NCBI GenBank assembly: GCA_047495785.1
Contig: JBLDXI010000046.1
Location: 1,757,301-1,821,300 of the forward strand
Length of the DNA: 64,000 nucleotides
Source of the DNA: Lepidodermella squamata
Lineage: Eukaryota; Animalia; Gastrotricha
Reading direction: 5' to 3'
Made by a program: the position numbers and the translations under genes. The notes below the pieces were generated by a model, which saw only the letters and a program-made list of their open reading frames with translations, did no database searches and was not told where the DNA came from. This document shows, one piece after another, positions 1 to 64,000 of the stretch (positions are counted from its first letter, which is position 1; the number at the start of each line of letters is the position of its first letter).

Positions 1-3000
1 GTTCTGGCCTGTGTGCTCCGCCGTCGACATGCGTCGTTGATGTCGCTGATGTCCCGTTGTAGGGTCTCTGGTCTATTGTAGGCTTCAAGCTTGCTAGTTA
101 ATTCTTAGCGACCCCTTTTCTGCCCAGTTTTTTCGTCCTTTTATGTCTCTTGCTCTCGCTCCTCGCAGCATTTTTTATGGGCCTTGGGTCGCGACGAGTT
201 GCTTCCGTCATAAGAATTCTACTCGTTGGAGGTTGCCAGGACCCAGCAACCCTTAGTTCTTAGCTTGGGTCACTCGTCACCTGTTGGTCTATTCATATAG
301 AGTCGATATGCAGTCAGCTTTATCGTTAATCATTAATTACTCTTTGAGCGTTGTCATGTCCTTACTGAAGTGCGAGGTTGGCAAACGATTGAGGGATGAC
401 CAACCTAGTCAAGTGCAGAAAGCTGTTGAAAGCGTTTGCAGATTTACTTGATATCAGCTGCGAAGCTAACGTAACGCTGCTCACATGATTGTTCCTTGCT
501 ATTAGTTCATCAAAATGTGAATGTCACTGCTTATATTACCTTTAAAATTAAAAAAATGATGCAAAAGCTTCATCCCACTCTCAGAGGTATAGACTGATTG
601 GTAAAAGCCAGAGCTGAAGTCGGAATTATCATGACTTCAGCAATTCTCTAAACTGCGAAAAATCGGCCCTTAACATCATTATTCTCATGTTGGGAATTAT
701 ATTTCCGTTAGTACTTTTCATGCTAGTGCTCCTTATTGCCCATATCATTCCAGAAATTGCAGTAGGCCTCCATCTTTTTTGTAGAGTATCCGTTCGGTGT
801 TTGGAACAAGTATTTTTGATTGCTTCCTTAACATCTAAAATCCACTTTGATATATTGTTTCGATGTTCACCCGTGTTGTGTTGTGTGATTTCCACTTCCC
901 TATCAAACAGTTTTCAGTCTGAGAGTTAATGATTCCTCAAACGGCGCGCATATTAGATTTAAGGGATTTGATGGATAAATCACAATAAGGCCGTAATATA
1001 TTTTCCCATTAATGGTTTTCCAATTTGAGCCTGAATGCCCATGTTAAACATCGGAACCGCGGTGAGTCGGGTTATAAACCTTAACCTGAAGTCCATGTAT
1101 ATTGCATGTATACCACTGATGATTTGACCCAGAAATCCATCCAACCATTCGAATTATGACTTATCGCTTCGTTAAAAATAATCACGTGCTTTTGTTATTG
1201 TTATTGCACGGGCTCAAAACCAATGTGTTTTATGTTTCGGCGCTATTAGCTTTTAGCACTTGTGTTGTTATAGTTTTTACTTGAGCCTATCACTGCTTAG
1301 TTGTGCGCTTTCTGAGTTATTTTTCCGAGCTGAGCCTGGGTTTCAGGTAAGCAATTCAGCAAATGGTATAACCATTCTTTGCTCATTTATTACGCGCCCC
1401 ATTAACTAGGCAACGCGGCGGGCTGTTTTACTGCAATGCTAAACTGGCAAGTTGGAGCGGCCAGAATGTGTGATCATAGTGTCATAAACAGGGTTAGAGT
1501 ATTCAGGCGGAGAGAGCGATGGGTTATTTCCTCATTTAGCAACGTGCATTCTTGGCCAACTCGGCCGCGTGCGAATCATCACATTTATTTCACAATTATT
1601 ATTATTATTATTATTACCAGTAGGTAGGCCAGCTCCGTGCAATCTCATGATATAAAAACGCGTTGTGTTTACTCTACACACAGCTGCGTGCATCAATTTT
1701 GGCTCAGTGCGACTCACGTGTATACTCATGAGCTTGTATATGCCTCAAGTACACGCATATGTATACCTTTAGCTGCTTGGAGCTAATTTTTTGCAGTAAC
1801 GTATTACTACGGCTCGTGGTCTCCCACAACTTACGATGATATCTTCTGCGCTTTTCTTGCACAATATTTGTTTGCCTTGACTCGGCGTACTTGTTCCTTC
1901 AGCGATAATCTATTAGACGTACCAAAGTTGTTTGGCACGATGCTATTTTTGTGCCCCAGTTTGTCTCAATATCGTTTTCCCTGGTGATCTGTGTTGTTTT
2001 GTCTTTTATCAAAGACGGTAATGAAGAAGTCGATGTCGCCCGTCTCTATTTGCTGTTGTTGGGCAATAATGGCGATGATGATCTTTTTTCTCTCAATTTT
2101 CCTCACTTGCTTATCGATCGGTCTAATTGTTTTTGCGTATATGGCGACGTCGGATATGTGCATGTATTGCGCTTAGGACGCACAGCTGCACGCGCGCTCT
2201 CCTCCGCTCGATACCGCCGCGAATGAGTATAATAAGTGCATAAAGTTTCGGCGGTCGATCGATCGATCGATCGGTTCTTTCATACTCCGTTGTCACACAC
2301 ACACACAAACTCATATGAACTGCTAAGTCTGCGCGCGCGCTCGGATTCCGCCCGTCTATCGTTTTTTCTCTGTCGATGCCATGCCACTGTGTTTCGCCTT
2401 CGAACATTATTATTATTACTCTGGTATGGCAGAGGAAGAAAAATGTATGTTTGCGCTCTCGCGGCGTCGTATGTCATCTTGTACTTTCACTTAAACAGAA
2501 AAAGTAGCATATATGCGGTAGTAGTCTGCGCCTCCATCGTCTCCGCTAGCACAACAGAATTTATACGTCTACTATTACAACATAGCCCGTCACTTGATTA
2601 GAGAGCAGCTCTGCGTCAAATAATAATAATAATAACAGCAGCAGCAGCAGCGAAATATCGTCTATATCGACAAATTCTGGTTGTCTGGTTCGCAGCCAGC
2701 GCCTTGTTCTTTTCGCATTATTTGCCGTTCAAATTGAGCATTATCCGCCTCATCAAAGCTGTGACACATCATTGTCATCGTCGTCGTCGTCATTAAGGCG
2801 GCGGCGCCTTGTTATTTTTGTTGTTTTGTTTGCTCGATTTTTGTGCAGCCAAATTTTCATGTTGTTCCTTCCATCGATTTTAGGCCAATGTTACCTCGAA
2901 ATTATTGAGCAAGGCGTGAGGAGCAGCAGCGACATAAAGCCGCCGCGCCACTACCCGCCCATATCCATCATCATCTACCACAGTCGAATCGAAGGAGGAA

Positions 3001-3078
3001 AACTGCTGTAGACCACACTCGCCCGTTTTACTTCTACTAATATTATTATCTTATTATTATTATTTTCGTCGATTAAAA

Positions 3079-4241
3079 ATGGCAACGACGTCGTCTTCGA
3101 ATGCGAAAATCCCGCCCGACAAGATCAACGTGCGAGTGATCGTGATAACCGGTCAGACGGTCGATTTGCTGTGTGTGCCCGATGAATCAGCTCAATCCAT
3201 CGTCGATCGGCTCTACGAGTCGTGGCCCGCGAACTGGGACGCGGCTCACAAACCTGCAACTAACATTTTACGGCTCATTTATCAAGGACGATTCCTTCAC
3301 GGCAGCGTCACGCTTTCAGGTAAAAGACAAACCCTTCGCCCCCTCGCGCCATCTTCTTATCGATTTTACGATCTCAGATTACTTGACCTCTTAACCAGGT
3401 TCACACGATGATTCATTTGTTTTGAATTTTTTCATCCCCTCACAGGTCTCAATCTCCCTCTCGGTAAAACAGTTGTGATGCATGTGGTGCCACGAGAGCA
3501 ATTACCAGAACCAGGCAGCCAAGGTCAGTTGCTTTTCATCCTCACCTATAACTGTTGAACTGGAAAAAAGCGAATGATGAAAATCCTATATAGGGATATA
3601 ATTTAGGAATTTATTCTTGAGGAAAAAACGTTACAGGGCTGTTGTTTATTTTCAGCCCTGGTTTAGTTAGGAAGATTATCAAACCGGACATTTTTACTTG
3701 TAAATCGCCGGCTAAAAGGGTCCTAATTACCGGGTGTAGCAATCAGCGAAATTTCGTCGGCTTCAAAATGAAGAAATAGAGTCGTTGTCAATAACCACTC
3801 GGTCTGATAAACTGTTCAATTAGGTTGTTCCTAATGAAAAATCGATTTTTTTGAGTAAAATTAGCTAATAGGGTTCTCAAAATTAACGGTTTAGTTGTGG
3901 ATAGGCTCAAACACACAAAAATGCTTGAAGACCCCCGAATAGCGCTGATTTTCTAAACAATTTCCAGCAATTATTTCATCTATTTCGACCAATTTTAGGG
4001 GATGGATTTTGATAGTCTGTGAATATCCGAATTTCAATATTTGAGGCGGGTTTGGAAACTTGACTGATCGTTTAGAGGCTCCTTTAGCTTGCGCGAAACT
4101 TGATTTTTAGCTGTTTATCAATATACCTAATGATGGACGCATTTTATTCATAATATTTCGTTTCTCTTTTTTTTAGATAAGCTGAAAAAAGACAAAGAAG
4201 CAAGTACAAGTCGAGAGTGCAGGTGCTGCACAATATTGTGA
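3079..4241 (+). CDS. UBL3: Ubiquitin-like protein 3 (membrane-anchored ubiquitin fold), 3 exons: ~3079-3319, 3446-3523, 4177-4241
   Basis: IPPDKINVR...LRLIYQGRFLHGSVTL in exon 1; LPLGKTVVMHVVPREQLPEP in exon 2; exon 3 ends in a CAAX box (CRCCTIL-stop); GT-AG introns keep the frame. Confidence 0.93.
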
Positions 4242-7117
4242 TCTGATCCATTTACCCCGTTTTCGATTTCCTATTACCACTACTACTACTACTACTACTA
4301 CTATTACTCGCTTGATCAAACGTGAAACAACAAATAATCGAGACTTCAACAATAATAATAATAATTGAGCTCTGCGGCCCGCTTCATCGTCGTCTGTCGG
4401 TGTTTTGATATTCGTACCTCCCTCGTGTGTTTCATCCTCGTCGTCGTCAGCAACTGGGTCAGCCACTTGAGCTGCTGGTTTTTACCAGGTTTTACTCGCC
4501 AACCGCCGCAAAACGAGATAGTAGTTTTAATACCGAGTACTTATAGCACTCTTATTTTTGCTGAAATGAGCCTAGACGTTGTTTTACAATGTATACCCAC
4601 TGATTTTGCTTGTCGTTGTGGCCGCACAAAAAAGATGATGATTGTTTTATCCCTTGGAAACTTTGGCATGTTTCGTTCACCTGATACCGACGTGCATGCC
4701 TGAGCACAACCTGCGTGTTACAAATACTATAGATGATGTTGACGATGATGGAGTGTCAGAGAACAAAAAGAAATCCATACCTATATAATATTTTCTCGCA
4801 ACGAGCTTTCTTTCGAATGCACCGAGCGCGAATGTTGAGCGATGATGATGAACGGCTTCTATACGGATGATGATACCAATATTCGAACGCGCTTGGGCTT
4901 TTTACGTTTTTCTTGCTGATATATAAATACGTATATTATATTAGACTGAAGTAATTGAATGATAGAGCGTAAATACACACACACACACACACACGATTAT
5001 TTTTTCAAATTTATACGTGTGTTGTTGTTATTTGTTGATACATGTAAATACACATACATATTTTCGGATTCGCTTCGCATCGAGACGGCGGCCGACATCA
5101 ATTTTTTTGTATGATGATTATTATTGAAAATCGAGTCATTTCTTTCTCTCTCTTCTCTCTCTCTCTCTCCGTTCCGTCGCTCCACCTCGATGTATGCGTG
5201 TCGAATGAAACAACCATACGAAAAACTATGTGCAAGACGATATCTTTGCTATAAATATTACCTATCTCTTCTACTACTAAAAGAGTCAGTCATTTTCACT
5301 TTGATGATGATAATAAGTATTTTTCAGTCGCTACATAAAAACATTATATATGATTATATTTTTTGTTGTTGAAAAAAGTAACGGAAGGACAAAACACTAC
5401 CTGTGCTATCATTCATCATGTCTTGGTTTTTCCAAAAGCGCATTTCAAGTTGATTATTTCTGCTGTCACAAATCCAGTAATAGGAAAAATAATTACCTAA
5501 ATTGCGCCAAGAGAAGAGCAACGCCAATTCGATCGATAAATTCGATCGATTAGCTTGCTCTTTTTTTATTCGCGTGTTTTTTCATCATCGCAAAACAATA
5601 ATAATAATAATGAAGTCTAATCGTATTTAATGCGCTTATCAAATTTTGATGAACAGTGTTTCCTCCTTCGTCTCGTTCTGATTCAAAAAATGATACATCC
5701 ATACGTATATGAATAGAGAAGCGATTATATTTTATTACCACTATTGTACTCGAATGAATCCATGAAGATGAAGCCATGTTTCAAAAGCAAACAGAATATC
5801 TCGCGTTGATTGAAAAAAATCGCTACATATATACATACACTGAATACATAAATACATACATTATTTACGTTATTATTTGCTGGCCGTGTTACGGTCAAGA
5901 AGATTTGAAAAAACGGAGAAATTGAAATATTAAAAACGAATTGTTGAACTGGTACTACGGCGTTTTTTTATGTATTTATTGATTGCAATCCTGGAACATT
6001 TTGTATACTGCGCTTTTTCTACCTACCTATACGTTCCAAGTGTTTGAGCATCAGCGATGCGGAAGGCGATGAAAAAGTGCGCGTATCGGATGATGAGGTT
6101 ACGTGCGGAAACAAACCGTAAAAAATGTGTTGTTATGGCGCTTCCAGGTCTTTTCACAATCCCGCCGAGGTTACCCGAAGCCGATATTATAAAATAGGCC
6201 GGTGTTCTATTATTATAACATGCTGCTGCAGCGAGAGAAATAAATTGCTGCGCACACAATTTAACCTCACCTCTATACGATATAATTTGGTAGACCTACC
6301 TATGCTACATACATTTCTTACCAGCAGATCGTAGATGATTCAAATTCACTCAGCTATTGAGCAAAAAGTTTGAAAAGGTACACGAGCTTCACAAGCTTTT
6401 CAATAGCCAAATCACCGTTTATTACCTATTTGGTCCTTGATATCCAGACATGATTCCTAATAATAGATTCATTCTGCTAAAATATGAATGTGCACATAAA
6501 AAGGCTCATATCCAGGCAAGTTGCGCATTAATCGAACAATGTGATATAGGTAGCACGCACATGCAGTATTAATCACCGAGTGGCCGTCTCTAACAACACC
6601 CGCCGGTCTTCTTCTTCCTTCTCTTATTCTCCCTACCTAGTCTTCCATCTACTCTTCCCTTCTTCTTAGTTATCTTGCTTAGCTCTTCATTTCTTCCCTT
6701 TATAGAAAATTTCTGCTTTTATGAATCACTGACGCAAGCAATCAGCATTTGACTCATTTCAATTTTAAAATTATTAAGGCGCACTTTTTATTATAATATC
6801 GTTTGCTGTTTTACGCACACCGCAATTGAAACTTAGATTAAAAGTCTAATCGAATATCAGCAGGAGACAAGATCTCTTTCGCGATCTGTTCATTTCTGAT
6901 TCAAAACTTATCGTTTCTGAATCTTCCAATCTATCTTGCCAAGTAGCCCCTTTACCTACATAGGTATATTATCAACCCGTCAAGAGGAAAATGCCTCCTC
7001 CCTTCGCCCTTACGTAAAATTGTGAGAAAAGCTGCTAATATTCGCTGTCTTTTTTCACTTCAAAACGATAAGAATTGAGATGTTTCCTTAGCTGCTTTTA
7101 GAAAACAATTAGCATTC

Positions 7118-8442
7118 ATGGCTGCTGAAGTACCTCAGGAAGAGGATGAGATGAAGAATCTCTCCAAGGTAAAGCGTCAGAATTTTCAGACTACTTAATA
7201 TATTCGCTATTAATATCTGATCTTCGAAGATCCTCGAAAATCTTTACCTAGGCGATCTGGAAAACTCGTTGGATCGAGATTTGCTCGACAAATACGGCAT
7301 TCAAGACATCATCAGTGTCTTGGACAACCCTAAGCGAGAATTCAGGGATATGAACTATTTGCTCATCGATATCGCCGACAGCCCTGCGTCACACATTGAA
7401 GATCATTTTCCGAAGGCGCTGAATTTCATTCATAAAGCGCGCATGGAAGGTCGACCGGTGCTTGTTCATTGGTAAGCATCCTTTTTACTCTATTTCAGTT
7501 CCTCTTTTGTCTTAAAATCATGCTGTTCAAATAATTAAGCGAGATTCTATTGTAAGATATAATTTTTGGCATAGTAGATTGTAGTGATCATTTTATGTAG
7601 TTAGGAGTTGGGACTTCATAAAACATAGGTAATTAGTGACATCAATTTCAATTACATGCCGTAGCGTTTAAATAAATTAAAATACGGAATGTCGCTTGCG
7701 TATTGCGCGGATTCAGTCTAGGAAATAGACGCGACGTTGCAAAAAAAGCTTAAATTGTACCGACCGTGATCCGGAACCCAACCCCACCTTTAACCCAGAC
7801 CAAATTACGCGGAATGCGGAATTCCAGAAAACGCCACGGCATAGTCATTAGCTGCGCAGATTCACTTTTCTAGTTGAAGAAATTTGAGGCGATCTCAGGG
7901 CAATCACGCATAAGAATCATTTCTAACACCAATATAGAACTTCAAACATGCCAGCACCTGGGGCATCCCAGCAATCAAATCAGCTCTCAATTATATATAT
8001 AAGGATTTGCAGCTACTAGACGCTGGGCGGTTGGCGGGGAGTGTTCCGTCAAAAGTTGTTGAAAAGGAAGACTGAATAGGAATAGGAGGAAAAAAAAGCA
8101 AATAAACTGACGAGGTTAGAAAATATTTATCTGAGTATTTATTTTTCGAAATTTTACAGTGCTGTTGGTATCTCGCGCAGTGCGACCTTGATAATCGCCT
8201 ATTTGGTCACGATATCGCGAAGGAAATGGCAGGTATGTATGGAGGCAGTTCAAATGGCGCGACCTGAAGTTTACCCGAACATGGGTTTCCGCCGTCAGTT
8301 GCAACTGTACCAAGATTCGCTGAAACGAATGATCAATAACTCGCCACCCAATTGCGCGCAAATGATGGCGATGCAACAGTATTGGAATTACCCACTACGA
8401 AATACCGATCTTAAAACTATCGATGCATTACTTGCTCCGTGA
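7118..8442 (+). CDS. Atypical dual-specificity phosphatase, paralogue 1 (exons ~7118-7168, 7230-7471, 8160-8442)
   Basis: ILENLYLGD, D-loop IADSP; spliced catalytic motif VHCAVGISRS with the Cys codon split by an intron; RPEVYPNMGFRRQL. Confidence 0.88.
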
Positions 8443-9170
8443 ATGGATCAACTTTTCTCCCAGGCGAAAAACGAAAAAACGCGCTTAGAGCGATGGACAC
8501 CACACCTGAAACCAGCAATTAAAATCCGAATTGTATAGTACTACGAAACTGACTTTAATACTTACCTGACTTCATGACTTTTATCACGTTTTGGAAAGAT
8601 GAATATTTTTGCAAATTGCTTGAAGTGAGACAGTAAATCTTTGCCTGAAACAGGTTTCCCAATTATAAATCAATTTTCAAAAAATTCAAGATGAATAATT
8701 TATTAGCCGATTCAAATATGATATAGGAATGGCTAATACATGGCTAATATGTAAGTAAGTATGCTGCAGTGTGGCGACGCATGCTGAATACGTCGCGATG
8801 ACTAATGCCGACAGTATATATGCCGTGAACGAGATAAAAAGTGTTGCAGTTAATGGGTAAAATAGCCAAAACACAGAAAACTTGAATTGCCAAGTTGCAA
8901 TGTTTCCTCTCTTGATGATTATTATAGTAGAAAGTGTCCGTGATTGCATTCCGCGCTCCTTTGCTTTCAATAGAAGGCACTCCAGACGCATATATCATAT
9001 ATATTGGCAGGCGCGGCAACGTGCTCTAAAACACTCTTTTCATTGAAATAACGTTCTTTTGAACAGCACTTTAAAAGTAATTACCGCGATGCATGGAAAC
9101 CTTTTTTTTTAATTCTAGAACTGGAAATTTGTCCTTTTGCACGTATAGTTGTTTAATTATTATTTGGATA

Positions 9171-10249
9171 ATGTCCAAGGTGAGATTTATATCAAGCTTA
9201 TAGAATTCTGAGCCATTACACACATTTTTTAATTAGATTTTAGATAACCTGTACTTGGGCGATATTGAGGATGCAGTTAATAAAAGGGGAACGCTCGAAA
9301 AACTCGGTATAAAAGCCATCGTGAGCCTGGTGGATGGGCACGGCCGCGAGGCACACGTCAGGCAGGTACTCAGATCGGAAGAAGAGAGCGGCAAAAGAGA
9401 TATCGCGTATCTTCACATCGACATTGAAGACAGCCCTGCTGAGTACATCGATCGCCACTTCTCAACATGCCTTCATTTTATTCACGAAGCTCGCATGGCC
9501 AAAAAGCCTGTACTAGTGCATTGGTATGTTTTTTCCTCTTCCCTTCTGATCTCCCTCTCCTCCTGACATCGAGCTATTAGGGTAAAGCTTTTTAGTAAAT
9601 TTGTATCATCTGAACCCTCGAAGTTCAAGGGTTCAGCTTTTATTGACCATAAAATTCCATTAACATTCTAGTAACGCGAAATCAGGTCAAACAGGACAAA
9701 TTTATCCAAGTGCTTGGTGGGTCTCGTAATTTGTCAAAACCAATAATCCTGAATTTATGGAGCATCGGACCAAGATGAGGACTCATGTTGAACATTGGTA
9801 CCAACAATGCGAAAAAGGAAAAAGCAGGACTTAATTTTTTTCAGAGCCATTTTTTAACCCCAAATTACGGTATGTCTCATAATATTGAATCGAATATGCG
9901 AAGAATTCGTACGACTAATTAATTGGTACAAGACTTCCACTTGATATCGCTATCCCTTTTGTTGCAAGTAACTAAGATTTTTATTTTACTATGCAGTATT
10001 TTCGGAATTTCTCGAAGCGCATCGATCGTGATAGCTTACCTCATGGCTATATCGAACCTCGACTGGTCTACGTGTTTGAATGCAGTTAGAAAGCGGCGAC
10101 CTCAAGCAAGTCCGAACGAAGGCTTCTTGCAGCAGCTATCCGAGTATCAAATTCTCTTGGGAAAATTGAATCACAACCTGCTTCCGTACCGAAATTACCC
10201 GAATCGTGACAAAGACATAACGGCTATCAAGAAGCTAGATTCAGAATGA
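9171..10249 (+). CDS. Atypical dual-specificity phosphatase, paralogue 2
   Basis: MSK|ILDNLYLGD, IEDSP, spliced VHCIFGISRS, RPQASPNEGFLQQL; same intron positions as paralogue 1. Confidence 0.88.
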
Positions 10250-11099
10250 TTAGATGATAACAGCTATTTATAACAAGAGAATCTACATTCATTGATGATT
10301 CTCCGGCTATTCGGCTGAATTCGAAGCCTGACTTCATGCTTTGTTGTAATTTTTTAGTAAAACATGAATTATGATTGTAAAAACCCGATTAATTTTGATC
10401 TTTCGAGCGACCCAGAGCGGAAAAGTTTGTATAACACTCGAAGTATAAAATCTGTGCATCAAGAAAAATTTAGCCCAAAAAATAAGCAGCTCAACATTCA
10501 ACGCGTTAGTTGCACCAAAAGTTACTCAGGTCCCGACATGAATTGTAGCCGAATTTTGGTCGAAGCAGAATTAATTTTGAGGTGGCAGCTGCGTTGCGAC
10601 GCGACGACTATCCTAATATGGAATATCGCAGAGAGCTATTGGTTATCCATACAATGCTGCATTGCGTCTACGTAAGTACCGCTCACGGTGAATCATCGGT
10701 GAATCATCGCGCAAATAATTCTGGGCACGCGCCTGCAATATACGATATAAGGCTATGCGAGCTATTGCATCAGGTGAATTAGTTGGGTTGTAAAAAAAGT
10801 CAACGAGTGGGCCCAACGGAGTTTTCTATACTATGATAATTGTTAAACTACATTTTCTAAGTAAATTACCATTTTCTCTCCAAAGATTACGAAAATTACG
10901 ACAGCAGCTGCTTTGTACCTACTATTTGTTTTACGCTAATTTCTTATCAACAATGTAGGTATAGGAGGTAATATATGAGCAATGATGCTCAGCAATCCAA
11001 CCGACCATCCGCCAATTTAATTTTAGTCACTCAAATTATTTGGCATCTCGAGTTCAGAGAATTCAAGATTTTTTGTCGATTTTAGAGATTTTCAAATCC

Positions 11100-11663
11100 A
11101 TGTCCAAGATTATAGAACATCTGTATTTGGGCAACTACGACGATGCCCACGATCCTCAATTTTTGAAAAAAATGGACATCAAACATATTGTATCGATTCT
11201 CGACAAGCGATGCCTCGGTTCTTTCGATCACATCAACTACCTTAGTCTTGAACTGAAAGACTTCCCCAATTCGGATATTACGCAATTTTTTCCAGATGTT
11301 ATTCAATTCATTCACCAAGCAAGGCTGAAAAATGAAGCCGTCCTTGTTCATTGGTAACTTCATCATTGACATAGAATATTATTCATGAAAACCTCGCAAT
11401 TATAATTTAGCGCCTTTGGAATTTCACGAAGCGTTACCCTAGTTGGAAGTTATCTAGTAGCAGTCTCTGGGCTGCCGTCTAATCAGGTGCTCAGTGCGAT
11501 TCGAACATGCCGCCGGATCGCTTCGCCGAATGCCGGGTTCAAACGGCAGTTGCTTCTATTTTACGAAGAGCAGCGTAATAATTACAAGCAACTGCGCCAG
11601 TACGAGGGAAATCAACGTGATGTCGAGCACATTCGATCTCTTGTCAGACCTATAAGGTTATAG
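11100..11663 (+). CDS. Atypical dual-specificity phosphatase, paralogue 3 (2 coding exons)
   Basis: MSKIIEHLYLG, spliced VHCAFGISRS (intron ~11354-11410), ASPNAGFKRQL, stop TAG 11661-11663. Confidence 0.88.
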
Positions 11664-12160
11664 ATATTTCAATTATAAATGAGTTAAACCTAGACATCCG
11701 AGTTAACTTCCTGTTTTCTATCTGCGGTCCTCTCGGCCCAAATCTTGTGATCGAAATGTCATACTTTTATGAATTTGTATGCCTGTACTATGCCTTTTGT
11801 ATTCCTTGTTTTTCTATGAAACGTTTTTCAGTGAAGACGACGGGCCAACAATAGAAGACTTGCGGAAGATGAAATGGCCAACCTGCTTCACTCAGCAAAC
11901 AGACTTGTAAACATAAGGTGGAGATGCAAATCCATGCAAATATTATATACAAATTGTGTGCAATTTTTAGCGAATAAAAGTGATGATATACCTAAGGCTG
12001 AAAAGAATGTATGTATCGATTCCGACTTCTTTAATTCTATGCTACCGAAAATAACATATGAACTGATGGCGAAATGAAAAATGTGTCATGCAAAATAGCG
12101 AGAAATTCGCACGTGCTTCGTTTCTTGACTTCTCCCTCCATCTTATAGGATTGTGTTATT

Positions 12161-12777
12161 ATGTCTAAAATTTTGGAGAATTTGTATCTTGGAGACTACG
12201 ACGATGCCAGAGATGCCCATTTTCTTAAAGAGAAGCAAATCAAGCACATCGTGTCGATATTGGATCGGCGATCTCGTGATCATTCTTTCAAGGCCATTAA
12301 CCACCTAAACCTTGAACTCCTTGACATTCCAGATTCGAATATCGCCCAATTTTTCCCGAAAGTCATTCAATTTATTCACCAGGCCAGAACGAAAAATGAA
12401 GCTGTTCTAGTCCACTGGCAAGTCTATTATATTCTTATTTTCCCTAAAATAATGTAACAAAAATCAGTGCTCTAGGTGTCTCGCGAAGCGTGACACTAGT
12501 TGGTGCGTATCTGATCGCAATTACAGGCATGCAGGCGAATGAAGTTCTCAGCGCAATACACACCTGCCGATTGATCGCATCGCCTAACGATGGATTTAAA
12601 AAGCAACTGCATAATTTTTGTCAAGAAAAGCGGAATAATTTCACAAATCTGCGCCAATACGAAGGTAATTTTCAATCTCCTTACTTCGTACTATTCCCTT
12701 GTCCTTCAATTGCCCAAATCTCTTTTCCAGGTAATCAGCGCGATGTGAATCACATTCGATGCCTTGTCAAACGTTGA
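12161..12777 (+). CDS. Atypical dual-specificity phosphatase, paralogue 4
   Basis: MSKILENLYLGD, VHCALGVSRS reconstructed through a GC-AG intron (12418-12467), ASPNDGFKKQL; probable extra intron 12665-12730. Confidence 0.85.
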
Positions 12778-13234
12778 AAGGCGAGCAAGCCATTCAAAAT
12801 TATTGTGATAATCGATCTGTTTTTTTATCTACCATGCAATTAAGTTATAGACGAATAAAGATGACGACTGTAAGAATACCCGATAGTATCCGCTTATGGT
12901 CAAAGTATGTATGGCCTGGGCTATCCACGACCCCTTGACTAACCCAAACTGAAATTTTGAACCAAAATTTTTCAAAACCTAGATGTGACCCTGACCCCAG
13001 CACTTCTAAATTTCACGTAGAGCTTGATGAAAAAAAACGAAATTGATTGTTGAGAAGAGCAGTAGAGGTATTTTATTATTTAACATTCAGTATAAAACGA
13101 ACGAAAATTCAATCATTGGATGAAATCGACAACCACTCCCAAGTGTCAATGAAGTCCGCGTGAAATGTTAGCTTCCGATGACGAATAGTAGCACAAGAGC
13201 GAGAATTCTGAAAGTCCCATTCATAGCAGCGTCG

Positions 13235-16200
13235 TCAGTTCGCCTCGATGGCGTGCAGCGCCTGCGCCTGCTCGTCTTCCGAGTCGTCTCCGTCGTCGAA
13301 CAGCGTCTTCTCCGACTGCTGTTTCGCCGCATCGTCCGAAGCCGGCTCCTTCGCGCCCTGCTGGTTAGCAGCACCCACACCACCACTGCTATTGTGGCTG
13401 GTAGGGAAACTGGGCTGCTGTTGGATGAACGTGGGCTGGTGCCACGCAACCGGCACTTGCTGGCCGAGAAACACGAGCCCGCGCGCCTTCGCCACCTCGG
13501 CATCGCGTCGCGTCGAGAACGTAACGATGAAGCCCTGGCTGGACAGCTCGACGCCATCGACTGAGCAGAACAGTCCGAAATGGGCGCGCAAGTTGCTCGC
13601 ATCCAATCCAGTTACTTGAGTGATCAACCTGATATTCGCAAAAAAATTAATAAATTTTCCAGGAATTCAAAATTATAACACTGACAGCTGTTTAGGCCGG
13701 CGGTCGACAATGAAAGAGGCTTTATTCGGCTTTGCTTTTGCCGGATCAGCTTCTCCAGCCGACGCGCCCGGTGTAGTCGGCTGGCCTGGTTGCCCACCGG
13801 CGGCACCGCCAGCCGATGCTGTTTTTTGTTTCTGATCGGCTCTGGCCAAGCCGAGTTCGATCTTCAATGCAGCGATTTTGTCATCGACAGTTTTCAGAGT
13901 CTAATATACGAAAAAGAACGATAAACACGAATTGCTGGTATTAAATAAGCTACTCACCGCGTTGATTTCCCCTTTGACACTGTCAGTTGTTGCGACAGCC
14001 AGTTTCTCAGCAAGGCTCTGTAAATCAGTTAAAAATCATCAAAATTTTCGACATCAATAAACAATTACCTTTCGCATTTCCAAATAATTTGCTAGCAAGA
14101 GTCGACGGCGTTTAGCCAGATCGTTTTGAGCCTCTGCAACTTTCTGTCAAAAATTCAGTTATACAATCGAAGTCAGTCATCATTTTTGAAAAATTATTAC
14201 CGCTTTTTCTTCACCGACGTGGTCGATGCGAAGCTTGGCGCGCGGTGGGGGTTTCGGGCCAGCCGCCTGGCCTGCACCAGTCGGCGATTGCACATCGCCA
14301 TCCGCTTGAGCACCCATCGCCTGGTCAGCAGGAGCAGCAGAGCCACCGCCCACAGCCAGCGAATCCGGCCGTTTCGCCTCTGCCTGAGCCTGTCCAGGCT
14401 GCTGCTGCTGCTGCTGAGGCTCCTTGTGATGCCAGAACACGCGAATAAAGCGGTTGTTAAACAGCGGCTGGGCACAGCGATACGCTTCCAGCGCATCTGA
14501 GTGGTTGGCAAAGGTGACGAGGGCGGCTTCGGGGTCGCCCTCGAAGCTGATCTGAATATTGACGACTGGGCCGAATTTCGAGAAATGCTCGTGCAATGGC
14601 CCGATCGAGTTCAGATTCCCCGGTATCTTCCGCACCTCCAAGATATTATTCGACATGTCAGCTTGGCCACGGCCAGACATGCCACCCCGCATGCCCCGAC
14701 CGCCGCGGAAATAGCCTCGTCCTTGCCCACGGCCGCCGCGGTTGAAATTCCCACCACGGTTATAGCCACCTCCGAAATTCCGACCGCCGTAGGACTCGTT
14801 GTTATTCCCATTGTTATTACTATTATAATTATTTCCATCCTGAGACGATTGATCAATCACAGGCTCACCCAGCCTCGCCGCCGCATTCGCCTGGGCGATT
14901 TCCTCGATTTCACTGTCCAGCTGACTAGTTGAGATCGGAGGCCTGTCGCCGCCTCCGAAGCGATTGTTATCAAATCGATTATTATTGTTATTGTTATCGA
15001 ATCTCCGGCCACCTCCGCCGCCGCCACCTCCACCGAAATCGTTGCGGCGAATTTGGCGCAAGTTCCGATTGAATCCGCCAGCTCTGCCGGACATGACAAC
15101 GGGCACATTGCCGCTCTGATCGCCGCCCATCATTTCTGGCGGAATCATTTGCTGCTGTTGTTGCTGGTGCTGTTGGAACTGCTGAGCCAGCATTAGATTC
15201 GGATCCTGTTGCATAAACTGCTGTTGCAACGGGTTGATGGCCGCTGCGGCTGTAATTTGCTGGAATCCGAATTGAAGGTATGAAGCGAGTACGGGCGAAA
15301 TGTGGGCGCTCTTGGCATCTGCCGATTTTTGGCCACCGAAAGCGCCTGGCGGTGAGGTTTCCGCATTCGGAAAGGCTGGCGTTGTCGTCGCTTGTTGGTA
15401 AGTCGCAGCGATTGCCTGAATGTCCTTCTCCTCAACCTGTAGAAAACCGGGATGCGAATATTGGCAAGCGTCGCCTTCAAGGCAGTAGCCTTGTTTTTCA
15501 AACGAGGGGCAAACACGTGTTTCGCCAGTCGCGAGCAACTTTTTCGATGCCGCGTCTTCGTTTTCACTCGATGATGGTGGAAGTGGCTGCTGGCGGCTGC
15601 TTCTGGAATGTGGCGAACGTGACCGGCGATTGCGCTCTCTCGACTGACTATGAGGCGATCGTGAAGAATTCTTCCGATCGCCGTTATTACTGTCATTATG
15701 ACGCGACTTTCGGGATGAAGAATCGCCTGATCGCTTGGAAACCGGAGAACGGCTTCGACTTTTGCCCCCGTGTTTCGACGAGGAGTGGTGGCGACTTTCA
15801 AGTCGACCAGATAATAGCCTATTGCCACCGTCCTTCCCTGAGTCTGAAACTGCATCAGCAGCTTTATACTTTTCATTCGTTACAGCATCTAACACCTGGT
15901 CGACGAAATCCTCCACTTCTAAAAACGGAAATTGATATTGACGTTATTCAGTTGAACTTCAGCATTAAATCGCTTACTTATTTTGTTCACATCTATAAAA
16001 ATACTTAGATTTTGAATACAGTAGGAACGCAGATCTGGTTTTGGATTGCTCTGTACAAGGAATTATTATAGTAAATAGTAAATAGTAAATAGTAATACGG
16101 CAATATTATATAGAAAGCCTACCTTCTTCAATATCACGACAACGTATTTCGCAAGCGAGTCTGGATCCGCTAAGCATCTATCAAAAGATGAAAATGCATC

Positions 16201-16291
16201 ATGTCAAAGTTTGCAAATAATCAAATGCTAACATTGGCCGAATAATAGGAAGCAGCCATTTGTTGAAGCTATCGACGTCGGTTATCTCCAT
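13235..16291 (-). CDS. RBM26: RNA-binding protein 26/27 family (PWI, CCCH zinc finger, two RRMs), multi-exon
   Basis: N-terminal PWI-like MEITDVDSFNKWL...ADPDSLAKYV; CCCH finger CPSFEKQGYCLEGDACQYSH; RRM LEVRKIPGNLNSIGPLHEHFSKFG...FNNRFIRVFWH; second RRM ...IVTFSTRRDAEVAKARG. Confidence 0.9.
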
Positions 16292-16494
16292 CAAAGGAAA
16301 CTTGTAAATAAACTAAACTCTGCAAATGAATGAAACATGTGCTAAATTCGGTTAGAAAATAAATTGCAAATGAAATTGCAGATAAATGGAGGAATTATCC
16401 TGCTTCCTGTAAACTCTTAACGTTTGTCGTCTGTGAAAATGGCAATTCAAGATTATTTCAATGGTGAATTAGAGGTTAGGTATAAATAAGTATC

Positions 16495-16695
16495 CTGGCC
16501 GATGGCAAAACTAGCAGCGGAATCCAAGCTACTCTAATCCGTGTAACTGTGATGGCGTCGTAGTTTGAATCCATGTCAAGGCAAACTTCTCCAAAGCCAA
16601 TAGTTAACCAAGCATTAACTAGAATAGATTAGGCCTAGGTAGCCGCTTGTCGTATAAATAAACATAACACCCCCATTCAGGATTCAGGATTCAGA
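16495..16695 (+). mobile_element. Possible degenerate tRNA-derived SINE
   Basis: A-box-like TGGCCGATGG (~16496), B-box-like GTTTGAATCC (~16563), and a short tandem tail ATTCAGG x3 (~16675-16695). No cloverleaf confirmed. Confidence 0.3.
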
Positions 16696-17446
16696 CACAA
16701 ACGAATCAGTAATCAGCCGAAGCCCGCAGGCTAGAATGCGTTTGGCAACTCTCTACGCCTATAGTTCCAAGGGGCTGTATGCCTGTTTCACAGCACCATT
16801 TTATGAGTTCAAAAAAGACCTAAACCCTAAACGTGAAAAATGTCAGTCCGGTCAGTCTTCAAGTCAAAGGCGTAACCCGTGAAAAAATAACTTCACCAAC
16901 TTTATACTTTATGTTTCACAAATTCCGGAGTTGCTATTAAATGCGCTTTAAATAACTGGCTCCACCTTCCACCTGCAAACTCTGTCATCCAAAACATCGA
17001 ACGCTTTGAACGACTTTCAACTTCAAAATCCACTTACCGTTGCACGCAGCGGGACACTTTCAGCCTCTTATACAACAAAAATTTGCCGCAGGATTTTAAA
17101 AATAACAAAAAACGTAAAACTTTTTTAAATAAAAAGTTAACAATAAATTCGCTAATAATTTTATATGCATTTCAAGGTCATTTGAAAAAACGGCGTGCGC
17201 CATGCGGTCGAAACCACGCGGTTATCGGCGATTTGTGCTGCAATACAGCTGGTAATGCAGCTTGCGAGTTGGATTGCGGCCATGTATGAGAAAGATACAG
17301 TATTATTAGACTCAATAAATGATCACATGTAATTGCCATGAATTCTTATCTTTTCAAACCCCGCCTTTTGCGTTATTCTATTTGTCCCTTCAATTTTCAT
17401 TTACACCAAACATTTTATGCATATTTAGGTTACCGTCGGTTTTAGT

Positions 17447-20400
17447 ATGCTTTCAACTAAGTCTGCTAACACTGATCCAGGTAGCGCTAAGACTACTGAA
17501 AAATCCCTGGAAGTGATGTCAGGTGCAGCTCCTCCTAATGAGCAACAAAAGCAGACGGTGACTAATTTGAAAGAGAGTGATGTTGAAAAGCGCGAAAATG
17601 TCTGGTTCAAGCAAGAACAGACCGCCAGCAGTCAGCCCGTTACGCTTAATCGTAAGCTGTTATTTTATGATCTTTGTTTTCTTGATCAATCATTTGTAGC
17701 AGAAGAAAATGTTAAGGTTGTCGACAAGAGTGTCAAATTTGCCGACTTGATATCGCAAGATTGGCCCACACTCGACGAGGCACAGCGACACCGTCACGAG
17801 CCCCATTCGGCCAACCCACCATCGGCTAATTTGAAGCCGAGCAAAAGTGAAAATAACCGAACTTTGCAACCGATTTCTAAGAGCACTCTCATGGCGAGAT
17901 CAACTACTAAAAGTAAATTCCAAGAAATACAATGCGATCTTAACCGTTATTTTAATCGTTTGATTTTGTTTAGATCGTATCCCGATCAACACTTCGACGT
18001 CGCGAAAGCGTCAAGTTCAGGCAGAAAGTCATAATGAAAACCAACATAATTCAAAGACCGAGAGTTCTGAAAATACACAACCACATTCGAATGCTTCCGC
18101 AAGGCCTCCTGTTGCTACGACAGTTCCATCACAATCGGTTCCGCGAAATGGCAGCGGGCCTGGCCCCGGTGGCGGTGGTGGGGGATGGCGCGGTGCAGGA
18201 CATGGCTGGCGCCGTCCGCCGGTCTCCCGTATTCGGCACCCTCCTCCATGGTTCTTTAAGTGGCGCCAGCAAGTTATCGAACGCAAAGAACGCGAAAAGG
18301 CGGAGAAATTGGCCGCTGAAGGTAAAATTGAAGGAACTGCCAATGAAGAAAACAAACCTGGTGATGAAAATGCCCCGTCAACTTCTGAAAATGCTGCAGC
18401 GCCGACTGCAAGTGAAGAAAGTTCAAACGTTAACAAGCCTCAAGAGCCCACAAACGAATCGAAACCCGTCAACGGTTTCGGCGGTGTGCGTCGGCCGTTC
18501 AGAACGCCTTGGGGGCGTGGCCGGGGCGGTATGGGCTATCGCGGCCGCGCTCGATTTGTAAGATTTGGTCGTGCCGACACGTATCCGGTTGAATCGAGTC
18601 GTGCTGCTGCTAACCACTACGGAAAGTCAGAACCTCTCTCGGAGCAATACAATAATGGCCAGTCTCCAAATTTCCCGGTCGGTGGATGGTCTGGCGGCTC
18701 GATGGGAATGGGCCCAATCGCCGCTGTCCCGCCAGCTATGTACATGGATGCCGAAGCTGCCAAAACCTTCGTTCGCCAACAGATGTGAGTAACCATTGCT
18801 AAGAAGAAATACCTAAATTTGTATAATTTCGTACTATTTCTTCCAGTGAATACTATTTGAGCGATGACAATCTCGCTCGGGACATCTATCTGCGCCGTAA
18901 AATGGACTCAAGCGGCTGGTTATCCCTTGATTTGATCGCAACGTTTCCTCGTATTTTCTCGTTTACGAACGACCTGACGTTAATAGTCGATTCGTTGAAA
19001 GACAGTGAACGCGTTGAATTGTCTTCAGATGGTCATCTCATTAGACCCAAGTAAGAATATCAAAATTTCTATGTTATGTTTTTTCATTTTTGTATTATGT
19101 AAAATAGATTTGCGCCTGAACGATGGCCCCTGCCTGACGACTCGCTATTCAATCCGCCAGGCTTGTCCACTCACCCGGCGCCTTCATTCACCGGGTCGAC
19201 GTGGCTTCCGGATCAGGTGTCACCGGACGGCTCAGCAATCATCGCCGACTCAGCTGTCGCTGGAGGTGCGAACGAAAATGATAATGGCAAGAGCAAAGGC
19301 AACAAGACACTAAACCCGTATGTTGGTGAATTCGTACCGAGTTACTTGATGGCGCAACCGCAGCATTACCAGCAACACCAGTATCAACAAGGTGTATACA
19401 TTTCGCATAATAATAACAGCAATAAGAAACATGACGCCGAGGAAGACGATCTGTTCGACTTCAACTCGATCGCGCTGCTGTCGACGTCGGCGCCCGCGAC
19501 GCTGTCTCCTGCCGCGCTGCGCAACCAACGCGCACTGCTCATGCAACACTACCGCAACCACCACGCGACGGCTAGCAGCGACAGTCGCGACAGCGGGGTC
19601 GCCGAGTGGATGGAGGTGTCCAGCCGGAAACGCCGCCGCAGTCTCCGCCCGCACAAAGCCGACCAAGGCCATCTCAATCAAGGCTCGAAGAAGGCCTCAG
19701 ATCTTGACTTCGAGTTCGAGGAAGACCGGCCGGCCGATGAACAGACGATGAACAGGCGGATGTTTTCGAGTTACGCCGAGCAGGAGTATTCGGATGAAGA
19801 GGGCGATGACAATGACTCGGATGAGTTATCCGACGAAGAGCTCGACACCCTGCTTGTCGTCGCGCCCGCCGCTCAGTTGAACCGGATCCGCAACCGAAGT
19901 GGGTCTGTCAGTCTCAGAAGCACAACCACCACCACCGCCACCACCTCATCATCAGCTCAGCAACAGCCGCAACGGCCAGTGCTCGGCTCGACATCACATC
20001 AAGACGATTTAGGCCATCAGCACAAGAGCCGCGTGAAAGTGACTCAAGAGCTAGCTCAGTGGATCAGCGATGGGTTGTACTGTTATGAGCTCGAGTCGCG
20101 CAAGAATCGGCCGAAAAAACACTCCAAACCCGTTGCTGCTGAAGGCTCAGACCTGGATAGCCCGTCGTCACCTGTCGATGAAGTTGGCGGCGGAGAATAT
20201 TATCCAAAGAGTCAGCAGTACAAGTCGATTAAAACTGTTTCTCAGGCTGAATTCGAGGCTCTTAGGAAGGAACATTCCGAAGATCATAATCAGGACCAAA
20301 ACGACGCGCCACCGCCGCCCCCGCCTCCTCCCCCACCGAGTCGGCAGGGTGGTGCTTGGAAAACCCGTAAAGCTGAAAAACCTGGTTGGCCGATCGCGAG

Positions 20401-22086
20401 AGTCAACGACGTCCAAGTCGCTCATTCCCTGCCGGACGACCGTGTTGCGGCCGCCCAGCGGTTACAAGCTCAGCATCAGAGACTTGGCGCAGTCGGGTGC
20501 CGATTCCATGTCTCATCGATGGAAGAACTCGAAAACCTGCCTTCGTCTGCCGAGCAATTCGGTGCTCACCCTCAACAGCGCGTCGCGGTCGAACCGGCGT
20601 CGAAAAACAACCCTGCGATCGGCTTCGTTTTCACGCCGAAAGGCCGGCAACAGCGGCCACAGCGGTCGAGGAACACCTCGATGTCGCGAGACAACGCGTC
20701 GGAGGTCGCTTCTTCATTCGGCTCGACGGCGGGTGGCCCGCAGCTGGGCGGTGCTCATGAAATGCTTCGTTTAGCCGGCTACGGTTGGCACGATTACTCG
20801 CGGTTCAGGGGGCGGTGTTTGCGCGACAGGGCGCAGGCCGGCCCCGGGCGCTCTACGACGATGAACACGTTGTACCGTTTCTGGTCGTTCTTCTTGCGCC
20901 AGCGCTTCCACCGGCCCACTTTCAACGAGTTCCGCAACTTTGCCTTCGAGGATGTGCAACTAGCGGGCTCGCGCTACGGCCTTGAGTGCCTGTTCAGGTT
21001 CTACTCTTACGGCCTCGAACGTCGTTTCCGCAACGACCTATTCCAACTATTCCAAGAAGACACCATCGCTGACTTCGAAGAAGGTAAGAATCATTAACTT
21101 TTTGGATCACGTTATTTAAGCCAAGTACTCGATGCTTTTTTATTCTCATTTTCTCGCAACTCTTAGTTCTATTGCTCCATTGCATGGTGTCACGTTAATT
21201 AGCGGCTCGTTTTAATTTTTTTATCACGCTGTATTGAATATGACTAACTTCGAGCTGTTTAGTGCATTAGCGCACGCTTGTTTTCAAGTTTCTTAAGCAA
21301 ATAGCGGGCTCGAAGGTGGGCGCCGATTGTAATGTTTGACCAGATCTTCATTCGTTTGTTTGTTTTGCTGATCATTTTACGCGAGTCTACTACCCTACGC
21401 TGTGCTAACTATTTCCTCCACCGATTAAGGACTTCATGCCTCTATGATGTACACGTTTCGTCGAGAAAAACATCGCGTTGGGGTAGGACACGGCATAAAA
21501 CATAATTTTATGGATGAAGCATGATGGGGGAATTTTGTTTTCGATTTTATTGAAAGCGAGAGGCAATACGGAGTTGCAGCGAATACCCTATATGAAGTTG
21601 ATGGAAAATTCTGAATAATGGTAGAAAATTGATAATATGCCAAAATGCACGAGTACTTGGCTTTAATCTTATCGTCGCACGCTCGAACAGAGGTCACGCC
21701 CACGCTGTGGTGCGGCCTCCCTAACAGCCAGTGCCAAATAATTACCGAAAATACCATTTGTCACTTTGGAGCTTCCAACTCCTCTGTGATCAGAAGCACC
21801 GGTTACATGTTGTGTTTTCCTTCTAGGCTATTTGTATGGCCTGGAGAAGTTCTACGCATTCCTGTTCTACTCGGGCAAACGACCAGCGGTGTCGAACCGG
21901 CTGCGATCGTACCTCGAGCTGTTCCCGGCGATCGAGGACTTCCGCAACCATCGCTCAGACTCGCCCGAGGCGCTGAAGGCGTTCACTGCTCAGCACCTGC
22001 GATCTTCATCACATCATAATAACACGAACAGCCGACCGGCCGGCAAACAGCTATCTTCAGCGTCATCGGTGGCAGCCGCCCAATGA
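17447..22086 (+). CDS. LARP1: La-related protein 1 (La motif, PAM2, DM15 repeats), multi-exon; start codon approximate
   Basis: La motif RQQ(I)[36 protein letters not shown]; PAM2-like [10 protein letters not shown]; DM15 repeats [39 protein letters not shown]. Confidence 0.93.
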
Positions 22087-24414
22087 TGGGGAAAAAAGAA
22101 ACCGAAAAATGAAAACCCGAACCAAACAAACTATCAAAAATGAAACAAAACAGGCGATGATTCAGATCGTCTGCGTTTGATCACCTTCACTTGATACCTA
22201 ATAACTGATAATTGGATTTTGATTGGACGTGTCTGCGTGTGTGTTTTTGTTGTTTTTTGTGTTTGATGTAATATAATAATTCCGACATGTGTTGTATCGA
22301 AAATCTTTACTACTTACTACCACATCTATATTACTACTAAATGCCATTGTAATAACACGCAAAACACTTCCTCTTTCTCTTCTTCTTCATCATCTTGATC
22401 CGTCTTTTTCGTCTTATTCTTTCGCCTTGTTATTATCACTATTACCATATATCTATATCATTATTCTCCTTAATAATTTCGTAGCTTTAAGCTGACTGTG
22501 TCTAGTTTTTCTTGTTATTTGCGTCTTTTTCTTCGTAAGCAGCATCGTCATTCAATTGTTCAAGCTTTTGTAATTAGATAATATAGTAGCATCGTGCTAG
22601 TGAGTGATATATCAACAACTTTGTTTCCTCTTTTCATAACCTTGTGATCGCGATTCGCCCGATATACATCTATAAAATTATTATTTACGGATTATTATAC
22701 TGATGACTGTACATAAATGTATAAATGAGAGCGAAATACAACAATTAGCTACAGGAGTTCATTCGCGGACTGATATCGGGCTTATGAGGATGATGTTAAG
22801 GTGCAGGAGTTCTCGCGGGTCAGCTGGTTGCTTGTACGACCTCCATTTCATTCAAGAGATAAGAGAAAGAAGAAGCAGGAGATACAAACTACTTCCTTTC
22901 ACCTAAAATGTGATTGAATTAGCAAAATTGAAAAGTTATATCAAATTCTATCAAAGATGACTATATTAGCAATTGTTTCAATTCATACACACATTATTAT
23001 GGAGTGAAATTGACGTTATAGCTTATTACATCTTTTTCGAGAAAGGTTATTATTGTTATAATTGTTCGCCTCAAATGATAAGAGATCTACACGATATTTA
23101 AATAACACGCTATAGAAAATCATGTGAATTTGATGCGTATTAACAGTGTCTGGCTCCGCCTAAATATTCATCAACTTTTGACTGTGCAAAAGAGTTCGTA
23201 ACTAATCAAAGATAATAGCTGATTATCTAACTATATTCTAGTAATTTTGTGATTTTTCTATTGTGCGCTCTTTAATTTCTATGCAAAATCAAAATTCTTG
23301 TTAGAGTTGAGAAATGTAATTATATTTATCCTTTGATGCGTATTACTGTAAATATTTAACAGATTAAAATATATTTACAAATCGTCGTTCTTCCTTCAGT
23401 TGAAATCAAATTAATATGGTTCTATTCATTTGCCTTAGTCACTAATAAGGAATAGATTCGACTCTTAATGGCTTCGATTACTGCCTCTTGTGAAGCTATT
23501 TACAGCCTTCTCTAGAAATGTGAAAAACCGGGCTTCATCAATCTTCAAATAATAATAATAATTCAGTACTTGCTTCAATGTTATTTTCATGGTTAATCAC
23601 TCGTGTGCCGCCAACCCATCCCCGTTTTGAGGTGTCAATCAGTTAAATTCGGGTGTACCTCTCTCCTACTGCTGCTGCTGATTTCGCACATCTTTCACAG
23701 TTCATAGACTGATACTTCATTGATGCTACATGTACTGCTTAACATATAAAATGTCGGTTGTAGATAGCATTAATTCGATTGATATGCGCACCCGCTTTGT
23801 GAAATGATTCCCCGCGCTTCGTTTCTTTCGCGTCTTGTACCTGTAATTCGACTTTTCTATTCTTCCGCGCGGATCTTCGCTGCTTTTGGCAAGGTGCAAA
23901 GCTGTTGTAATAATGTTATGTATCTTCATAATTAATAATTATAACTGGCTCGTGTTTCTCTGTTAAAATGTATAGTTATTATTACACTTCGTAATAAACG
24001 GTTCAAAAAGCAAAGCAAAAGTCTTCGTTTTCGTCGTCGTCATGGCATTTTTAATGATGCTCGTCGATTTTCGGTCGCGCAGGAAAACACAAATTATAAG
24101 CACACTTTTTGTGTAATAATAATCATAATTTCTCAGGTTCGTTTTTTTCGGCACTAGGTTTATGACTCGACTAAACGATATGTAGAGCGGGTTCAACAAT
24201 CATCACAAACATATTTGATAAGATATTTACATATCTTTTGACTAACACGCACAAATAATATCGGAAGATGGGGCTTTTCCCGGTGTATAGACCGGCTGTG
24301 ATCATCATCAATCATTAACGTGAGAGAAAGCGTAAATTTTTGTTGTTGCATATTATGAAAGTTCACAGGCTGAACGAACGAACACTCAGTACAGAGTTAT
24401 ATATATTGCGAATT

Positions 24415-27400
24415 TTAAGCAGCTTCGATGAGTTTTTGAGGTTGAGCACTCGATGTAGGATGAGCCGCGCCGAAATCACACGACTGCGGACCCGACGTGC
24501 CGTTTGTTGCTGCCGACTCGATCTGCTTCGGCTCCGCCGGAGGAGACATTTTAGTGACGGCAGCCGAAGCCTCATCACGCGACATGAACAGTGTCGCGTA
24601 AGGTAGCAGGCTGTGCAGCTTATTTCGAAGTGCATCGACCTTATCAGCCGATAGCGGGGTGATTCCCAGACTCCAACCTGCTCCAGAACGACGACCTTGA
24701 AAACAGAAACATGAAAATTATATTATCGTCGAGTAATCATTGAAATAAGTATAACATCAAATATTCTTTCGTACTAAAATCACAATTGGCTTAGATCGGA
24801 ATTGAAAGGAACCAGATGGGTACGATTTATTGCGATCTATCAGCAATGTTCTTCGAGTTTGTGATTTTACTGAATGGACCAAGCCCCTTCAAATAGGTCA
24901 AGGATTGCTTTTCAGAGTATCTTTCAGGGGAACCGAATCGGAATGTTGCGGAACCTATTTTAGATAGGGCAAAGGTCGCTTTTCGAATATTTCTACGAAA
25001 TTAGGGCAATGGGTGAATTCCATAGTATAAAATGCGTCTTATACAGATATTACGTTGAATTCAAAGATGATTCATTTTAAATTATGCTGATTAATCATGA
25101 AAATCCTTGAAATTTTTGAAAAAAGGTTCAGGCCCATTGGAAATTACAAAATTTGGTTCCGCTAATAGTAATACCCATTAATTTCCGACTAATCTAAAAG
25201 GAGGCTTACTAAATCCAATACTTTGCTAAGCTCAAACAGATGCACCATCACAAGATGAAACTATTAAAAACTTATGATATATTGACCTATTCAACAAGAT
25301 TCGTACGAGTTATGTATAAAAATACTCGAGAATTCCTCGGATTTACAATGAACAAAATAAAATGAATGAGCTTACCGTAAACGAGAGCATTATAGAGGTT
25401 TGAGCAGGTTTTCAGCGATGGCGCCAGCGATGACGAAGCGCCTTGTTTTACGAGGGATTCAAGGCGCGTCATGATTGCCTTGTAAGCACTCTCCTGGCCG
25501 GCAGCGGTCTGATCGAAGTGGTACAAAGCCCGCGCGTAGGCCACAGTCTGCTCCAACGACGCATTGCTGCCGAGCTTCGTCATCCACTCGCTGTTGTACG
25601 CGGCGGCTTTCGGCACGGCTTTCGAACCAAACAACGCAGATAGTTGTTGATCGATCACTCGCTTGATCAGTTCTGACGACTGCGTGTTATTTTCAAGCCA
25701 ATGAAGCAAACGGACGACGCAGAAATGGACCTGGGCGTTGTCTAACGAGGACATGTGAGCGGCACGGCGGACTGCGGACAGCATTCGCAGGACGACTCCG
25801 CGTCGCCAGTAGACTTCGAAAGCGAGCAGGTGCGATTCGATCAAATCGGGCGCAGCTTCGATCAGCGGCCTGGCGTAATTAGTCGCGATTTCAATCGCGT
25901 TACTCGGATGGGCAAGTTGCTCGGGGTCTAGAGTCGCGTTGCCATCAAGTCCTAGCGAGCTGAAGGAGGACGACACTTGGGCAACTCCGTCCTGCTCTTT
26001 TTCCTTCTCTTTCGCAGCGTCTTTATCGCCGTCTTTCGGGTCGGCCTGGTGCTTCGCAGCTGCTTTCCGCTGCTTCGATTTCAGCTTTTTCCGCTCCCGT
26101 TCGTTCATCGCATCGTCGCCGTCTTTGCCCGCGCTTCCGTCAGCGTTGTCCACCCGCTCGGCGAACTGCGGGTCGTCGGCCAAATCGCAGTATATTCCTG
26201 CGCACAACTGAGCCGCTTTAACGAAAAACCGGTGGCGGTGCTGCGAATCCGTCAGGCGCACGAGTTTGACATACGCCGACAGGGTCATTTTGCGCGGGCA
26301 GTACGTGTGGAAGTCGAACTGGTCTTCGTACATTTGCGAGAAGTGGCGTTCGATGTCGTGGCATTTCTTGAGCGCTTCTCCGATTTTTCCGAGATTGCGA
26401 TAGGCCGATGCAGTTTCCAGTAAAAACCACATGCACTGCATGTCGGACAGCGCGGCAGCCGCGCTACCGTCATTCGTCGAAGGTTTCGTGAATTTCGACA
26501 ACAAATTGTCCGCATCGTCGAGACGGCCGGCGCGAATCATGTAACGAGCACATTTGTAATTCAAGTAACGATCGGCCGTGTCGAGCGACTGCGCCTCGTC
26601 AGCCCACGCCGCTGCTGCGTTGATGTTTCCTGCATGTTTGCAGACACGTGCCATTCCCAGCAGAAGGTCAGGTAAAGTCGGCACAATAGCAATCGCCTGA
26701 TTCATTACCGAAATAGCCCTGCAATAAAATAACACAGTTGAAGTAAAACTCAAACGGCCGCCTTAATATATCAATCAATTTCGTCAGTTCTGATGCTACT
26801 GGTCCTGCAATCTGAAGATATGGCTTACTCTGTGGTCTTCGACGCGAAATCATAGTGTTGAGCTAGGAAGAAACTGGCCCAGATGAGAGAAGTCGGTGGC
26901 TCCTTTTTGGCGGTATCATTCTTGGTGAAATGGCCAGAAGCATTCAGCTCTTCGACGAATTCCGTCATGATTTTACCAATGATTTCGCGCTTTTGAGCAT
27001 CAGAATATAACGGGCGTAGTGCAACAAATAGTGGAGGAATGCCTTTTTCTATTCCGTCACGTAAATACTGCGTGAGCAACTTTGTAAACGTGGCATTTGA
27101 AGCAGGAAGGGCTTTCAGAGCAATGAAATGCAGTCCAGGAGATTTGGGATAGCGAGCAAGGAAATCATTCAGAACAGCTTCCAATGCAGCAGGGTTAGCG
27201 CAAGAAGCGGTGATTTTCTCCGATGGCTGAGCAAGGGTCACGCCAGCCACGATTTGAGCAAGTTTATCCGCATAAAGACGGTTTTCAGGGTTCCTCTCCA
27301 GCAACGTTTCGTACATCTTTTTAGCATCCGCCATACGCCCGGGCATTTTCATCAATAAATCGCCCTTGGTCTCCATTAGCGTAACAATATCACACACTTT

Positions 27401-28219
27401 CGATTCATTCTTTGTCAAAAACTCGTAACTGTCTGCAATCCGGCCAGCTTCAGCCATAATCGAGGCCATGTATAGAATGAGTTCAGAATACTCAAAATCG
27501 AGTTCTTTCACATCCAACGTTTTCTTGAACTCCTCAAGCACCGATAAGGCCGTTTTAAAATCTCCAAGTAAATGCAGAGAAACGGCGTAACCGACCCAGG
27601 ATGCCTTCTGAGATGGCCTCAGTACGAGAAGTTGGTATCTGGTATCTTTGTATCCATCCAGATCACGCATTTGCACCTGAGAAACGTACACCACATTCAA
27701 CATTAGCTCGAGACATATTCAAGGAGAAAATACCTGAAGCAATGAGAGATCGCGTAAAATTTGAACATTGTCCTTTTCCCACTTCAAAGCATTCCGATAG
27801 GCTTTAATCGCTTCGTCATATTTATGCATAGCACGCTGAACTAAACCATACACGTGCCAACAAACATGACTCTGCAAATCGTTACGTAAACCTCTCCGAA
27901 CAAGGTCCATGGCATCGTCCCGTCTGCCGGTGCACATCAAGATGAGACCCTTCATGGCTAGTGTTTCTAAACGTAAAACAACTTCGCATAAACATTTCAG
28001 GGGTGATTAGTGAACTCTTACCGCCATGATCCGTGAATTTAGGCTTCGAGAGAATCTGGTTCGCAAATTTGATACCATTTTTGTACTGTTTCATTTCATA
28101 GCAGCGCTGTATCAACACAATGTGAGCTTATGTATAGTTAAAGTATCTTGTTTTAAACGTACCACTACTCGCCGAAAGAGCGCTGCTTCCTTCGGAGGCA
28201 GAGGATTTTTTGTCGGCAT
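24415..28219 (-). CDS. NAA15: NatA auxiliary subunit (NAA15/NAA16), multi-exon
   Basis: [19 protein letters not shown]|[11 protein letters not shown]; [50 protein letters not shown]; final exon [15 protein letters not shown] with stop at 24415. Confidence 0.94.
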
Positions 28220-28754
28220 GGTCCAACTACCGTAACTTTTAAATTCCCTATAAACAGCAATATCAATCGATGAAATTACGACTTAATACCTAAATGTGGA
28301 AACGTGATCATCCGATCTCCATAAGGCAGCAAGTTTTGAATTAATTCAGAAGACATAAAGGCAAGGGGTAGGTGTGTAACAGCGGAAAAATATAGATTTG
28401 AACCATTTATGTAGTCAAGATTTGAAGACAGGAAGTACACACAGGGTCACTTGATTGCCATCGATGGATCCATATTGATAGCTCGGGTGAGAGAGGGCAT
28501 ATATTACAAGCTACATGGAGATTACATTCTCCAGCCTCCAGCACGTTGACATGAATTTTGACGTAATGAAGGTAGAAGTTTGGCGTAGTCCTTAGCCGCG
28601 CACTTAATCACCGCAGAAGCAGGAACAGCAGTCGTGGACACCTCAAGCGGACAGTGTTTCTCATTAGGTGCTAATCATGCGGAATAAACGGCAAGGAACC
28701 GGCTCGAATGAATTGGAGCCTCCTCGAATTTCGTTGATAGCATCCCACCCCCAT

Positions 28755-28818
28755 CCTAACCCTAACCCTAACACTAACCTCTAACCCATAACCTAACCTT
28801 AACCTTAATCTTGACCCT
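28755..28818 (-). repeat. Short degenerate (CCCTAA)n / (CCTAAC)n microsatellite
   Basis: cctaaccctaaccctaacactaacctctaacccataacctaaccttaacc; orientation opposite to the three TTAGGG tracts further right. Confidence 0.7.
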
Positions 28819-29464
28819 CTGAGAGCGAAATTGGAAACGGCATTGTAGGCGTGAAAACTGGGAAAACAGTAAGCTCTTAGCAATGACCGAAGAATCGAGT
28901 AATGGCGAGGAACCTCACAAGTAGCATTTGAACAAACTGAAAGCCAACTTTTTTTACAAGGGCGTCACCTATCAATTCCTTTTCCACGTTACGACTGAGA
29001 ATCCATAACGCCCATTGAAATATTGATTCGCTACGGAGAAATGTAACTCTCCATTATAAAACTGGTGAAGCGAAAAAGTCTGAGAAATCACCATCCGACA
29101 TCAACCAAAACTCTGGCAGCTGACAGCTGACAGTTCGACAAACAGGTAGGATCCAGCAAGGGTTTTACCGTTTTACCAAAGAAAAATGCATTTTCTCCGC
29201 GGAATTCTATTTTTTTGTTTGAAGAACAAAAAAATGACAAAAAATGCTAAATAGAAGCAGAAAATTAAATAAATAATTTATCTTTTAAAATGGTTTGCAA
29301 CAATTTTTAAATGCATTTAATCACTTAATTTGCCGCATGAGATTCTTCATTTTTTTCAACATCTTTTCCATTTTCCCCTCCATGTTTTTAATCGCGCCTA
29401 GTTCGTACGTACGGCGCTCCTCAAGGCTCGATTATCGGCCCACTGTCGTTCATCATCCTCATCA

Positions 29465-30230
29465 ATGAATTACCAGTTCAGTGCATCGCTTTTTGCCGAT
29501 GACGCAACGATTGTAGCCCGCGGGAAAACGCCTGAAGAAGTTAAGGCGAAGGAAGCTTGGGGTGGAATTTCGCAGTATGGCGATTGGTTATACACCAACT
29601 GTCTTAAAGTTGACGGGGACGAATATAATATTACGCTATTTTCCAAAAAATAGGTTTCTGCCCTCACGATTCAATTCTGTGAAGTCGATCTGCTTCGACT
29701 CGATCACGTGAAGATCTCGGGAGTCTCTCTGGACTCGAAGCTCACCACGGTAAGGCACGTCGGTCATCTGATCGAAGCCGAAAGATGTAGTACACCACGA
29801 AAAGCGGCTTGGCACGCCAATCTAAAGACCCTGAGACCCCCGACCCCCAAAGCACTCTCGTCGCTAGTCTAGCCGATAAACCAGCAGCATTGACACAACA
29901 CTCGAGGCGCTTCCACTATGTATCACGTCAATCCGTTGTGCAAGCTCGCCGCAGGCCAACGCTCGTTTCTAACCAAGACCATCCAGTGTTAAAACCAGCT
30001 CTCAGCGATGATCAGGCTGTCTGCTTCATCGAAGACGTACCGGCAAGGCATGCTTAATTTCCTGCGCGAACAGGCCGTTAACGACAACACCAAGGTGAAG
30101 GGCGAGCAAAAGAAAGGAAAGATCTCACGCCTCTTTGCAGCACCTTCTCCTTTGTAGCACAGAATCATCAGTTTGGAATGGAAATGCCAAGACCTACACT
30201 GGTGCACAATTAAGCCCCTTCCACTGTGAA
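29465..30230 (+). pseudogene. Decayed non-LTR retrotransposon RT C-terminal fragment
   Basis: SLFADDATIV (RT motif C), followed out of frame by VKISGVSLDSKL, resembling the LGV.LD motif of LINE RTs; broken by stops and frameshifts. Confidence 0.65.
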
Positions 30231-32749
30231 TTCACGGTCATTAAGTGGTAAAATTGTATCATCATAGATCTTCAAGAATACAAGCACACTTCAAGGATTT
30301 GCAATGATTTGATGGTGCAACCATATTATAGCTTATTTTTCACCAGCGGTGTGCGAATTGCAGACCGGGATTGAGCGGACTTTGTTGCGTAATGTGTAAG
30401 TATTTGAAGCCACGCCGAACTCCGACTATCAGAAAATACAGAAATAAGAAAATAGGCTATCAAAGAAGCACCTGCTAGCCGATCCTTTGGCGATTCAGGT
30501 TTTCATTGAAAGGGCACTTTCGCAATACCAGCCCTCAGCGCCATATTATTCGTTGTTTGGACTTTCGACCATTGTCAAGTCAGCTTGTACTGGATCACCG
30601 GCGTTAAATCTCTTTTCTTTTAACCGCATCGCAATCGTGGTAAATTTTGTGTCATTGTTTTGATTGTTTTCAGATCCATCGATACATCGATGCGTAAGAT
30701 CAAATTTTCGATTCATTACCGGTTATTCCACGACCATAGAAGGCCAGAGAAGCAATCTAGGTAAAATGGAGTTGAATTTTTGACAATTTTTATACATCTT
30801 CAACATTTGTTCGTTATTACAGATTACATGAGATGGTTCTCCGTGTCTAGCCTATAGCCCATTGTTCCTCATGGCAACACTATTCCTAATCAATCTGAAT
30901 CAGAGTGATCAGGCTGAAAGTATGAATGTGGAATGAATGTAGCGCATGATTCATGCTTATGATATTCAGCAAGTACACTTTCAACGGCTTCGAATGACAT
31001 ATATAGACTGAGAAGTTTTTCCGTTCCTCTTTGTTTTCTCCATTCTCATACTTGCCCCACTTATGAGCTTGCCTTTCCAGGTTGCTTGAGCGTCTATAAT
31101 GATACTATTGCGACAAAAAAACTCGACGCGAATACATTTACATTACAAGGCATCATCTCATCTCCATCAAACCAGTCATTAATATCATTTAAGCTTACCG
31201 ATGAGCAAGTAATCTCGAAAGATGATTATTTTTTCCCCGCATAATAGACGGACCTGGTAGAAAACAGCGCTCCTGATAATAATACCTGCAGACAATGTAT
31301 GAAGCCCTCAGAAAGGCGCAGTATCGTGACTTCTGCCGTGTAAAGTTATGCATTGCATTTATAATATCGTGACGTCAAATAATAGGAAGGGCGCGGTTGT
31401 TACCGGCATATTAAAAAAGCGACTCTTTATTGCATTGTTCCAGCGCTCATCGTTAAATGGTACCGGATGCGCGATTGAGACTGGGGCGGAGGCGCGTGTG
31501 TTATTTAGCATTGCCACCATTTTTATTTTGCGATTGCCGGCGTGAAACGTAAACACTGAACACACACAGGAGCACAAGGTTGGCCATTAAAAAGCAGCAC
31601 AATGCTGGGAAGATAATATCCAAGGCTACGCGCTCGGCATGCAGCGATCTTCGGTATCTTTCTGGACTGCATAGCTTTCGCATTACAGAGCGAGCGCGAG
31701 AGCGCCGTACATGATCGCATGCGTATAACGCGCATGGCGCAGTGTTTATGTATGTACGGGACGGCTGCGGCGCAGAAATGCGCGCCCGAACGCGCCACGC
31801 AATGATGTGCGCACAGGCTGCGCATAGATACGCTCGGGAGCCTTATAACGTTTTGCGCGTGTTATGCATAGCATGCCATAAAGAACATGGATATTAACGA
31901 TAAAGGTGTACCCCTGCTAATAATAACGCAGGTAATATTATTATTGTTTTCTGCGAGTCTTCAATACCTCTATCTCTCTCGCGCCTACTATACCGATGTA
32001 TAGTCTGATGCTGCGCGATAATAAAATACATCAGCAGCAGCTAGACTTTACCTCGGTTTCAGCACGCACCCGTCCAAGTGCAGGCAAGGAAGTCGTTATT
32101 CCGCTTATTATTTAGGCCTTCGGTATTTATACCGGCTTATTTAAATCAAGATTAGATTCTCTTTCTCGGTGGTATAGCGGGCGATAGAGCAATAACAGCA
32201 GCGCCTTTATACACACATTATTGTATACAATAATAATAATAATAATAACGGTAATAACACGCCCAGTGATATGAAGATTCGCAGAAATACGTGTAGATTC
32301 GGCTATGCGTTATTATTATATTAAACCGTAGGTGGGCTTATTCGAGGCAAAAATTCCTGCGAACTGACTGCGGCCATAATCTACCAATCAAGCAACGGGA
32401 AGACGATCAACTATCATCGCGGCGAATGCCCTTGGTTCGCGTTGTTCCTTACCTGATGTAATGTGGTGGCGGCAAAGCGCCGCGCCCGACGCCGAACTCG
32501 AATCGGTGTAAAGAACGCAGCAACAGCTACAGCGCCGGCTTCGGCCCCAGATCACGCGCAGCCGGGCCTCATTATCTTTCGATTTTTGCAGCGCAGTTTC
32601 ATGCCCGCGTAAAATAGCCGCGGGTACCTACCGATATCCGCTGTCTATTAATTTTATTAGAAATTTCGAAAGTTCCTTGATTTTCACCACTGCTATTTTG
32701 TTATTTACATTTTTTGTGCACTTTCATCGCAATCTAGGTTTCTTTTTCA

Positions 32750-35700
32750 AGTTTCAAAACTGGGTGACCGCGCGCGATCCGAACGTGCCTCCGTGGCACG
32801 CTTTACGACGACGACCATCACGTCGGGCACCGGCGGCACGACTAGCCGTACGACCACGTCGAATGTATCGAGCCTGCTCGATGCCGACACCGGTTCCAAG
32901 ACACGCTACGTCTACCGCGGCCTCTCGCCAACCAGTGAGAGCCGCTTGCAGCACCGCCTGAAAGAGCTCGAAGAGAACCTCGACTTTGAGCGCAATGAGC
33001 GCCTTCGGGTAATTTCCCGCACTGATTTTAACGAGCATTCGTGCTTATACTGAGATTTATGCTTTCAGGCTGAGCGCAACTCTCAGGATTTGCAGACTCA
33101 ACTTGAAATTCTGCAAGATCAACTTTCTGAAGCATCCGGTCTTAGCTCTGCCCATGTAAGCGTGACAAATTAATTCTGAATAATTCATATGACTTAAATT
33201 GTTGCTAATCGACAGAGCGAAGCTGTGAAAAAGCGCGAGAGCGACATTTTGCGCCTGCGCAAGGAAGTCGAGCTGGCAAATGCCAATGCCGAAGAAGTTG
33301 CCTCGCATGCCAAGAGACAGGCCCAGGCGCAACTTGCCGAACTGCAGGACCAGGCCGATCATGCTAACAAGGCGAAGCACAAGGTCGAGAAGGAACGCCA
33401 GAACTTGCTTATCGAAATCGACAGCCTCATGTCTCAGCTGGACGCCACCAACAAGTCAAAGCTGGCGGCTGAGACTAAGCTGGACTCTGTTGAGTCACAG
33501 GTTTGTGAAACCTTGTCCGCGTAAAATCTAGGTCAAATTTCAAACATTCAACCATTTTTTAGCTGCGCAGCGCCCGTGCCCAGAACGAAGAACTGCAGCA
33601 CTTGGTTGCTGATGCCACCAACATCAAGGCGCGTCTGACTCAGGAGAACTTCGAGCTCCAGCGTCAAGCTCATGAGTTCGAGTCTCAGGCCTTGAACCTG
33701 GCCAAGACCAAGCAGGTTCTGCAGCAGACTCTCGACGATTGCAAGACTCGTCTTGATGAAGAATTGCGCGTAAGATATTTAAATTTATAATTGAGAGGTA
33801 AACTCTCGATTTTTAACCCAGAACCGCAGCACCTTATTGGCTCAGCTCTCGAATGCCCAAGCCGATCTTGACAGCGCTCTGTCTCGTCTGGCCGAGGAGC
33901 AGGAATCATCAAACAGCCTTCGCTCTCAGGTAAAGATACAGTTTTGCTAATTGAGCGCTTCGAAGTTTTCGTCCGCCTTTCCAGGTCAATCGTCTGTCCA
34001 CCGAGCTTCAACAACTGCGCAGCAAGTACGAGAAGGAACTCATGGCCAAGCTGGAAGAACTGGAAGAGTCGAAGCGTCGCCTTACTGCTCGCATCGCCGA
34101 ACTCGAAAGCGATCTTGAGCGCGAACACTCGCGCGCCAGCAACGCCGAGAAGGCCAAGAGCAAGTTGACCATCGAGGTGCGCGAACTTACCATCGAAATT
34201 GAGAAGGTGAGCAAAGACATTTGATTATAGTTTTAGCAATCTAAGGTTGCTTGCTTTTCATTCAGATCAACGGCGCTTTGAGCGAGGCCCTTCGCCGCGC
34301 TCACACTGCCGAGAAGGAGGTCGAGCTTTCGCGTGTCCGCATTTCGGACTTGGAGCGCGATTTGCAGCGCGCTGCTGCCGATAACGCTTCGTTGGCCGAG
34401 GAGATCAAACGCCTGCGTGTTGACAACTCGAACTTGAGCGACCGATTGTCCGCAGCCGAGCGCGAGAACAAGAGCCTCGCCGACCAGCTTGTTGAATCGC
34501 GCGACCACGCTCGCGAACTCAACCGTCAACTTACCGAGCTGGCTGCCATTCGTGTTCAGCTGGAACGCGAGCGCGATGCCTTGGCTAGCGCTATGCGCGA
34601 GGCTGAACTCGCTGTTAAGGAGCTTGAGGCCAAGTACAACTCTGCCCAACAGGCTTTCCAGCACGCCAAAGCCGAACTCGAGGCGAAGCTCCGCGCCAAG
34701 GAAGATGAGCTCGAATCACTCCGGTAAGTTATATTTGAATGAGGAGTGCTATTCCGATGAATCTATAGATATAGTCAAATTTGTAGATGAGAACTTGCTA
34801 GATTGCAATTATACCTTGAAAATGATGATTTTGCGATTTTTCTATTTTTGCGATTTTTCTAGCCGCCAAACCGAACGCACCATTCAGGAACTGCACTCGC
34901 AGTTGGTCGAAATCGAAACGCGCTACAAGGGCGAACTGTCGCGCTTGCGCAAGAAGTTTGAAGCTGACTTGCACGAGTTGGAACATCAGTTGGACGCTGC
35001 GAACCGCAACGCCGCCCAGGCCATTAAGGATCTGGCTATTACTCAGAAGCGCCTAACCGAAGTGACCTTGTCGTGGGAGGAAGAGCGCCGCCTGCACGAG
35101 GAGACGCGCACCCAGTTGACCGTCGCTGAGAAGCGTCGTCTGGCTCTGCAGAGCGAAGTCGATGAAGTTCGCACGCTCTACGAAAACGTAAGTCATCGCA
35201 TAGAATGGTTCAATCAGTAAATTAATGCCTTATATTTCAGGCTGAGCGCGCCCGCAAATCGGCTGAAAACGAGGCTCACGAAGCCCACTCTCGCGTGTCG
35301 GAGCTTACCAACCAGATTACGATTTCCTTGAACGAGCGTCGTCGCCTCGAGGGCGAACTGTCCGCGGCTAATGCCGAGGTCGACTTGGCTCACAACAGCC
35401 AACGCGAGGCTCAGGATCGCGCTGATCGCCTGCAGGCCGATGTTAACCGGCTGTACGATGAGCTGCGCCAGGAGCAGGAGAACTACAAGCACGCCGAGAA
35501 CCTGCGTAAGCAGCTTGAGGTCGAGCTGCGCGAGCTTACCGTCAAGCTCGAGGAGGCTGAGGCGTATGCCCAGCGCGAGGGCAAGAAGGCTGTCGCTCGC
35601 CTTACTCAGCGCGTCCGCGAGCTGGAGGCTGAGCTCGAAATCGAGCAGCGCAACCACCGGTCTGCCGACGCTGCGTGGCGTAAGGTCGACCGTCAACTCA

Positions 35701-36120
35701 AGGAGGTACAGCAGGCCGCCGAGGAAGATCGCCGTGTTGTTGTCGAGCTGCAAGACCTTGTCGACAAGCTGCAACAACGCAACCGCCAAATTAAGAAGCA
35801 GCTCGAGGAAGCTGTGAGTTTTTTGTGTTTAGGCATAAGAAAATATTTACGCTGCATCTGTAGTTCAACTGTTCCCACCTCTATACTCAAAGATACCATT
35901 CGATTTATTAAAATTATACATTTTCATTTTACAGGAGGAAGCGACCAACATCACCCTGGCTAAATATCGCAAACTGCAGGCTGAGCTTGAAGAAGCCGAA
36001 CACCGAGCTGACGTTGCCGAGAAGAACGCATCGATCATGCGCACCCGCCGCCACTCGATGTCGGTCGGCCGTGACACCGTCCGCGAAACCATCACCAACG
36101 TGCGAGTCGTTCGCATTTGA
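32750..36120 (+). CDS. Paramyosin (myosin-tail coiled coil), ~10 exons visible; true start exon not identified
   Basis: YRGLSPTSESRLQHRLKELEENLDFERNERLR|AER is a typical paramyosin N-terminus; continuous heptad coiled coil with DELRQEQENYKHAENLRKQLE and KYRKLQAELEEAEHRADVAEK; ~900 codons and no motor domain. Confidence 0.92.
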
Positions 36121-38129
36121 GCGGCGTCAAAGATGACTCGAAAAAACCATTTTTAGGCTAATTTATTTTTCAATTTGAACATAAATACTTATACATATAC
36201 TTATATAATTGTTAATCAAGTTGGATCGCGAGCGCTTATACTATATGACCAGTTAAGTGAATCTCATGTGTATGCTGCCTGATGAAGTCGTATTATATGA
36301 CAGAACTCGTCGACTAATTTATGAGATGGATGCTTGGAAGTTAGAAATTTTGAAAATTGGACTCGCCAGTTTTGTTCGATAAATACTCATAGATATCAGC
36401 GGCTTAAAATACTCTTTCCGTCCTACGCTACTAGGAAGTCAACCACAACCGTGTGAGCTCTGTTGATTCATCACTACTCTAATGAGTTTTATTAATGTTG
36501 AAGTTTGACTATACATAACTCTTACTGTCTTTTGTTGCTTCGATGTTTATGATATCGCTGCCATAAATGAAACCGATACGTGCTTGGTGAAGCTATTTCA
36601 TTAACAGTTACATTTGCAGTCGTTCAATGCTTGGTGCTTGCTATTTTTTGTCAAGTTATTGATATCTCTATATGTTGAGATCGCACAAGTTGCTTTACTC
36701 GCAGAACCCGATGGAAGCTTGACGAATCACTTTATATTGGAAACGGACGTTATTTTCTGATCAGGGAACCAGCAACAGAGCGAAAAGTACTCCACATTTT
36801 AGAAGAAATTTCCACTCAAGAAAACTATAGACTATGTCGGCATAACCTTCGCCTTCAGTAATGCAAACCTTATTACGGGTGCTGGTTTACTACGCGCTCG
36901 ATGAAATGTTCAAAACTGCCACTGGCGTGTTATTATTTCAAATTATTTCAAATACAAGAGAGTTAATGGGAGATAAAAAATGTACATACTTGGGTGAACA
37001 ACCAACTTTCGCAGAGAGGACAACGGAGAAGGCGAATTGTTGAGTACTTTTCACTCTTCTACTATGGTTTCTCCTCCTCTCTTTACTTTTTCCTTTTCCG
37101 TGCCAAAATGGTTGGTTGGAATGAATGGCTAAATCAGTCAGATCATTGAAGGACTACTAAAATATGCCTGTTGCGAAAGCGAATAGCTACCATCTCGGCG
37201 TAAAATGCGTGAAATAAAAACAAAAATAAAAGGAATATTACTGAATTAATACCAACATCATTATTACCTATTTTATACCTGCATTTATTCTATTCCGATT
37301 GACCGGTGCTAGCTCGAGAAGGCACCAGCTAGTATCAAATGCAAATTGCAAATTACATGTGCAATAACAACAAATATTATTTTTCGATGGAGTCCCACGT
37401 GTAATGCAATGCACAGAGGGTTTTTTATTCGCGGCATAGTGACGCCGAAATTGCGTGTCAAGAAAAATCTGAAAAATCAGAACTTGTCGTTCCTCCAGCG
37501 AAACCGGCTCCTTTTTCGCCTACTGCCCTCATTTACCAAACCAACCTCGAATACAAAAAATCAGCTTGTAAGACCTATTCTTGCAGACTACTCTATTCTT
37601 AGATTTTATCTTGCGATGCAATTTCAGCGTCTCTATGGCAACAGAAAATACAGCTACAGCTATAGTTTTTTGCTTTCGAAAATTCGCTACAGAGCGAAAC
37701 GAACATGTTTTTTATCGTCCTTCTCTTTCCTGGCACAATTTTTCTAGAAATAATTTAGATGCAACCAACAACAATATAAAAATCAAGGTAAAATTAAAAA
37801 CCAAGAATAACAGGAAAAGATAAGGCGCGAGCAGAGGGTGAACAAGCGCTTGTCAGAGACAGTGCGCAGGCGACGATAGTGAGAAGGCACATTGGAGAAT
37901 TTATCACGGAATATGGGAGATTTACCTGACAAATTAACAAAAATACGACACAGAACGGTTTGAAAGACACAGAGAAATAGGAGACGGCGACAAGGTGAGA
38001 ACAACAGGTTGAGAGAGGCAGGAGAGAACTGACGGAAGGCAGAAAGACACAGAGGACAAGAATCACATGGGAGCAGGAAGCGGGCCCTGTGGCAGACGAG
38101 AGTTCAGAATAAAAAAATTCTCACTTTTG

Positions 38130-39340
38130 GTATGTCAAAATAATTCATAGTTTCTCGGACCTTCCAATACATTTGGATTAAGCGCATTGCGATTGTATTG
38201 TCGGGTCCGCTGATAGCGTAAATATAGTTGAAAACCATGTGCGATGAACGGAAAGGTTCCAGGTCGGTTCCAAATGACCTAGTTTGATTTTGATGTTTTG
38301 TAATGAAGCATTTCGAAATTTTCTTAAATTCTCGGATCTTCATGGGATTTTTGACTGTTGGAATGAAAATAGTACAATCGGGTCAACCTAGCATGATTAT
38401 GTGGTCAAAACTTTGGCAGAGTGAACAAAAAAGATTCCAGATCAATTCCAAGCGACCTACTTCGGACTTCAGATTTTCACTTCTGGCATCTCAAAATACA
38501 AAATACTACATTATTCCTCGGATTTTCAAGCGCTGGTCGATTAATCGAACGGAAAAGATCCGCTAATGACGATTATGTGTTTGAAAACCATGCACGGTGA
38601 AGAGAAAAGGATCCAGATCGATCCAAAATGACCTACTTTGAGTTTGAAATTTTCACGGTTGATCTTTCAAATGTCATGTCAATGTCAAACGCCAATATGT
38701 GAGTAATTTACAAGAATCGTGCTATCAGGCCTGCTGATAACGATTACGTGGTTGGAAACCATGTATGGTGAAGGGAAAAGTTTCCAGATCGATGAGAAAC
38801 GGCCTATTTTGATTCGATCTGGTCACGGCTGACCGTTCAAATTTCACCTCAACTTGTCGTATTCTGATCCGATTGGTGAAAAATTTACAGTCAGCTGATG
38901 ACGAATATCAAGTCGGATCAAGACGGCTGTCGACAATAAAGATTCCGGAGCGAACTAAATTCATCTATTTCGAAATTGAGATTTTCATTTTTGGCATTTC
39001 AAAATAATTCATAATTTCTCGGATCTTCAGTCAAATGTCGATTAATTGCATGGAAATAGTATTATCGGGTCCGTTGATGACGGAAACGCGGTCGAAAACC
39101 ATGTGCGGTGAAGGGAAAAGGTTCCAGATCGGTTCCAGATGACCTACTTTGAAATTTAAAATGTCACTTATGGAGGTTCAAATTCTTCAACAATTCCGGT
39201 GATAATGAGTTAACTTTTGATAAATCGCAAAGAATATGTAAAACAGGGTCCGCTGATCACGGAAATCATGTCCAAAACGGGGTACGTCTAATATTAAGGG
39301 TTCCAGAATTTTTACGTGACCTGTTGGATCATATTTAAAA
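38130..39340. repeat. Diverged tandem satellite, ~7 units of ~170-177 bp
   Basis: Motif AAAACCATGTGCGGTGAAGGGAAAAGGTTCCAGATCG..CCAAATGACCTACTTTG recurs near 38231, 38407, 38585, 38757, ~38925 (degenerate), 39095 and ~39273. Confidence 0.85.
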
Positions 39341-39682
39341 TCCACTTTTGTAAATTTACTTGCTCATTTTTTTCGCTTAATAAGTTACCCGCTGAATACG
39401 ATTAGCATATCGAGGTGCCCCTTTCGTTGTGCGAAAGCGGAATAGGTAATTAACTATGAGCACTTTTTACCTCCGGTTGAAAGCCCTTGAAAAACATTGT
39501 GGTTAATAGCAATCATGGAGCCACTAATCTAGTGCTGCTAAAAGTTCTGTTTTGGATCTACATTATAGGCTTTCCCATAAGCTTACTCTAATAATTAATT
39601 ACCAATATTGTTTTTACCTAGACAATTTATCAATTTTTTGGGCTCTTTGATATCGAGGCAGAAGACGATCGATACATTGGAA

Positions 39683-42352
39683 ATGATAAGTTTTCCTCTA
39701 ATAACGTTTTTGTTGTTCTGCTGCGCCCATTTCACGCTATGCTATCGGCCATCTACCATTCAATCATCAAATGCATGTGATACGCCGTGTAAAATATATA
39801 AGCCTTGGTTTTCAGCTGATTATTTCTACTGCTTTGTCGAACCTGTTGATTCAATTTACGGCGGCAAATTTGTCATCGAAGAACGGCACTACTGCTCTCC
39901 TCTAGAAAATGTCGACTTTCATGGAAATGCATGCAAACGGGACCATCCTTGTGGCTATCATGGCGAAGACTATACATGGTGTTATTTATCGGAAGGTTCC
40001 TGGGGTTATTGCTCTTTAGGCAACGTTTCATCGACGCCAATTGTTGCCGACAACGGATATTACTGCTCCTCCACTTCAGAGTGTAAAGGTCCTGACTTTC
40101 ATTGTTCCACTCGTAACGGTAGAGAGACAAGCAGCTGTGAACCAGGCAAAACAGATCATGTATGGGAGGACATCACGCTTTCTAAATGCTCTGTTGGTAA
40201 TCCCGGTTTTGCCATCTATAGTGCTCGACTGTCTATATTTGACGAGAAACCAATTTTGAGTTTGCCGCTATGCGACACGTTCCCGAATATAATGCTAGCT
40301 GATGGAAGAAATATTGGTCGCCATTTTCAATGCGGCCTTGAAAACTATAAAGATGTTATTGCGGAGTTTGAGACACCCTTTGATGTAGCGCTAGACCCGA
40401 AGTCAATTAGCAAAACAGATTCATCCTGTTACAGCAATGAGTGGGACGACACTTGCTCTGATCAAGATTCTGCCACAGGTCTGAGTCGCCCTAAAAGATC
40501 CCAAAAATGCCCTGGAGGCGATCAAAACACCGATTACTATTCAATCTCAGTCATACTGGCATTGATTCAGGCTCTCATAAACCAAAATCAACAGCCTATT
40601 TCACCCGAAAGCATACAAACACCTCGTGTGACACCTCGTTATACCCACGATTTTGTCGGCATCGAACAGACATCGAATTCATTTCGATACAATGGTAGAT
40701 ACGTTTTCAGATTTTTGCGCAGTGATATTCAAGAGCAACACATACAAGCGAGAAGGAATGGCTATCAACGAAAGCCTGATGAAGGCGACGGTCGTAACGG
40801 CCTAAGACCAGCTAATCCCAACGCAAGGTATACGCTTTTCCAGCACGTTTCAAACGGAGGACTTTCAACGCAGTTTATTTCAACAACCACTGATTTTGGA
40901 CGAACGCTACGTTTAGCTGCAGATCAGGCTTTAGAATATTTTAGCTCAGAATCTGTCTTAAATAATGGTCGAGGATTCAGTCGGTACTTCGTACAAATCG
41001 ATACTCGTGACTTGATAATCAACGATCTAACTAACGTTGTAACGGCTGAACGCAGCCTATCTAGCATTTATACTCCTTACTACGACGCGTATAGCAGAGT
41101 CGTTCGTCTAGCACGCAGCTGGTCGGAAATTGTCATTGAAGGCGAAGTTCCCCCTGAAAACATTGCCGGGATATTTGAAGTTTGCGCCGTCAACAGTACT
41201 CATGTTGTTGTAGTAGTTCATCGTGAAAGTCACCGTGATCTAATGAGACGCGATGAGATGCCAAACACTGTTGTTTGCAAAGCGGAAGACTTGCCAGTAA
41301 CACTACAAAATGGCTGGTTTGAAACACGTGAAGACCGTATCCCCGGAACATCAACGGCTTTTCAATGCAATTTTGGTTTCATAAAGTCAGGAACTTCACT
41401 TCCGGTAATAAAATGCCTGCCCGATGGAACTTGGTCTTCATTGCCTATTTGCGAGTCGATCATTGGTAGATGGAGCACAGTTTTAAAAACTGAGGGTTTT
41501 GACGAAATAATTGCATATTCGAGAAGCTACCCAGCTAATTTCGAAACTTTGATGCCTCAATTGATGACTGAACTTCATAATTCGCATCATCTTCTCACTC
41601 GATTTTTGGCTTTTCTCCCGCAATTGAATGATCAGCCGTTCATTGTTGCCCTCGACGGCTTCAATGTGAATTTCAGAACCGCCTTTTCATGGGAGTACGA
41701 CACATTATCGGCTATCACAAAGCGAATAGACGAGATTCGCTACAACGACTTGCCTGAACGCTATAGATTGATAATGGCAAGTATTAAACGGCAACTTGGT
41801 AGCAGTTTTTCCTTCTTGTTCTTAGATGGTTTTGGTGACAATAAATGTGCTGCAGGTTCGCGTCAATTTGAAGTTGGTTACATTAAGTTTCCTGAAGGTT
41901 ACGCCTCTCGACGTTTACATCTTTGTTTGCGGGGCCAATTCGATCCAGAAGGAGCTTTCGGAGGCGTTTATCAGTCATGCCCCAGTGATGTAACGCACGC
42001 TAGTCGTCCAAATCCCGTCACTGGAAGTTACAACTGCCCGAACGGTACAACGAGTTCTATATCGTTCAGAGTGATGCCTGGCGATACACATCTTTGGTCG
42101 GGATGCACACAACACATATGCTTCAACTACGTTCCAGGTGGAAGCCTGGGAGGCTTTTATCAGATAGTTGATTTGAATGGCAAGAAAAACAACGTTGTTA
42201 ACCCAGTAACTGGACAATTCAATTGTCCCGACGGTTACGTCAGCAATAAGTTTGGCCGCGTAATGGCACCTGATTATTACACATGGGGAACAAATCAATT
42301 TATTTGCCTCCGGAAAATTCGGTCTTTGAACTTCGAACTTCAAAATTCATAA
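39683..42352 (+). CDS. Intronless secreted multidomain protein: signal peptide, Cys-rich repeats, furin site, ADP-ribosyltransferase toxin-like domain, sushi/CCP, MPEG1(P2)-like C-terminal repeats
   Basis: Single ORF of 889 aa from ATG 39683. Signal peptide MISFPLITFLLFCCAHFTLC; HPCGYHGEDYTWCY...WGYC; RPKR at 40487-40498; YVFRFLRSD / FISTTTD / WSEIVIEGEVPPENI; CCP C..FQCNFGF...CLPDGTWSSLPIC; FGGVYQSC...NPVTGSYNCP and GGFYQ...NPVTGQFNCPDGY. Confidence 0.8.
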   Translation: MISFPLITFLLFCCAHFTLCYRPSTIQSSNACDTPCKIYKPWFSADYFYCFVEPVDSIYGGKFVIEERHYCSPLENVDFHGNACKRDHPCGYHGEDYTWCYLSEGSWGYCSLGNVSSTPIVADNGYYCSSTSECKGPDFHCSTRNGRETSSCEPGKTDHVWEDITLSKCSVGNPGFAIYSARLSIFDEKPILSLPLCDTFPNIMLADGRNIGRHFQCGLENYKDVIAEFETPFDVALDPKSISKTDSSCYSNEWDDTCSDQDSATGLSRPKRSQKCPGGDQNTDYYSISVILALIQALINQNQQPISPESIQTPRVTPRYTHDFVGIEQTSNSFRYNGRYVFRFLRSDIQEQHIQARRNGYQRKPDEGDGRNGLRPANPNARYTLFQHVSNGGLSTQFISTTTDFGRTLRLAADQALEYFSSESVLNNGRGFSRYFVQIDTRDLIINDLTNVVTAERSLSSIYTPYYDAYSRVVRLARSWSEIVIEGEVPPENIAGIFEVCAVNSTHVVVVVHRESHRDLMRRDEMPNTVVCKAEDLPVTLQNGWFETREDRIPGTSTAFQCNFGFIKSGTSLPVIKCLPDGTWSSLPICESIIGRWSTVLKTEGFDEIIAYSRSYPANFETLMPQLMTELHNSHHLLTRFLAFLPQLNDQPFIVALDGFNVNFRTAFSWEYDTLSAITKRIDEIRYNDLPERYRLIMASIKRQLGSSFSFLFLDGFGDNKCAAGSRQFEVGYIKFPEGYASRRLHLCLRGQFDPEGAFGGVYQSCPSDVTHASRPNPVTGSYNCPNGTTSSISFRVMPGDTHLWSGCTQHICFNYVPGGSLGGFYQIVDLNGKKNNVVNPVTGQFNCPDGYVSNKFGRVMAPDYYTWGTNQFICLRKIRSLNFELQNS

Positions 42353-42526
42353 GATTTTCATAAGATTTAATATCCCACTATTTCCCTCCCTAGCCTTGTA
42401 GTCGAACCCATATCTTGAATCGAATTATATTTCAGGTTGCATTATTAGCAGCTTGATTTAGCAGCAGAATCCTACAATAAAACAAACAAAAATGTCACAG
42501 CAAGTTTACTCAGCCTTATTATCTTT

Positions 42527-43255
42527 GGGGTTAGGGTTAGTATGGTTAGTGCTACGGTCCTTCGGTTCAATGTATTGTAAATTTTCAAGCAAAACTTTCC
42601 ACCCCGTGACCAAATTGTCACGGAGGTTCGTGCTGGTCATTGAGGCGCAGGCTTGACGCCACGCGTTGACGAATTCTTCGCGCGGTTCGCCGAGGTTGAT
42701 GCCGCGGGCCTTGCGGATGACCGAAACGGAGCTGCCTTGACCGCAGACGCTGTTGAAGGCGCGAGCGGTGTAGAGCGGTAGCGAGTCGGGGTCGCAGTAG
42801 CGGAACGCTTGCGACGCGTCCTTGTAGGCGAAGTACGCGGCACCTGCGTGAACCCAGCCGGAGCGGAGACGAAGCGAGGTGACGGTGGCGGCGGCGAAAA
42901 TGTCCCGTTCTTCAACGACTTTCGGGTCGTCGAGCGAGTCTGTAGGAAAGAATTTGTGCATGCCATTAATAAAATTTCTCTCATGTGGCGTGTAGCCGCC
43001 GCTGTTCACGGCCGTGCTAATGCGCGCACGAATAATAAAATGATTAATGAATGATGCAAGCTTGGCCTGATATCGCTCGAGGATATCGTGACGGTGCTGC
43101 TGATCGAGGCGTTGACGACGATCGATGGGCGGTGGTGGCGGAGGCGGCGGTGGCGCGTTTTTCGGAGCACGATTGCTCGACGCGTAGCGGTCTTCGCGGT
43201 AGCGGTAGCGGTCTTCGCGGTCTTGATGACGGTCTTCACGGTACTGGCAACAGTC
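42527..43255 (-). mobile_element. Fragment of a second, divergent family of the telomere-associated Penelope-like element (ORF1 N-terminal domain only)
   Basis: The frame is open across the fragment and aligns by eye to ORF1 at 56152-58647: QHRHDILERYQAKLASFINHFIIRARISTA vs EHRQDLLDRFREKLNNFIHHFFILAKLATA; T.HE..KFFP; DA.QA..YC.P; R.FN.V; V.RK; GW; DRS...NPN. Confidence 0.85.
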
Positions 43256-43293
43256 GGGGTGGGTTAGGGTTAGGGTTAGGGTTAGGGTTAGGG
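43256..43293 (+). repeat. Interstitial telomeric tract (TTAGGG)5 capping the fragment
   Basis: ggggtgggttagggttagggttagggttagggttaggg directly abuts the 5'-truncated end of the ORF1 fragment. Confidence 0.92.
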
Positions 43294-44064
43294 CCGATCA
43301 TTGGCCGATCTCCAGTCAAGACTTTGCGGTTTTGATGAGTTTTAATTTTCGTTATTTTTATGCGAGCAAGCTATTCATTTTATCGGTGCATCACGGGATG
43401 GAGGATTGCCTCTCTGGTCTTTTTTACAGGTTCATTTTTTTCTGACTTGTTCTGTGACTTTCCAGAACATTCTTTTCTTCATGTTCGGGAAGGATAGGTT
43501 TTGGTTGGGAAATTCATGTAATGTGAATGTCTTGCATACTCTTGCTCACTCTTTGAGTACAGCGAAAATGGTGTAAATTGAAAATATTACACGAAACAGG
43601 CGGAATTCGTCAAGTTTTCCAGGTGGAATCTCTCGGAAATGCATTCGGAAATGCTGAAAAACGATTTCCTTGCAACTTGTTTAAAACCTGGCTAAAATGC
43701 TTGAATCCTGCACGACATAACTTGAGTTAGAATGCCGGATGTAGCCTGATTCCGGATGTATTTAAAATCACAGCCTCATTAAAATCGGTCATCAGATTTT
43801 TCTTAATTGCACACAACATTACATCTGAAAACGACAAAATTCTCCATATAACGCGGAATTTTCTGTGAAAAATTGTGAATCTTAGGACGGTCATATCAAC
43901 TATTTTCATGAACAAACTAGTTAAAATGTTGAATAAAAATGAGCTGCGATGCAAGCGGTGACTAGCCAACAAAATAGAAAGCATGTAATAGAATGTAATA
44001 AGCCACCGATTTAGATTACATTTGCGAAGAGTCCACGTTAAATTACTAGTTTAATCACATTTTA

Positions 44065-47000
44065 TCATACAAGTTCACCGAGCGCAATAAGCAGTTCGTC
44101 AAAGGACGGTCGCTCTGTTTCAGGACATTTCCAGCACGGCAGCATTATCTCGTTGTACCTATGCATTGTTTAAAATTTATATATTTTCGTAAATTAAAAA
44201 TTTGGCGAGCCAATTGCACATCCTGAAATTGAGACCCTAGCAGTAAATTTACGATAAATTCAGTTGCGATGACCACGTTAGATGAGCTATGGTATCAATT
44301 CCAGAATCGATATCGATTGCACTTATCGATTTCACAAATCAGTGATTTTTCGATATCGGAAGCTCAGAAGTAATGGTACCAGAGAGTTTTGGGCTTCTAA
44401 AACTAAGAGTCACGGAACATCACAGAGAGTATCATTAGTAAAAGAGACTAGACAAACGGGAAATTCCAGATTGTCGTGAAAAATAGTGCTGAAACCCTTA
44501 TAATCAATGCTGGAATTTCAATTTCAGTGGTGCACTTATTCAGACTCTTGAAAAACCACTAACATGATTTCAGGACAAAGATCAGGCTTGCCCAGCCGCA
44601 GTCCGTTCGACACTTGAACGATAACTTCAAAATTATTCAGCTCAGCGTAAGGCTCATCTCGGCAAACTAGTTATCAATAAATTTCTGTATACGCAATTCA
44701 CTTTTAAGGTTAAATTCAATCTTACGAGTGTAAATCTCCCACATAACGACGCCGAAAGACCATACATCACTTTTTGGGAGAAAAACCTGCGAACAGAGCG
44801 ATTCGGGAGGGTACCAGCGTAAAGGAATCAAGCAGCCGCGCGCATCGTTAGATCGATAGTACTCATGATCAGGTGGAATTACTCGAGACAATCCAAAGTC
44901 AGAAATCTTCAAAATGCAATTATTCGACACCAAAATATTGCGACACGCCAAGTCTCTGTGAAGGCAATTACGGGAGGAGAGATAAGCCATTCCACGGCAG
45001 ATTTGAATGACGAAATCGAGCAGTTGTTTCTGCGCCAAGTTTTTAACTTCCAATGTAGCGAGATGGCTTCGTAGATAGCCTTTTTCCATAACAGGGACAA
45101 CAATGTTAGGATGGCCGTCGATGAACGCTATGCCTATAAGTGGAAGGATATTTTCGTGGTCGAATTCCTTCATAAGAAGTGCTTCTTTGACGAATGAAAT
45201 CAAGTCGCTACTTGCTCCGGGTAGGACGGTCTTAACAGCAACTTCAGCTAGTTCACACCCTGGATTTTGGAGATAAGCCTTATGAACCGCCCCAAATGTC
45301 CCGTGGCCGATTAACTCTTCGATTTTCAGCCATGAGCATGGAATATTCATTGTCGCGATTTTCGGAGTCAAATCCCGAGCTTCAACTGATGCCTCAAGAT
45401 ATTGTTCGAAATCACGGAATGGCATTATATAATCAGGATCTGGAATGTTTTCTAGTTTTTCCTGCTTCTTAATAAAGGATTTTCGGACTCTCATCATGAA
45501 GCACCAAGTTGCGATTCCGATTAAAACTAGTGCTAAGCCGGTTACTGCGAATGCTAGGATTATGGTGATATCAGCTTATAAAAAAAGATAATTAGAGGTG
45601 CAAGTGTTTGAAGAATCATTCTTACGAGTAGGAGGATCTGCTGATGTAAAAGCACTGTCGATCTCAGAATCTGTCGAAGCTGGAAAATCGGTAGGTGTTA
45701 CGTTTATAGGGCTGTTTAGGGATTTTGGACATTCCAGGCCTGAAACTGTCATTGAACTGCAGGCTACAGTTTGTTGGATCCAGCTGTTAAGGCGATGTAA
45801 ATTCAGAAAACGGATGTACTTAGACGAGGAGCAGTTTTCACTTCCAAGGTACATTCCTACCTAGAAATGGTCAAGTAAATGTAAGCCATAACGTAGCCGT
45901 ATTCAGGTACTTATCAAATTTCTAAATTTACTAATTGAATTTTGGATAAGGTCAGGAGAAGGTCTCCGATTCCCCGTATTTCAAACATGGGAATACTAAC
46001 TTGCTCAAATAGGAAAATTGCAAGTGTTTTGTCATAATTCGGAGAAATCCAAGGGAATTGCTGGCCTAGCATTATTTCACCCTGAAGCTTCAGAATTTTA
46101 GAATTTTCAATTTTCATTTTCAATTTCAAGCAACCAGCTCGACGTCTCAAATTTGCTATAACTTGGATTCGCCCAAGATCCCTTGTGCGAAACTTTAGGG
46201 GAAGAAACTGTTTTTCATGGGCTTTCCAACGTTGTAAGATATGTAGAAATCGGAGCCAAAATGACTGCGCTGCGTAGAAATAAAGTCTGCTCAACATTTA
46301 TGCCCCATACTGTATATTTAGAAGCTTTTACTCAATTTTCATCATAATTTGAAGATAATTTTTCAGCATTCAAATAGACACCTGGGAAGGTTTGTTTCTT
46401 CCCTGAATTTTTTCCCTCCTACTCTGTATGGGACCAGGCGTTGAAGTAAACTCACCAAAACAGCCCGATAATCGACACCGCGTACATAATCCAGATCAGC
46501 GTCCAACCTCAGTATGGAGCCTTCTACCAAGTCACACGGTTGAAACGGAATATTCTTATCATAGATCGGTTGATAGCACAAATACATGTCACTTTCACAT
46601 CCTGGTATTGCAGTTGTAAGACTTCCAGGTCGGTACTTGTAAACTGCGTCATTGAGGCACGGTCTTGCAATGCTCGACGAGCATCCACCGAGAAGGTAAA
46701 TAGCAACATTTTGTTCCCACCAAAGGTCTACCGTTTCAACGTGCTTTGTGAATAGGCCTATGTTGTTAGTTACTTTTGGATTGATCTCAGCTCTCTTATC
46801 CAGCCTGATTATGGCAACCCCGCTATTTGCGCCAATAATTTGAACAGATGAATTTGAGAGGGATAAAGCGCATTTTTCAGTCGTTAAAAAGTTATGCTCG
46901 TCCAAAATTGCAGCGCTACATGTCTCGGTGGCTGGTTGAAGGTAGGGAAACCATGAACTCGGCGCTTCGCCTTTCGCATAGCCTCCAGTTATTTTAATCG

Positions 47001-50000
47001 ACAACGGCTGGCCAGCCATGAATTTAGGAGAAATTTTCAGACGACATCCATCGTGCACTTGCAACAACTCATCAAATTTCAAAGATGTTACGTAAATCGA
47101 TAGGCAGGAGATGCCGTCCAATCCATTCCCACTCAAAGTCAAGTTTACCATCGAAGTAGGCTTGAATGTCGTCTCGTTGGTGGAATACAACAAACCAAAG
47201 TTGTTGTAAATAAAAAGCTCTTTCAGATCGCTAATGACACTTATAAATGCCCACTCGTCGTCTGACACTGCCTTCACGAGAGGAAAATTTGTCATCCTGT
47301 TTTGAAGGTTTAAATTGCCCTGGTCATCTATCCATAAGTTGAGAGAGTAACTTTGCAAGTTCAGAAGATCTCGAGCGATCTTGCGAGCATTTTTCAGCAG
47401 GAAAAACGAAACTGTTACTCCAGAACTTGCTTCAACGGGAAGTTCCACTTCGGTAATGCGGACGAGGTCCTTAGAAACTTTAACGCCTGCGTTTTCGACT
47501 CCAAACGGCCCTGTTATGAAATCAGTCGCTTCGTGCTCGCTTCGGAATCTAAGTGGTCCCATATCGCGGTTCCCGCTCGCTTTGTCAAACGGCCATACAG
47601 CAATGAGAGAATAAGGTTTGGCGTATGGTAAATCTTAAAAAAACAAGTCATCATAGGACAGTAAAGGTATGTAATAGGCATATAGAGAAAGATAAGATCA
47701 GACAGAGTAAGAACTCCCAGTAGAAATTTGAGTTGCTCTTTGAGATGGCGCAAAATTTGAGGACGGAAAATACTCATGGGCAAAACAGTAACTAAAATGA
47801 CAGAACCCCCTTAATTATAACAGCCATTCCGCGAGTCATCTTGAAAAAAATTGTCCGGCCTAAAATTTTGATTGATCTTGAAGAGCAACTCGAATTTGAT
47901 CAGCCTGCAAACGGGCATGAAAATCGAGGTGAGACGATTAGAGATTAGAGAAATCTTATTGCAAAATTAATTTTAAGGAGGAGTCCTTACTCTGATCATT
48001 TCTTTCTCTATGGAGATAGGCTTACCCAGCGAAATCGAGAAAATGTCGATAGCGTCTGAATTTATAAGCTGCTCAACTTGGGAGCTAACTTCTGCCTCGG
48101 ATTTGTAGCCTCTGTACTTCAGCGCTAGATAAACGGGAACTTTGAATGTCACGAGGATCCGTTCGCATTTCAAAGCGCCGCATTTGACTTGGTAGCTGCT
48201 TATTTCAATTATTCTAGCTGTTGACTTGCGTGACACGTTGGCCGAGCTTATTAAACCGTTAATCTTGAAACAAGTACAAAATATTGAAGAGTGGGCCTCG
48301 TGCTAATGAACCGCCAAAATTGAGATTACTCAATAATTCCTTTAGAGGACTGCGCACGATCTTGAGAGGATAAAAATTTTGAAAATACCTCCTTATACTC
48401 GAAGGTTCAGAGTTCAGAGTTTTCTTAATACTTTCATAGCCAACCGAGAAACTAGCCGTATCGTGGGCTCTATTTTACATAGTACTCGGGAGGAAGCTGT
48501 TACCCTCTTCGTTTTACGTGTGTAAACACCCCTAAAAAATGCGAAAAATCACATAGGAAGAGCGATTTCGCGAAAATAAAAAATCTATCTTAAAACTAAA
48601 AAGCGAAAAATGTGCAATCTGGTTATGTATTCTGAACCGCGTTGCTAAAAGCGCAATTTTTTAGAGTTTCTAAGCCGGCTTCTGTGTCCGGAACATTAAA
48701 AAATTAGCGAATCTTTGAGAATCATTCGCTTCAACTCATCTAAGTAGGGATGTTAATTATTTTGATGATTACCAAAAATGCATTTTCTTTGCGATTTTGG
48801 AATATAAACTGAGATGACTAGAAGGCTTTTCTCGTGATTGCAAGGTGTTGACCTTGTAGTAAACATTATCAATCTATCTTTGCTCTGCCGAAATAATCAG
48901 ACGATAGGGCGTTCGACGGTCGCAGCACAGTTTGCAATCGTTTTTCTCGCTCCGCTCGAAAAAATTCAAGTTCTATAGCACACTGCCTACGTGCTACGTG
49001 TGTGCTACGTTCGGCCTATCTCGCTTTGCTCGATCGAAAACCTTGCCCTGTGATGCTCGCTTTGCTCGCGTTCCGCGGCAAGGTTTTCGGTCGCTGAAAT
49101 GCATTGCTCGCTTCGCTCGCGCCTTTTAAAAAATCCAACTTAAAAGTGTTATTATGCAAAATTACTATGTTTACTATGTTTACTATTTACCTTGCGAACG
49201 CCACAGCCGATTAGCCGTTCAGCTCTTCGAATTATCAGCTAAACCGCCATCGAAAACTTGAAAATTCGCGAACGTTTCAATAGAGCAAAAATCACCAATT
49301 TTAGAATTCATAACACCCCACGTTAATTTCGATTAGAATAACAGGATTTTTTATACATTTCATGTTATCACGGAAGAGGTGACAGAAAAGCTGCATTTAA
49401 AAAAGGGCTATTTTCATTGCTAAGCTAAAGCAAAAGATTGGAAATTTGAAATAAAACTATCAAGGCGGATTTTTTATTTCCTAAATTTGCATGTTGCTGG
49501 TGCTGGTGTTAGTAATTTTTACCCTGTTTTATCAGGTTAGGTGACAGCTTCCCCTCGAGCAATATGTACAATAAACCGCATAATAACCCTCGGCTCGCCT
49601 TGTTGCGAAGCGCAGTCGTAGGCGTGGAGGGCGAGGTGGACGTAGCCGCGGACAGGAAACCATCGAAGGAATATTGCCAGCGGATTAAAAAATGTGTTCA
49701 ATTTACTTGGTACAGTGAAACCCCGATTTGGCGTCATCTACGGGCCGGCCAAAAAATCGGGCGGGAAATCCGAAAAGACGGATAATCCGGGTCAATTTAC
49801 ATGCAATGCTATGCTGCGGGGAAAAACGAAGATTTTTCATCCCCTTATCTTTTGCATACCCGGATTTCCCGTAGACGGAAAATAAAAGGACGCCAAATCG
49901 GGGTTTCACTGTATATTGATCAAATCTTGGCAAGATGAAAAAAGACGTTGGCACAGAAAAAGATGTTGGCAAGATGAAAAAGACACAGCCCCCCTAGGGC

Positions 50001-52358
50001 CGCATATTTACATAATTACTTTATAAGCCTTCAAAAATGATTTCCGCTCGAGCAATACAAATTAAAAATCTGGCTCATCTTTTTTAAGGAAATTTGGGTA
50101 CTAGAATTTGTAAAAGTTGAGTGATCTCAACATTAGGGTTAGGACATAGAGAACAGAGGAACAACAGGGGACACTCCAACTAAAATTTGATGCAAAAATT
50201 GTATCTCAAAACGGTGTCCCTCCGATTTTGACGCCCGTTTGCAAGCTGATAGAACTAGTTTTGAACTTTAAAAATCCGAGCGGACAGGTCCAGAAACGTA
50301 TTGGCCTTAAAGCAACTTAATGTTGTCTTTGCTACACTACTGATTTCCTATATAAATTTAATAATAAAAATTTTCAATAATTTTTTTCTCGATAATATAC
50401 AATATCTGGGAGCTTTGTAGCGGATAGCGGAAAATATTCGCCTGAAGGCCGCTATTGCGACCATCGGCTGCGCCTCAGGTCTCCATAGCTTGCCTTCAGG
50501 CGAATATTTGACCTATCCGCGTAAAAGCTTTCAGATATAGTTGTTATCCGGATCACTATCCCCGACTATCCTCCCGAAACACTATCCAACCTAAAATTAT
50601 GCATCAAAGTTGCAAAAGCGAATGATTTTCAAACGCTAATCATTCCTCATTTTTTCTCTACGATTTGAAATTGATTTTTTCACGCCCGTCCGCATCAACA
50701 TGGATCGCATCAATTTCGGGCAAAACGGAAAGCCTATCTCTCGAATCGCGAATTCAGCCGTTCAATCTTAGGGCTGCTAATACGCAAGAAGATCAGTCAA
50801 CCAGCCAGTCACCCAGCGATGATGGCAGCGAAACGGTGTCGGCTGGGGACTTGTTTGCTGTAACATCCTCTCTTGGCGCCACACCGATTCTCGAGTTGAT
50901 GTGAGCCCGCCCCAGAGCAAGATCGAGCGCAAGTTGCTGCTGGCTCAAGTCTCTAAGCAATCGGCGATGATTCTTGGCTCCGGTGGATTTTCTGCTGAAT
51001 CAAACCTGATCCAACAACCAAAATGACTTGGCCCACTTGTTCCCTTGTCTTTGCTGCATATCCTTTAACCTTAATTTTTTCGCAATTACGGAAGAATAAA
51101 ATTTAGGGGTCGCGAGGGTTTCGGCACCTCAGTATTTCGTGATATTTCCGTGCTCAAATAAATCGAAAATAGGGGTGAATTCTGCCAAAATTTCGAGCCA
51201 TGACCTGAGTTTAAATCAGCCCGGATAGCGTGATATCCTGGCTCAAACAGCCCGGGATAGCAAAGAATATTCCGGGCTGTTTTACGGCATATTTTCCACT
51301 ATGATCCGGATAACCATTATTAATTTTAATAAAAAATCAACTCAAAAATGATATTTTGCTTCAAACTTTTGTTCTGATTTTCCTCTCTTGTTCCTCTGTT
51401 CTCCATGGGTTAGGAAACCCGGATAATTTTCGCACGAATACCTCAACGTGTGCCTTATTTACAATTCCCTTTCGCGCAGCCCCCATCGTATCAGAAATTT
51501 CCAAAGACCATGCGTCCGCCATGTAGTAGAGCCCAAGAATTGTCGCTGTTTCAAACCAGTTCATAAATACCCGAAATAAAGAGCAAATAATTAGATACCC
51601 AACTGTTTATTCCGAGCGGCCTTGTCATGGTGACTCTTGCATAGCTGAATGGCTTCACTCACGTCCGTGTAGTGGTAGTACTCGAATGGATACGCAGTAA
51701 CGCAAGAAAACAACTGACGACTGGTAGCTCCCAGAGTTCCGCCGATGAAAACTTTCGCCTCATATAACTCAGATTTCGCTAAATCATAGTCATGTTCATA
51801 GAAGGGGCCAAATTTTTCAATTACGTAATCCGGCTCCTCGGCTATTGAGACGTCCACAGAGCTGCTGATCTTACTAGAACCCAACCCTTCTACCGACAAT
51901 CTTAGTGCGATAAAGTAGAATCTCGCCTGCCTTATTCTCCACAAGATCGGAATTTTCCTATTCCCCGCGTCTGATAGAATTAGCTTCTGGCTATTTGAAT
52001 CGAACAAAATTGAGAAAAACGTGTTTTTCTGCCGCTCAACTGCCAAAATCCCAACGTCAACACTCGTGGACTCGGTGAAGAAGAATAAGGAAACGATAAG
52101 TTTCTGTGTTTGGCCTTTGGGTAAGCTGTAAATAGCCAGAGTTTCATTTAGTCCGGTCATAACTGACGTTGACAAGTATTCAAATGGTCCGCTTATCGAT
52201 TTGTTGATACTTAGATCACTGGCTTGGCTGATGAGTTTAGCACGCCCAGTTACTTCTTTCGTTTTAGACTCCATGTCAAATGGCAGAAATAAGGTGGTCT
52301 CCAGGGCCAATGCTCCAGGGTGAAATGTCAGAAATACGAACAATAAAATAGTTCTCAT
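44065..52358 (-). CDS. Receptor tyrosine kinase (Met/Axl-like kinase domain) with an unusual ectodomain; exon joining of the ectodomain is tentative
   Basis: Kinase motifs GHGTFG, VAVKT, HRDLACRNILV, DFGLSR, PLRWYPPES, KSDVWSFG, and terminal exon CWKCPETERPSF (stop 44065). TM segment at ~45500-45575. Upstream same-strand exons carry a signal peptide (52358) and two similar LamG-like blocks. Confidence 0.75.
49713..49911. mobile_element. Tc1/mariner (pogo/Tigger-like) MITE, 199 bp, in an RTK intron
   Basis: Perfect 23-bp TIR CAGTGAAACCCCGATTTGGCGTC / GACGCCAAATCGGGGTTTCACTG, flanked by TA on both sides. Confidence 0.9.
50390..51315. mobile_element. Putative non-autonomous DNA element with a long palindrome and inverted repeats
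   Basis: ~150-bp imperfect palindrome at 50390-50548 (GCGGATAG..AAATATTCGCCTGAAGGC ... GCCTTCAGGCGAATATTT..CTATCCGC), plus a 13-bp inverted repeat GTTATCCGGATCA (~50543) / TGATCCGGATAAC (~51303). Confidence 0.55.
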
Positions 52359-52580
52359 TACGTGAATCGCTCAAAATCGGATACTGAAATAACATGAATA
52401 ATAACCAATGTTAATTACCAACATGTTACGTGCCTTCAGCTTCATTTGCGAGATTTTATCAGCTCTGACCAAGTGATGTGCAATAAGACCATATGTCAGG
52501 TAGCGATATTTTTTGGTGTGCCAACTGCACCTCTTAAAAATAAGGTTCCAGCACTAAATTTGAAAGTCACTCGCACTAAT

Positions 52581-52731
52581 GGGGTTAGGGTTAGGGTTAG
52601 GGTTATTGGTAATAGTTTAATGGGGTTAGGGTTAGGGTTAGGGTTTGGGGTTAGGGTTGGGGTTAGGGTTAGGGTTAGGGTTAGGGTTAGGGTTAGGGTT
52701 AGGGTTAGGGTTAGGGTTAGGGTTAGGGTTA
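52581..52731 (+). repeat. Telomeric (TTAGGG)n tract, proximal anchor of the retroelement array
   Basis: Two TTAGGG runs with TTGGGG/TTTGGGG variants, separated by a short spacer (~52605-52621). Confidence 0.95.
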
Positions 52732-53702
52732 ATTAGTAAGCTGCGGTCCGCCTGTATTTTGTTTTGCGCAAGGTGATAAGTAAAAGCCTGCCAGCCCTTC
52801 GTAACGTTGGTGAGCAAGTCAGGGCTGCGCATGGCGCGTTTCATTTCGTTGCAGGCGCATTGAAATTGTTCGTAGATCGCCGGCCAGTAGATGTTGCTCG
52901 ACTTGCGCAGGACTCGTAGCACGCTGTTGCTGCTCGCGACAGTGTTGAAGACCCGCGACGTTTGGGCCGCTCTGTCCGACGGATGGCAGTAGTTTGCTGC
53001 TTGGCGTGCATCGGTGAACGCACTTTCGAGAGCTTGCTCGTGTCCTGTCATGGATTTATGACGTATCTCGGAAACAACATTGTAAAAAAGCAAATCAACG
53101 ATGCCCTGAGTGCTAGCTTCGAACCGATGCTCGCGCGGGAAGAACTTCTCGAGCACTGGCCGGAGTGCCTTCTCGTGAGCGGTGGTGGGTCTCTCGTTTT
53201 GAGGTTTGGCGTAGTCTTCACTGAAGTTGGCTGTGGCGAGCTTGGCTAAAATGAAGAAATGATGAATAAAATTGTTGAGTTTCTCGCGGAAGCGATCGAG
53301 GAGATCTTGTCGATGTTCCCTCGCTCGACGTTGCCCTTCTGCTGCTGCCTTAGAAGGTAGCTGCCCGTTGTCCGTTGAGTCTTGCGGTCGCTTCGTACCA
53401 TCCGCGTGCCGACGGTCTGACTGAGCGTTCGAACCAGACCCGTGCGAGCGACTGGAGCGGCCGTGCGTAGCACCCTCGTGCGAACGGTAAGATCGAGTGT
53501 TCGAACTGGACGCTGCTGCGGAGACTGTCTGTTTCGAGCGGCTTTGATGACGATCGCGCCGTTCTTGTTGATAGGGCGGATTGTGACGACTCGAGTTGTA
53601 ATAGACGTAGCGGAAGCGGCCAAAGATGGCCCGTCCCGGGCGGTCGTTGTTAATTTCTGTAAACCCGTTGTTATTAGAAACAAAACGGTTACGGTTAGAC
53701 AT
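52638..53702 (-). CDS. ORF1 truncated at the telomere junction, reading into telomeric repeats as poly(Asn-Pro), 354 aa
   Basis: Identical to the ORF1 N-terminus up to ...DRSLLINPN, then (NP)n from CCCTAA repeats. Confidence 0.7.
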   Translation of the reverse strand: MSNRNRFVSNNNGFTEINNDRPGRAIFGRFRYVYYNSSRHNPPYQQERRDRHQSRSKQTVSAAASSSNTRSYRSHEGATHGRSSRSHGSGSNAQSDRRHADGTKRPQDSTDNGQLPSKAAAEGQRRAREHRQDLLDRFREKLNNFIHHFFILAKLATANFSEDYAKPQNERPTTAHEKALRPVLEKFFPREHRFEASTQGIVDLLFYNVVSEIRHKSMTGHEQALESAFTDARQAANYCHPSDRAAQTSRVFNTVASSNSVLRVLRKSSNIYWPAIYEQFQCACNEMKRAMRSPDLLTNVTKGWQAFTYHLAQNKIQADRSLLINPNPNPNPNPNPNPNPNPNPNPNPNPNPKP

Positions 53703-53711
53703 AATGAGATT

Positions 53712-53750
53712 TATTGGTAGACCGGTTTCACTATTTCTTCAGTACCAATA
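53712..53750 (-). ncRNA. Minimal type I hammerhead ribozyme, copy 1
   Basis: Minus strand TATTGGTA-CTGAAGA-AATAGT-GAAA-CCGG-TC^TACCAATA: 8-bp helix I, intact core CUGANGA/GAAA/GUC, vestigial helix II, palindromic ACCGGU helix III. Confidence 0.9.
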
Positions 53751-54479
53751 TCATACTTCTGATAGAATTATAACGAGTGACATTATTGTGACAGCGCTAT
53801 GATAACACCGTACCAGGTGCGTGTGCCTCGGACTATGTTAGGCGCAGCGGATTAGGATTACAAGGTGTTGTTTCGCGCACACGTGTTACTAAGTTCAAGT
53901 TAACTACGGCAGGTGTGCGTCTAGGTGTGCGCACTATATCGGATTAGCGCACAGATGTTGTGGCCACTACTTGTTGATCGGTGATTCTAGCCAAATGGGT
54001 AACAAGGTGTGCTACTAGGCTGGCGAGGCCTTGATGACGAGCTAACGTGACATCTGTGCTGTTGAGAGACGACAATTACAATGATGAAGATGACCAATAG
54101 AAGATTGACAGCTGACGCAAGGCGTTATTGCCGGCGACATCAAGGTATTGAAAGCAATAAAAGTCATAAAACAGGATATGCCGATTCTAAGGTCGTTATC
54201 GACTTTGGATCTCGCTGCGGGTTACTGGTTGATACCAGGATGGCTTGGCCGCCGTGGTCGTGCGCGACTATGACTCGCTGACGTCCAGAACATTAGACCT
54301 CGCTGCGGGTTACTGGCCGATACCGCGTTGAACAGGCTATAAAACATGAATGGAGAAACATATAATACTGCGTAATGGTGGTAATTAATCTAATGAATTA
54401 ATTAAGAATAATTAATAAACGGTCGGTAGCTTTGTTGCTACTCTTGACATCGTCGCTGGCTACTGGTCGATTGGTTCGG

Positions 54480-56306
54480 CTAGCAGTCTTTCGTTCGGCA
54501 GAGTTGCTTGACAACGCTTGGACCGAGTCGGGTGACGAGACGAATGCGTCGCCGGCGTGCGATGTCGTACAGTGGCTGTAGTGGCCGAACGAACTTCGTT
54601 TCGACCGGTGGTCGCCAGTCTTGTTGGTAGCGAAAGTTGTCGACACGATTGCGTAGGAACGGCCAGTCTTGACCTTCGCAACTTGTGATGACGTCGTGGG
54701 CGAGCGCAAAAACATCTGCGTCGACGTAGCCGTACTTGGACGCGGAACTGGCGAGGCTAAAAATGGCAGAACACAAGTCTTCTGTATTATTGCAAATTCT
54801 TAAAAAGTTTAAAATGCGCCCTGTGACTGCGGCCCGGAGAGTCGATTCTGGGTGATTGGAGTCAGCGTGTAAGAGAGGCAACGAGTTCATGGGCTTGAAG
54901 TAAACGCCGGTTCTGATGGAGCCATCGGGGTACTTGCTCAGGCGGACGTCGAGAACATTCGCACGCTCGGAGCTGATCTCGACTTCGAGCTTTATACGTG
55001 GATGTAGTGCGCCGTATTCGTTGCCTAGCGTGACTGCGGCCTCTTGAGTGGTGCAGATTGCGAAGACGTCGTCTCGATACCGTTTGAACAACATCACGTC
55101 GGTTTGGCGTTCGACCAGATCGCGCTCGAGCACATAGAGGAACGCGTCCGCTACGACTGGGGCACTGTTGGAGCCCATCGGAATTCCGTGCACCTGACGA
55201 TACTGAATGCCTGAAAAATAGAAAATGTTTGAATTAAGTGTTATTTCGAGCATTGCGACGACGAGGTCGCGTTCGGGTGCGGTTCCGATTGCGTTCTCGT
55301 CCAACATGGTCTTGATCGCTGCGATTCCTTCTCCAATCGGTACGTTGGTGTACAAGTCGCTCACGTCTGCGGTAAAGAACGTGACGTCGCACCCGCTTGA
55401 GTCGATTGCGCGAACAGCGTGTAGTAGGTCGATGGTAGACGAGGCACAGGTAGTCATGAACCGGTTAAGCGGTTTGCAGTAAGCTGCGGCGACCTTGTCT
55501 GCGGCGGCGAGCGCTGTGCCCAAACAGTCGACAATCGGCCGAATTTTCGGTAGACCATCTACGTCAAATGCCTTGTGCATTTTTGGTAAAAAATAAATAT
55601 GACGATCGCGGGTTGGCTCGAGATCGAGCCCGCGTAACAGCTTGCGTTGTGCGGCTGTACCGGTTGCCATAACGCGGTCGACGAGAGTCTTCATTGCTTC
55701 GAGGCCTCGCTTCTCTTCTGATTCTTCGGCGTGCACATAGTTCGCTGTAGTGAGATGTTTGAGCGCCATTTTCGAGTAGTTCGCCTTTGACATGTAGACC
55801 ATCGCTGCACCTTTGTCAGATTTCTTGAATACGCCGTCTTTGCGGAGGGCGCGTAATCGTCGTAGCTGTGGGTCGTCGACGATGGGACCGAGCCGTACTG
55901 TGCGAGCTGGCTGTGCGTGGCGGATAACGACTTGTCCGTGGATCCCGATAATCGGACCAACGAAGCGCTTTGAGAACGCTACAGAGGGAACCTTGACGTC
56001 GAGGCCGTGGTCGGGACGAGGGACGACGGTTGCGCCAAGGAGATCTGAAATGACATTAACACAGGCAATTTTATCTTTTTTCGTGAAATTAATGATTTTA
56101 AGGCCACGCTCGAGTGCCTGTTTCTCGGCTGGCTGGAGAGTTCCCGTCAGGTCAACGACGGACGGTAGAGAACAGCGATGCAGCGTCCCGTACGCTCCGT
56201 TTTGGACTAGGGATGGGATGGCCCTGAGCCCGAGCGATCCCGCGAAACCGCGACGCGATGTCTGCGTGTCTGTCTCCTTTTTCGTGCTTCTCGCGGATGT
56301 GTGTGA
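54480..56306 (-). CDS. Penelope-type reverse transcriptase, copy 1 (stop-to-stop frame; first ATG at 55802)
   Basis: VVDLTGTLQPAEKQALERGL (PLE N-terminal motif), KKSDKG, YFLPKMHK, RPIV, ADVSDLYTNVP, QVHGIPMGSNSAP, YRDD, thumb YFKP...SNHP. Confidence 0.95.
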   Translation of the reverse strand, partial: SHTSARSTKKETDTQTSRRGFAGSLGLRAIPSLVQNGAYGTLHRCSLPSVVDLTGTLQPAEKQALERGLKIINFTKKDKIACVNVISDLLGATVVPRPDHGLDVKVPSVAFSKRFVGPIIGIHGQVVIRHAQPARTVRLGPIVDDPQLRRLRALRKDGVFKKSDKGAAMVYMSKANYSKMALKHLTTANYVHAEESEEKRGLEAMKTLVDRVMATGTAAQRKLLRGLDLEPTRDRHIYFLPKMHKAFDVDGLPKIRPIVDCLGTALAAADKVAAAYCKPLNRFMTTCASSTIDLLHAVRAIDSSGCDVTFFTADVSDLYTNVPIGEGIAAIKTMLDENAIGTAPERDLVVAMLEITLNSNIFYFSGIQYRQVHGIPMGSNSAPVVADAFLYVLERDLVERQTDVMLFKRYRDDVFAICTTQEAAVTLGNEYGALHPRIKLEVEISSERANVLDVRLSKYPDGSIRTGVYFKPMNSLPLLHADSNHPESTLRAAVTGRILNFLRICNNTEDLCSAIFSLASSASKYGYVDADVFALAHDVITSCEGQDWPFLRNRVDNFRYQQDWRPPVETKFVRPLQPLYDIARRRRIRLVTRLGPSVVKQLCRTKDC

Positions 56307-58647
56307 TCAGACCATTGATTGAGCAGCTCTTGCCGACGTGGCCGCATCGTTTGCCGCTCGGTAGCTTGAAAGCGCACGACCACTTGCCGTTGTGAAACTC
56401 GACGAGTATCGACGGATCGCGTATCTTTTCTTTCTTCCACCATTCGCGGGTGAACTCTGCTTTGCTCAAGTTCTTCTGTATGGCGTAGTCTTGCTTTGAT
56501 AGCGTGGTCGTCGTATCACCCTGCTCTTGACGGACCGACTGAGCGTTCGAACCGTGCATCGGTGGGTTGTGCGCAGGCGGTCGCGATGCCGGTGCCAGGC
56601 GTTTGAGACACGTTCCGGGTTGCCCGTACATTTGTTGCGCCGAGATCGCTTTGACGACGGCGGGCTTCTTGGACGGCGCCGGAAGTTCTGTTGGTGACTT
56701 GTCTTTCGGGCTGGTGGCACGAGCTCGCTTGGTGGGCACCGAGGCGTTTGGCGCACCTGGTCGAGGAGCGTTCTGCGAGACCGCGTTGATCGCTTCACCG
56801 AAGAACGAGGCGACCGAGCTGACATCTGAAATAGAATTGCAATTATTAAAACGAGATTCGACATTGGCTGCAGCTGCTGCTAGCGCGGTGTCGCTGGCAC
56901 TGTCGATCGGTGAAGCGTCCTTGCTCGGAGTCTGAGGCAGAGGCGCGGACGTGGGCGTTAACTGGGCTGCTGTCGATTTGTCGGCAGTGACCGTTTGTGG
57001 AGTAGCCGGGCGGGCTACATTGATAGTCGTTGAGTGGTCGGCGGTCGCCGCTGAATCGCGGCTGCCACCGTTCTTGGTAACCAAGTTGCTAGCTTCAGAA
57101 GTTGACCGAGCGGTAGTCGACGCTGAACCGCGACTGTCAACGCTCTTTGAGACCAAGTTGCTAGCTTCAGAAGTTGACCGAGCGGTAGTCGACGCTGAAC
57201 CGCGACTGTCATCGCTCTTTGAGACCGAGTTGCTAGCTTCAGAAGTTGACCGAGCGGTAGTCGACGCTGAACCGCGACTGTCATCGCTCTTTGAGACCAA
57301 GTTGCTAGCTTCAGAAGTTGACCGTGCGGGAATCGAGGCCAAATCGCGACCGAGACCTCTCTTCGGTACCAGTGCGTTGATCTGAGCGGTTGAACGTGCG
57401 GAAATCCAGGTCGAATCGCGTTCTTCTGTGGTGAGCAAGCCCCAATCACCCGGGCTCGGATGGCCAGTCTGAGCGGTTGAACCGGGAGCCGCCTTGGGTG
57501 TCGGTGGTAACGCTTGACGAGCTGTTTCTGATTGACCTGTCGGCGTAACCGGATTGACGGCCGGGTCGCTTACGACCATCGGCGACGAAGACTGAATGGT
57601 GTCGTGCGCTTCAACTGTTATGTTGACAGGTGCTTCCCTTGGGGAGGCATGGACCTGAGAAAGAGAGTTAGGGTTAATTAGTAAGCTGCGGTCCGCCTGT
57701 ATTTTGTTTTGCGCAAGGTGATAAGTAAAAGCCTGCCAGCCCTTCGTAACGTTGGTGAGCAAGTCAGGGCTGCGCATGGCGCGTTTCATTTCGTTGCAGG
57801 CGCATTGAAATTGTTCGTAGATCGCCGGCCAGTAGATGTTGCTCGACTTGCGCAGGACTCGTAGCACGCTGTTGCTGCTCGCGACAGTGTTGAAGACCCG
57901 CGACGTTTGGGCCGCTCTGTCCGACGGATGGCAGTAGTTTGCTGCTTGGCGTGCATCGGTGAACGCACTTTCGAGAGCTTGCTCGTGTCCTGTCATGGAT
58001 TTATGACGTATCTCGGAAACAACATTGTAAAAAAGCAAATCAACGATGCCCTGAGTGCTAGCTTCGAACCGATGCTCGCGCGGGAAGAACTTCTCGAGCA
58101 CTGGCCGGAGTGCCTTCTCGTGAGCGGTGGTGGGTCTCTCGTTTTGAGGTTTGGCGTAGTCTTCACTGAAGTTGGCTGTGGCGAGCTTGGCTAAAATGAA
58201 GAAATGATGAATAAAATTGTTGAGTTTCTCGCGGAAGCGATCGAGGAGATCTTGTCGATGTTCCCTCGCTCGACGTTGCCCTTCTGCTGCTGCCTTAGAA
58301 GGTAGCTGCCCGTTGTCCGTTGAGTCTTGCGGTCGCTTCGTACCATCCGCGTGCCGACGGTCTGACTGAGCGTTCGAACCAGACCCGTGCGAGCGACTGG
58401 AGCGGCCGTGCGTAGCACCCTCGTGCGAACGGTAAGATCGAGTGTTCGAACTGGACGCTGCTGCGGAGACTGTCTGTTTCGAGCGGCTTTGATGACGATC
58501 GCGCCGTTCTTGTTGATAGGGCGGATTGTGACGACTCGAGTTGTAATAGACGTAGCGGAAGCGGCCAAAGATGGCCCGTCCCGGGCGGTCGTTGTTAATT
58601 TCTGTAAACCCGTTGTTATTAGAAACAAAACGGTTACGGTTAGACAT
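56152..58647 (-). CDS. Full-length ORF1 of the Penelope-like element, 831 aa (basic N-terminus, conserved helical domain, S/T/A-rich linker, C-terminal C2H2/BED-like zinc finger)
   Basis: Intact ORF directly upstream of and overlapping the RT frame; WSCAFKLPSGKRCGHVGKSCSINGLITHIREKH; homologue at 42527-43255. Confidence 0.85.
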   Translation of the reverse strand: MSNRNRFVSNNNGFTEINNDRPGRAIFGRFRYVYYNSSRHNPPYQQERRDRHQSRSKQTVSAAASSSNTRSYRSHEGATHGRSSRSHGSGSNAQSDRRHADGTKRPQDSTDNGQLPSKAAAEGQRRAREHRQDLLDRFREKLNNFIHHFFILAKLATANFSEDYAKPQNERPTTAHEKALRPVLEKFFPREHRFEASTQGIVDLLFYNVVSEIRHKSMTGHEQALESAFTDARQAANYCHPSDRAAQTSRVFNTVASSNSVLRVLRKSSNIYWPAIYEQFQCACNEMKRAMRSPDLLTNVTKGWQAFTYHLAQNKIQADRSLLINPNSLSQVHASPREAPVNITVEAHDTIQSSSPMVVSDPAVNPVTPTGQSETARQALPPTPKAAPGSTAQTGHPSPGDWGLLTTEERDSTWISARSTAQINALVPKRGLGRDLASIPARSTSEASNLVSKSDDSRGSASTTARSTSEASNSVSKSDDSRGSASTTARSTSEASNLVSKSVDSRGSASTTARSTSEASNLVTKNGGSRDSAATADHSTTINVARPATPQTVTADKSTAAQLTPTSAPLPQTPSKDASPIDSASDTALAAAAANVESRFNNCNSISDVSSVASFFGEAINAVSQNAPRPGAPNASVPTKRARATSPKDKSPTELPAPSKKPAVVKAISAQQMYGQPGTCLKRLAPASRPPAHNPPMHGSNAQSVRQEQGDTTTTLSKQDYAIQKNLSKAEFTREWWKKEKIRDPSILVEFHNGKWSCAFKLPSGKRCGHVGKSCSINGLITHIREKHEKGDRHADIASRFRGIARAQGHPIPSPKRSVRDAASLFSTVRR
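57080..57325 (-). repeat. 72-bp (24-aa) in-frame tandem repeat in ORF1, ~3.4 copies; same repeat at 62025-62270
   Basis: ARSTSEASNLVSKSDDSRGSASTT repeated; CAAGTTGCTAGC at 57082 and 57154 gives the 72-bp spacing. Confidence 0.92.
57667..57676 (-). other. Internal telomere-complementary site (RNA 5'-UAACCCUAAC-3') within ORF1; putative primer-annealing site
   Basis: GTTAGGGTTA at 57667-57676 corresponds exactly (offset 4945) to the telomere/element junction at 52722-52731. Confidence 0.85.
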
Positions 58648-58656
58648 AATGAGATT

Positions 58657-58695
58657 TATTGGTAGACCGGTTTCACTATTTCTTCAGTACCAATA
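58657..58695 (-). ncRNA. Minimal type I hammerhead ribozyme, copy 2
   Basis: Identical to 53712-53750; predicted cleavage between 58665 and 58664, 17 nt upstream of the ORF1 ATG (58647). Confidence 0.9.
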
Positions 58696-59424
58696 TCATA
58701 CTTCTGATAGAATTATAACGAGTGACATTATTGTGACAGCGCTATGATAACACCGTACCAGGTGCGTGTGCCTCGGACTATGTTAGGCGCAGCGGATTAG
58801 GATTACAAGGTGTTGTTTCGCGCACACGTGTTACTAAGTTCAAGTTAACTACGGCAGGTGTGCGTCTAGGTGTGCGCACTATATCGGATTAGCGCACAGA
58901 TGTTGTGGCCACTACTTGTTGATCGGTGATTCTAGCCAAATGGGTAACAAGGTGTGCTACTAGGCTGGCGAGGCCTTGATGACGAGCTAACGTGACATCT
59001 GTGCTGTTGAGAGACGACAATTACAATGATGAAGATGACCAATAGAAGATTGACAGCTGACGCAAGGCGTTATTGCCGGCGACATCAAGGTATTGAAAGC
59101 AATAAAAGTCATAAAACAGGATATGCCGATTCTAAGGTCGTTATCGACTTTGGATCTCGCTGCGGGTTACTGGTTGATACCAGGATGGCTTGGCCGCCGT
59201 GGTCGTGCGCGACTATGACTCGCTGACGTCCAGAACATTAGACCTCGCTGCGGGTTACTGGCCGATACCGCGTTGAACAGGCTATAAAACATGAATGGAG
59301 AAACATATAATACTGCGTAATGGTGGTAATTAATCTAATGAATTAATTAAGAATAATTAATAAACGGTCGGTAGCTTTGTTGCTACTCTTGACATCGTCG
59401 CTGGCTACTGGTCGATTGGTTCGG

Positions 59425-61251
59425 CTAGCAGTCTTTCGTTCGGCAGAGTTGCTTGACAACGCTTGGACCGAGTCGGGTGACGAGACGAATGCGTCGCCGG
59501 CGTGCGATGTCGTACAGTGGCTGTAGTGGCCGAACGAACTTCGTTTCGACCGGTGGTCGCCAGTCTTGTTGGTAGCGAAAGTTGTCGACACGATTGCGTA
59601 GGAACGGCCAGTCTTGACCTTCGCAACTTGTGATGACGTCGTGGGCGAGCGCAAAAACATCTGCGTCGACGTAGCCGTACTTGGACGCGGAACTGGCGAG
59701 GCTAAAAATGGCAGAACACAAGTCTTCTGTATTATTGCAAATTCTTAAAAAGTTTAAAATGCGCCCTGTGACTGCGGCCCGGAGAGTCGATTCTGGGTGA
59801 TTGGAGTCAGCGTGTAAGAGAGGCAACGAGTTCATGGGCTTGAAGTAAACGCCGGTTCTGATGGAGCCATCGGGGTACTTGCTCAGGCGGACGTCGAGAA
59901 CATTCGCACGCTCGGAGCTGATCTCGACTTCGAGCTTTATACGTGGATGTAGTGCGCCGTATTCGTTGCCTAGCGTGACTGCGGCCTCTTGAGTGGTGCA
60001 GATTGCGAAGACGTCGTCTCGATACCGTTTGAACAACATCACGTCGGTTTGGCGTTCGACCAGATCGCGCTCGAGCACATAGAGGAACGCGTCCGCTACG
60101 ACTGGGGCACTGTTGGAGCCCATCGGAATTCCGTGCACCTGACGATACTGAATGCCTGAAAAATAGAAAATGTTTGAATTAAGTGTTATTTCGAGCATTG
60201 CGACGACGAGGTCGCGTTCGGGTGCGGTTCCGATTGCGTTCTCGTCCAACATGGTCTTGATCGCTGCGATTCCTTCTCCAATCGGTACGTTGGTGTACAA
60301 GTCGCTCACGTCTGCGGTAAAGAACGTGACGTCGCACCCGCTTGAGTCGATTGCGCGAACAGCGTGTAGTAGGTCGATGGTAGACGAGGCACAGGTAGTC
60401 ATGAACCGGTTAAGCGGTTTGCAGTAAGCTGCGGCGACCTTGTCTGCGGCGGCGAGCGCTGTGCCCAAACAGTCGACAATCGGCCGAATTTTCGGTAGAC
60501 CATCTACGTCAAATGCCTTGTGCATTTTTGGTAAAAAATAAATATGACGATCGCGGGTTGGCTCGAGATCGAGCCCGCGTAACAGCTTGCGTTGTGCGGC
60601 TGTACCGGTTGCCATAACGCGGTCGACGAGAGTCTTCATTGCTTCGAGGCCTCGCTTCTCTTCTGATTCTTCGGCGTGCACATAGTTCGCTGTAGTGAGA
60701 TGTTTGAGCGCCATTTTCGAGTAGTTCGCCTTTGACATGTAGACCATCGCTGCACCTTTGTCAGATTTCTTGAATACGCCGTCTTTGCGGAGGGCGCGTA
60801 ATCGTCGTAGCTGTGGGTCGTCGACGATGGGACCGAGCCGTACTGTGCGAGCTGGCTGTGCGTGGCGGATAACGACTTGTCCGTGGATCCCGATAATCGG
60901 ACCAACGAAGCGCTTTGAGAACGCTACAGAGGGAACCTTGACGTCGAGGCCGTGGTCGGGACGAGGGACGACGGTTGCGCCAAGGAGATCTGAAATGACA
61001 TTAACACAGGCAATTTTATCTTTTTTCGTGAAATTAATGATTTTAAGGCCACGCTCGAGTGCCTGTTTCTCGGCTGGCTGGAGAGTTCCCGTCAGGTCAA
61101 CGACGGACGGTAGAGAACAGCGATGCAGCGTCCCGTACGCTCCGTTTTGGACTAGGGATGGGATGGCCCTGAGCCCGAGCGATCCCGCGAAACCGCGACG
61201 CGATGTCTGCGTGTCTGTCTCCTTTTTCGTGCTTCTCGCGGATGTGTGTGA
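59425..61251 (-). CDS. Penelope-type reverse transcriptase, copy 2 (first ATG at 60747)
   Basis: Translation identical to copy 1. Confidence 0.95.
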   Translation of the reverse strand, partial: SHTSARSTKKETDTQTSRRGFAGSLGLRAIPSLVQNGAYGTLHRCSLPSVVDLTGTLQPAEKQALERGLKIINFTKKDKIACVNVISDLLGATVVPRPDHGLDVKVPSVAFSKRFVGPIIGIHGQVVIRHAQPARTVRLGPIVDDPQLRRLRALRKDGVFKKSDKGAAMVYMSKANYSKMALKHLTTANYVHAEESEEKRGLEAMKTLVDRVMATGTAAQRKLLRGLDLEPTRDRHIYFLPKMHKAFDVDGLPKIRPIVDCLGTALAAADKVAAAYCKPLNRFMTTCASSTIDLLHAVRAIDSSGCDVTFFTADVSDLYTNVPIGEGIAAIKTMLDENAIGTAPERDLVVAMLEITLNSNIFYFSGIQYRQVHGIPMGSNSAPVVADAFLYVLERDLVERQTDVMLFKRYRDDVFAICTTQEAAVTLGNEYGALHPRIKLEVEISSERANVLDVRLSKYPDGSIRTGVYFKPMNSLPLLHADSNHPESTLRAAVTGRILNFLRICNNTEDLCSAIFSLASSASKYGYVDADVFALAHDVITSCEGQDWPFLRNRVDNFRYQQDWRPPVETKFVRPLQPLYDIARRRRIRLVTRLGPSVVKQLCRTKDC

Positions 61252-62522
61252 TCAGACCATTGATTGAGCAGCTCTTGCCGACGTGGCCGCATCGTTTGCC
61301 GCTCGGTAGCTTGAAAGCGCACGACCACTTGCCGTTGTGAAACTCGACGAGTATCGACGGATCGCGTATCTTTTCTTTCTTCCACCATTCGCGGGTGAAC
61401 TCTGCTTTGCTCAAGTTCTTCTGTATGGCGTAGTCTTGCTTTGATAGCGTGGTCGTCGTATCACCCTGCTCTTGACGGACCGACTGAGCGTTCGAACCGT
61501 GCATCGGTGGGTTGTGCGCAGGCGGTCGCGATGCCGGTGCCAGGCGTTTGAGACACGTTCCGGGTTGCCCGTACATTTGTTGCGCCGAGATCGCTTTGAC
61601 GACGGCGGGCTTCTTGGACGGCGCCGGAAGTTCTGTTGGTGACTTGTCTTTCGGGCTGGTGGCACGAGCTCGCTTGGTGGGCACCGAGGCGTTTGGCGCA
61701 CCTGGTCGAGGAGCGTTCTGCGAGACCGCGTTGATCGCTTCACCGAAGAACGAGGCGACCGAGCTGACATCTGAAATAGAATTGCAATTATTAAAACGAG
61801 ATTCGACATTGGCTGCAGCTGCTGCTAGCGCGGTGTCGCTGGCACTGTCGATCGGTGAAGCGTCCTTGCTCGGAGTCTGAGGCAGAGGCGCGGACGTGGG
61901 CGTTAACTGGGCTGCTGTCGATTTGTCGGCAGTGACCGTTTGTGGAGTAGCCGGGCGGGCTACATTGATAGTCGTTGAGTGGTCGGCGGTCGCCGCTGAA
62001 TCGCGGCTGCCACCGTTCTTGGTAACCAAGTTGCTAGCTTCAGAAGTTGACCGAGCGGTAGTCGACGCTGAACCGCGACTGTCAACGCTCTTTGAGACCA
62101 AGTTGCTAGCTTCAGAAGTTGACCGAGCGGTAGTCGACGCTGAACCGCGACTGTCATCGCTCTTTGAGACCGAGTTGCTAGCTTCAGAAGTTGACCGAGC
62201 GGTAGTCGACGCTGAACCGCGACTGTCATCGCTCTTTGAGACCAAGTTGCTAGCTTCAGAAGTTGACCGTGCGGGAATCGAGGCCAAATCGCGACCGAGA
62301 CCTCTCTTCGGTACCAGTGCGTTGATCTGAGCGGTTGAACGTGCGGAAATCCAGGTCGAATCGCGTTCTTCTGTGGTGAGCAAGCCCCAATCACCCGGGC
62401 TCGGATGGCCAGTCTGAGCGGTTGAACCGGGAGCCGCCTTGGGTGTCGGTGGTAACGCTTGACGAGCTGTTTCTGATTGACCTGTCGGCGTAACCGGATT
62501 GACGGCCGGGTCGCTTACGACC
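61097..62522 (-). pseudogene. 5'-truncated ORF1 of the distal copy
   Basis: Matches 56152-57577, then switches abruptly to GGGTTAGGG at 62523. Confidence 0.88.
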
Positions 62523-62561
62523 GGGTTAGGGTTAGGGTTAGGGTTAGGGTTAGGGTTGGGG

Positions 62562-62602
<41 letters not shown>

Positions 62603-62700
62603 GGTTAGGGTTAGGGTTAGGGTTAGGGTTAGGGTTAGGGTTAGGGTTAGGGTTAGGGTTAGGGTTAGGGTTAGGGTTAGGGTTAGGGTTAGGGTTAGGG

Positions 62701-62741
<41 letters not shown>

Positions 62742-62810
62742 GGTTAGGGTTAGGGTTAGGGTTAGGGTTAGGGTTAGGGTTAGGGTTAGGGTTAGGGTTG
62801 GGTTAGGTTA
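62523..62810 (+). repeat. Telomeric (TTAGGG)n tract, ~290 bp, capping the 5'-truncated end of the array
   Basis: Continuous TTAGGG with occasional TTAGGGG/TTTAGGG/TTGGGG variants; non-telomeric DNA resumes at ~62811. Confidence 0.96.
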
Positions 62811-63791
62811 ATTACCAGACGGGAAGCCTAAGCAACCCCGGCATAAAAGCTCTAGCGATCCCTTTCACTCTAGCAACGGTGAGAGGAGAGTAAACCACTT
62901 TTTAATCTGTGGATTAGCAGCAGAGTAAGGTGATGGGCTAAACCGATTTCAATGATCAATTGAAATAAAGGTTGAACGTAAGTCGTGCGTGGAACCATAA
63001 CTTAAAGTTCCATCCAGACAAAAGCCTTAATTGAACCCGAACCATAAGATTGAGGTTAACCGATTGACTCCACATTTGGATTAGTAGTGAGCTATGTCAG
63101 TACCGCATCTAGGGTTTGTTGGTATCGTAGTCCCGGGAACAACCATTAGTGTGGTCATTAGACTCACTACACTCATGAACGATCAATTGACTGTGCGTGC
63201 ACAGGCAATGACGACGGATTGGAATCATTCTATGATCCACTGATGCTTAGACTTTCCCACAACAGACAGTAAAAAGTTGATATAAGTTTGTTGTAACTAG
63301 GGTAGAGATTATCAAACTGTCATCTATCGTTTGTATGTAGAGAGTTCGAGGATGAAATATCTTATCCAGCGACAGGAGTAAGAAACCTCGATTCAAAGGA
63401 ACACGATGGACAACAACATATCGGATGTCTCGGACTACTAAACGAGATGATCTCAATAGAGACCAATAGACAATGACGCATGTTGTGTATTTAGAAACCA
63501 TGGCCAGAGAACAGTGAACTTTAACAGTTAACACTAAAGCTGCAAATACACTGAGTAGTGAACCTTAACTCTTAGCCTGTAGCCTGCGGCTAATTAACTT
63601 TAAAGCATGTCAACTCTTGGAAATAGGCCAAGTTCAAGCAAAATATTACGAAAATTATATCAAATCTTGAAAGAATTTCGCGCCAGAACCCACATGGCAC
63701 TAACATTTAAAGAACGTAAGATAACGCGGTTTGTAAGGCCGTGCTTTGGAGAAATTCTGTCATTCGAGTGGATTTTGTTTTGAGCAACTAA

Positions 63792-63845
63792 AGTCACTGA
63801 TGAGCCTGCTGCCCACAGGCGAAACCGGTCTGACTATTCTGGGCG
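63792..63845 (+). ncRNA. Type I hammerhead ribozyme of a different family, with a possible loop II pseudoknot
   Basis: AGTCA-CTGATGA-GCCTG-CTGCCCA-CAGGC-GAAA-CCGG-TC^TGACT; helix I 5 bp, helix II 5 bp, palindromic helix III; loop TGCCCA complementary to downstream TGGGCG (63840-63845). Confidence 0.9.
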
Positions 63846-64000
63846 TTGCGTATTTTCCATCGTTTACTTGTGATATCCTGGGCCATCCTTCCATGGGTGG
63901 TGCTTTTCCTTGTTGCTCCCCTCAATGGGTGGCTTGTACTCATTGTGCTCCCCTATACGGGTGGCATTTCATGTTTGCTCCCCACTCTCACGAGATGTGT

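Follow-up and report, generated by a model that had tools for sequence, protein, structure and literature searches.

Penelope-like elements that lack the endonuclease (EN- PLEs) attach to G-overhangs via reverse-complement telomeric repeats located beside a hammerhead motif (PMC8557442, PMC6431247); the resulting copies are 5'-truncated by telomeric repeats, and host genes are captured between the elements (PMC6431247). The reverse transcriptase (RT) of an endonuclease-bearing (EN+) PLE has been shown in vitro to initiate internally, within the 5' part of the ORF, which gives rise to the PLE 'tail' (PMC11167929). A short palindromic helix III in the hammerhead is a hallmark of PLEs (PMC4209133), and the RTs of these elements form the sister group of TERT (PMC8557442). 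The elements described here belong to a clade that, judging from the organization of its copies and by analogy with the described systems, appears to combine telomere attachment, capped 5' truncation and internal initiation.

The window analyzed here comprises the terminal 64 kb of C46, a 1,821,300-bp contig from an animal genome of 121 Mb. It contains three tracts of telomeric repeats (43261-43293, 52582-52731 and 62523-62807), all with the G-strand TTAGGG sequence on the + strand and directed towards the contig end. Between the tracts 52582-52731 and 62523-62807 lies, on the minus strand, a near-dimer of an endonuclease-free PLE (the main family), in the order truncated ORF1, RT, full ORF1 (831 aa), RT, and a final piece of ORF1 that runs, as ...LLINPN, into the telomere tract. 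This last piece, the main-family tail (52732-53702, minus strand; ORF1 codons 1-327), adjoins the (TTAGGG)24 tract at 52582-52731 and ends at the same Asn-Pro-Asn (NPN) that is encoded by the motif TAACCCTAAC in the intact main-family ORF1 (57667-57676, minus strand; Asn325-Pro-Asn). Assignment of these and the following elements to EN- PLEs is based on domain content, the hammerhead in the repeat and the tandem tail organization.

Several other features of this part of the window can be mentioned. The segment 59889-63060, comprising the distal element, the telomere tract and its flank, is present as a 100% identical, inverted copy at C21:2671036-2674207, which could reflect either a palindromic chromosome end or an assembly duplication. 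A non-coding sequence (GGTTAATTACCAGACGGGAAGCC...) that follows the telomere tract is shared between window positions 62808-64000 and contig C57 from 207857 onward (L028:3858-3900), and is probably a telomere-attached non-coding passenger element. A canonical-looking hammerhead with a real helix II (CTGATGAG-CCTG...CAGG-CGAAACCGGTC) is located on the + strand at ~63795-63835.

Proximal to these elements, the initial annotation described an open frame at 42527-43293 as homologous to the N-terminal domain of ORF1, and this homology is borne out. On the minus strand, the frame is uninterrupted from 43297 to a stop codon at 42506-42508 (263 codons), and the 251-aa translation of 42509-43261 aligns with residues 124-311 of the main-family ORF1 (56155-58647, minus strand) at 32% identity over 188 aa (BLASTP E value 1e-25). 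In both proteins, NPN is located 14 residues past the last aligned Leu (fragment aa 242; main-family aa 325). According to blastn, BLASTP and dN/dS, the segment 42525-43243 (minus strand) is a 5'-truncated tail of a distinct endonuclease-free PLE family, denoted family B. The homology with family B at the DNA level spans exactly these coordinates, so the start originally placed at 42527 was correct within 2 nt. The fragment covers approximately ORF1 codons 83-321, that is, the N-terminal helical domain up to Asn-Pro-Asn-Pro, and is 89.0% and 89.8% identical to the family B copies on contigs C57 and C21, respectively, over 729-732 nt (blastn).

At the 3' end of the fragment, identity to the full-length C57 ORF1 extends through the 13-mer CTAACCCTAACCC (42528-42540, minus strand; codons ..T-N-P-N-P) and then ends, in agreement with the earlier placement of the end at the NPNP motif. 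From its position in the copy, this telomere-complementary motif would be the start of cDNA synthesis. The left junction reads GGGGTTAGGGTTAG on the + strand, of which the element shares just 13 nt (GGGTTAGGGTTAG); the first G of the junction, at 42527, is neither telomeric nor element sequence, and the six codons (KDNKAE) that follow NPNP in the frame of the fragment are host DNA. The truncated 5' end carries a (GGGTTA)5.5 cap at 43261-43293 (TRF, 100% matches, and pattern search), which lies on the + strand with its G-strand towards the contig end, like the arrays at 52582-52731 and 62523-62807 and as previously annotated. The 17 nt between the start of the homology and the cap (43244-43260, minus strand) do not align with family B in DNA comparisons and represent either filler or diverged low-complexity ORF1 sequence. 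The 12-mer TTAGGGTTAGGG has a chance expectation of 0.00 occurrences, and the 10-mer GTTAGGGTTA, expected 0.07 times in the window, occurs outside the tracts only at 42530, in the fragment, and at 57667, in the intact main-family ORF1.

Comparison of the fragment with C57 yields a dS of 0.20 and a dN/dS of 0.145, whereas dS between C57 and C21 is 0.03, which indicates that most of the divergence arose under selection. The fragment thus stems from a separate active sublineage of family B and not from long decay in place, an origin that also accounts for its frame being still open. The 263 open codons and the low dN/dS would also be compatible with a host gene domesticated from the ORF1 N-domain, but a low ratio is equally expected from pre-insertion divergence between active sublineages. 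Furthermore, there is no AUG near the start of the frame, the first start-like codon being an internal GTG; the frame ends in host DNA six codons past the junction; and the possible RNA run X2 shows no coverage of it. We consider domestication extremely improbable.

The initial annotation further anticipated a full sister element that continues past NPN and possesses its own hammerhead and an endonuclease-less RT, and such an element was identified. A six-frame search of the genome with the fragment as the query recovered three close copies (92-100% aa identity), other families at 48-62%, and the main family at 33-34%. The complete family B element (C57:201751-207783, minus strand) consists of a (TTAGGG)12 cap, a 5'UTR of ~270 nt, ORF1, RT, a UTR of ~1 kb, the tail and (TTAGGG)6, with a hammerhead-like motif 28 nt upstream of the ORF1 AUG and a second hammerhead in the ~1 kb UTR. 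ORF1 of this element (701 aa) continues beyond NPNP as ...FLSQVRVPPR, homologous to ...SLSQVHASPR of the main family, the corresponding motif regions being ...DRSTNPTNPNPFLSQVRVPPR in intact C57 ORF1 and ...DRSLLINPNSLSQVHASPR in the main family. The tail comprises ORF1 codons 1-321 and ends at NPN beside (TTAGGG)6; over 1230 nt it matches the element's own intact ORF1 at 100% identity, and it diverges exactly after CTAACCCTAACCCT. The RT frame (about 602-603 aa) lacks an AUG, is in the +1 frame and overlaps ORF1 by 137 nt. Both the sister RT (30.2 bits, cut-off 29.6) and the main-family RT match RVT_1, no Pfam match to GIY-YIG was detected in the RT frame of either family (608 aa in the main family), and both frames terminate in ...CRTKDC. 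There is no further ORF of at least 200 aa in the C57 element. The RTs of family B and the main family are 74% identical, whereas the ORF1 proteins share just 31-35%, so that the characterization of family B as highly diverged applies to its ORF1 and does not extend to the RT. An additional family B copy, C21:2653278-2657980, carries (TTAGGG)8 at NPN; its flanks differ from those in the window, which identifies it as an independent insertion, and the possibility that it is an allelic or homoeologous counterpart of the fragment was rejected on the same grounds.

Two features of family B deserve separate mention. The AUG-less RT frame overlaps the end of ORF1 in both families (155 nt at window positions 55803-56306; C57:205411-205547), suggesting that the mode of RT expression, be it recoding or reinitiation, is conserved between them. 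In addition, the sense strand of family B contains a G-strand-like motif, GATTAGGGATTAGGGATTA, which precedes each hammerhead by ~230 nt (positions 7-20 and 4817-4830, element sense, in L053, that is, C57:201600-207900); one of its copies is situated directly at the capped 5' terminus of the full element. This motif, which is absent from the main family, could form base pairs with AACCCUAAC 1.2 kb downstream.

All tail junctions examined, more than 12 in this genome and four in other samples, fall at NPN. In family B, three copies end in the same nucleotide window (the fragment, C57:201751 and C21:2653290); the main family contributes junctions at window position 52732 and C20:10475, family C at C20:16854, C41:1727 and C20:12381, and contig C15 at 5215376, 5212653 and 3519773. 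With the C57 and C21 tails stopping at NPN beside six and eight TTAGGG repeats, respectively, the proposal that a sister family is primed at the same coding position gains support. The motif occurs once per ~5-kb unit. Copies are found at the ends of contigs C46 (the window), C20, C41, C21 and C15, in consistent orientation throughout, and 5' caps are present at 43261-43293 (the fragment), 62523-62807 (main family), C41:1165-1218, C20:15935-16006 and L055:1-30. The junction at C15:3519773 belongs to a decayed family-C-like ORF1 tail (C15:3519773-3519961; L018) that contains stop codons and an internal deletion and ends in ...DRSNPNP followed by about two telomere repeats; its position, 3.52 Mb into the 5.2-Mb contig, makes it a second interstitial relic.

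Conservation of the motif was traced in 18 RT relatives from public assemblies (25-62% identity) and in ORF1 proteins from a profile search, which together provided 11 elements covering the position. One of the 18 RT relatives combines RT with a C-terminal GIY-YIG, the EN+ PLE architecture. Ten of the 11 elements carry NPN at the corresponding end of the ORF1 N-domain. In all nine of these for which DNA is available (L045, L046, L047, L048, L049, L051, L052, L054 and L055), it is encoded by AAC CCT AAC; in P0020, NPN at the homologous place is known from the protein alone. The remaining element, L050, retains 10 nt complementary to the telomere, but shifted in register (CCT AAC CCT A) and translated as PNPT. 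Given NPN, the probability of AAC CCT AAC under each lineage's own codon usage is 0.11-0.25, although the lineages are related and multiplying these values overstates their independence. In an alignment of nine sequences, with identity to the fragment down to 16%, three of the eight invariant columns are N-P-N. Tails from other samples also end at NPN followed by CCCTAA repeats (L048, L054, L055 and P0023), and L055, which is capped on its 5' side as well, is an exact analogue of the window fragment. The suggestion that the arrangement is old and conserved is thus corroborated, with the same codons retained in elements from other samples down to 16-27% ORF1 identity.

The profile and structure searches recommended for the shared helical domain were performed. 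With the nine-sequence alignment as input, AlphaFold predicts a confident all-helical domain (mean pLDDT 85.7, pTM 0.78) that ends at residue 187, followed by a disordered stretch directly before NPN (residues 188-199, pLDDT <50). No matches were obtained for ORF1 in Pfam, or for its N-domain in a word-indexed protein search and an ESM Atlas feature search, and Foldseek against PDB yielded no fold match (best E value 0.64); a profile search of 1.84 billion representative proteins returned eight matches, all to the same ORF1. Given these null results, the helical domain has no known relative. The combination of an invariant tripeptide, fixed codons and a predicted disordered linker suggests that the constraint on the motif looks like one acting on the RNA.

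These observations bear on the possibility that the NPN junctions are secondary products of recombination or deletion events involving a telomere tract and the ORF1 motif, with NPN retained for protein-related reasons. Microhomology-mediated deletion could make use of the 10-14 nt that are identical to the telomere repeat, and NPN is invariant in the protein. However, the codons are fixed (AAC CCT AAC), and in L050 the nucleotides are preserved although the residues differ; the motif is located in a predicted disordered linker; and every examined tail junction is at the motif, including that of the tail that is 100% identical to its full ORF1. Moreover, if an end had eroded as far as the motif and then healed, the part of ORF1 left behind would be the opposite side and not the N-terminal tail. 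A secondary origin of the junctions is therefore very unlikely.

A hammerhead-like motif, detected by pattern and covariation and hence putative, is present 11-73 nt upstream of the ORF1 AUG in 10 of the 11 elements scanned; the candidate in L048 shows poor helix I pairing. It consists of a CUGANGA core, 4-6 nt in place of helix II, GAA, and U or C at the presumed cleavage position; helix III is a 6-nt palindrome (ACCGGU, ACUAGU or ACGCGU), and helix I is 6-10 bp long and differs in sequence in every lineage. Rfam models detect no hammerhead either in the whole window (gathering threshold) or in the C57 loci (E-value scan), which is attributable to the missing helix II. The hammerhead and the telomere-complementary motif are both present in every lineage, with ~0.8-1 kb of ORF1 coding sequence between them.

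Copies of this clade share a common plan: a 5'UTR with the minimal hammerhead, ORF1, RT in the +1 frame, a second UTR with a hammerhead, and an ORF1 tail. The tail includes the first ~250-325 codons of ORF1 and always stops at the RNA motif (U)AACCCUAAC, translated as Asn-Pro-Asn. We propose that base pairing takes place between this motif and a G-rich 3' end of DNA, as a rule the TTAGGG overhang, and that reverse transcription starts at the motif, inside the RNA, in a telomerase-template-like alignment. At the present site, cDNA would have been started at the motif on a DNA end 175 bp beyond a host gene, synthesis would have halted after ~720 nt, and the new end would have received TTAGGG repeats. 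The genome contains a TERT candidate (Telomerase_RBD, E value 1.2e-15), which makes capping by telomerase plausible. The orientation of the element in the terminal 64 kb of C46, minus strand and 3' end proximal, is the one that G-strand extension would produce. We consider it likely that 42525-43243 is a dead-on-arrival family B copy that was started at the NPN motif, stopped and capped, probably at a former chromosome end.

A stronger version of this mechanism can be envisaged, in which the in-frame AACCCUAAC is a true telomerase-like template within a coding mRNA and the RT also copies the motif reiteratively, making some of the TTAGGG caps and inter-element tracts. We give this version little credence; if true, the clade would be a living intermediate between a retrotransposon and telomerase.

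The surroundings of the fragment constrain its history. Proximal to 42.3 kb, the window contains host genes for a NatA auxiliary subunit, LARP1, a myosin tail and a 914-aa Sushi-containing protein. The gene for the latter (39608-42352) is followed by single-copy host DNA at 42353-42527 (+ strand), its 3' flank or UTR, which ends in ...ATCTTTG, so that the left junction is 175 bp past the stop codon. On its priming side, the fragment is not bordered by a telomere tract; all 13 telomere-like letters there are the element's own. The priming model proposed earlier for this copy is thus upheld with respect to the start point of the RT but not with respect to the telomere as the primer: the fragment shows where reverse transcription began, and the primer would have been either a broken or eroded end with microhomology of at most a few G's, or a tract that later disappeared. 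Beyond the cap, the terminal array is preceded by 9.3 kb of single-copy DNA that carries three genes, and the fragment is now located 20.7 kb inside the contig. Because both this gene-containing segment (~9.3 kb) and the array that is terminal today are distal to it, the fragment most likely marks a former chromosome end.

Three further observations were made in the window. A degenerate C-strand telomere-like tract (28755-28808; CCTAAC-type, ~9 units, 82% matches) lies between host genes, with a polarity opposite to that of every other tract in the window. A ~60-bp dispersed repeat at 44300-44360, similar to a piece of a MITE or SINE, is represented in the genome by at least 40 copies (81-96% identity) and has a very high k-mer depth in the reads. 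Finally, a 399-aa ORF at 46363-47562, without a Pfam match, is the lone subtelomeric outlier of a family clustered on contig C31 (>12 copies, 31-42% identity).

Because the distal sequence is joined to the fragment through a short telomeric repeat, a mis-join of the assembly at these 33 nt was considered, which would mean that the fragment is not truly beside the sequence from 43294 onwards. Short-read contigs do break at 43251-43299, and none bridges the right junction. By contrast, the left junction is spanned without differences by a short-read contig (41000-42608) from public run X1, which possibly derives from the same sample as the assembly; contigs of run X2, possibly RNA, cover 41000-42465 and stop there. 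Read depth is equal on both flanks of the fragment (about 47-48), and 33 nt is short for a long-read assembly with 1.8-Mb contigs. A mis-join is accordingly highly improbable.

Another reading holds that the site was never a chromosome end and that cDNA primed on the left end served to patch an internal double-strand break that had occurred between two convergent host genes, the (TTAGGG)5 having been either copied from the RNA of a capped truncated copy or added before end-joining on the right side. The single-copy host sequence on both sides of the fragment and the lack of a telomere tract on the priming side are compatible with such an event; capped truncated tails usable as templates exist (C41:1165-1790 and L055), and the second relic is 3.52 Mb inside a 5.2-Mb contig. 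Nevertheless, no master copy with the same truncation point is present in the assembly, the window is the terminal 64 kb of the contig with a cap whose polarity is that of the true terminal arrays, and Terminon arrays are described as trapping host genes between telomere-attached elements (PMC6431247). We regard patching of an internal break as possible but unlikely. Both flanks are single-copy in the genome, with no paralogous site and no close paralogs of the neighboring proteins, and no read joint that skips the fragment, as expected for an empty allele, was detected in public short reads. The direct joining of the fragment to unique DNA suggests that the start site may also serve non-telomeric ends; such use would amount to chromosome healing.

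By analogy, the elements described here appear to behave like Athena, Terminon and Coprina, with which they share the defining features except for the adjacency of the telomeric motif and the hammerhead. As in Athena/Terminon of bdelloid rotifers (Gladyshev & Arkhipova 2007; Arkhipova et al. 2017; as summarized in PMC8557442 and PMC6431247), the RT lacks GIY-YIG and is preceded by ORF1, a hammerhead motif lies in the terminal repeat, and the elements are located at chromosome ends with the 3' end proximal and marked by a short reverse-complement telomeric stretch (PMC8557442, PMC6431247); likewise, the stacked copies are 5'-truncated and telomere-capped, with host genes between them (PMC6431247). 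Three differences stand out: the telomere repeat is TTAGGG here but of the TGTGGG or TGAGGG type in Athena/Terminon; the pairing motif is directly downstream of the hammerhead in Athena, whereas here it is ~0.8-1 kb further, as an in-frame Asn-Pro-Asn of ORF1; and, compared to Athena, the hammerhead here has only 4-6 nt in the place of helix II. Coprina elements of fungi, protists and plants are also telomere-associated EN- PLEs, often in hosts with TTAGGG-type repeats, and pair via a reverse-complement repeat, but the host in the present case is an animal, as genes of the tyrosine kinase and Sushi-domain types in the window show. The hammerheads of fungal and protist elements are monomeric, with a large helix III (PMC4209133), whereas here helix III is a short palindrome.

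In Poseidon, as proposed here, the RT starts inside the RNA, at a site that is downstream of the hammerhead repeat and falls in the first part of the ORF (PMC11167929); a start within the ORF implies that each copy ends in a coding 'tail', both in Poseidon and in the present clade. The Poseidon start, however, is 111-118 nt into the ORF, at an AC-rich stem-loop without homology to the nicked target (PMC11167929), whereas the start here would be ~750-980 nt into ORF1, at a telomere-complementary site, and involves no endonuclease. The predicted pairing resembles that of telomerase, in which an RNA-internal motif with complementarity to ~1.5 telomere repeats anneals to the G-strand 3' end. Unlike in telomerase, synthesis would run kilobases into the element's own mRNA rather than halting at a template boundary, and the template is protein-coding.

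The clade offers a link between the 'tail' of nuclease-bearing PLEs, telomere-primed insertion and the internal template of telomerase, and its pairing site is conserved in nucleotide sequence among families with no more than 16-35% identity in ORF1. This provides a testable handle: synonymous recoding of three codons should abolish priming while leaving the protein unchanged, and, if priming at the motif is true, DNA primers ending in TTAGGG repeats or in ...CTTTGGGG should start there. Attachment to telomeres by nuclease-free PLEs is known; what is new in the elements described here is that the pairing site is inside the coding sequence of ORF1.

Follow-up and report, generated by a model that had tools for sequence, protein, structure and literature searches.

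The role of the hammerhead ribozymes carried by Penelope-like retroelements (PLEs) has been debated since 2014, and reviews still call it unknown (PMC7761336). The locus described here raises the question of what such a ribozyme does for its element when it has been cut down to the catalytic core and one helix and stands just before the first gene.

Two identical hammerhead motifs in the window

The window, a stretch of 64 kb, contains exactly two identical copies of a 39-nt minimal type-I hammerhead motif, both on the minus strand, with copy 1 at 58695-58657 and copy 2 at 53750-53712. The initial annotation had reported an intact core, an 8-bp helix I, almost no helix II and an ACCGGU palindrome at these sites; all of these parts are present, and the two-copy motif is confirmed as real. 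Its sequence is UAUUGGUA-CUGAAGA-AAUAGU-GAAA-CCGG-UC/UACCAAUA, where the slash marks the predicted cut. Besides the 8-bp helix I, it comprises the core CUGANGA...GAAA, A15.1/U16.1, the GUC triplet and the ACCGGU palindrome, and at the position of helix II it has instead the 6-nt linker AAUAGU, which offers at most one A-U pair. Cuts are predicted after C58665 in copy 1 and after C53720 in copy 2, giving new 5' ends at 58664 and 53719. With the ORF1 AUG at 58647 and 53702, respectively, cleavage would leave a leader of 17 nt, the same distance that the annotation had claimed. No exact match to the 39-nt motif is expected from 100 shuffles, whereas the window has two.

The host retroelement

The motifs belong to an endonuclease-less PLE, which is present as 1.98 units, flanked by TTAGGG repeats and stacked on the chromosome end. 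Positions 52719-57577 and 57664-62522 are 99.98% identical, with a period of 4,945 bp, and the earlier claim of one hammerhead per unit holds for this tandem with its two copies. All features of the element are read from the minus strand. ORF1 (831 aa, 56152-58647) reads through a telomere-matching stub, AACCCUAAC, at 57667-57675, about 990 nt beyond the cut. In the second copy the N-terminal part of ORF1 (52731-53702) ends at the same stub motif, which there forms the 3' end of the element and its junction with the telomeric tract near 52730. The reverse transcriptase (RT) frame (54480-56306, 608 codons from stop to stop, first AUG at 55802) overlaps the end of ORF1 in a different frame, and about 730 nt of non-coding sequence (53751-54479), containing the 3' UTR and a putative promoter, separate the RT stop from hammerhead copy 2.

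The 3' end of the element faces the centromere side and is joined via the reverse-complement stub to telomeric repeats, namely the (CCCTAA)n tract at 52575-52730 that primed it. The 5' truncation is capped by another (CCCTAA)n tract at 62523-62810, the plus strand of which reads TTAGGG; two of the relatives introduced below, L006 and L009, likewise terminate in CCCTAA repeats. The stub lies within the coding part of ORF1, with the result that the genomic copy and the hammerhead-bounded RNA are related by circular permutation. A truncated piece of a sister family, at about 42527-43293, is also capped by telomeric repeats; its 5' end lies inside ORF1, away from any hammerhead site.

The sole domain matched in the RT frame was RVT_1 (5.5e-6, just under the Pfam cut-off). 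No GIY-YIG endonuclease was found in this 608-aa frame, and the 730 nt downstream of it have no open frame for an endonuclease domain. Homologues of the RT carry DUF8422/HTH_animal, with GIY-YIG in addition in a distant relative (P0018), and clusters of RT look-alikes in the Atlas show the same PLE-type Pfam set, the nearest of them being mostly rotiferan. ORF1 matched no Pfam domain, and a word search with it gave no homologues. Its kinship was seen in an alignment of the ORFs downstream of the relatives' hammerheads, where the N-terminus MS..NRF..FTEIN.DR is conserved.

Conservation and covariation of the motif

We compared the window element with ten related loci, the RTs of which are 36-62% identical to its own. 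Each of the ten carries one motif of the same build, in the same place and on the sense strand. Throughout the window and the relatives the catalytic core (C3-U4-G5-A6-N7-G8-A9 and G12-A13-A14) is invariant, N7 being A, U or G; A15.1-U16.1 is A-U in 10/10 aligned rows, and H17 is C or U, never G. Helix I varies from 6 to 13 bp across the clade and its sequences are unrelated, yet they remain paired: pairing occurs in about 98.3-98.9% of cells, compared to 61.5% in shuffled (0/500) and 23-46% in slid controls, with compensatory changes at all six scored pairs. The helix III palindromes of the clade are ACCGGU, ACUAGU and AUCUAGAU, and the palindrome is preserved via double substitutions (CCGG to CUAG).

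In the window and all ten relatives a mostly non-pairing linker of 4-6 nt replaces helix II. A helix II segment is present in L011, L012 and 29 outgroup motifs; in the outgroup it measures 12-21 nt and forms a stem of 3-7 bp in 28 of the 29. Since the more distant PLEs retain a real helix II, the form that lacks it is a derived variant.

The location of the motif is also conserved. It lies 4-129 nt before a conserved ORF1 AUG in all 11 elements, corresponding to a post-cleavage leader of 11-138 nt, and CCCTAA follows about 760-1050 nt downstream in nine of the ten relatives and at about 1.6 kb in L009, ORF1 coding sequence occupying the interval. Four contigs, each from an independent assembly, can be closed into circles, an appearance that tandem DNA would share. 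When rotated to the cut site, the circle-closing contigs of L003 and L005 have the order leader-ORF1-RT-UTR-hammerhead, with one hammerhead per unit. The partnership between ribozymes and retroelements is known; what is new is a conserved, stripped-down form without helix II that precedes the first gene.

Signals flanking the motif

A TATA-like box, TATAAT, is found 30 nt upstream of core C3, at 53767-53772 for copy 2 and, as inferred from this position and the 4,945-bp period, at 58712-58717 for copy 1 (both on the minus strand). An AAUAAA hexamer, on the same strand, starts 5 nt after the cut, at 58655-58660 for copy 1 and 53710-53715 for copy 2, the latter being the only sense-strand AATAAA in the whole 4,945-bp unit. 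The hexamer overlaps the 3' strand of helix I in the window element and in L004, L005 and L006. Both signals are enriched around the motif: TATAWW occurs 25-50 nt upstream of C3 in five of nine elements (0.78 expected, P=0.0004), and in six of ten an AATAAA begins no more than 15 nt past the cut (0.18 expected, P<0.0002). We rejected AT-richness as the source of these enrichments, for both survive local-shuffle controls. Adjacency to a TATA box was also rejected as a clade-specific trait; it is likewise seen in 9 of 18 outgroup PLE hammerheads. The arrangement is new: the hammerhead is part of a TATA-hammerhead-AAUAAA-AUG module that precedes the telomere-matching priming stub inside ORF1 by about 1 kb.

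Comparison with known systems

Minimal hammerheads in PLE pseudo-LTRs were reportedly also described by Lunse and colleagues in 2017, and endonuclease-less telomeric PLEs (Athena/Terminon, Coprina) are said to have been described by Gladyshev and Arkhipova in 2007 and by Arkhipova and colleagues in 2017. With the former group (Cervera & de la Pena 2014, PMC4209133) the window motif shares type-I topology, an intact core, a palindrome in place of an independent helix III, one sense-strand copy per tandem unit and a promoter-like TATA just upstream. The consensus of that group, which our outgroup loci match, has a helix II of 6-8 bp with a bulged 5' base and a helix I of 4-5 bp, whereas the window clade has the short linker instead of helix II and a long helix I.

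With the Athena/Terminon PLEs of bdelloid rotifers and Coprina, as summarised in published accounts (PMC6431247, PMC8557442), the window element shares the absence of GIY-YIG, a telomeric-stub 3' junction, telomere-capped 5' truncations, an ORF1 upstream of the RT and the presence of a hammerhead; this is a likeness of features, the RT tree being one of this study's relatives only. In the Athena/Terminon elements the stub comes directly after a 3'-terminal hammerhead, for which a role in exposing it has been proposed (PMC6431247). In contrast, the stub of the window clade is of the CCCUAA type (not ACACCC), and about 0.8-1.0 kb separate it from the hammerhead, placing it downstream within ORF1. 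With the ribozyme thus uncoupled from the telomere-priming stub, the role of exposing a 3' stub cannot apply in this clade.

Hammerheads in the 5' UTRs of chrysoviruses and fusariviruses (Lopez-Galiano et al. 2026, PMC13725137) have a helix II of 0-2 bp, no loop-loop contacts and a position a few nucleotides before an ORF, all as in the window. They differ in having a long helix III, acting as monomers and residing in RNA genomes, whereas in the DNA-encoded motif of the retroelement helix III is a palindrome only, pointing to a dimer, and cleavage is a prediction. These natural hammerheads without helix II are cleaved in vivo, yet in vitro they reach only about 1e-3 per min (PMC13725137). Synthetic minizymes, which have the same core, a 4-5-nt non-pairing linker between A9 and G12 and long substrate-binding arms, are still active without helix II (PMC544870); they are engineered and trans-acting, whereas the window motif is a natural, conserved sequence whose self-complementarity suits it to dimerisation.

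Retrozymes (plant LTR and animal non-LTR; PMC5680766, PMC7229834, bioRxiv 10.64898/2026.07.22.740005) consist of units bounded by two hammerheads, an organisation predicted for the window transcript too, and likewise occur in tandem genomic copies; their excised unit is ligated into a circRNA, and a link to PLEs has been proposed. They are, however, small and non-coding, while the window unit is 4.9 kb long and autonomous (ORF1 and RT), and its circle is hypothetical. Finally, the Poseidon element PAc of Anolis (Frangieh et al. 2024, PMC11167929) has a hammerhead at the start of its ORF, and its RT initiates internally on the RNA template. There, the hammerhead contains the ORF start and is cleaved 26 nt downstream of the AUG, in contrast to a predicted cut 17 nt upstream of it in the window; PAc also has stem II and an endonuclease.

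Proposed mechanism

We consider it probable that we are dealing with an authentic minimal type-I hammerhead, kept by selection and active only as a domain-swapped dimer, which is predicted to trim transcripts to hammerhead-to-hammerhead units. Having neither a helix II nor a helix III of its own, it could reach the active fold only in such a dimer. RNAcofold favours the helix III-paired dimer by 3.3-11.5 kcal/mol, and in the minimum free energy structure helix III is intermolecular and helix I is swapped. The view taken in the initial annotation, that of a PLE-type minimal hammerhead built for a dimer, is supported by this modelled preference as well as by the invariant core of the 11 elements, the covariation in helix I, the retained palindrome and the constant place of the motif before ORF1. 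A maxizyme-like intermolecular helix II was rejected, the linkers not being self-complementary except for AAUU.

Against the observed background of motif, conservation, covariation, position and flanking signals, we infer dimer-dependent cleavage in vivo and the ends of the transcript as follows. The 6-nt palindromes of two copies would form a shared helix III, and the long arms of helix I would clamp the substrate strands. TATA box, hammerhead, AAUAAA and ORF1 AUG form a compact LTR-like module, and a module-to-module transcript would have one hammerhead copy at each end. Once paired, the copies would remove the capped 5' stub and the 3' tail at the same time, leaving a unit-length RNA (58664 to 53720) that carries complete ORF1 and RT and has a 5'-OH at one end and a 2',3'-cyclic phosphate at the other.

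That two motifs bound a unit-length RNA had been suggested in the initial annotation. It fits the anatomy of the locus and follows an earlier proposal of dimer action and a circRNA model for PLE minimal hammerheads (Cervera & de la Pena 2014, PMC4209133). The present analysis refines it: the two hammerheads are 4,945 nt apart, and with a TATA-like box upstream and AAUAAA downstream of each, one terminally redundant transcript, itself a prediction, could carry both copies, so a single hammerhead-to-hammerhead interval suffices. The companion suggestion, that a monomer or circle with one motif would be comparatively stable, is better stated as dependent on concentration, since the dimer may also form in trans. 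Two further consequences follow from the anatomy. The inserted DNA has two intact internal hammerheads, and the template that was reverse-transcribed was therefore either uncleaved or religated. Also, the TATA-like box of the window is just 30 nt from C3, and transcripts from the element's own promoter might consequently start inside helix I, without a complete 5' copy.

The low in vitro activity of PLE minimal hammerheads counts against dimer cleavage. The hammerhead of the Anolis Poseidon element required protein and was dispensable for insertion in vitro, and no RNA-seq read terminated where it is cut (PMC11167929).

More speculatively, the trimmed product would be ligated into a circle, on which telomere-primed reverse transcription could proceed for more than one unit. 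In its full form, which we entertain only tentatively, this would make the element an autonomous, protein-coding "retrozyme": its dimer-only hammerheads would act as a completeness check, a 4.9-kb RNA would be excised and circularised, the G-overhang of the chromosome would initiate synthesis at the CCCUAA stub inside ORF1, and the RT would copy its way around the circle. A circular template, if real, would explain the circularly permuted copies, their length of more than one unit and the intact hammerheads, as well as the arbitrary 5' end points healed by telomerase. With neither helix II nor helix III, the motif would also rank as the most reduced of the known natural hammerheads.

Alternative explanations

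The initial annotation had proposed a search with the Rfam hammerhead models. At gathering scores no family matched in the window, and no Rfam model matched the relatives at E<=10; under permissive settings, RF03152 does align the window core, at 23.8 bits compared to a gathering score of 56.3. That the gathering thresholds are not reached speaks for a fortuitous resemblance or for a side effect of coding constraint. However, a strict descriptor gave two matches in the window and nine in the ten relatives (ten when the 8-nt palindrome of L009 is allowed), all ten relatives having the motif on the sense strand and in the same place, whereas 0.0 matches are expected on shuffles of the window or of the ten related loci. 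A covariance model built from the relatives alone recovered just the two window sites (37.1 bits, E 7.6e-7), with the next match at 15.2 bits (E 0.33). Together with the compensatory covariation, these results refute chance. Coding constraint is ruled out as well: being upstream of the ORF1 AUG and containing an in-frame stop, the motif is non-coding. We therefore assign this explanation next to no probability.

Somewhat unlikely, in our estimate, is a 5' processing and translation device, in which the cut just upstream of ORF1 would leave a short 5'-OH leader (17 nt) that drives cap-independent translation, with unit excision being secondary; it is compatible with dimer cleavage rather than exclusive of it. 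The fixed place of the motif, always before the conserved ORF1 AUG in the 11 elements and within the distances given above, is in line with such a role, which a review assigns to retrotransposon 5' ribozymes (PMC7761336), and it would parallel the HDV-like ribozymes that R2-type non-LTR elements carry at their 5' end as well as the chrysovirus/fusarivirus hammerheads. The latter also bear on a worry voiced in the initial annotation about translating from an uncapped leader, as they set a precedent for cap-independent translation driven by self-cleavage (PMC13725137). Still, reported ribozyme-only translation is below 1%, dimer dependence would be odd for a constitutive 5' processing site, and the conserved AAUAAA right after the cut is left unexplained. 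Moreover, a TATA-like box about 30-46 nt upstream implies that the element has its own capped 5' end, so removal of the cap needs justification. We regard as distinctly unlikely a non-catalytic RNA signal, with the hammerhead-derived fold now serving as a dimerisation (kissing-palindrome) or protein-binding site, for example in packaging, in recognition by RT or ORF1 or in masking AAUAAA within helix I. A hairpin with a 6-nt palindrome resembles the retroviral dimerisation initiation site, AAUAAA does overlap helix I in four of the elements, and very slow chemistry is to be expected once helix II is lost; the Poseidon hammerhead, which required protein for cleavage and was unneeded for insertion (PMC11167929), may be cited here too. 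But dimerisation or binding alone would not demand that every core nucleotide stay invariant while the RTs are only 36% identical, nor do they account for N7 and H17 varying exactly as hammerhead rules prescribe, with G never at H17.

Implications

A ribozyme cut down to its core and one helix, yet conserved with full covariation, is an argument that hammerheads acting very slowly or with assistance have a biological use. This helix II-less class escapes the curated Rfam models altogether, and such hammerheads may therefore be under-counted in animal genomes. As the hammerhead-bounded RNA and the inserted DNA are mutual circular permutations, linear and circular templates predict differing 5'-end distributions of insertions and differing RNA species. 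The window clade is an unusually clean test of PLE hammerhead function.

The host element

Self-comparison showed that 52719-57577 recurs as 57664-62522 with 99.98% identity and a period of 4,945 bp, that is, 1.98 head-to-tail units whose sense strand is the minus strand. Telomeric (CCCTAA)n flanks the tandem block on both sides (TTAGGG on the plus strand). The 3' end of the element, ...UAAUUAACCCUAAC, runs directly into the telomeric repeat tract, and the junction motif AACCCUAAC is found once inside each unit, at 57675-57667. ORF1 (58647-56152, minus strand, 831 codons) has no Pfam match and no homologue by word search; the RT frame (56306-54483, minus strand, 608 codons), which overlaps the end of ORF1 in another frame, matches RVT_1 only. 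No GIY-YIG endonuclease was found in the element, nor an open frame for one in the 730 nt that separate the RT stop from the hammerhead; the domain is present in the distant relative P0018. The nearest ESM-Atlas clusters to the RT, which we use as a lead only, are Penelope-like element (PLE) RTs (DUF8422/HTH_animal/RVT_1) of similar length, mostly from Rotifera. Other genes in the window (NatA auxiliary subunit, LARP1, a tyrosine kinase, a Sushi-domain protein) are of ordinary animal type. From the telomeric flanks, the PLE-type RT, the missing GIY-YIG and the animal-type genes, we identify the setting as a subtelomeric, telomere-primed, endonuclease-less PLE, apparently of the Athena/Coprina kind, in an animal whose telomeres are TTAGGG.

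Ahead of its first AUG the RT frame stays open for 168 codons, and at 56155-56306 (minus strand) it runs over the end of ORF1 in the +1 frame. The contig of one relative, L003, has the same layout (ORF1-RT overlap of ~90 nt, +1), which suggests recoding or reinitiation. ORF1 also holds a 72-bp (24-codon) imperfect tandem repeat with ~87% identical copies (57044-57420 and 61989-62365). Just past the 5' telomeric cap, at 62811-62830 (minus strand), another sequence ends ...GGUAAUUAACCCUAA into the repeats; it has the UAAUUAACCCUAA junction in common with the studied element, so that telomere-primed elements seem to be chained together here. At 42527-43293 (minus strand), a second, diverged family is represented by a truncated piece that ends in ACUAACCCUAACCCC; the 5' end of this piece, capped by five CCCTAA units, lies within ORF1-like coding sequence and not at a hammerhead cut site. 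The telomeric tract beneath the element (52575-52730, minus strand) is degenerate, with CCCCAA and CCCAAA variants and the interruption UUAAACUAUUACCAAUAA, which fits an old, internalised telomere.

Identification of the hammerhead motif

A 39-nt motif is present exactly twice in the window, on the minus strand at 53750-53712 and 58695-58657, with no chance matches expected in shuffles. It reads, 5' to 3', UAUUGGUA/CUGAAGA/AAUAGU/GAAA/CCGG/UC/UACCAAUA, comprising the two strands of the hammerhead core, a helix I of 8 bp, a GUC cleavage triplet and, from A15.1 to U16.1, the palindrome ACCGGU, with the 6-nt stretch AAUAGU in the position of helix II. The predicted cut falls after C53720 and C58665, leaving a 17-nt leader before the ORF1 AUG at 53702 and 58647. 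The motif is non-coding, being 5' of the AUG with an in-frame stop inside. Thus the initial annotation, which had placed two minimal hammerheads here, one per unit and 17 nt ahead of the AUG, with an 8-bp helix I, an intact core, a palindromic helix III and almost no helix II, holds for both copies.

For the Rfam search that it had named as a check, curated Rfam models were run on the window at gathering score and in permissive scans, and none matched the motif at gathering score; RF03152 aligned its core at 23.8 bits, its gathering score being 56.3 (E was 3.5 when 16 kb were scanned and 0.031 for a stretch of 141 nt). A second, different hammerhead, AGUCA/CUGAUGA/GCCUG...CAGGC/GAAA/CCGG/UC/UGACU, lies near the window end at 63792-63835 on the plus strand, opposite to the studied element; with its 5-bp helix II it has the classic build of PLE minimal hammerheads.

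Conservation and covariation

RT searches yielded 18 relatives, 25-62% identical and located on short contigs of Logan, JGI and ENA assemblies; twelve of these contigs were fetched for hammerhead examination. Leaving aside L011, each of the ten contigs with RTs 36-62% identical has a single motif built in the same way, which lies on the RT sense strand, 3' of the RT and 5' of the next ORF. These motifs share the core CUGA(A/U)GA, a 4-6-nt linker, GAAA, and C or U at H17; the palindrome is ACCGGU, ACUAGU or, in L009, AUCUAGAU. Helix I spans 6-13 bp and its sequence is wholly different from element to element. A strict descriptor gives 0.0 expected matches per shuffle of the relatives' loci or the window. 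In an alignment of ten hammerheads (A1), 98.9% of cells are paired, vs 61.5% when shuffled (0/500) and 23-46% with slid partners; all six helix I pairs show compensatory changes, and helix III palindromy is kept through CG to UA double changes. Variation at N7 and H17 stays within hammerhead rules. A covariance model built from nine relatives with the window left out (R1) matches only the two window sites at 37.1 bits (E ~8e-7). Its next match, at 15.2 bits (E 0.33; 38996-39036, minus strand), has a CUGAAGA...GAAA core and a poor helix I and is probably due to chance. On this comparative evidence we regard it as settled that the window motif is a real hammerhead fold.

The dimer-type architecture put forward initially is likewise favoured by modelling: in RNAcofold the dimer is more stable than two monomers by 3.3-11.5 kcal/mol for 11/11 elements. 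In the minimum free energy dimer helix III is intermolecular, and helix I of the window motif is swapped as well; each RNA would act as the enzyme strand for its partner's cleavage site, a double-hammerhead arrangement. A maxizyme-like intermolecular helix II is unsupported, since the linkers are not self-complementary.

Loss of helix II

The hammerhead of L011, whose RT is 36% identical, is a classic PLE minimal one: helices I and II have 4 bp each, helix II is accompanied by a bulged A, and the palindrome is 8 nt long. Helix II is 5 bp long in L012, an endonuclease-bearing relative. A metagenome scan with an RT alignment added 80 distant PLE loci (22-31% identity), among which we found 29 sense-strand hammerheads with palindromic helix III. 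None of the 29 has a short linker in place of helix II: the segment is 12-21 nt in every case and forms a 3-7-bp stem in 28, the remaining one being AU-rich and scored at 1 bp; helix I measures 3-8 bp. These hammerheads agree with the published PLE consensus, in which helix II is large and helix I short (PMC4209133). In the RT tree, where basal branches are long and six rows are represented by RT only, the clade whose 10/10 examined members are without helix II has L011 as its sister (91/91 support). This placement is consistent with helix II having been lost once while helix I grew longer. Synthetic minizymes whose linker measures 4-5 nt show activity (PMC544870), and natural chrysovirus hammerheads with helix II absent are slow in vitro (~1e-3 per min) but do undergo cleavage in vivo (PMC13725137). 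The loss is compatible with catalysis but predicts slow chemistry.

A conserved module around the hammerhead

The hammerhead lies 4-129 nt 5' of the ORF1 AUG in every family member, with a predicted post-cleavage leader of 11-138 nt. Since the N-terminus MS..NRF..FTEIN.DR is conserved in 7/9 elements, this AUG is the true ORF1 start. TATAWW occurs 25-50 nt 5' of core C3 in five of nine independent elements (P=0.0004; local shuffles predict 0.78); the window box is TATAAT at 53772-53767. Since TATAWW also lies 35-46 nt 5' of the core in 9/18 distinct outgroup PLE hammerheads (L013-L092), a promoter directly abutting the hammerhead looks like a general PLE trait. Transcription is predicted to start within a few nt of the 5' edge of helix I, and the window transcript may or may not include the whole helix. 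AATAAA begins 3-9 nt after the predicted cut in 7/11 elements; six of ten independent elements have it starting within 15 nt after the cut, where 0.18 would be expected (P<0.0002). The window unit has no other AATAAA anywhere on its sense strand. The hexamer is less frequent in the outgroup (3/18).

The stub, the short telomere-matching sequence where priming starts, lies ~990 nt 3' of the predicted cut in the window. CCCTAA occurs within ORF1 ~760-1050 nt 3' of the cut in 9/10 relatives and at ~1.6 kb in L009; L006 and L009 break at or in CCCTAA repeats. Four contigs from independent JGI/Logan assemblies (L002 and L003, the same element, L005 and L006) have identical ends of 30-99 nt and close as circles of 4.2-5.0 kb, which means that each comes either from a tandem array or from a circular molecule. 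When rotated so as to begin at the cut site, L003 and L005 read leader-ORF1-RT-UTR-hammerhead, with one hammerhead per unit.

Discussion

The window module is a conserved, covarying, dimer-type hammerhead fold in the order TATA-hammerhead-AAUAAA-AUG, one per unit. Hammerhead identity and dimer architecture are supported by comparative and modelling evidence. A transcript running from one module to the next would carry a hammerhead copy at each end; we think it somewhat probable that the two copies pair through the palindrome and are both cut, removing the capped 5' stub and the 3' tail and freeing a 58664-to-53720 RNA with complete ORF1 and RT. The main rival, compatible with unit release, is that cleavage would drive cap-independent translation of ORF1, for which HDV-like ribozymes of non-LTR elements and viral 5'-UTR hammerheads are precedents. 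A non-catalytic role in dimerisation or binding is less likely, because every catalytic nucleotide is invariant. Poor cleavage of PLE minimal hammerheads in vitro counsels caution on a cleavage role, and the Anolis Poseidon hammerhead needs protein, is dispensable for insertion in vitro and shows no RNA-seq ends at the cut site (PMC11167929).

With reverse transcription beginning at the internal stub, copying of a cleaved linear unit could give only a ~1-kb dead end. Both hammerheads in the 9.8-kb window insertion are intact, and the insertion is the hammerhead-bounded RNA circularly permuted, so its template was either a multi-unit transcript left uncleaved or a circle, formed by religation and copied for nearly two turns. 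A circle model for PLEs was proposed in 2014 by Cervera & de la Pena (PMC4209133); for the window element we consider a religated circle doubtful.

According to later papers that summarise their anatomy, Athena/Terminons have the stub immediately 3' of a terminal hammerhead at the 3' end, which is proposed to expose it (PMC6431247, PMC8557442), whereas the stub of the window element is ~990 nt downstream, inside ORF1. What is new is a hammerhead that lacks helix II, has only a palindrome for helix III and is conserved in a whole clade of telomere-primed PLEs, and its placement there before ORF1, not beside the priming stub.

What the first reader, a model, noticed from the sequence alone, without database searches (positions are those of the whole stretch)
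57667..57676. Telomerase-template-like priming site hidden in the ORF1 coding sequence (Asn-Pro-Asn)
Seen: the element RNA contains UAACCCUAAC in the codons for (I)NPN, and the array is fused to the telomeric tract at exactly this decamer (52722-52731). The site lies at the boundary between the conserved ORF1 domain and the low-complexity linker. Established: the vertebrate telomerase template is CUAACCCUAAC, and PLE RTs are the closest retroelement relatives of TERT. In Athena elements the telomere-complementary stretch is described near the 3' terminus. Inference: this is a dual-coding site, both peptide and primer-binding. It raises the question of whether the RT could itself copy telomeric repeats from this ~1.5-repeat template.
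Basis: partly seen in the sequence, partly recalled or inferred. Interest (0 to 1): 0.9.

Follow-up and report, generated by a model that had tools for sequence, protein, structure and literature searches.

The report
Telomere-docking site encoded inside retroelement ORF1
A ten-base stretch complementary to the chromosome-end repeat sits inside a retrotransposon's first gene (read as Asn-Pro-Asn), is kept letter for letter in very distant relatives, and is the exact point where every copy is joined to telomere repeats, so it most likely docks the element's RNA on chromosome ends to start copying.

Summary
TAACCCTAAC (minus strand, 57676-57667) encodes (I)NPN in an intact 831-aa ORF1 of an endonuclease-less Penelope-like element, in a head-to-tail array at a contig end. 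The array joins (TTAGGG)n exactly at this decamer (52722-52731).

- At least 10 telomere-to-element junctions with different proximal flanks all fall at the homologous site. They come from three or four diverged families in this genome and one foreign contig.
- In all 9 lineages with an internal copy (ORF1 only 18-36% identical), the site is T-AAC-CCT-AAC in the same frame with open ORF on both sides. Three further lineages keep a 9-10-nt complement shifted by 2 nt. The invariant core is TAACCCTA.

New here:
- A covarying 7-bp hairpin lies 18-23 nt 3' of the decamer.
- A probable enclosing stem displays the decamer in a loop, so the functional RNA seems to extend past the site (internal priming).
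- A covarying minimal hammerhead lies just upstream of the ORF1 AUG.

In PLE terms the decamer ends the retrotransposed unit, and ORF1 is rebuilt across partial tandems. The verdict is a new variant of the known Athena/Coprina telomere-attachment mechanism. Telomerase-like repeat synthesis by the RT is untested. The scan had already noted the homologous junction of the second family (42530).

The parts
57667..57676 (-). Internal telomere-complementary decamer TAACCCTAAC. It is the last base of the Ile codon plus the Asn-Pro-Asn codons of ORF1, and it marks the boundary between the two tandem units.
52722..52731 (-). The same decamer at the point where the array is joined to the proximal (TTAGGG)n tract, taken as the cDNA start point.
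42530..42539 (-). Isolated decamer ending a 5'-truncated ORF1 N-domain fragment of a diverged family (about 32% aa identity). It is followed by CC and then non-element sequence. The fragment is capped distally by the telomere tract 43261-43293.
56152..58647 (-). ORF1, 831 aa. It comprises a conserved N-domain, the NPN site, a low-complexity linker with 24-aa repeats, and a C-terminal Cys/His zinc-finger-like domain. It spans the unit boundary.
57690..57694 (-). 5' arm (GGACC) of the proposed stem that encloses the decamer in a 34-nt loop.
57651..57655 (-). 3' arm (GGUCC) of the proposed enclosing stem.
57632..57648 (-). 7-bp hairpin (GCCUCCC-CAA-GGGAAGC) 18 nt 3' of the decamer. It encodes the 'SPRE/APRA' peptide motif and covaries across lineages.
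58657..58695 (-). Minimal hammerhead-like motif: helix I, CUGAAGA, an A/U-rich linker, GAAAC, the CGGU palindrome and GUC. It lies 17 nt upstream of the ORF1 AUG. A second copy is at 53712-53750.
   Evidence: not found by Rfam
54480..56306 (-). Open frame of the Penelope-like reverse transcriptase (608 codons, first ATG at 55802, no endonuclease domain). It overlaps the end of ORF1 in another frame. A second copy is at 59425-61251.
52732..53702 (-). Terminal copy of the ORF1 N-domain (ATG at 53702). It ends at the decamer/telomere junction.
57677..62522 (-). Upstream (telomere-distal) unit. It is identical to 52732-57577 and 5'-truncated 89 nt after the decamer position.
52582..52731 (+). Proximal (TTAGGG)n tract to which the array is attached. 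It contains a 20-nt abortive fragment of another PLE family's 3' end at about 52606-52625.
62523..62807 (+). It is followed distally by the 3' end of a different PLE family (type B).

Best explanation
What it is. The decamer is the conserved docking and primer-alignment site of a clade of endonuclease-less, telomere-attaching Penelope-like retroelements (called 'type A' here). The host is a eukaryote with TTAGGG telomeres.

Shown:
- The element RNA (minus strand) carries UAACCCUAAC inside ORF1, read as Asn-Pro-Asn.
- Every genomic copy that abuts a telomere tract begins exactly there and runs towards the RNA 5' end. Copies are of variable length, up to nearly two units, and the distal end is capped by new TTAGGG repeats.
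- The sequence is invariant at synonymous positions across very divergent lineages.

Inferred:
- The 3' G-rich overhang of an uncapped chromosome end base-pairs with the decamer.
- The decamer is held single-stranded in a roughly 31-37-nt loop closed by a lineage-specific stem. It sits next to a conserved 7-bp hairpin that may position the RT.
- The element's RT extends the overhang along the RNA, and RNA 3' of the decamer is not copied.
- Telomerase later caps the new end.

Consequence. Because copying starts inside ORF1, a single unit is circularly permuted: ORF1 C-part, RT, spacer, hammerhead, ORF1 N-part, decamer. An intact ORF1 exists only when the cDNA exceeds one unit. This is the usual PLE partial-tandem (pseudo-LTR) design, with a terminal repeat enlarged to hold about 325 codons. 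The template must therefore be a read-through multi-unit RNA, a template jump, or a hammerhead-processed circular RNA. Which of these applies is not resolved.
For: 1. Junctions. There are 11 telomere-tract-to-element junctions at the homologous site, with different proximal flanks. They are the main family in C46, C21, C54 and C20; the C57/C21b family twice; the C20/C41 family three times; window 42530; and foreign contig L061. No type A junction falls elsewhere.

2. Orientation. The element lies distal to the tract on the G strand, and the window, C20, C41 and C54 are at contig ends. This fits extension of a G-overhang and does not fit telomerase healing.

3. Invariance. TAACCCTAAC lies in the NPN frame at the same place in 9 of 9 lineages with an internal copy. 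ORF1 is open for at least 250 codons before the site in the seven lineages whose contig reaches the ORF1 start, and for 144-504 codons after it in all but L066 (31). These are the only 10 fully invariant consecutive columns in the nucleotide alignment. From the ORFs' own codon usage, P(AAC CCT AAC | NPN) is 0.14 per lineage, or about 1e-7 for 8 lineages. Three other NPN tripeptides in the same ORFs use CCC, CCG or CCA for Pro. Lineages L148/L062 keep CCTAACCCTA, a 10-nt complement shifted by 2 nt; L147 keeps only the 8-nt core TAACCCTA followed by CC.

4. Read level. X1 contigs branch only at 57667, into a telomere path and a through path.

5. RNA structure. In the hairpin 3' of the site, 82.5% of cells are paired against 62% in shuffles (0 of 500 reach it), 4 of 7 pairs have compensatory changes, and slid controls give 24-49%. 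The enclosing stem has different sequences but the same geometry in four independent lineages, Fisher P about 1e-3.

6. Contrast. Other PLE families in the same genome, and outgroup contigs, have the classical non-coding 3' end directly abutting telomere repeats.

7. Co-variation with host telomere. In a distant family from a TTTAGGG-type host, the in-frame ORF1 repeats switch to AACCCTAAA (20-30 copies against 0-2).

8. Literature. EN-deficient PLEs are proposed to anneal reverse-complement telomeric stretches to G-overhangs (PMC8557442, PMC6431247, PMC13159263).
Against: - No RNA data exist for this organism. RNA ends, internal versus terminal position of the site in the template, and translation of the 831-aa ORF1 are all unshown.
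- No biochemical evidence of priming exists.
- The four main-family junctions are 98.7-100% identical copies. They could partly reflect exchange within telomere tracts rather than four separate retrotranspositions.
- The enclosing stem is only moderately supported; the 5-bp stems of the closest lineages are individually not significant.
- The hairpin lies in coding sequence and was derived from the same alignment on which it was tested.
- Outgroup L067-69 keeps AACCCTAAC in ORF1 although its telomere junction lies at a non-coding 3' end. The ORF1 motif may therefore have, or have had, a further role.
Confidence: 0.73

Rival explanations
1. DNA-level recombination. Junctions at the decamer arise by microhomology-mediated events between telomere repeats and the internal 10-mer, without reverse transcription from that site. 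Candidate events are break-induced replication from an invading telomere end, or deletion between a proximal tract and the decamer.
For: Ten bases of perfect homology to the telomere exist at the site. Arrays on C46, C21 and C54 are near-identical and share distal context. Subtelomeres exchange segments frequently (general knowledge).
Against: The same arrays hold long telomere tracts that would be far better recombination partners than a 10-mer. Diverged families and a foreign contig each have their own junction at the homologous site, with variable distal truncation and de novo caps; this is the signature of 5'-truncated cDNAs. Recombination does not explain invariance of synonymous sites over lineages with 18-36% protein identity, nor the covarying RNA structure.
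Confidence: 0.06
2. DNA-level telomere function. The embedded repeat works as double-stranded DNA, either as a binding site for telomere-repeat-binding proteins or as a seed for telomerase when the end erodes into the array. It would not work as an RNA docking site.
For: The G strand carries GTTAGGGTTA in the orientation in which erosion from the end would expose a telomerase-competent 3' end. Outgroups carry up to 10 in-frame repeats inside ORF1. L067-69 keeps the ORF1 motif although it attaches through a different 3' end.
Against: No copy is capped at the decamer on its distal side. Caps lie 89 nt away or elsewhere, whereas all proximal junctions are at the decamer. The adjacent covarying hairpin and stem point to an RNA-level role. 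This function could co-exist with priming.
Confidence: 0.08
3. Protein constraint plus codon bias. Asn-Pro-Asn is needed by the ORF1 protein, AAC and CCT are simply common codons, and the junctions are microhomology coincidences.
For: AAC makes up 74% of Asn codons in these ORFs. The NPN and downstream 'APR' peptide motifs are conserved.
Against: CCT is only 26% of Pro codons, yet it is used at the site in every lineage. The preceding residue varies (I, T, V, F, C, S), yet its third base is always T. Other NPN tripeptides use other Pro codons. The 'APR' motif covaries as an RNA helix with correlated amino-acid changes on both sides. Eleven junctions at one site are not coincidence.
Confidence: 0.03
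4. The decamer is simply the 3' terminus of the element RNA, as described for classical Athena. The long ORF1 across tandem units would be a by-product rather than a functional gene read through the site.
For: All cDNAs start at the decamer. PLE terminal repeats are known to include the ORF start (PMC3846280). No RNA data are available.
Against: ORF continuity across the site is conserved in 9 lineages, with conserved sequence on both sides. The C-terminal part has no start of its own directly after the site. The structure elements that covary lie 3' of the decamer and need both flanks, so a functional RNA spans the site.
Confidence: 0.1

Closest known systems
Athena / Terminon endonuclease-deficient Penelope-like elements of bdelloid rotifers (Gladyshev & Arkhipova 2007; Arkhipova et al. 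2017; as summarised in PMC6431247 and PMC8557442)
   Same: EN-less PLE RT and two ORFs. Located at chromosome ends in head-to-tail arrays. 5'-truncated ends face the telomere and are capped by telomeric repeats. A short reverse-complement telomeric stretch marks the 3' boundary and is proposed to anneal to the G-overhang. A minimal hammerhead motif is present.
   Different: In Athena the (ACACCC)n stretch lies immediately downstream of the 3'-terminal hammerhead in non-coding sequence. Here about 1 kb encoding the ORF1 N-domain lies between the hammerhead and the stretch. The stretch is a single 10-mer read as Asn-Pro-Asn inside a conserved ORF, flanked by a covarying stem and hairpin. The host repeat is TTAGGG. 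The clade of the RT (Athena versus Coprina) was not determined, and the two primary papers could not be read.
Coprina elements (fungi, diatom, Selaginella, shrimp; e.g. Coprina-1_Alen, PMC13159263)
   Same: EN-less PLEs at TTAGGG-type telomeres, flanked by telomeric repeats on both sides, with direct terminal repeats. The same model applies: RNA-telomere homology, then the element's RT, then telomerase capping.
   Different: Coprina elements usually have one ORF. The telomere homology is described at the element end, not inside a coding region.
Pseudo-LTR (partial tandem) organisation of canonical Penelope elements (PMC3846280)
   Same: The terminal repeat contains the promoter region and the first codons of the ORF (12-22 aa in Pen2a_Av). 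A functional copy therefore needs more than one unit, and a unit is permuted relative to the gene.
   Different: Here the repeat holds about 325 codons, a whole protein domain. Its 3' edge is defined by a telomere-complementary sequence rather than by endonuclease-dependent TPRT.
Template region of telomerase RNA (vertebrate CUAACCCUAAC)
   Same: About 1.5-1.7 C-strand repeats lie internal to an RNA. The stretch is proposed to be single-stranded within a helix-closed loop, and it is used to align the G-strand 3' end for an RT of the TERT/PLE lineage.
   Different: There is no evidence for a template boundary, translocation or reiterated copying. Synthesis runs on for kilobases into the element. 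The sequence similarity follows automatically from complementarity to TTAGGG.

Membership tests
Endonuclease-deficient telomere-associated PLE (Athena/Coprina kind) | Penelope-like reverse transcriptase (DKG region, RT motifs 1-7, thumb) | tested here: met
   RVT_1 scores 26.7-27.6 bits, just under the cut-off. DKG, IRPIV, ADVSDLYTNVP, GIPMGS and YRDD motifs are seen in the translation. Homologues carry PF28514/PF26215, and one distant homologue carries GIY-YIG. No phylogeny was made, so the clade is unassigned.
Endonuclease-deficient telomere-associated PLE (Athena/Coprina kind) | No GIY-YIG endonuclease domain | tested here: met
   The RT frame ends after the thumb and is followed by about 780 nt rich in stops. 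Pfam finds no endonuclease in any ORF of the unit.
Endonuclease-deficient telomere-associated PLE (Athena/Coprina kind) | At chromosome ends, with 5'-truncated ends telomere-oriented and capped by telomeric repeats | tested here: met
   The window ends contig C46. Sister arrays lie at the ends of C54, C20 and C41. Orientation and caps are as expected.
Endonuclease-deficient telomere-associated PLE (Athena/Coprina kind) | Reverse-complement telomeric stretch at or near the 3' end of the copied unit | tested here: met
   The decamer is the 3' boundary of every copy, but it lies inside ORF1.
Endonuclease-deficient telomere-associated PLE (Athena/Coprina kind) | Telomeric stretch immediately downstream of the 3'-terminal hammerhead (Terminon/Athena description, PMC6431247) | tested here: not met
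   The hammerhead-like motif is present once per unit, but about 1 kb upstream of the decamer, before the ORF1 AUG.
Hammerhead ribozyme (minimal PLE type) | Core CUGANGA...GAAA...NUH with helix I, and a short palindromic helix III allowing dimers | tested here: inconclusive
   The core, the palindromes ACCGGU/ACGCGU/ACUAGU and helix I are present. Helix I has 74 of 80 cells paired against 36.8 in shuffles. No helix II can be drawn and Rfam gives no hit at E<=1. Cleavage is untested.
Telomerase RNA-like template | 1.5 or more repeats complementary to the telomere, internal to the RNA | tested here: met
   There are 10 nt, or 1.67 repeats. Structure elements on both sides suggest an internal position.
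Telomerase RNA-like template | Reiterated copying with a template boundary and translocation | not testable with these tools
   This needs a biochemical assay. The only indirect hints are variable repeat number among related outgroup elements and the duplicated site in L060/L064.

The most novel reading that the evidence does not exclude
The decamer-in-a-loop plus adjacent hairpin is a telomerase-RNA-like module carried by a protein-coding retroelement RNA. The element's TERT-related RT would not only start there but could realign and copy the 1.67-repeat template reiteratively, adding telomere repeats itself. Alternatively, it would copy a hammerhead-processed circular RNA in rolling-circle fashion, which would explain cDNAs longer than one unit. 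Either case would give a living intermediate between telomere-attaching retroelements and telomerase.
Probability: 0.08. Interest if true: 0.92.

Novelty: new variant of a known kind. Interest (0 to 1): 0.62.

Why it matters
EN-deficient PLEs are the retroelements closest to telomerase, and how they engage chromosome ends rests on sequence inference alone.

This clade offers an unusually sharp handle for experiments:
- a single invariant 10-mer with dual peptide and RNA function;
- a defined cDNA start point;
- a covarying hairpin and loop-closing stem next to it;
- a hammerhead that may define the RNA.

Together these make the docking model directly testable with a short RNA, a telomeric oligonucleotide and recombinant RT.

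The finding also shows overlapping constraints: a nucleic-acid signal dictates a conserved tripeptide, and an RNA helix dictates an 'APR' peptide motif.

It explains why these elements appear circularly permuted at telomeres. In-frame telomere repeats inside ORF1 also occur in distant EN-less PLE families and follow the host's repeat type, which suggests the arrangement is old and general.

Tried and rejected
- Rfam scan of 52000-64000 at E<=1 gave nothing. The hammerhead-like motif was found only by eye and pattern search.
- Pfam on ORF1 parts gave no domain.
- A word-based protein search with the ORF1 N-part found nothing. The exhaustive HMM search found 9 relatives.
With the RT alignment it returned only distant PLEs (22-31% identity), which served as outgroups.
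- The primary papers PMC1890498 and PMC5850863 are not held. Whether ORF1-embedded repeats were already described there could not be checked.
- No RNA run exists for the organism, so expression and RNA ends could not be examined.
- An unconstrained 'longest stem around the site' test was not significant for the 5-bp stems. Only the geometry-constrained test across independent lineages gave P about 1e-3.
- TTAGG-host contigs (L113, L092) have classical non-coding 3' ends and no type A ORF1, so they give no co-variation test for type A itself.
- Assembly artefact was rejected.
- Telomerase healing at the decamer was rejected on orientation.
- The organism was not identified.
Telomere tracts themselves were not sent to collection searches.
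Full report
**1. Observation**

The + strand at 57667-57676 is gttagggtta, so the minus strand carries TAACCCTAAC. The minus-strand ORF 58647->56152 (831 aa) reads ...QADRSLLINPNSLSQVHASPREAP... at this place. The decamer is therefore the last base of an Ile codon followed by AAC-CCT-AAC.

At 52722-52731 the same decamer ends a degenerate (TTAGGG)n tract (52582-52731). It is followed by the same element sequence.

An in-register comparison shows that 52732-57577 and 57677-62522 are identical. The period is 4945 bp. The second unit stops 89 nt short of the next decamer position and is followed by (TTAGGG)47.

The decamer is expected 0.08 times by chance in the window. Outside telomere tracts it occurs only at 57667 and 42530.

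**2. What the element is**

The window is the last 64 kb of contig C46 of a 121-Mb eukaryotic assembly.

Read on the minus strand, a unit contains the following, in order:
- ORF1;
- a 608-codon open frame that overlaps the end of ORF1 in another frame and carries PLE-type RT motifs (KSDKG, IRPIV, ADVSDLYTNVP, GIPMGS, YRDD), with RVT_1 just under the cut-off and no endonuclease domain;
- about 780 nt full of stops;
- the next ORF1 AUG.

Homologues of the RT (35-62% identical) occur on 2-5-kb metagenomic or Logan contigs.

The G-rich strand is the + strand and the contig end lies to the right. The element therefore lies distal to the tract it is joined to, with its RNA 3' side towards the centromere. 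Its truncated 5' side faces the telomere and is capped. This is the arrangement described for EN-deficient PLEs (PMC3846280, PMC8557442).

**3.

They do not.

- Main family. The telomere tract is followed by unit position 1 in C46, C21, C54 (98.7% identical copy) and C20. Each has a different proximal flank.
- C57/C21b family. ORF1 is about 32-36% identical and the RT 75%. It shows the same junction twice, plus an intact 701-codon ORF1 with an internal decamer.
- Third family. It occurs at C20:12377, C20:16850 and C41:1723, with three more junctions.
- Window 42530. The fragment ends at an isolated decamer plus CC, next to unrelated sequence.
- Foreign contig L061. It ends ...SSKSNPNPNPNPN in telomere repeats.

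The copied lengths vary: 731 nt, about 1.8 kb, 2065 nt, about 4.7 kb, about 6.0 kb (one unit plus the ORF1 N-part plus about 270 nt) and 9.8 kb. This is what 5'-truncated cDNAs look like.

Other PLE families in the same subtelomeres have different, non-coding 3' ends directly abutting the repeats:
- type B: ...cccgtctggtaattaacctaaccc|;
- type C...gctcgtctgtattaaa...|.

The specificity therefore belongs to the element and not to the region.

Logan contigs of run X1 break only at 57667. A 48-nt contig carries GTTAGGGTTAGGGTTAGG before 57667 (word depth 65.5). A 402-nt contig runs through the site (47.3).

**4. Test 2: synonymous constraint**

I fetched contigs for RT homologues and later for ORF1 homologues.

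In all nine lineages where the site is internal (window, C57, L057, L058/59, L060, L063, L064, L065, L066), TAACCCTAAC lies at the same place and in the same frame. It sits about 10 codons after the conserved ...GW... block of the N-domain. ORF1 is open for 144-504 codons beyond it, except in L066, which is broken 31 codons later.

- The ORF1 N-domains are only 18-36% identical.
- The residue before NPN varies (I, T, V, F, C, S), but its third base is always T.
- In the nucleotide alignment the decamer is the only run of ten invariant columns.
- With the codon usage of these same ORFs (AAC 74% of Asn, CCT 26% of Pro), the chance of AAC-CCT-AAC given NPN is 0.14 per lineage. That is about 1.5e-7 for eight lineages, and far less if the preceding T is counted.
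- Three other NPN tripeptides in these ORFs use CCC, CCG and CCA.
- L060 and L064 carry two decamers two bases apart (NPNNNPN). L058 has 13 nt.
- L148/L062 read CCTAACCCTACC (P-N-P-T), a 10-nt complement shifted by two bases. The more distant L147 (TTTAACCCTACC) keeps the core TAACCCTA plus one 3' base (9 nt in all). The invariant core is TAACCCTA.

**5. New: RNA structure around the site**

*Hairpin.* RNAalifold on +/-50 nt predicts a 7-bp hairpin 18-23 nt 3' of the decamer. Examples are GAAGCCC/GGGCUUC, GAGGCCC/GGGCCUC, GUACCUC/GGGGUAC, GGUUCCC/GGGAACC and GGCUC/GAGCC.
- 82.5% of cells pair, against 61.9% in shuffles (0 of 500 reach it).
- The covariation score is 0.51 against 0.18.
- Slid controls give 24-49%.
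- The hairpin encodes the 'APRA/SPRE/PPRG' motif. The amino acids on the two sides change in a correlated way, which argues for selection on the RNA.

*Enclosing stem.* In the window sequence the minimum-energy fold puts the decamer in a 34-nt loop closed by GGACC/GGUCC.
- Other lineages have a stem of different sequence but the same geometry: GUGGUUGU/ACAACCAC, AGUUGUG/CACAACU and GAGAGGC/GCCUCUC. L066 has AGACC/GGUCU.
- The 3' arm ends 0-6 nt before the hairpin.
- A geometry-constrained shuffle test gives P = 0.02-0.04 for the long stems. Fisher P is about 1e-3 over four independent lineages.
- An unconstrained test is not significant for the 5-bp stems.
- I regard the hairpin as well supported and the enclosing stem as probable.

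*Implication.* Both elements need sequence 3' of the decamer, and that sequence is never present at junctions. This suggests the working RNA extends past the site and that priming is internal.

**6. Hammerhead**

All type A lineages have, once per unit and 17-160 nt upstream of the ORF1 AUG, this motif: helix I, CUGA(A/U)GA, an A/U-rich 4-7-nt linker, GAAAC, (CG|GC|UA), GU(C/U), helix I'.

Helix I pairs in 74 of 80 cells, against 36.8 with shuffled partners (0 of 5000). The segment after GAAA is a palindrome (ACCGGU, ACGCGU, ACUAGU). This is the feature that lets minimal PLE hammerheads act as dimers (PMC7761336).

No helix II can be drawn, and Rfam does not report the motif.

In Athena/Terminons the telomeric stretch follows the hammerhead immediately (PMC6431247). 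Here the ORF1 N-domain (about 1 kb) lies between them.

**7. How it most likely works**

Shown: cDNAs begin at the decamer, the site is under nucleotide-level constraint, and ORF1 is conserved across it.

Inferred:
- A deprotected G-overhang pairs with the looped decamer.
- The RT extends it towards the RNA 5' end.
- Telomerase caps the product.

Because copying starts about 975 nt into ORF1, a single unit is permuted. A functional ORF1 arises only if more than one unit is copied, as in C57 (one unit plus the N-part plus about 270 nt) and in the window (1.98 units). This is the PLE partial-tandem design, in which the terminal repeat already contains the first 12-22 codons of the ORF (PMC3846280). 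Here it is enlarged to about 325 codons.

The template for cDNAs longer than one unit may be read-through RNA from arrays, a template jump, or circular RNA made by hammerhead cleavage and ligation. The data do not decide among these.

**8. Outgroups**

Distant EN-less PLEs (RT 22-27% identical) show that coding telomere repeats are not unique to this clade.
- L067-69 have a canonical order: ORF1, RT, 1-kb 3' UTR, then telomere. Their ORF1 still carries AACCCTAAC (...TKNPNLFPGQGAPRTQW...), and the RT ends in an (NP)n tail made of C-strand repeats.
- L126, L129, L130, L134 and L143-146 carry 3.5-10.5 in-frame AACCCT repeats in the middle of a 600-900-codon ORF upstream of the RT. The number varies between close relatives.
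- In a family whose contigs end in (CCCTAAA)n, the in-frame repeats are rich in AACCCTAAA (Asn-Pro-Lys): 20-30 copies in its contigs that span the repeat-rich ORF1 region, against 0-2 in TTAGGG-type families. The embedded repeats therefore follow the host telomere type.

**9. Rivals**

- Recombination at the 10-mer, a DNA-level role (protein binding or telomere seeding), protein constraint with codon bias, and a plain 3'-terminal position are weighed in the Rival explanations section.
- None of them explains all three of these together: the one-sided junction pattern, the invariant synonymous sites, and the covarying RNA elements on both sides.
- A DNA-level role may co-exist with priming.
- The telomerase-like reading (reiterated copying) has no direct support. 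The duplicated site in L060/L064 and the variable repeat number in outgroups are equally explained by slippage.

**10. Comparison and novelty**

The kind is known: Athena/Coprina-type telomere attachment through a reverse-complement telomeric stretch.

The variant is new as far as the accessible literature shows:
- the stretch is a single invariant decamer inside a conserved ORF;
- it is separated from the hammerhead by a protein domain;
- it is flanked by a covarying hairpin and a loop-closing stem.

The two primary papers could not be read, so prior description cannot be excluded.

**11. Limits**

- The organism is unidentified.
- There are no RNA data and no biochemistry.
- Several main-family junctions may not be independent events.

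Noticed in passing
window 52606-52625: Inside the proximal telomere tract lies a 20-nt island (RNA sense ...cattaaactattaccaa|TAACCC). It equals the last 20 nt of another PLE family's 3' end (type C, compare L055:703-722). It looks like an abortive, extremely 5'-truncated cDNA that was re-capped by telomerase.
   Followed up: partly
window 62800-62940; also C20:15800-15932 and C57: A different element (type B) ends ...gccggggttgcttaggcttcccgtctggtaattaacctaaccc directly against (AACCCT)n. This is a classical non-coding telomere-attaching 3' end, shared by at least four chromosome ends.
   Followed up: partly
window 58657-58695 and 53712-53750 (minus strand): A minimal hammerhead-like motif lies 17 nt upstream of the ORF1 AUG. 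It is conserved in all 10 type A lineages, with strongly covarying helix I (74 of 80 cells paired) and a palindromic helix III. It has no helix II, and Rfam does not detect it.
   Followed up: yes
window 55803-56306 (minus strand): The RT frame is open for 168 codons upstream of its first ATG and overlaps the last ~50 codons of ORF1 in another frame. This suggests frameshifting or reinitiation.
   Followed up: no
window 57044-57350 and 61989-62295: There are 4.3 tandem copies of a 72-nt unit (24 aa, ...TTARSTSEASNLVSKSDDSRGSAS...) in the ORF1 linker. They also break the short-read contigs of run X1.
   Followed up: no
L027+L028 (C21:2655001-2674224) and L029+L030 (C54:4281812-4301811): Both contig ends carry an inverted duplication of the array (unit forward, then the same unit reversed). 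This is either a fold-back palindrome at the chromosome end or a long-read assembly artefact.
   Followed up: no
L068:3560-3660 (also L067, L069): In a distant EN-less PLE the RT ORF ends in ...HEDNPNPNPNPNPNPNLYPNPNHNPNPNPIPT*. This tail is made of degenerate telomere C-strand repeats read in the Asn-Pro frame.
   Followed up: partly
L132, L133, L135, L139: A PLE family from a host with (TTTAGGG)n telomeres carries long in-frame runs mixing AACCCTAAC and AACCCTAAA (NPN/NPK) inside ORF1. Pure 7-mers would create stop codons, so the repeats are interrupted.
   Followed up: partly
C20:16884-16915 and C54:4289115-4289134 (L029:7304-7323; from L031/L032, L029): Several proximal elements begin, right after their telomere cap, within a few bases of a CUGAUGAG hammerhead core (...ccctgaggtttgaagtcaCTGATGAGctacc). 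Full-length RNAs of those families may therefore start near a ribozyme.
   Followed up: no
window 39608-42352 (+): A 914-codon ORF lies immediately proximal to the 42530 element fragment. Another note of the scan calls it an ADP-ribosyltransferase toxin-like protein. It was not examined here.
   Followed up: no
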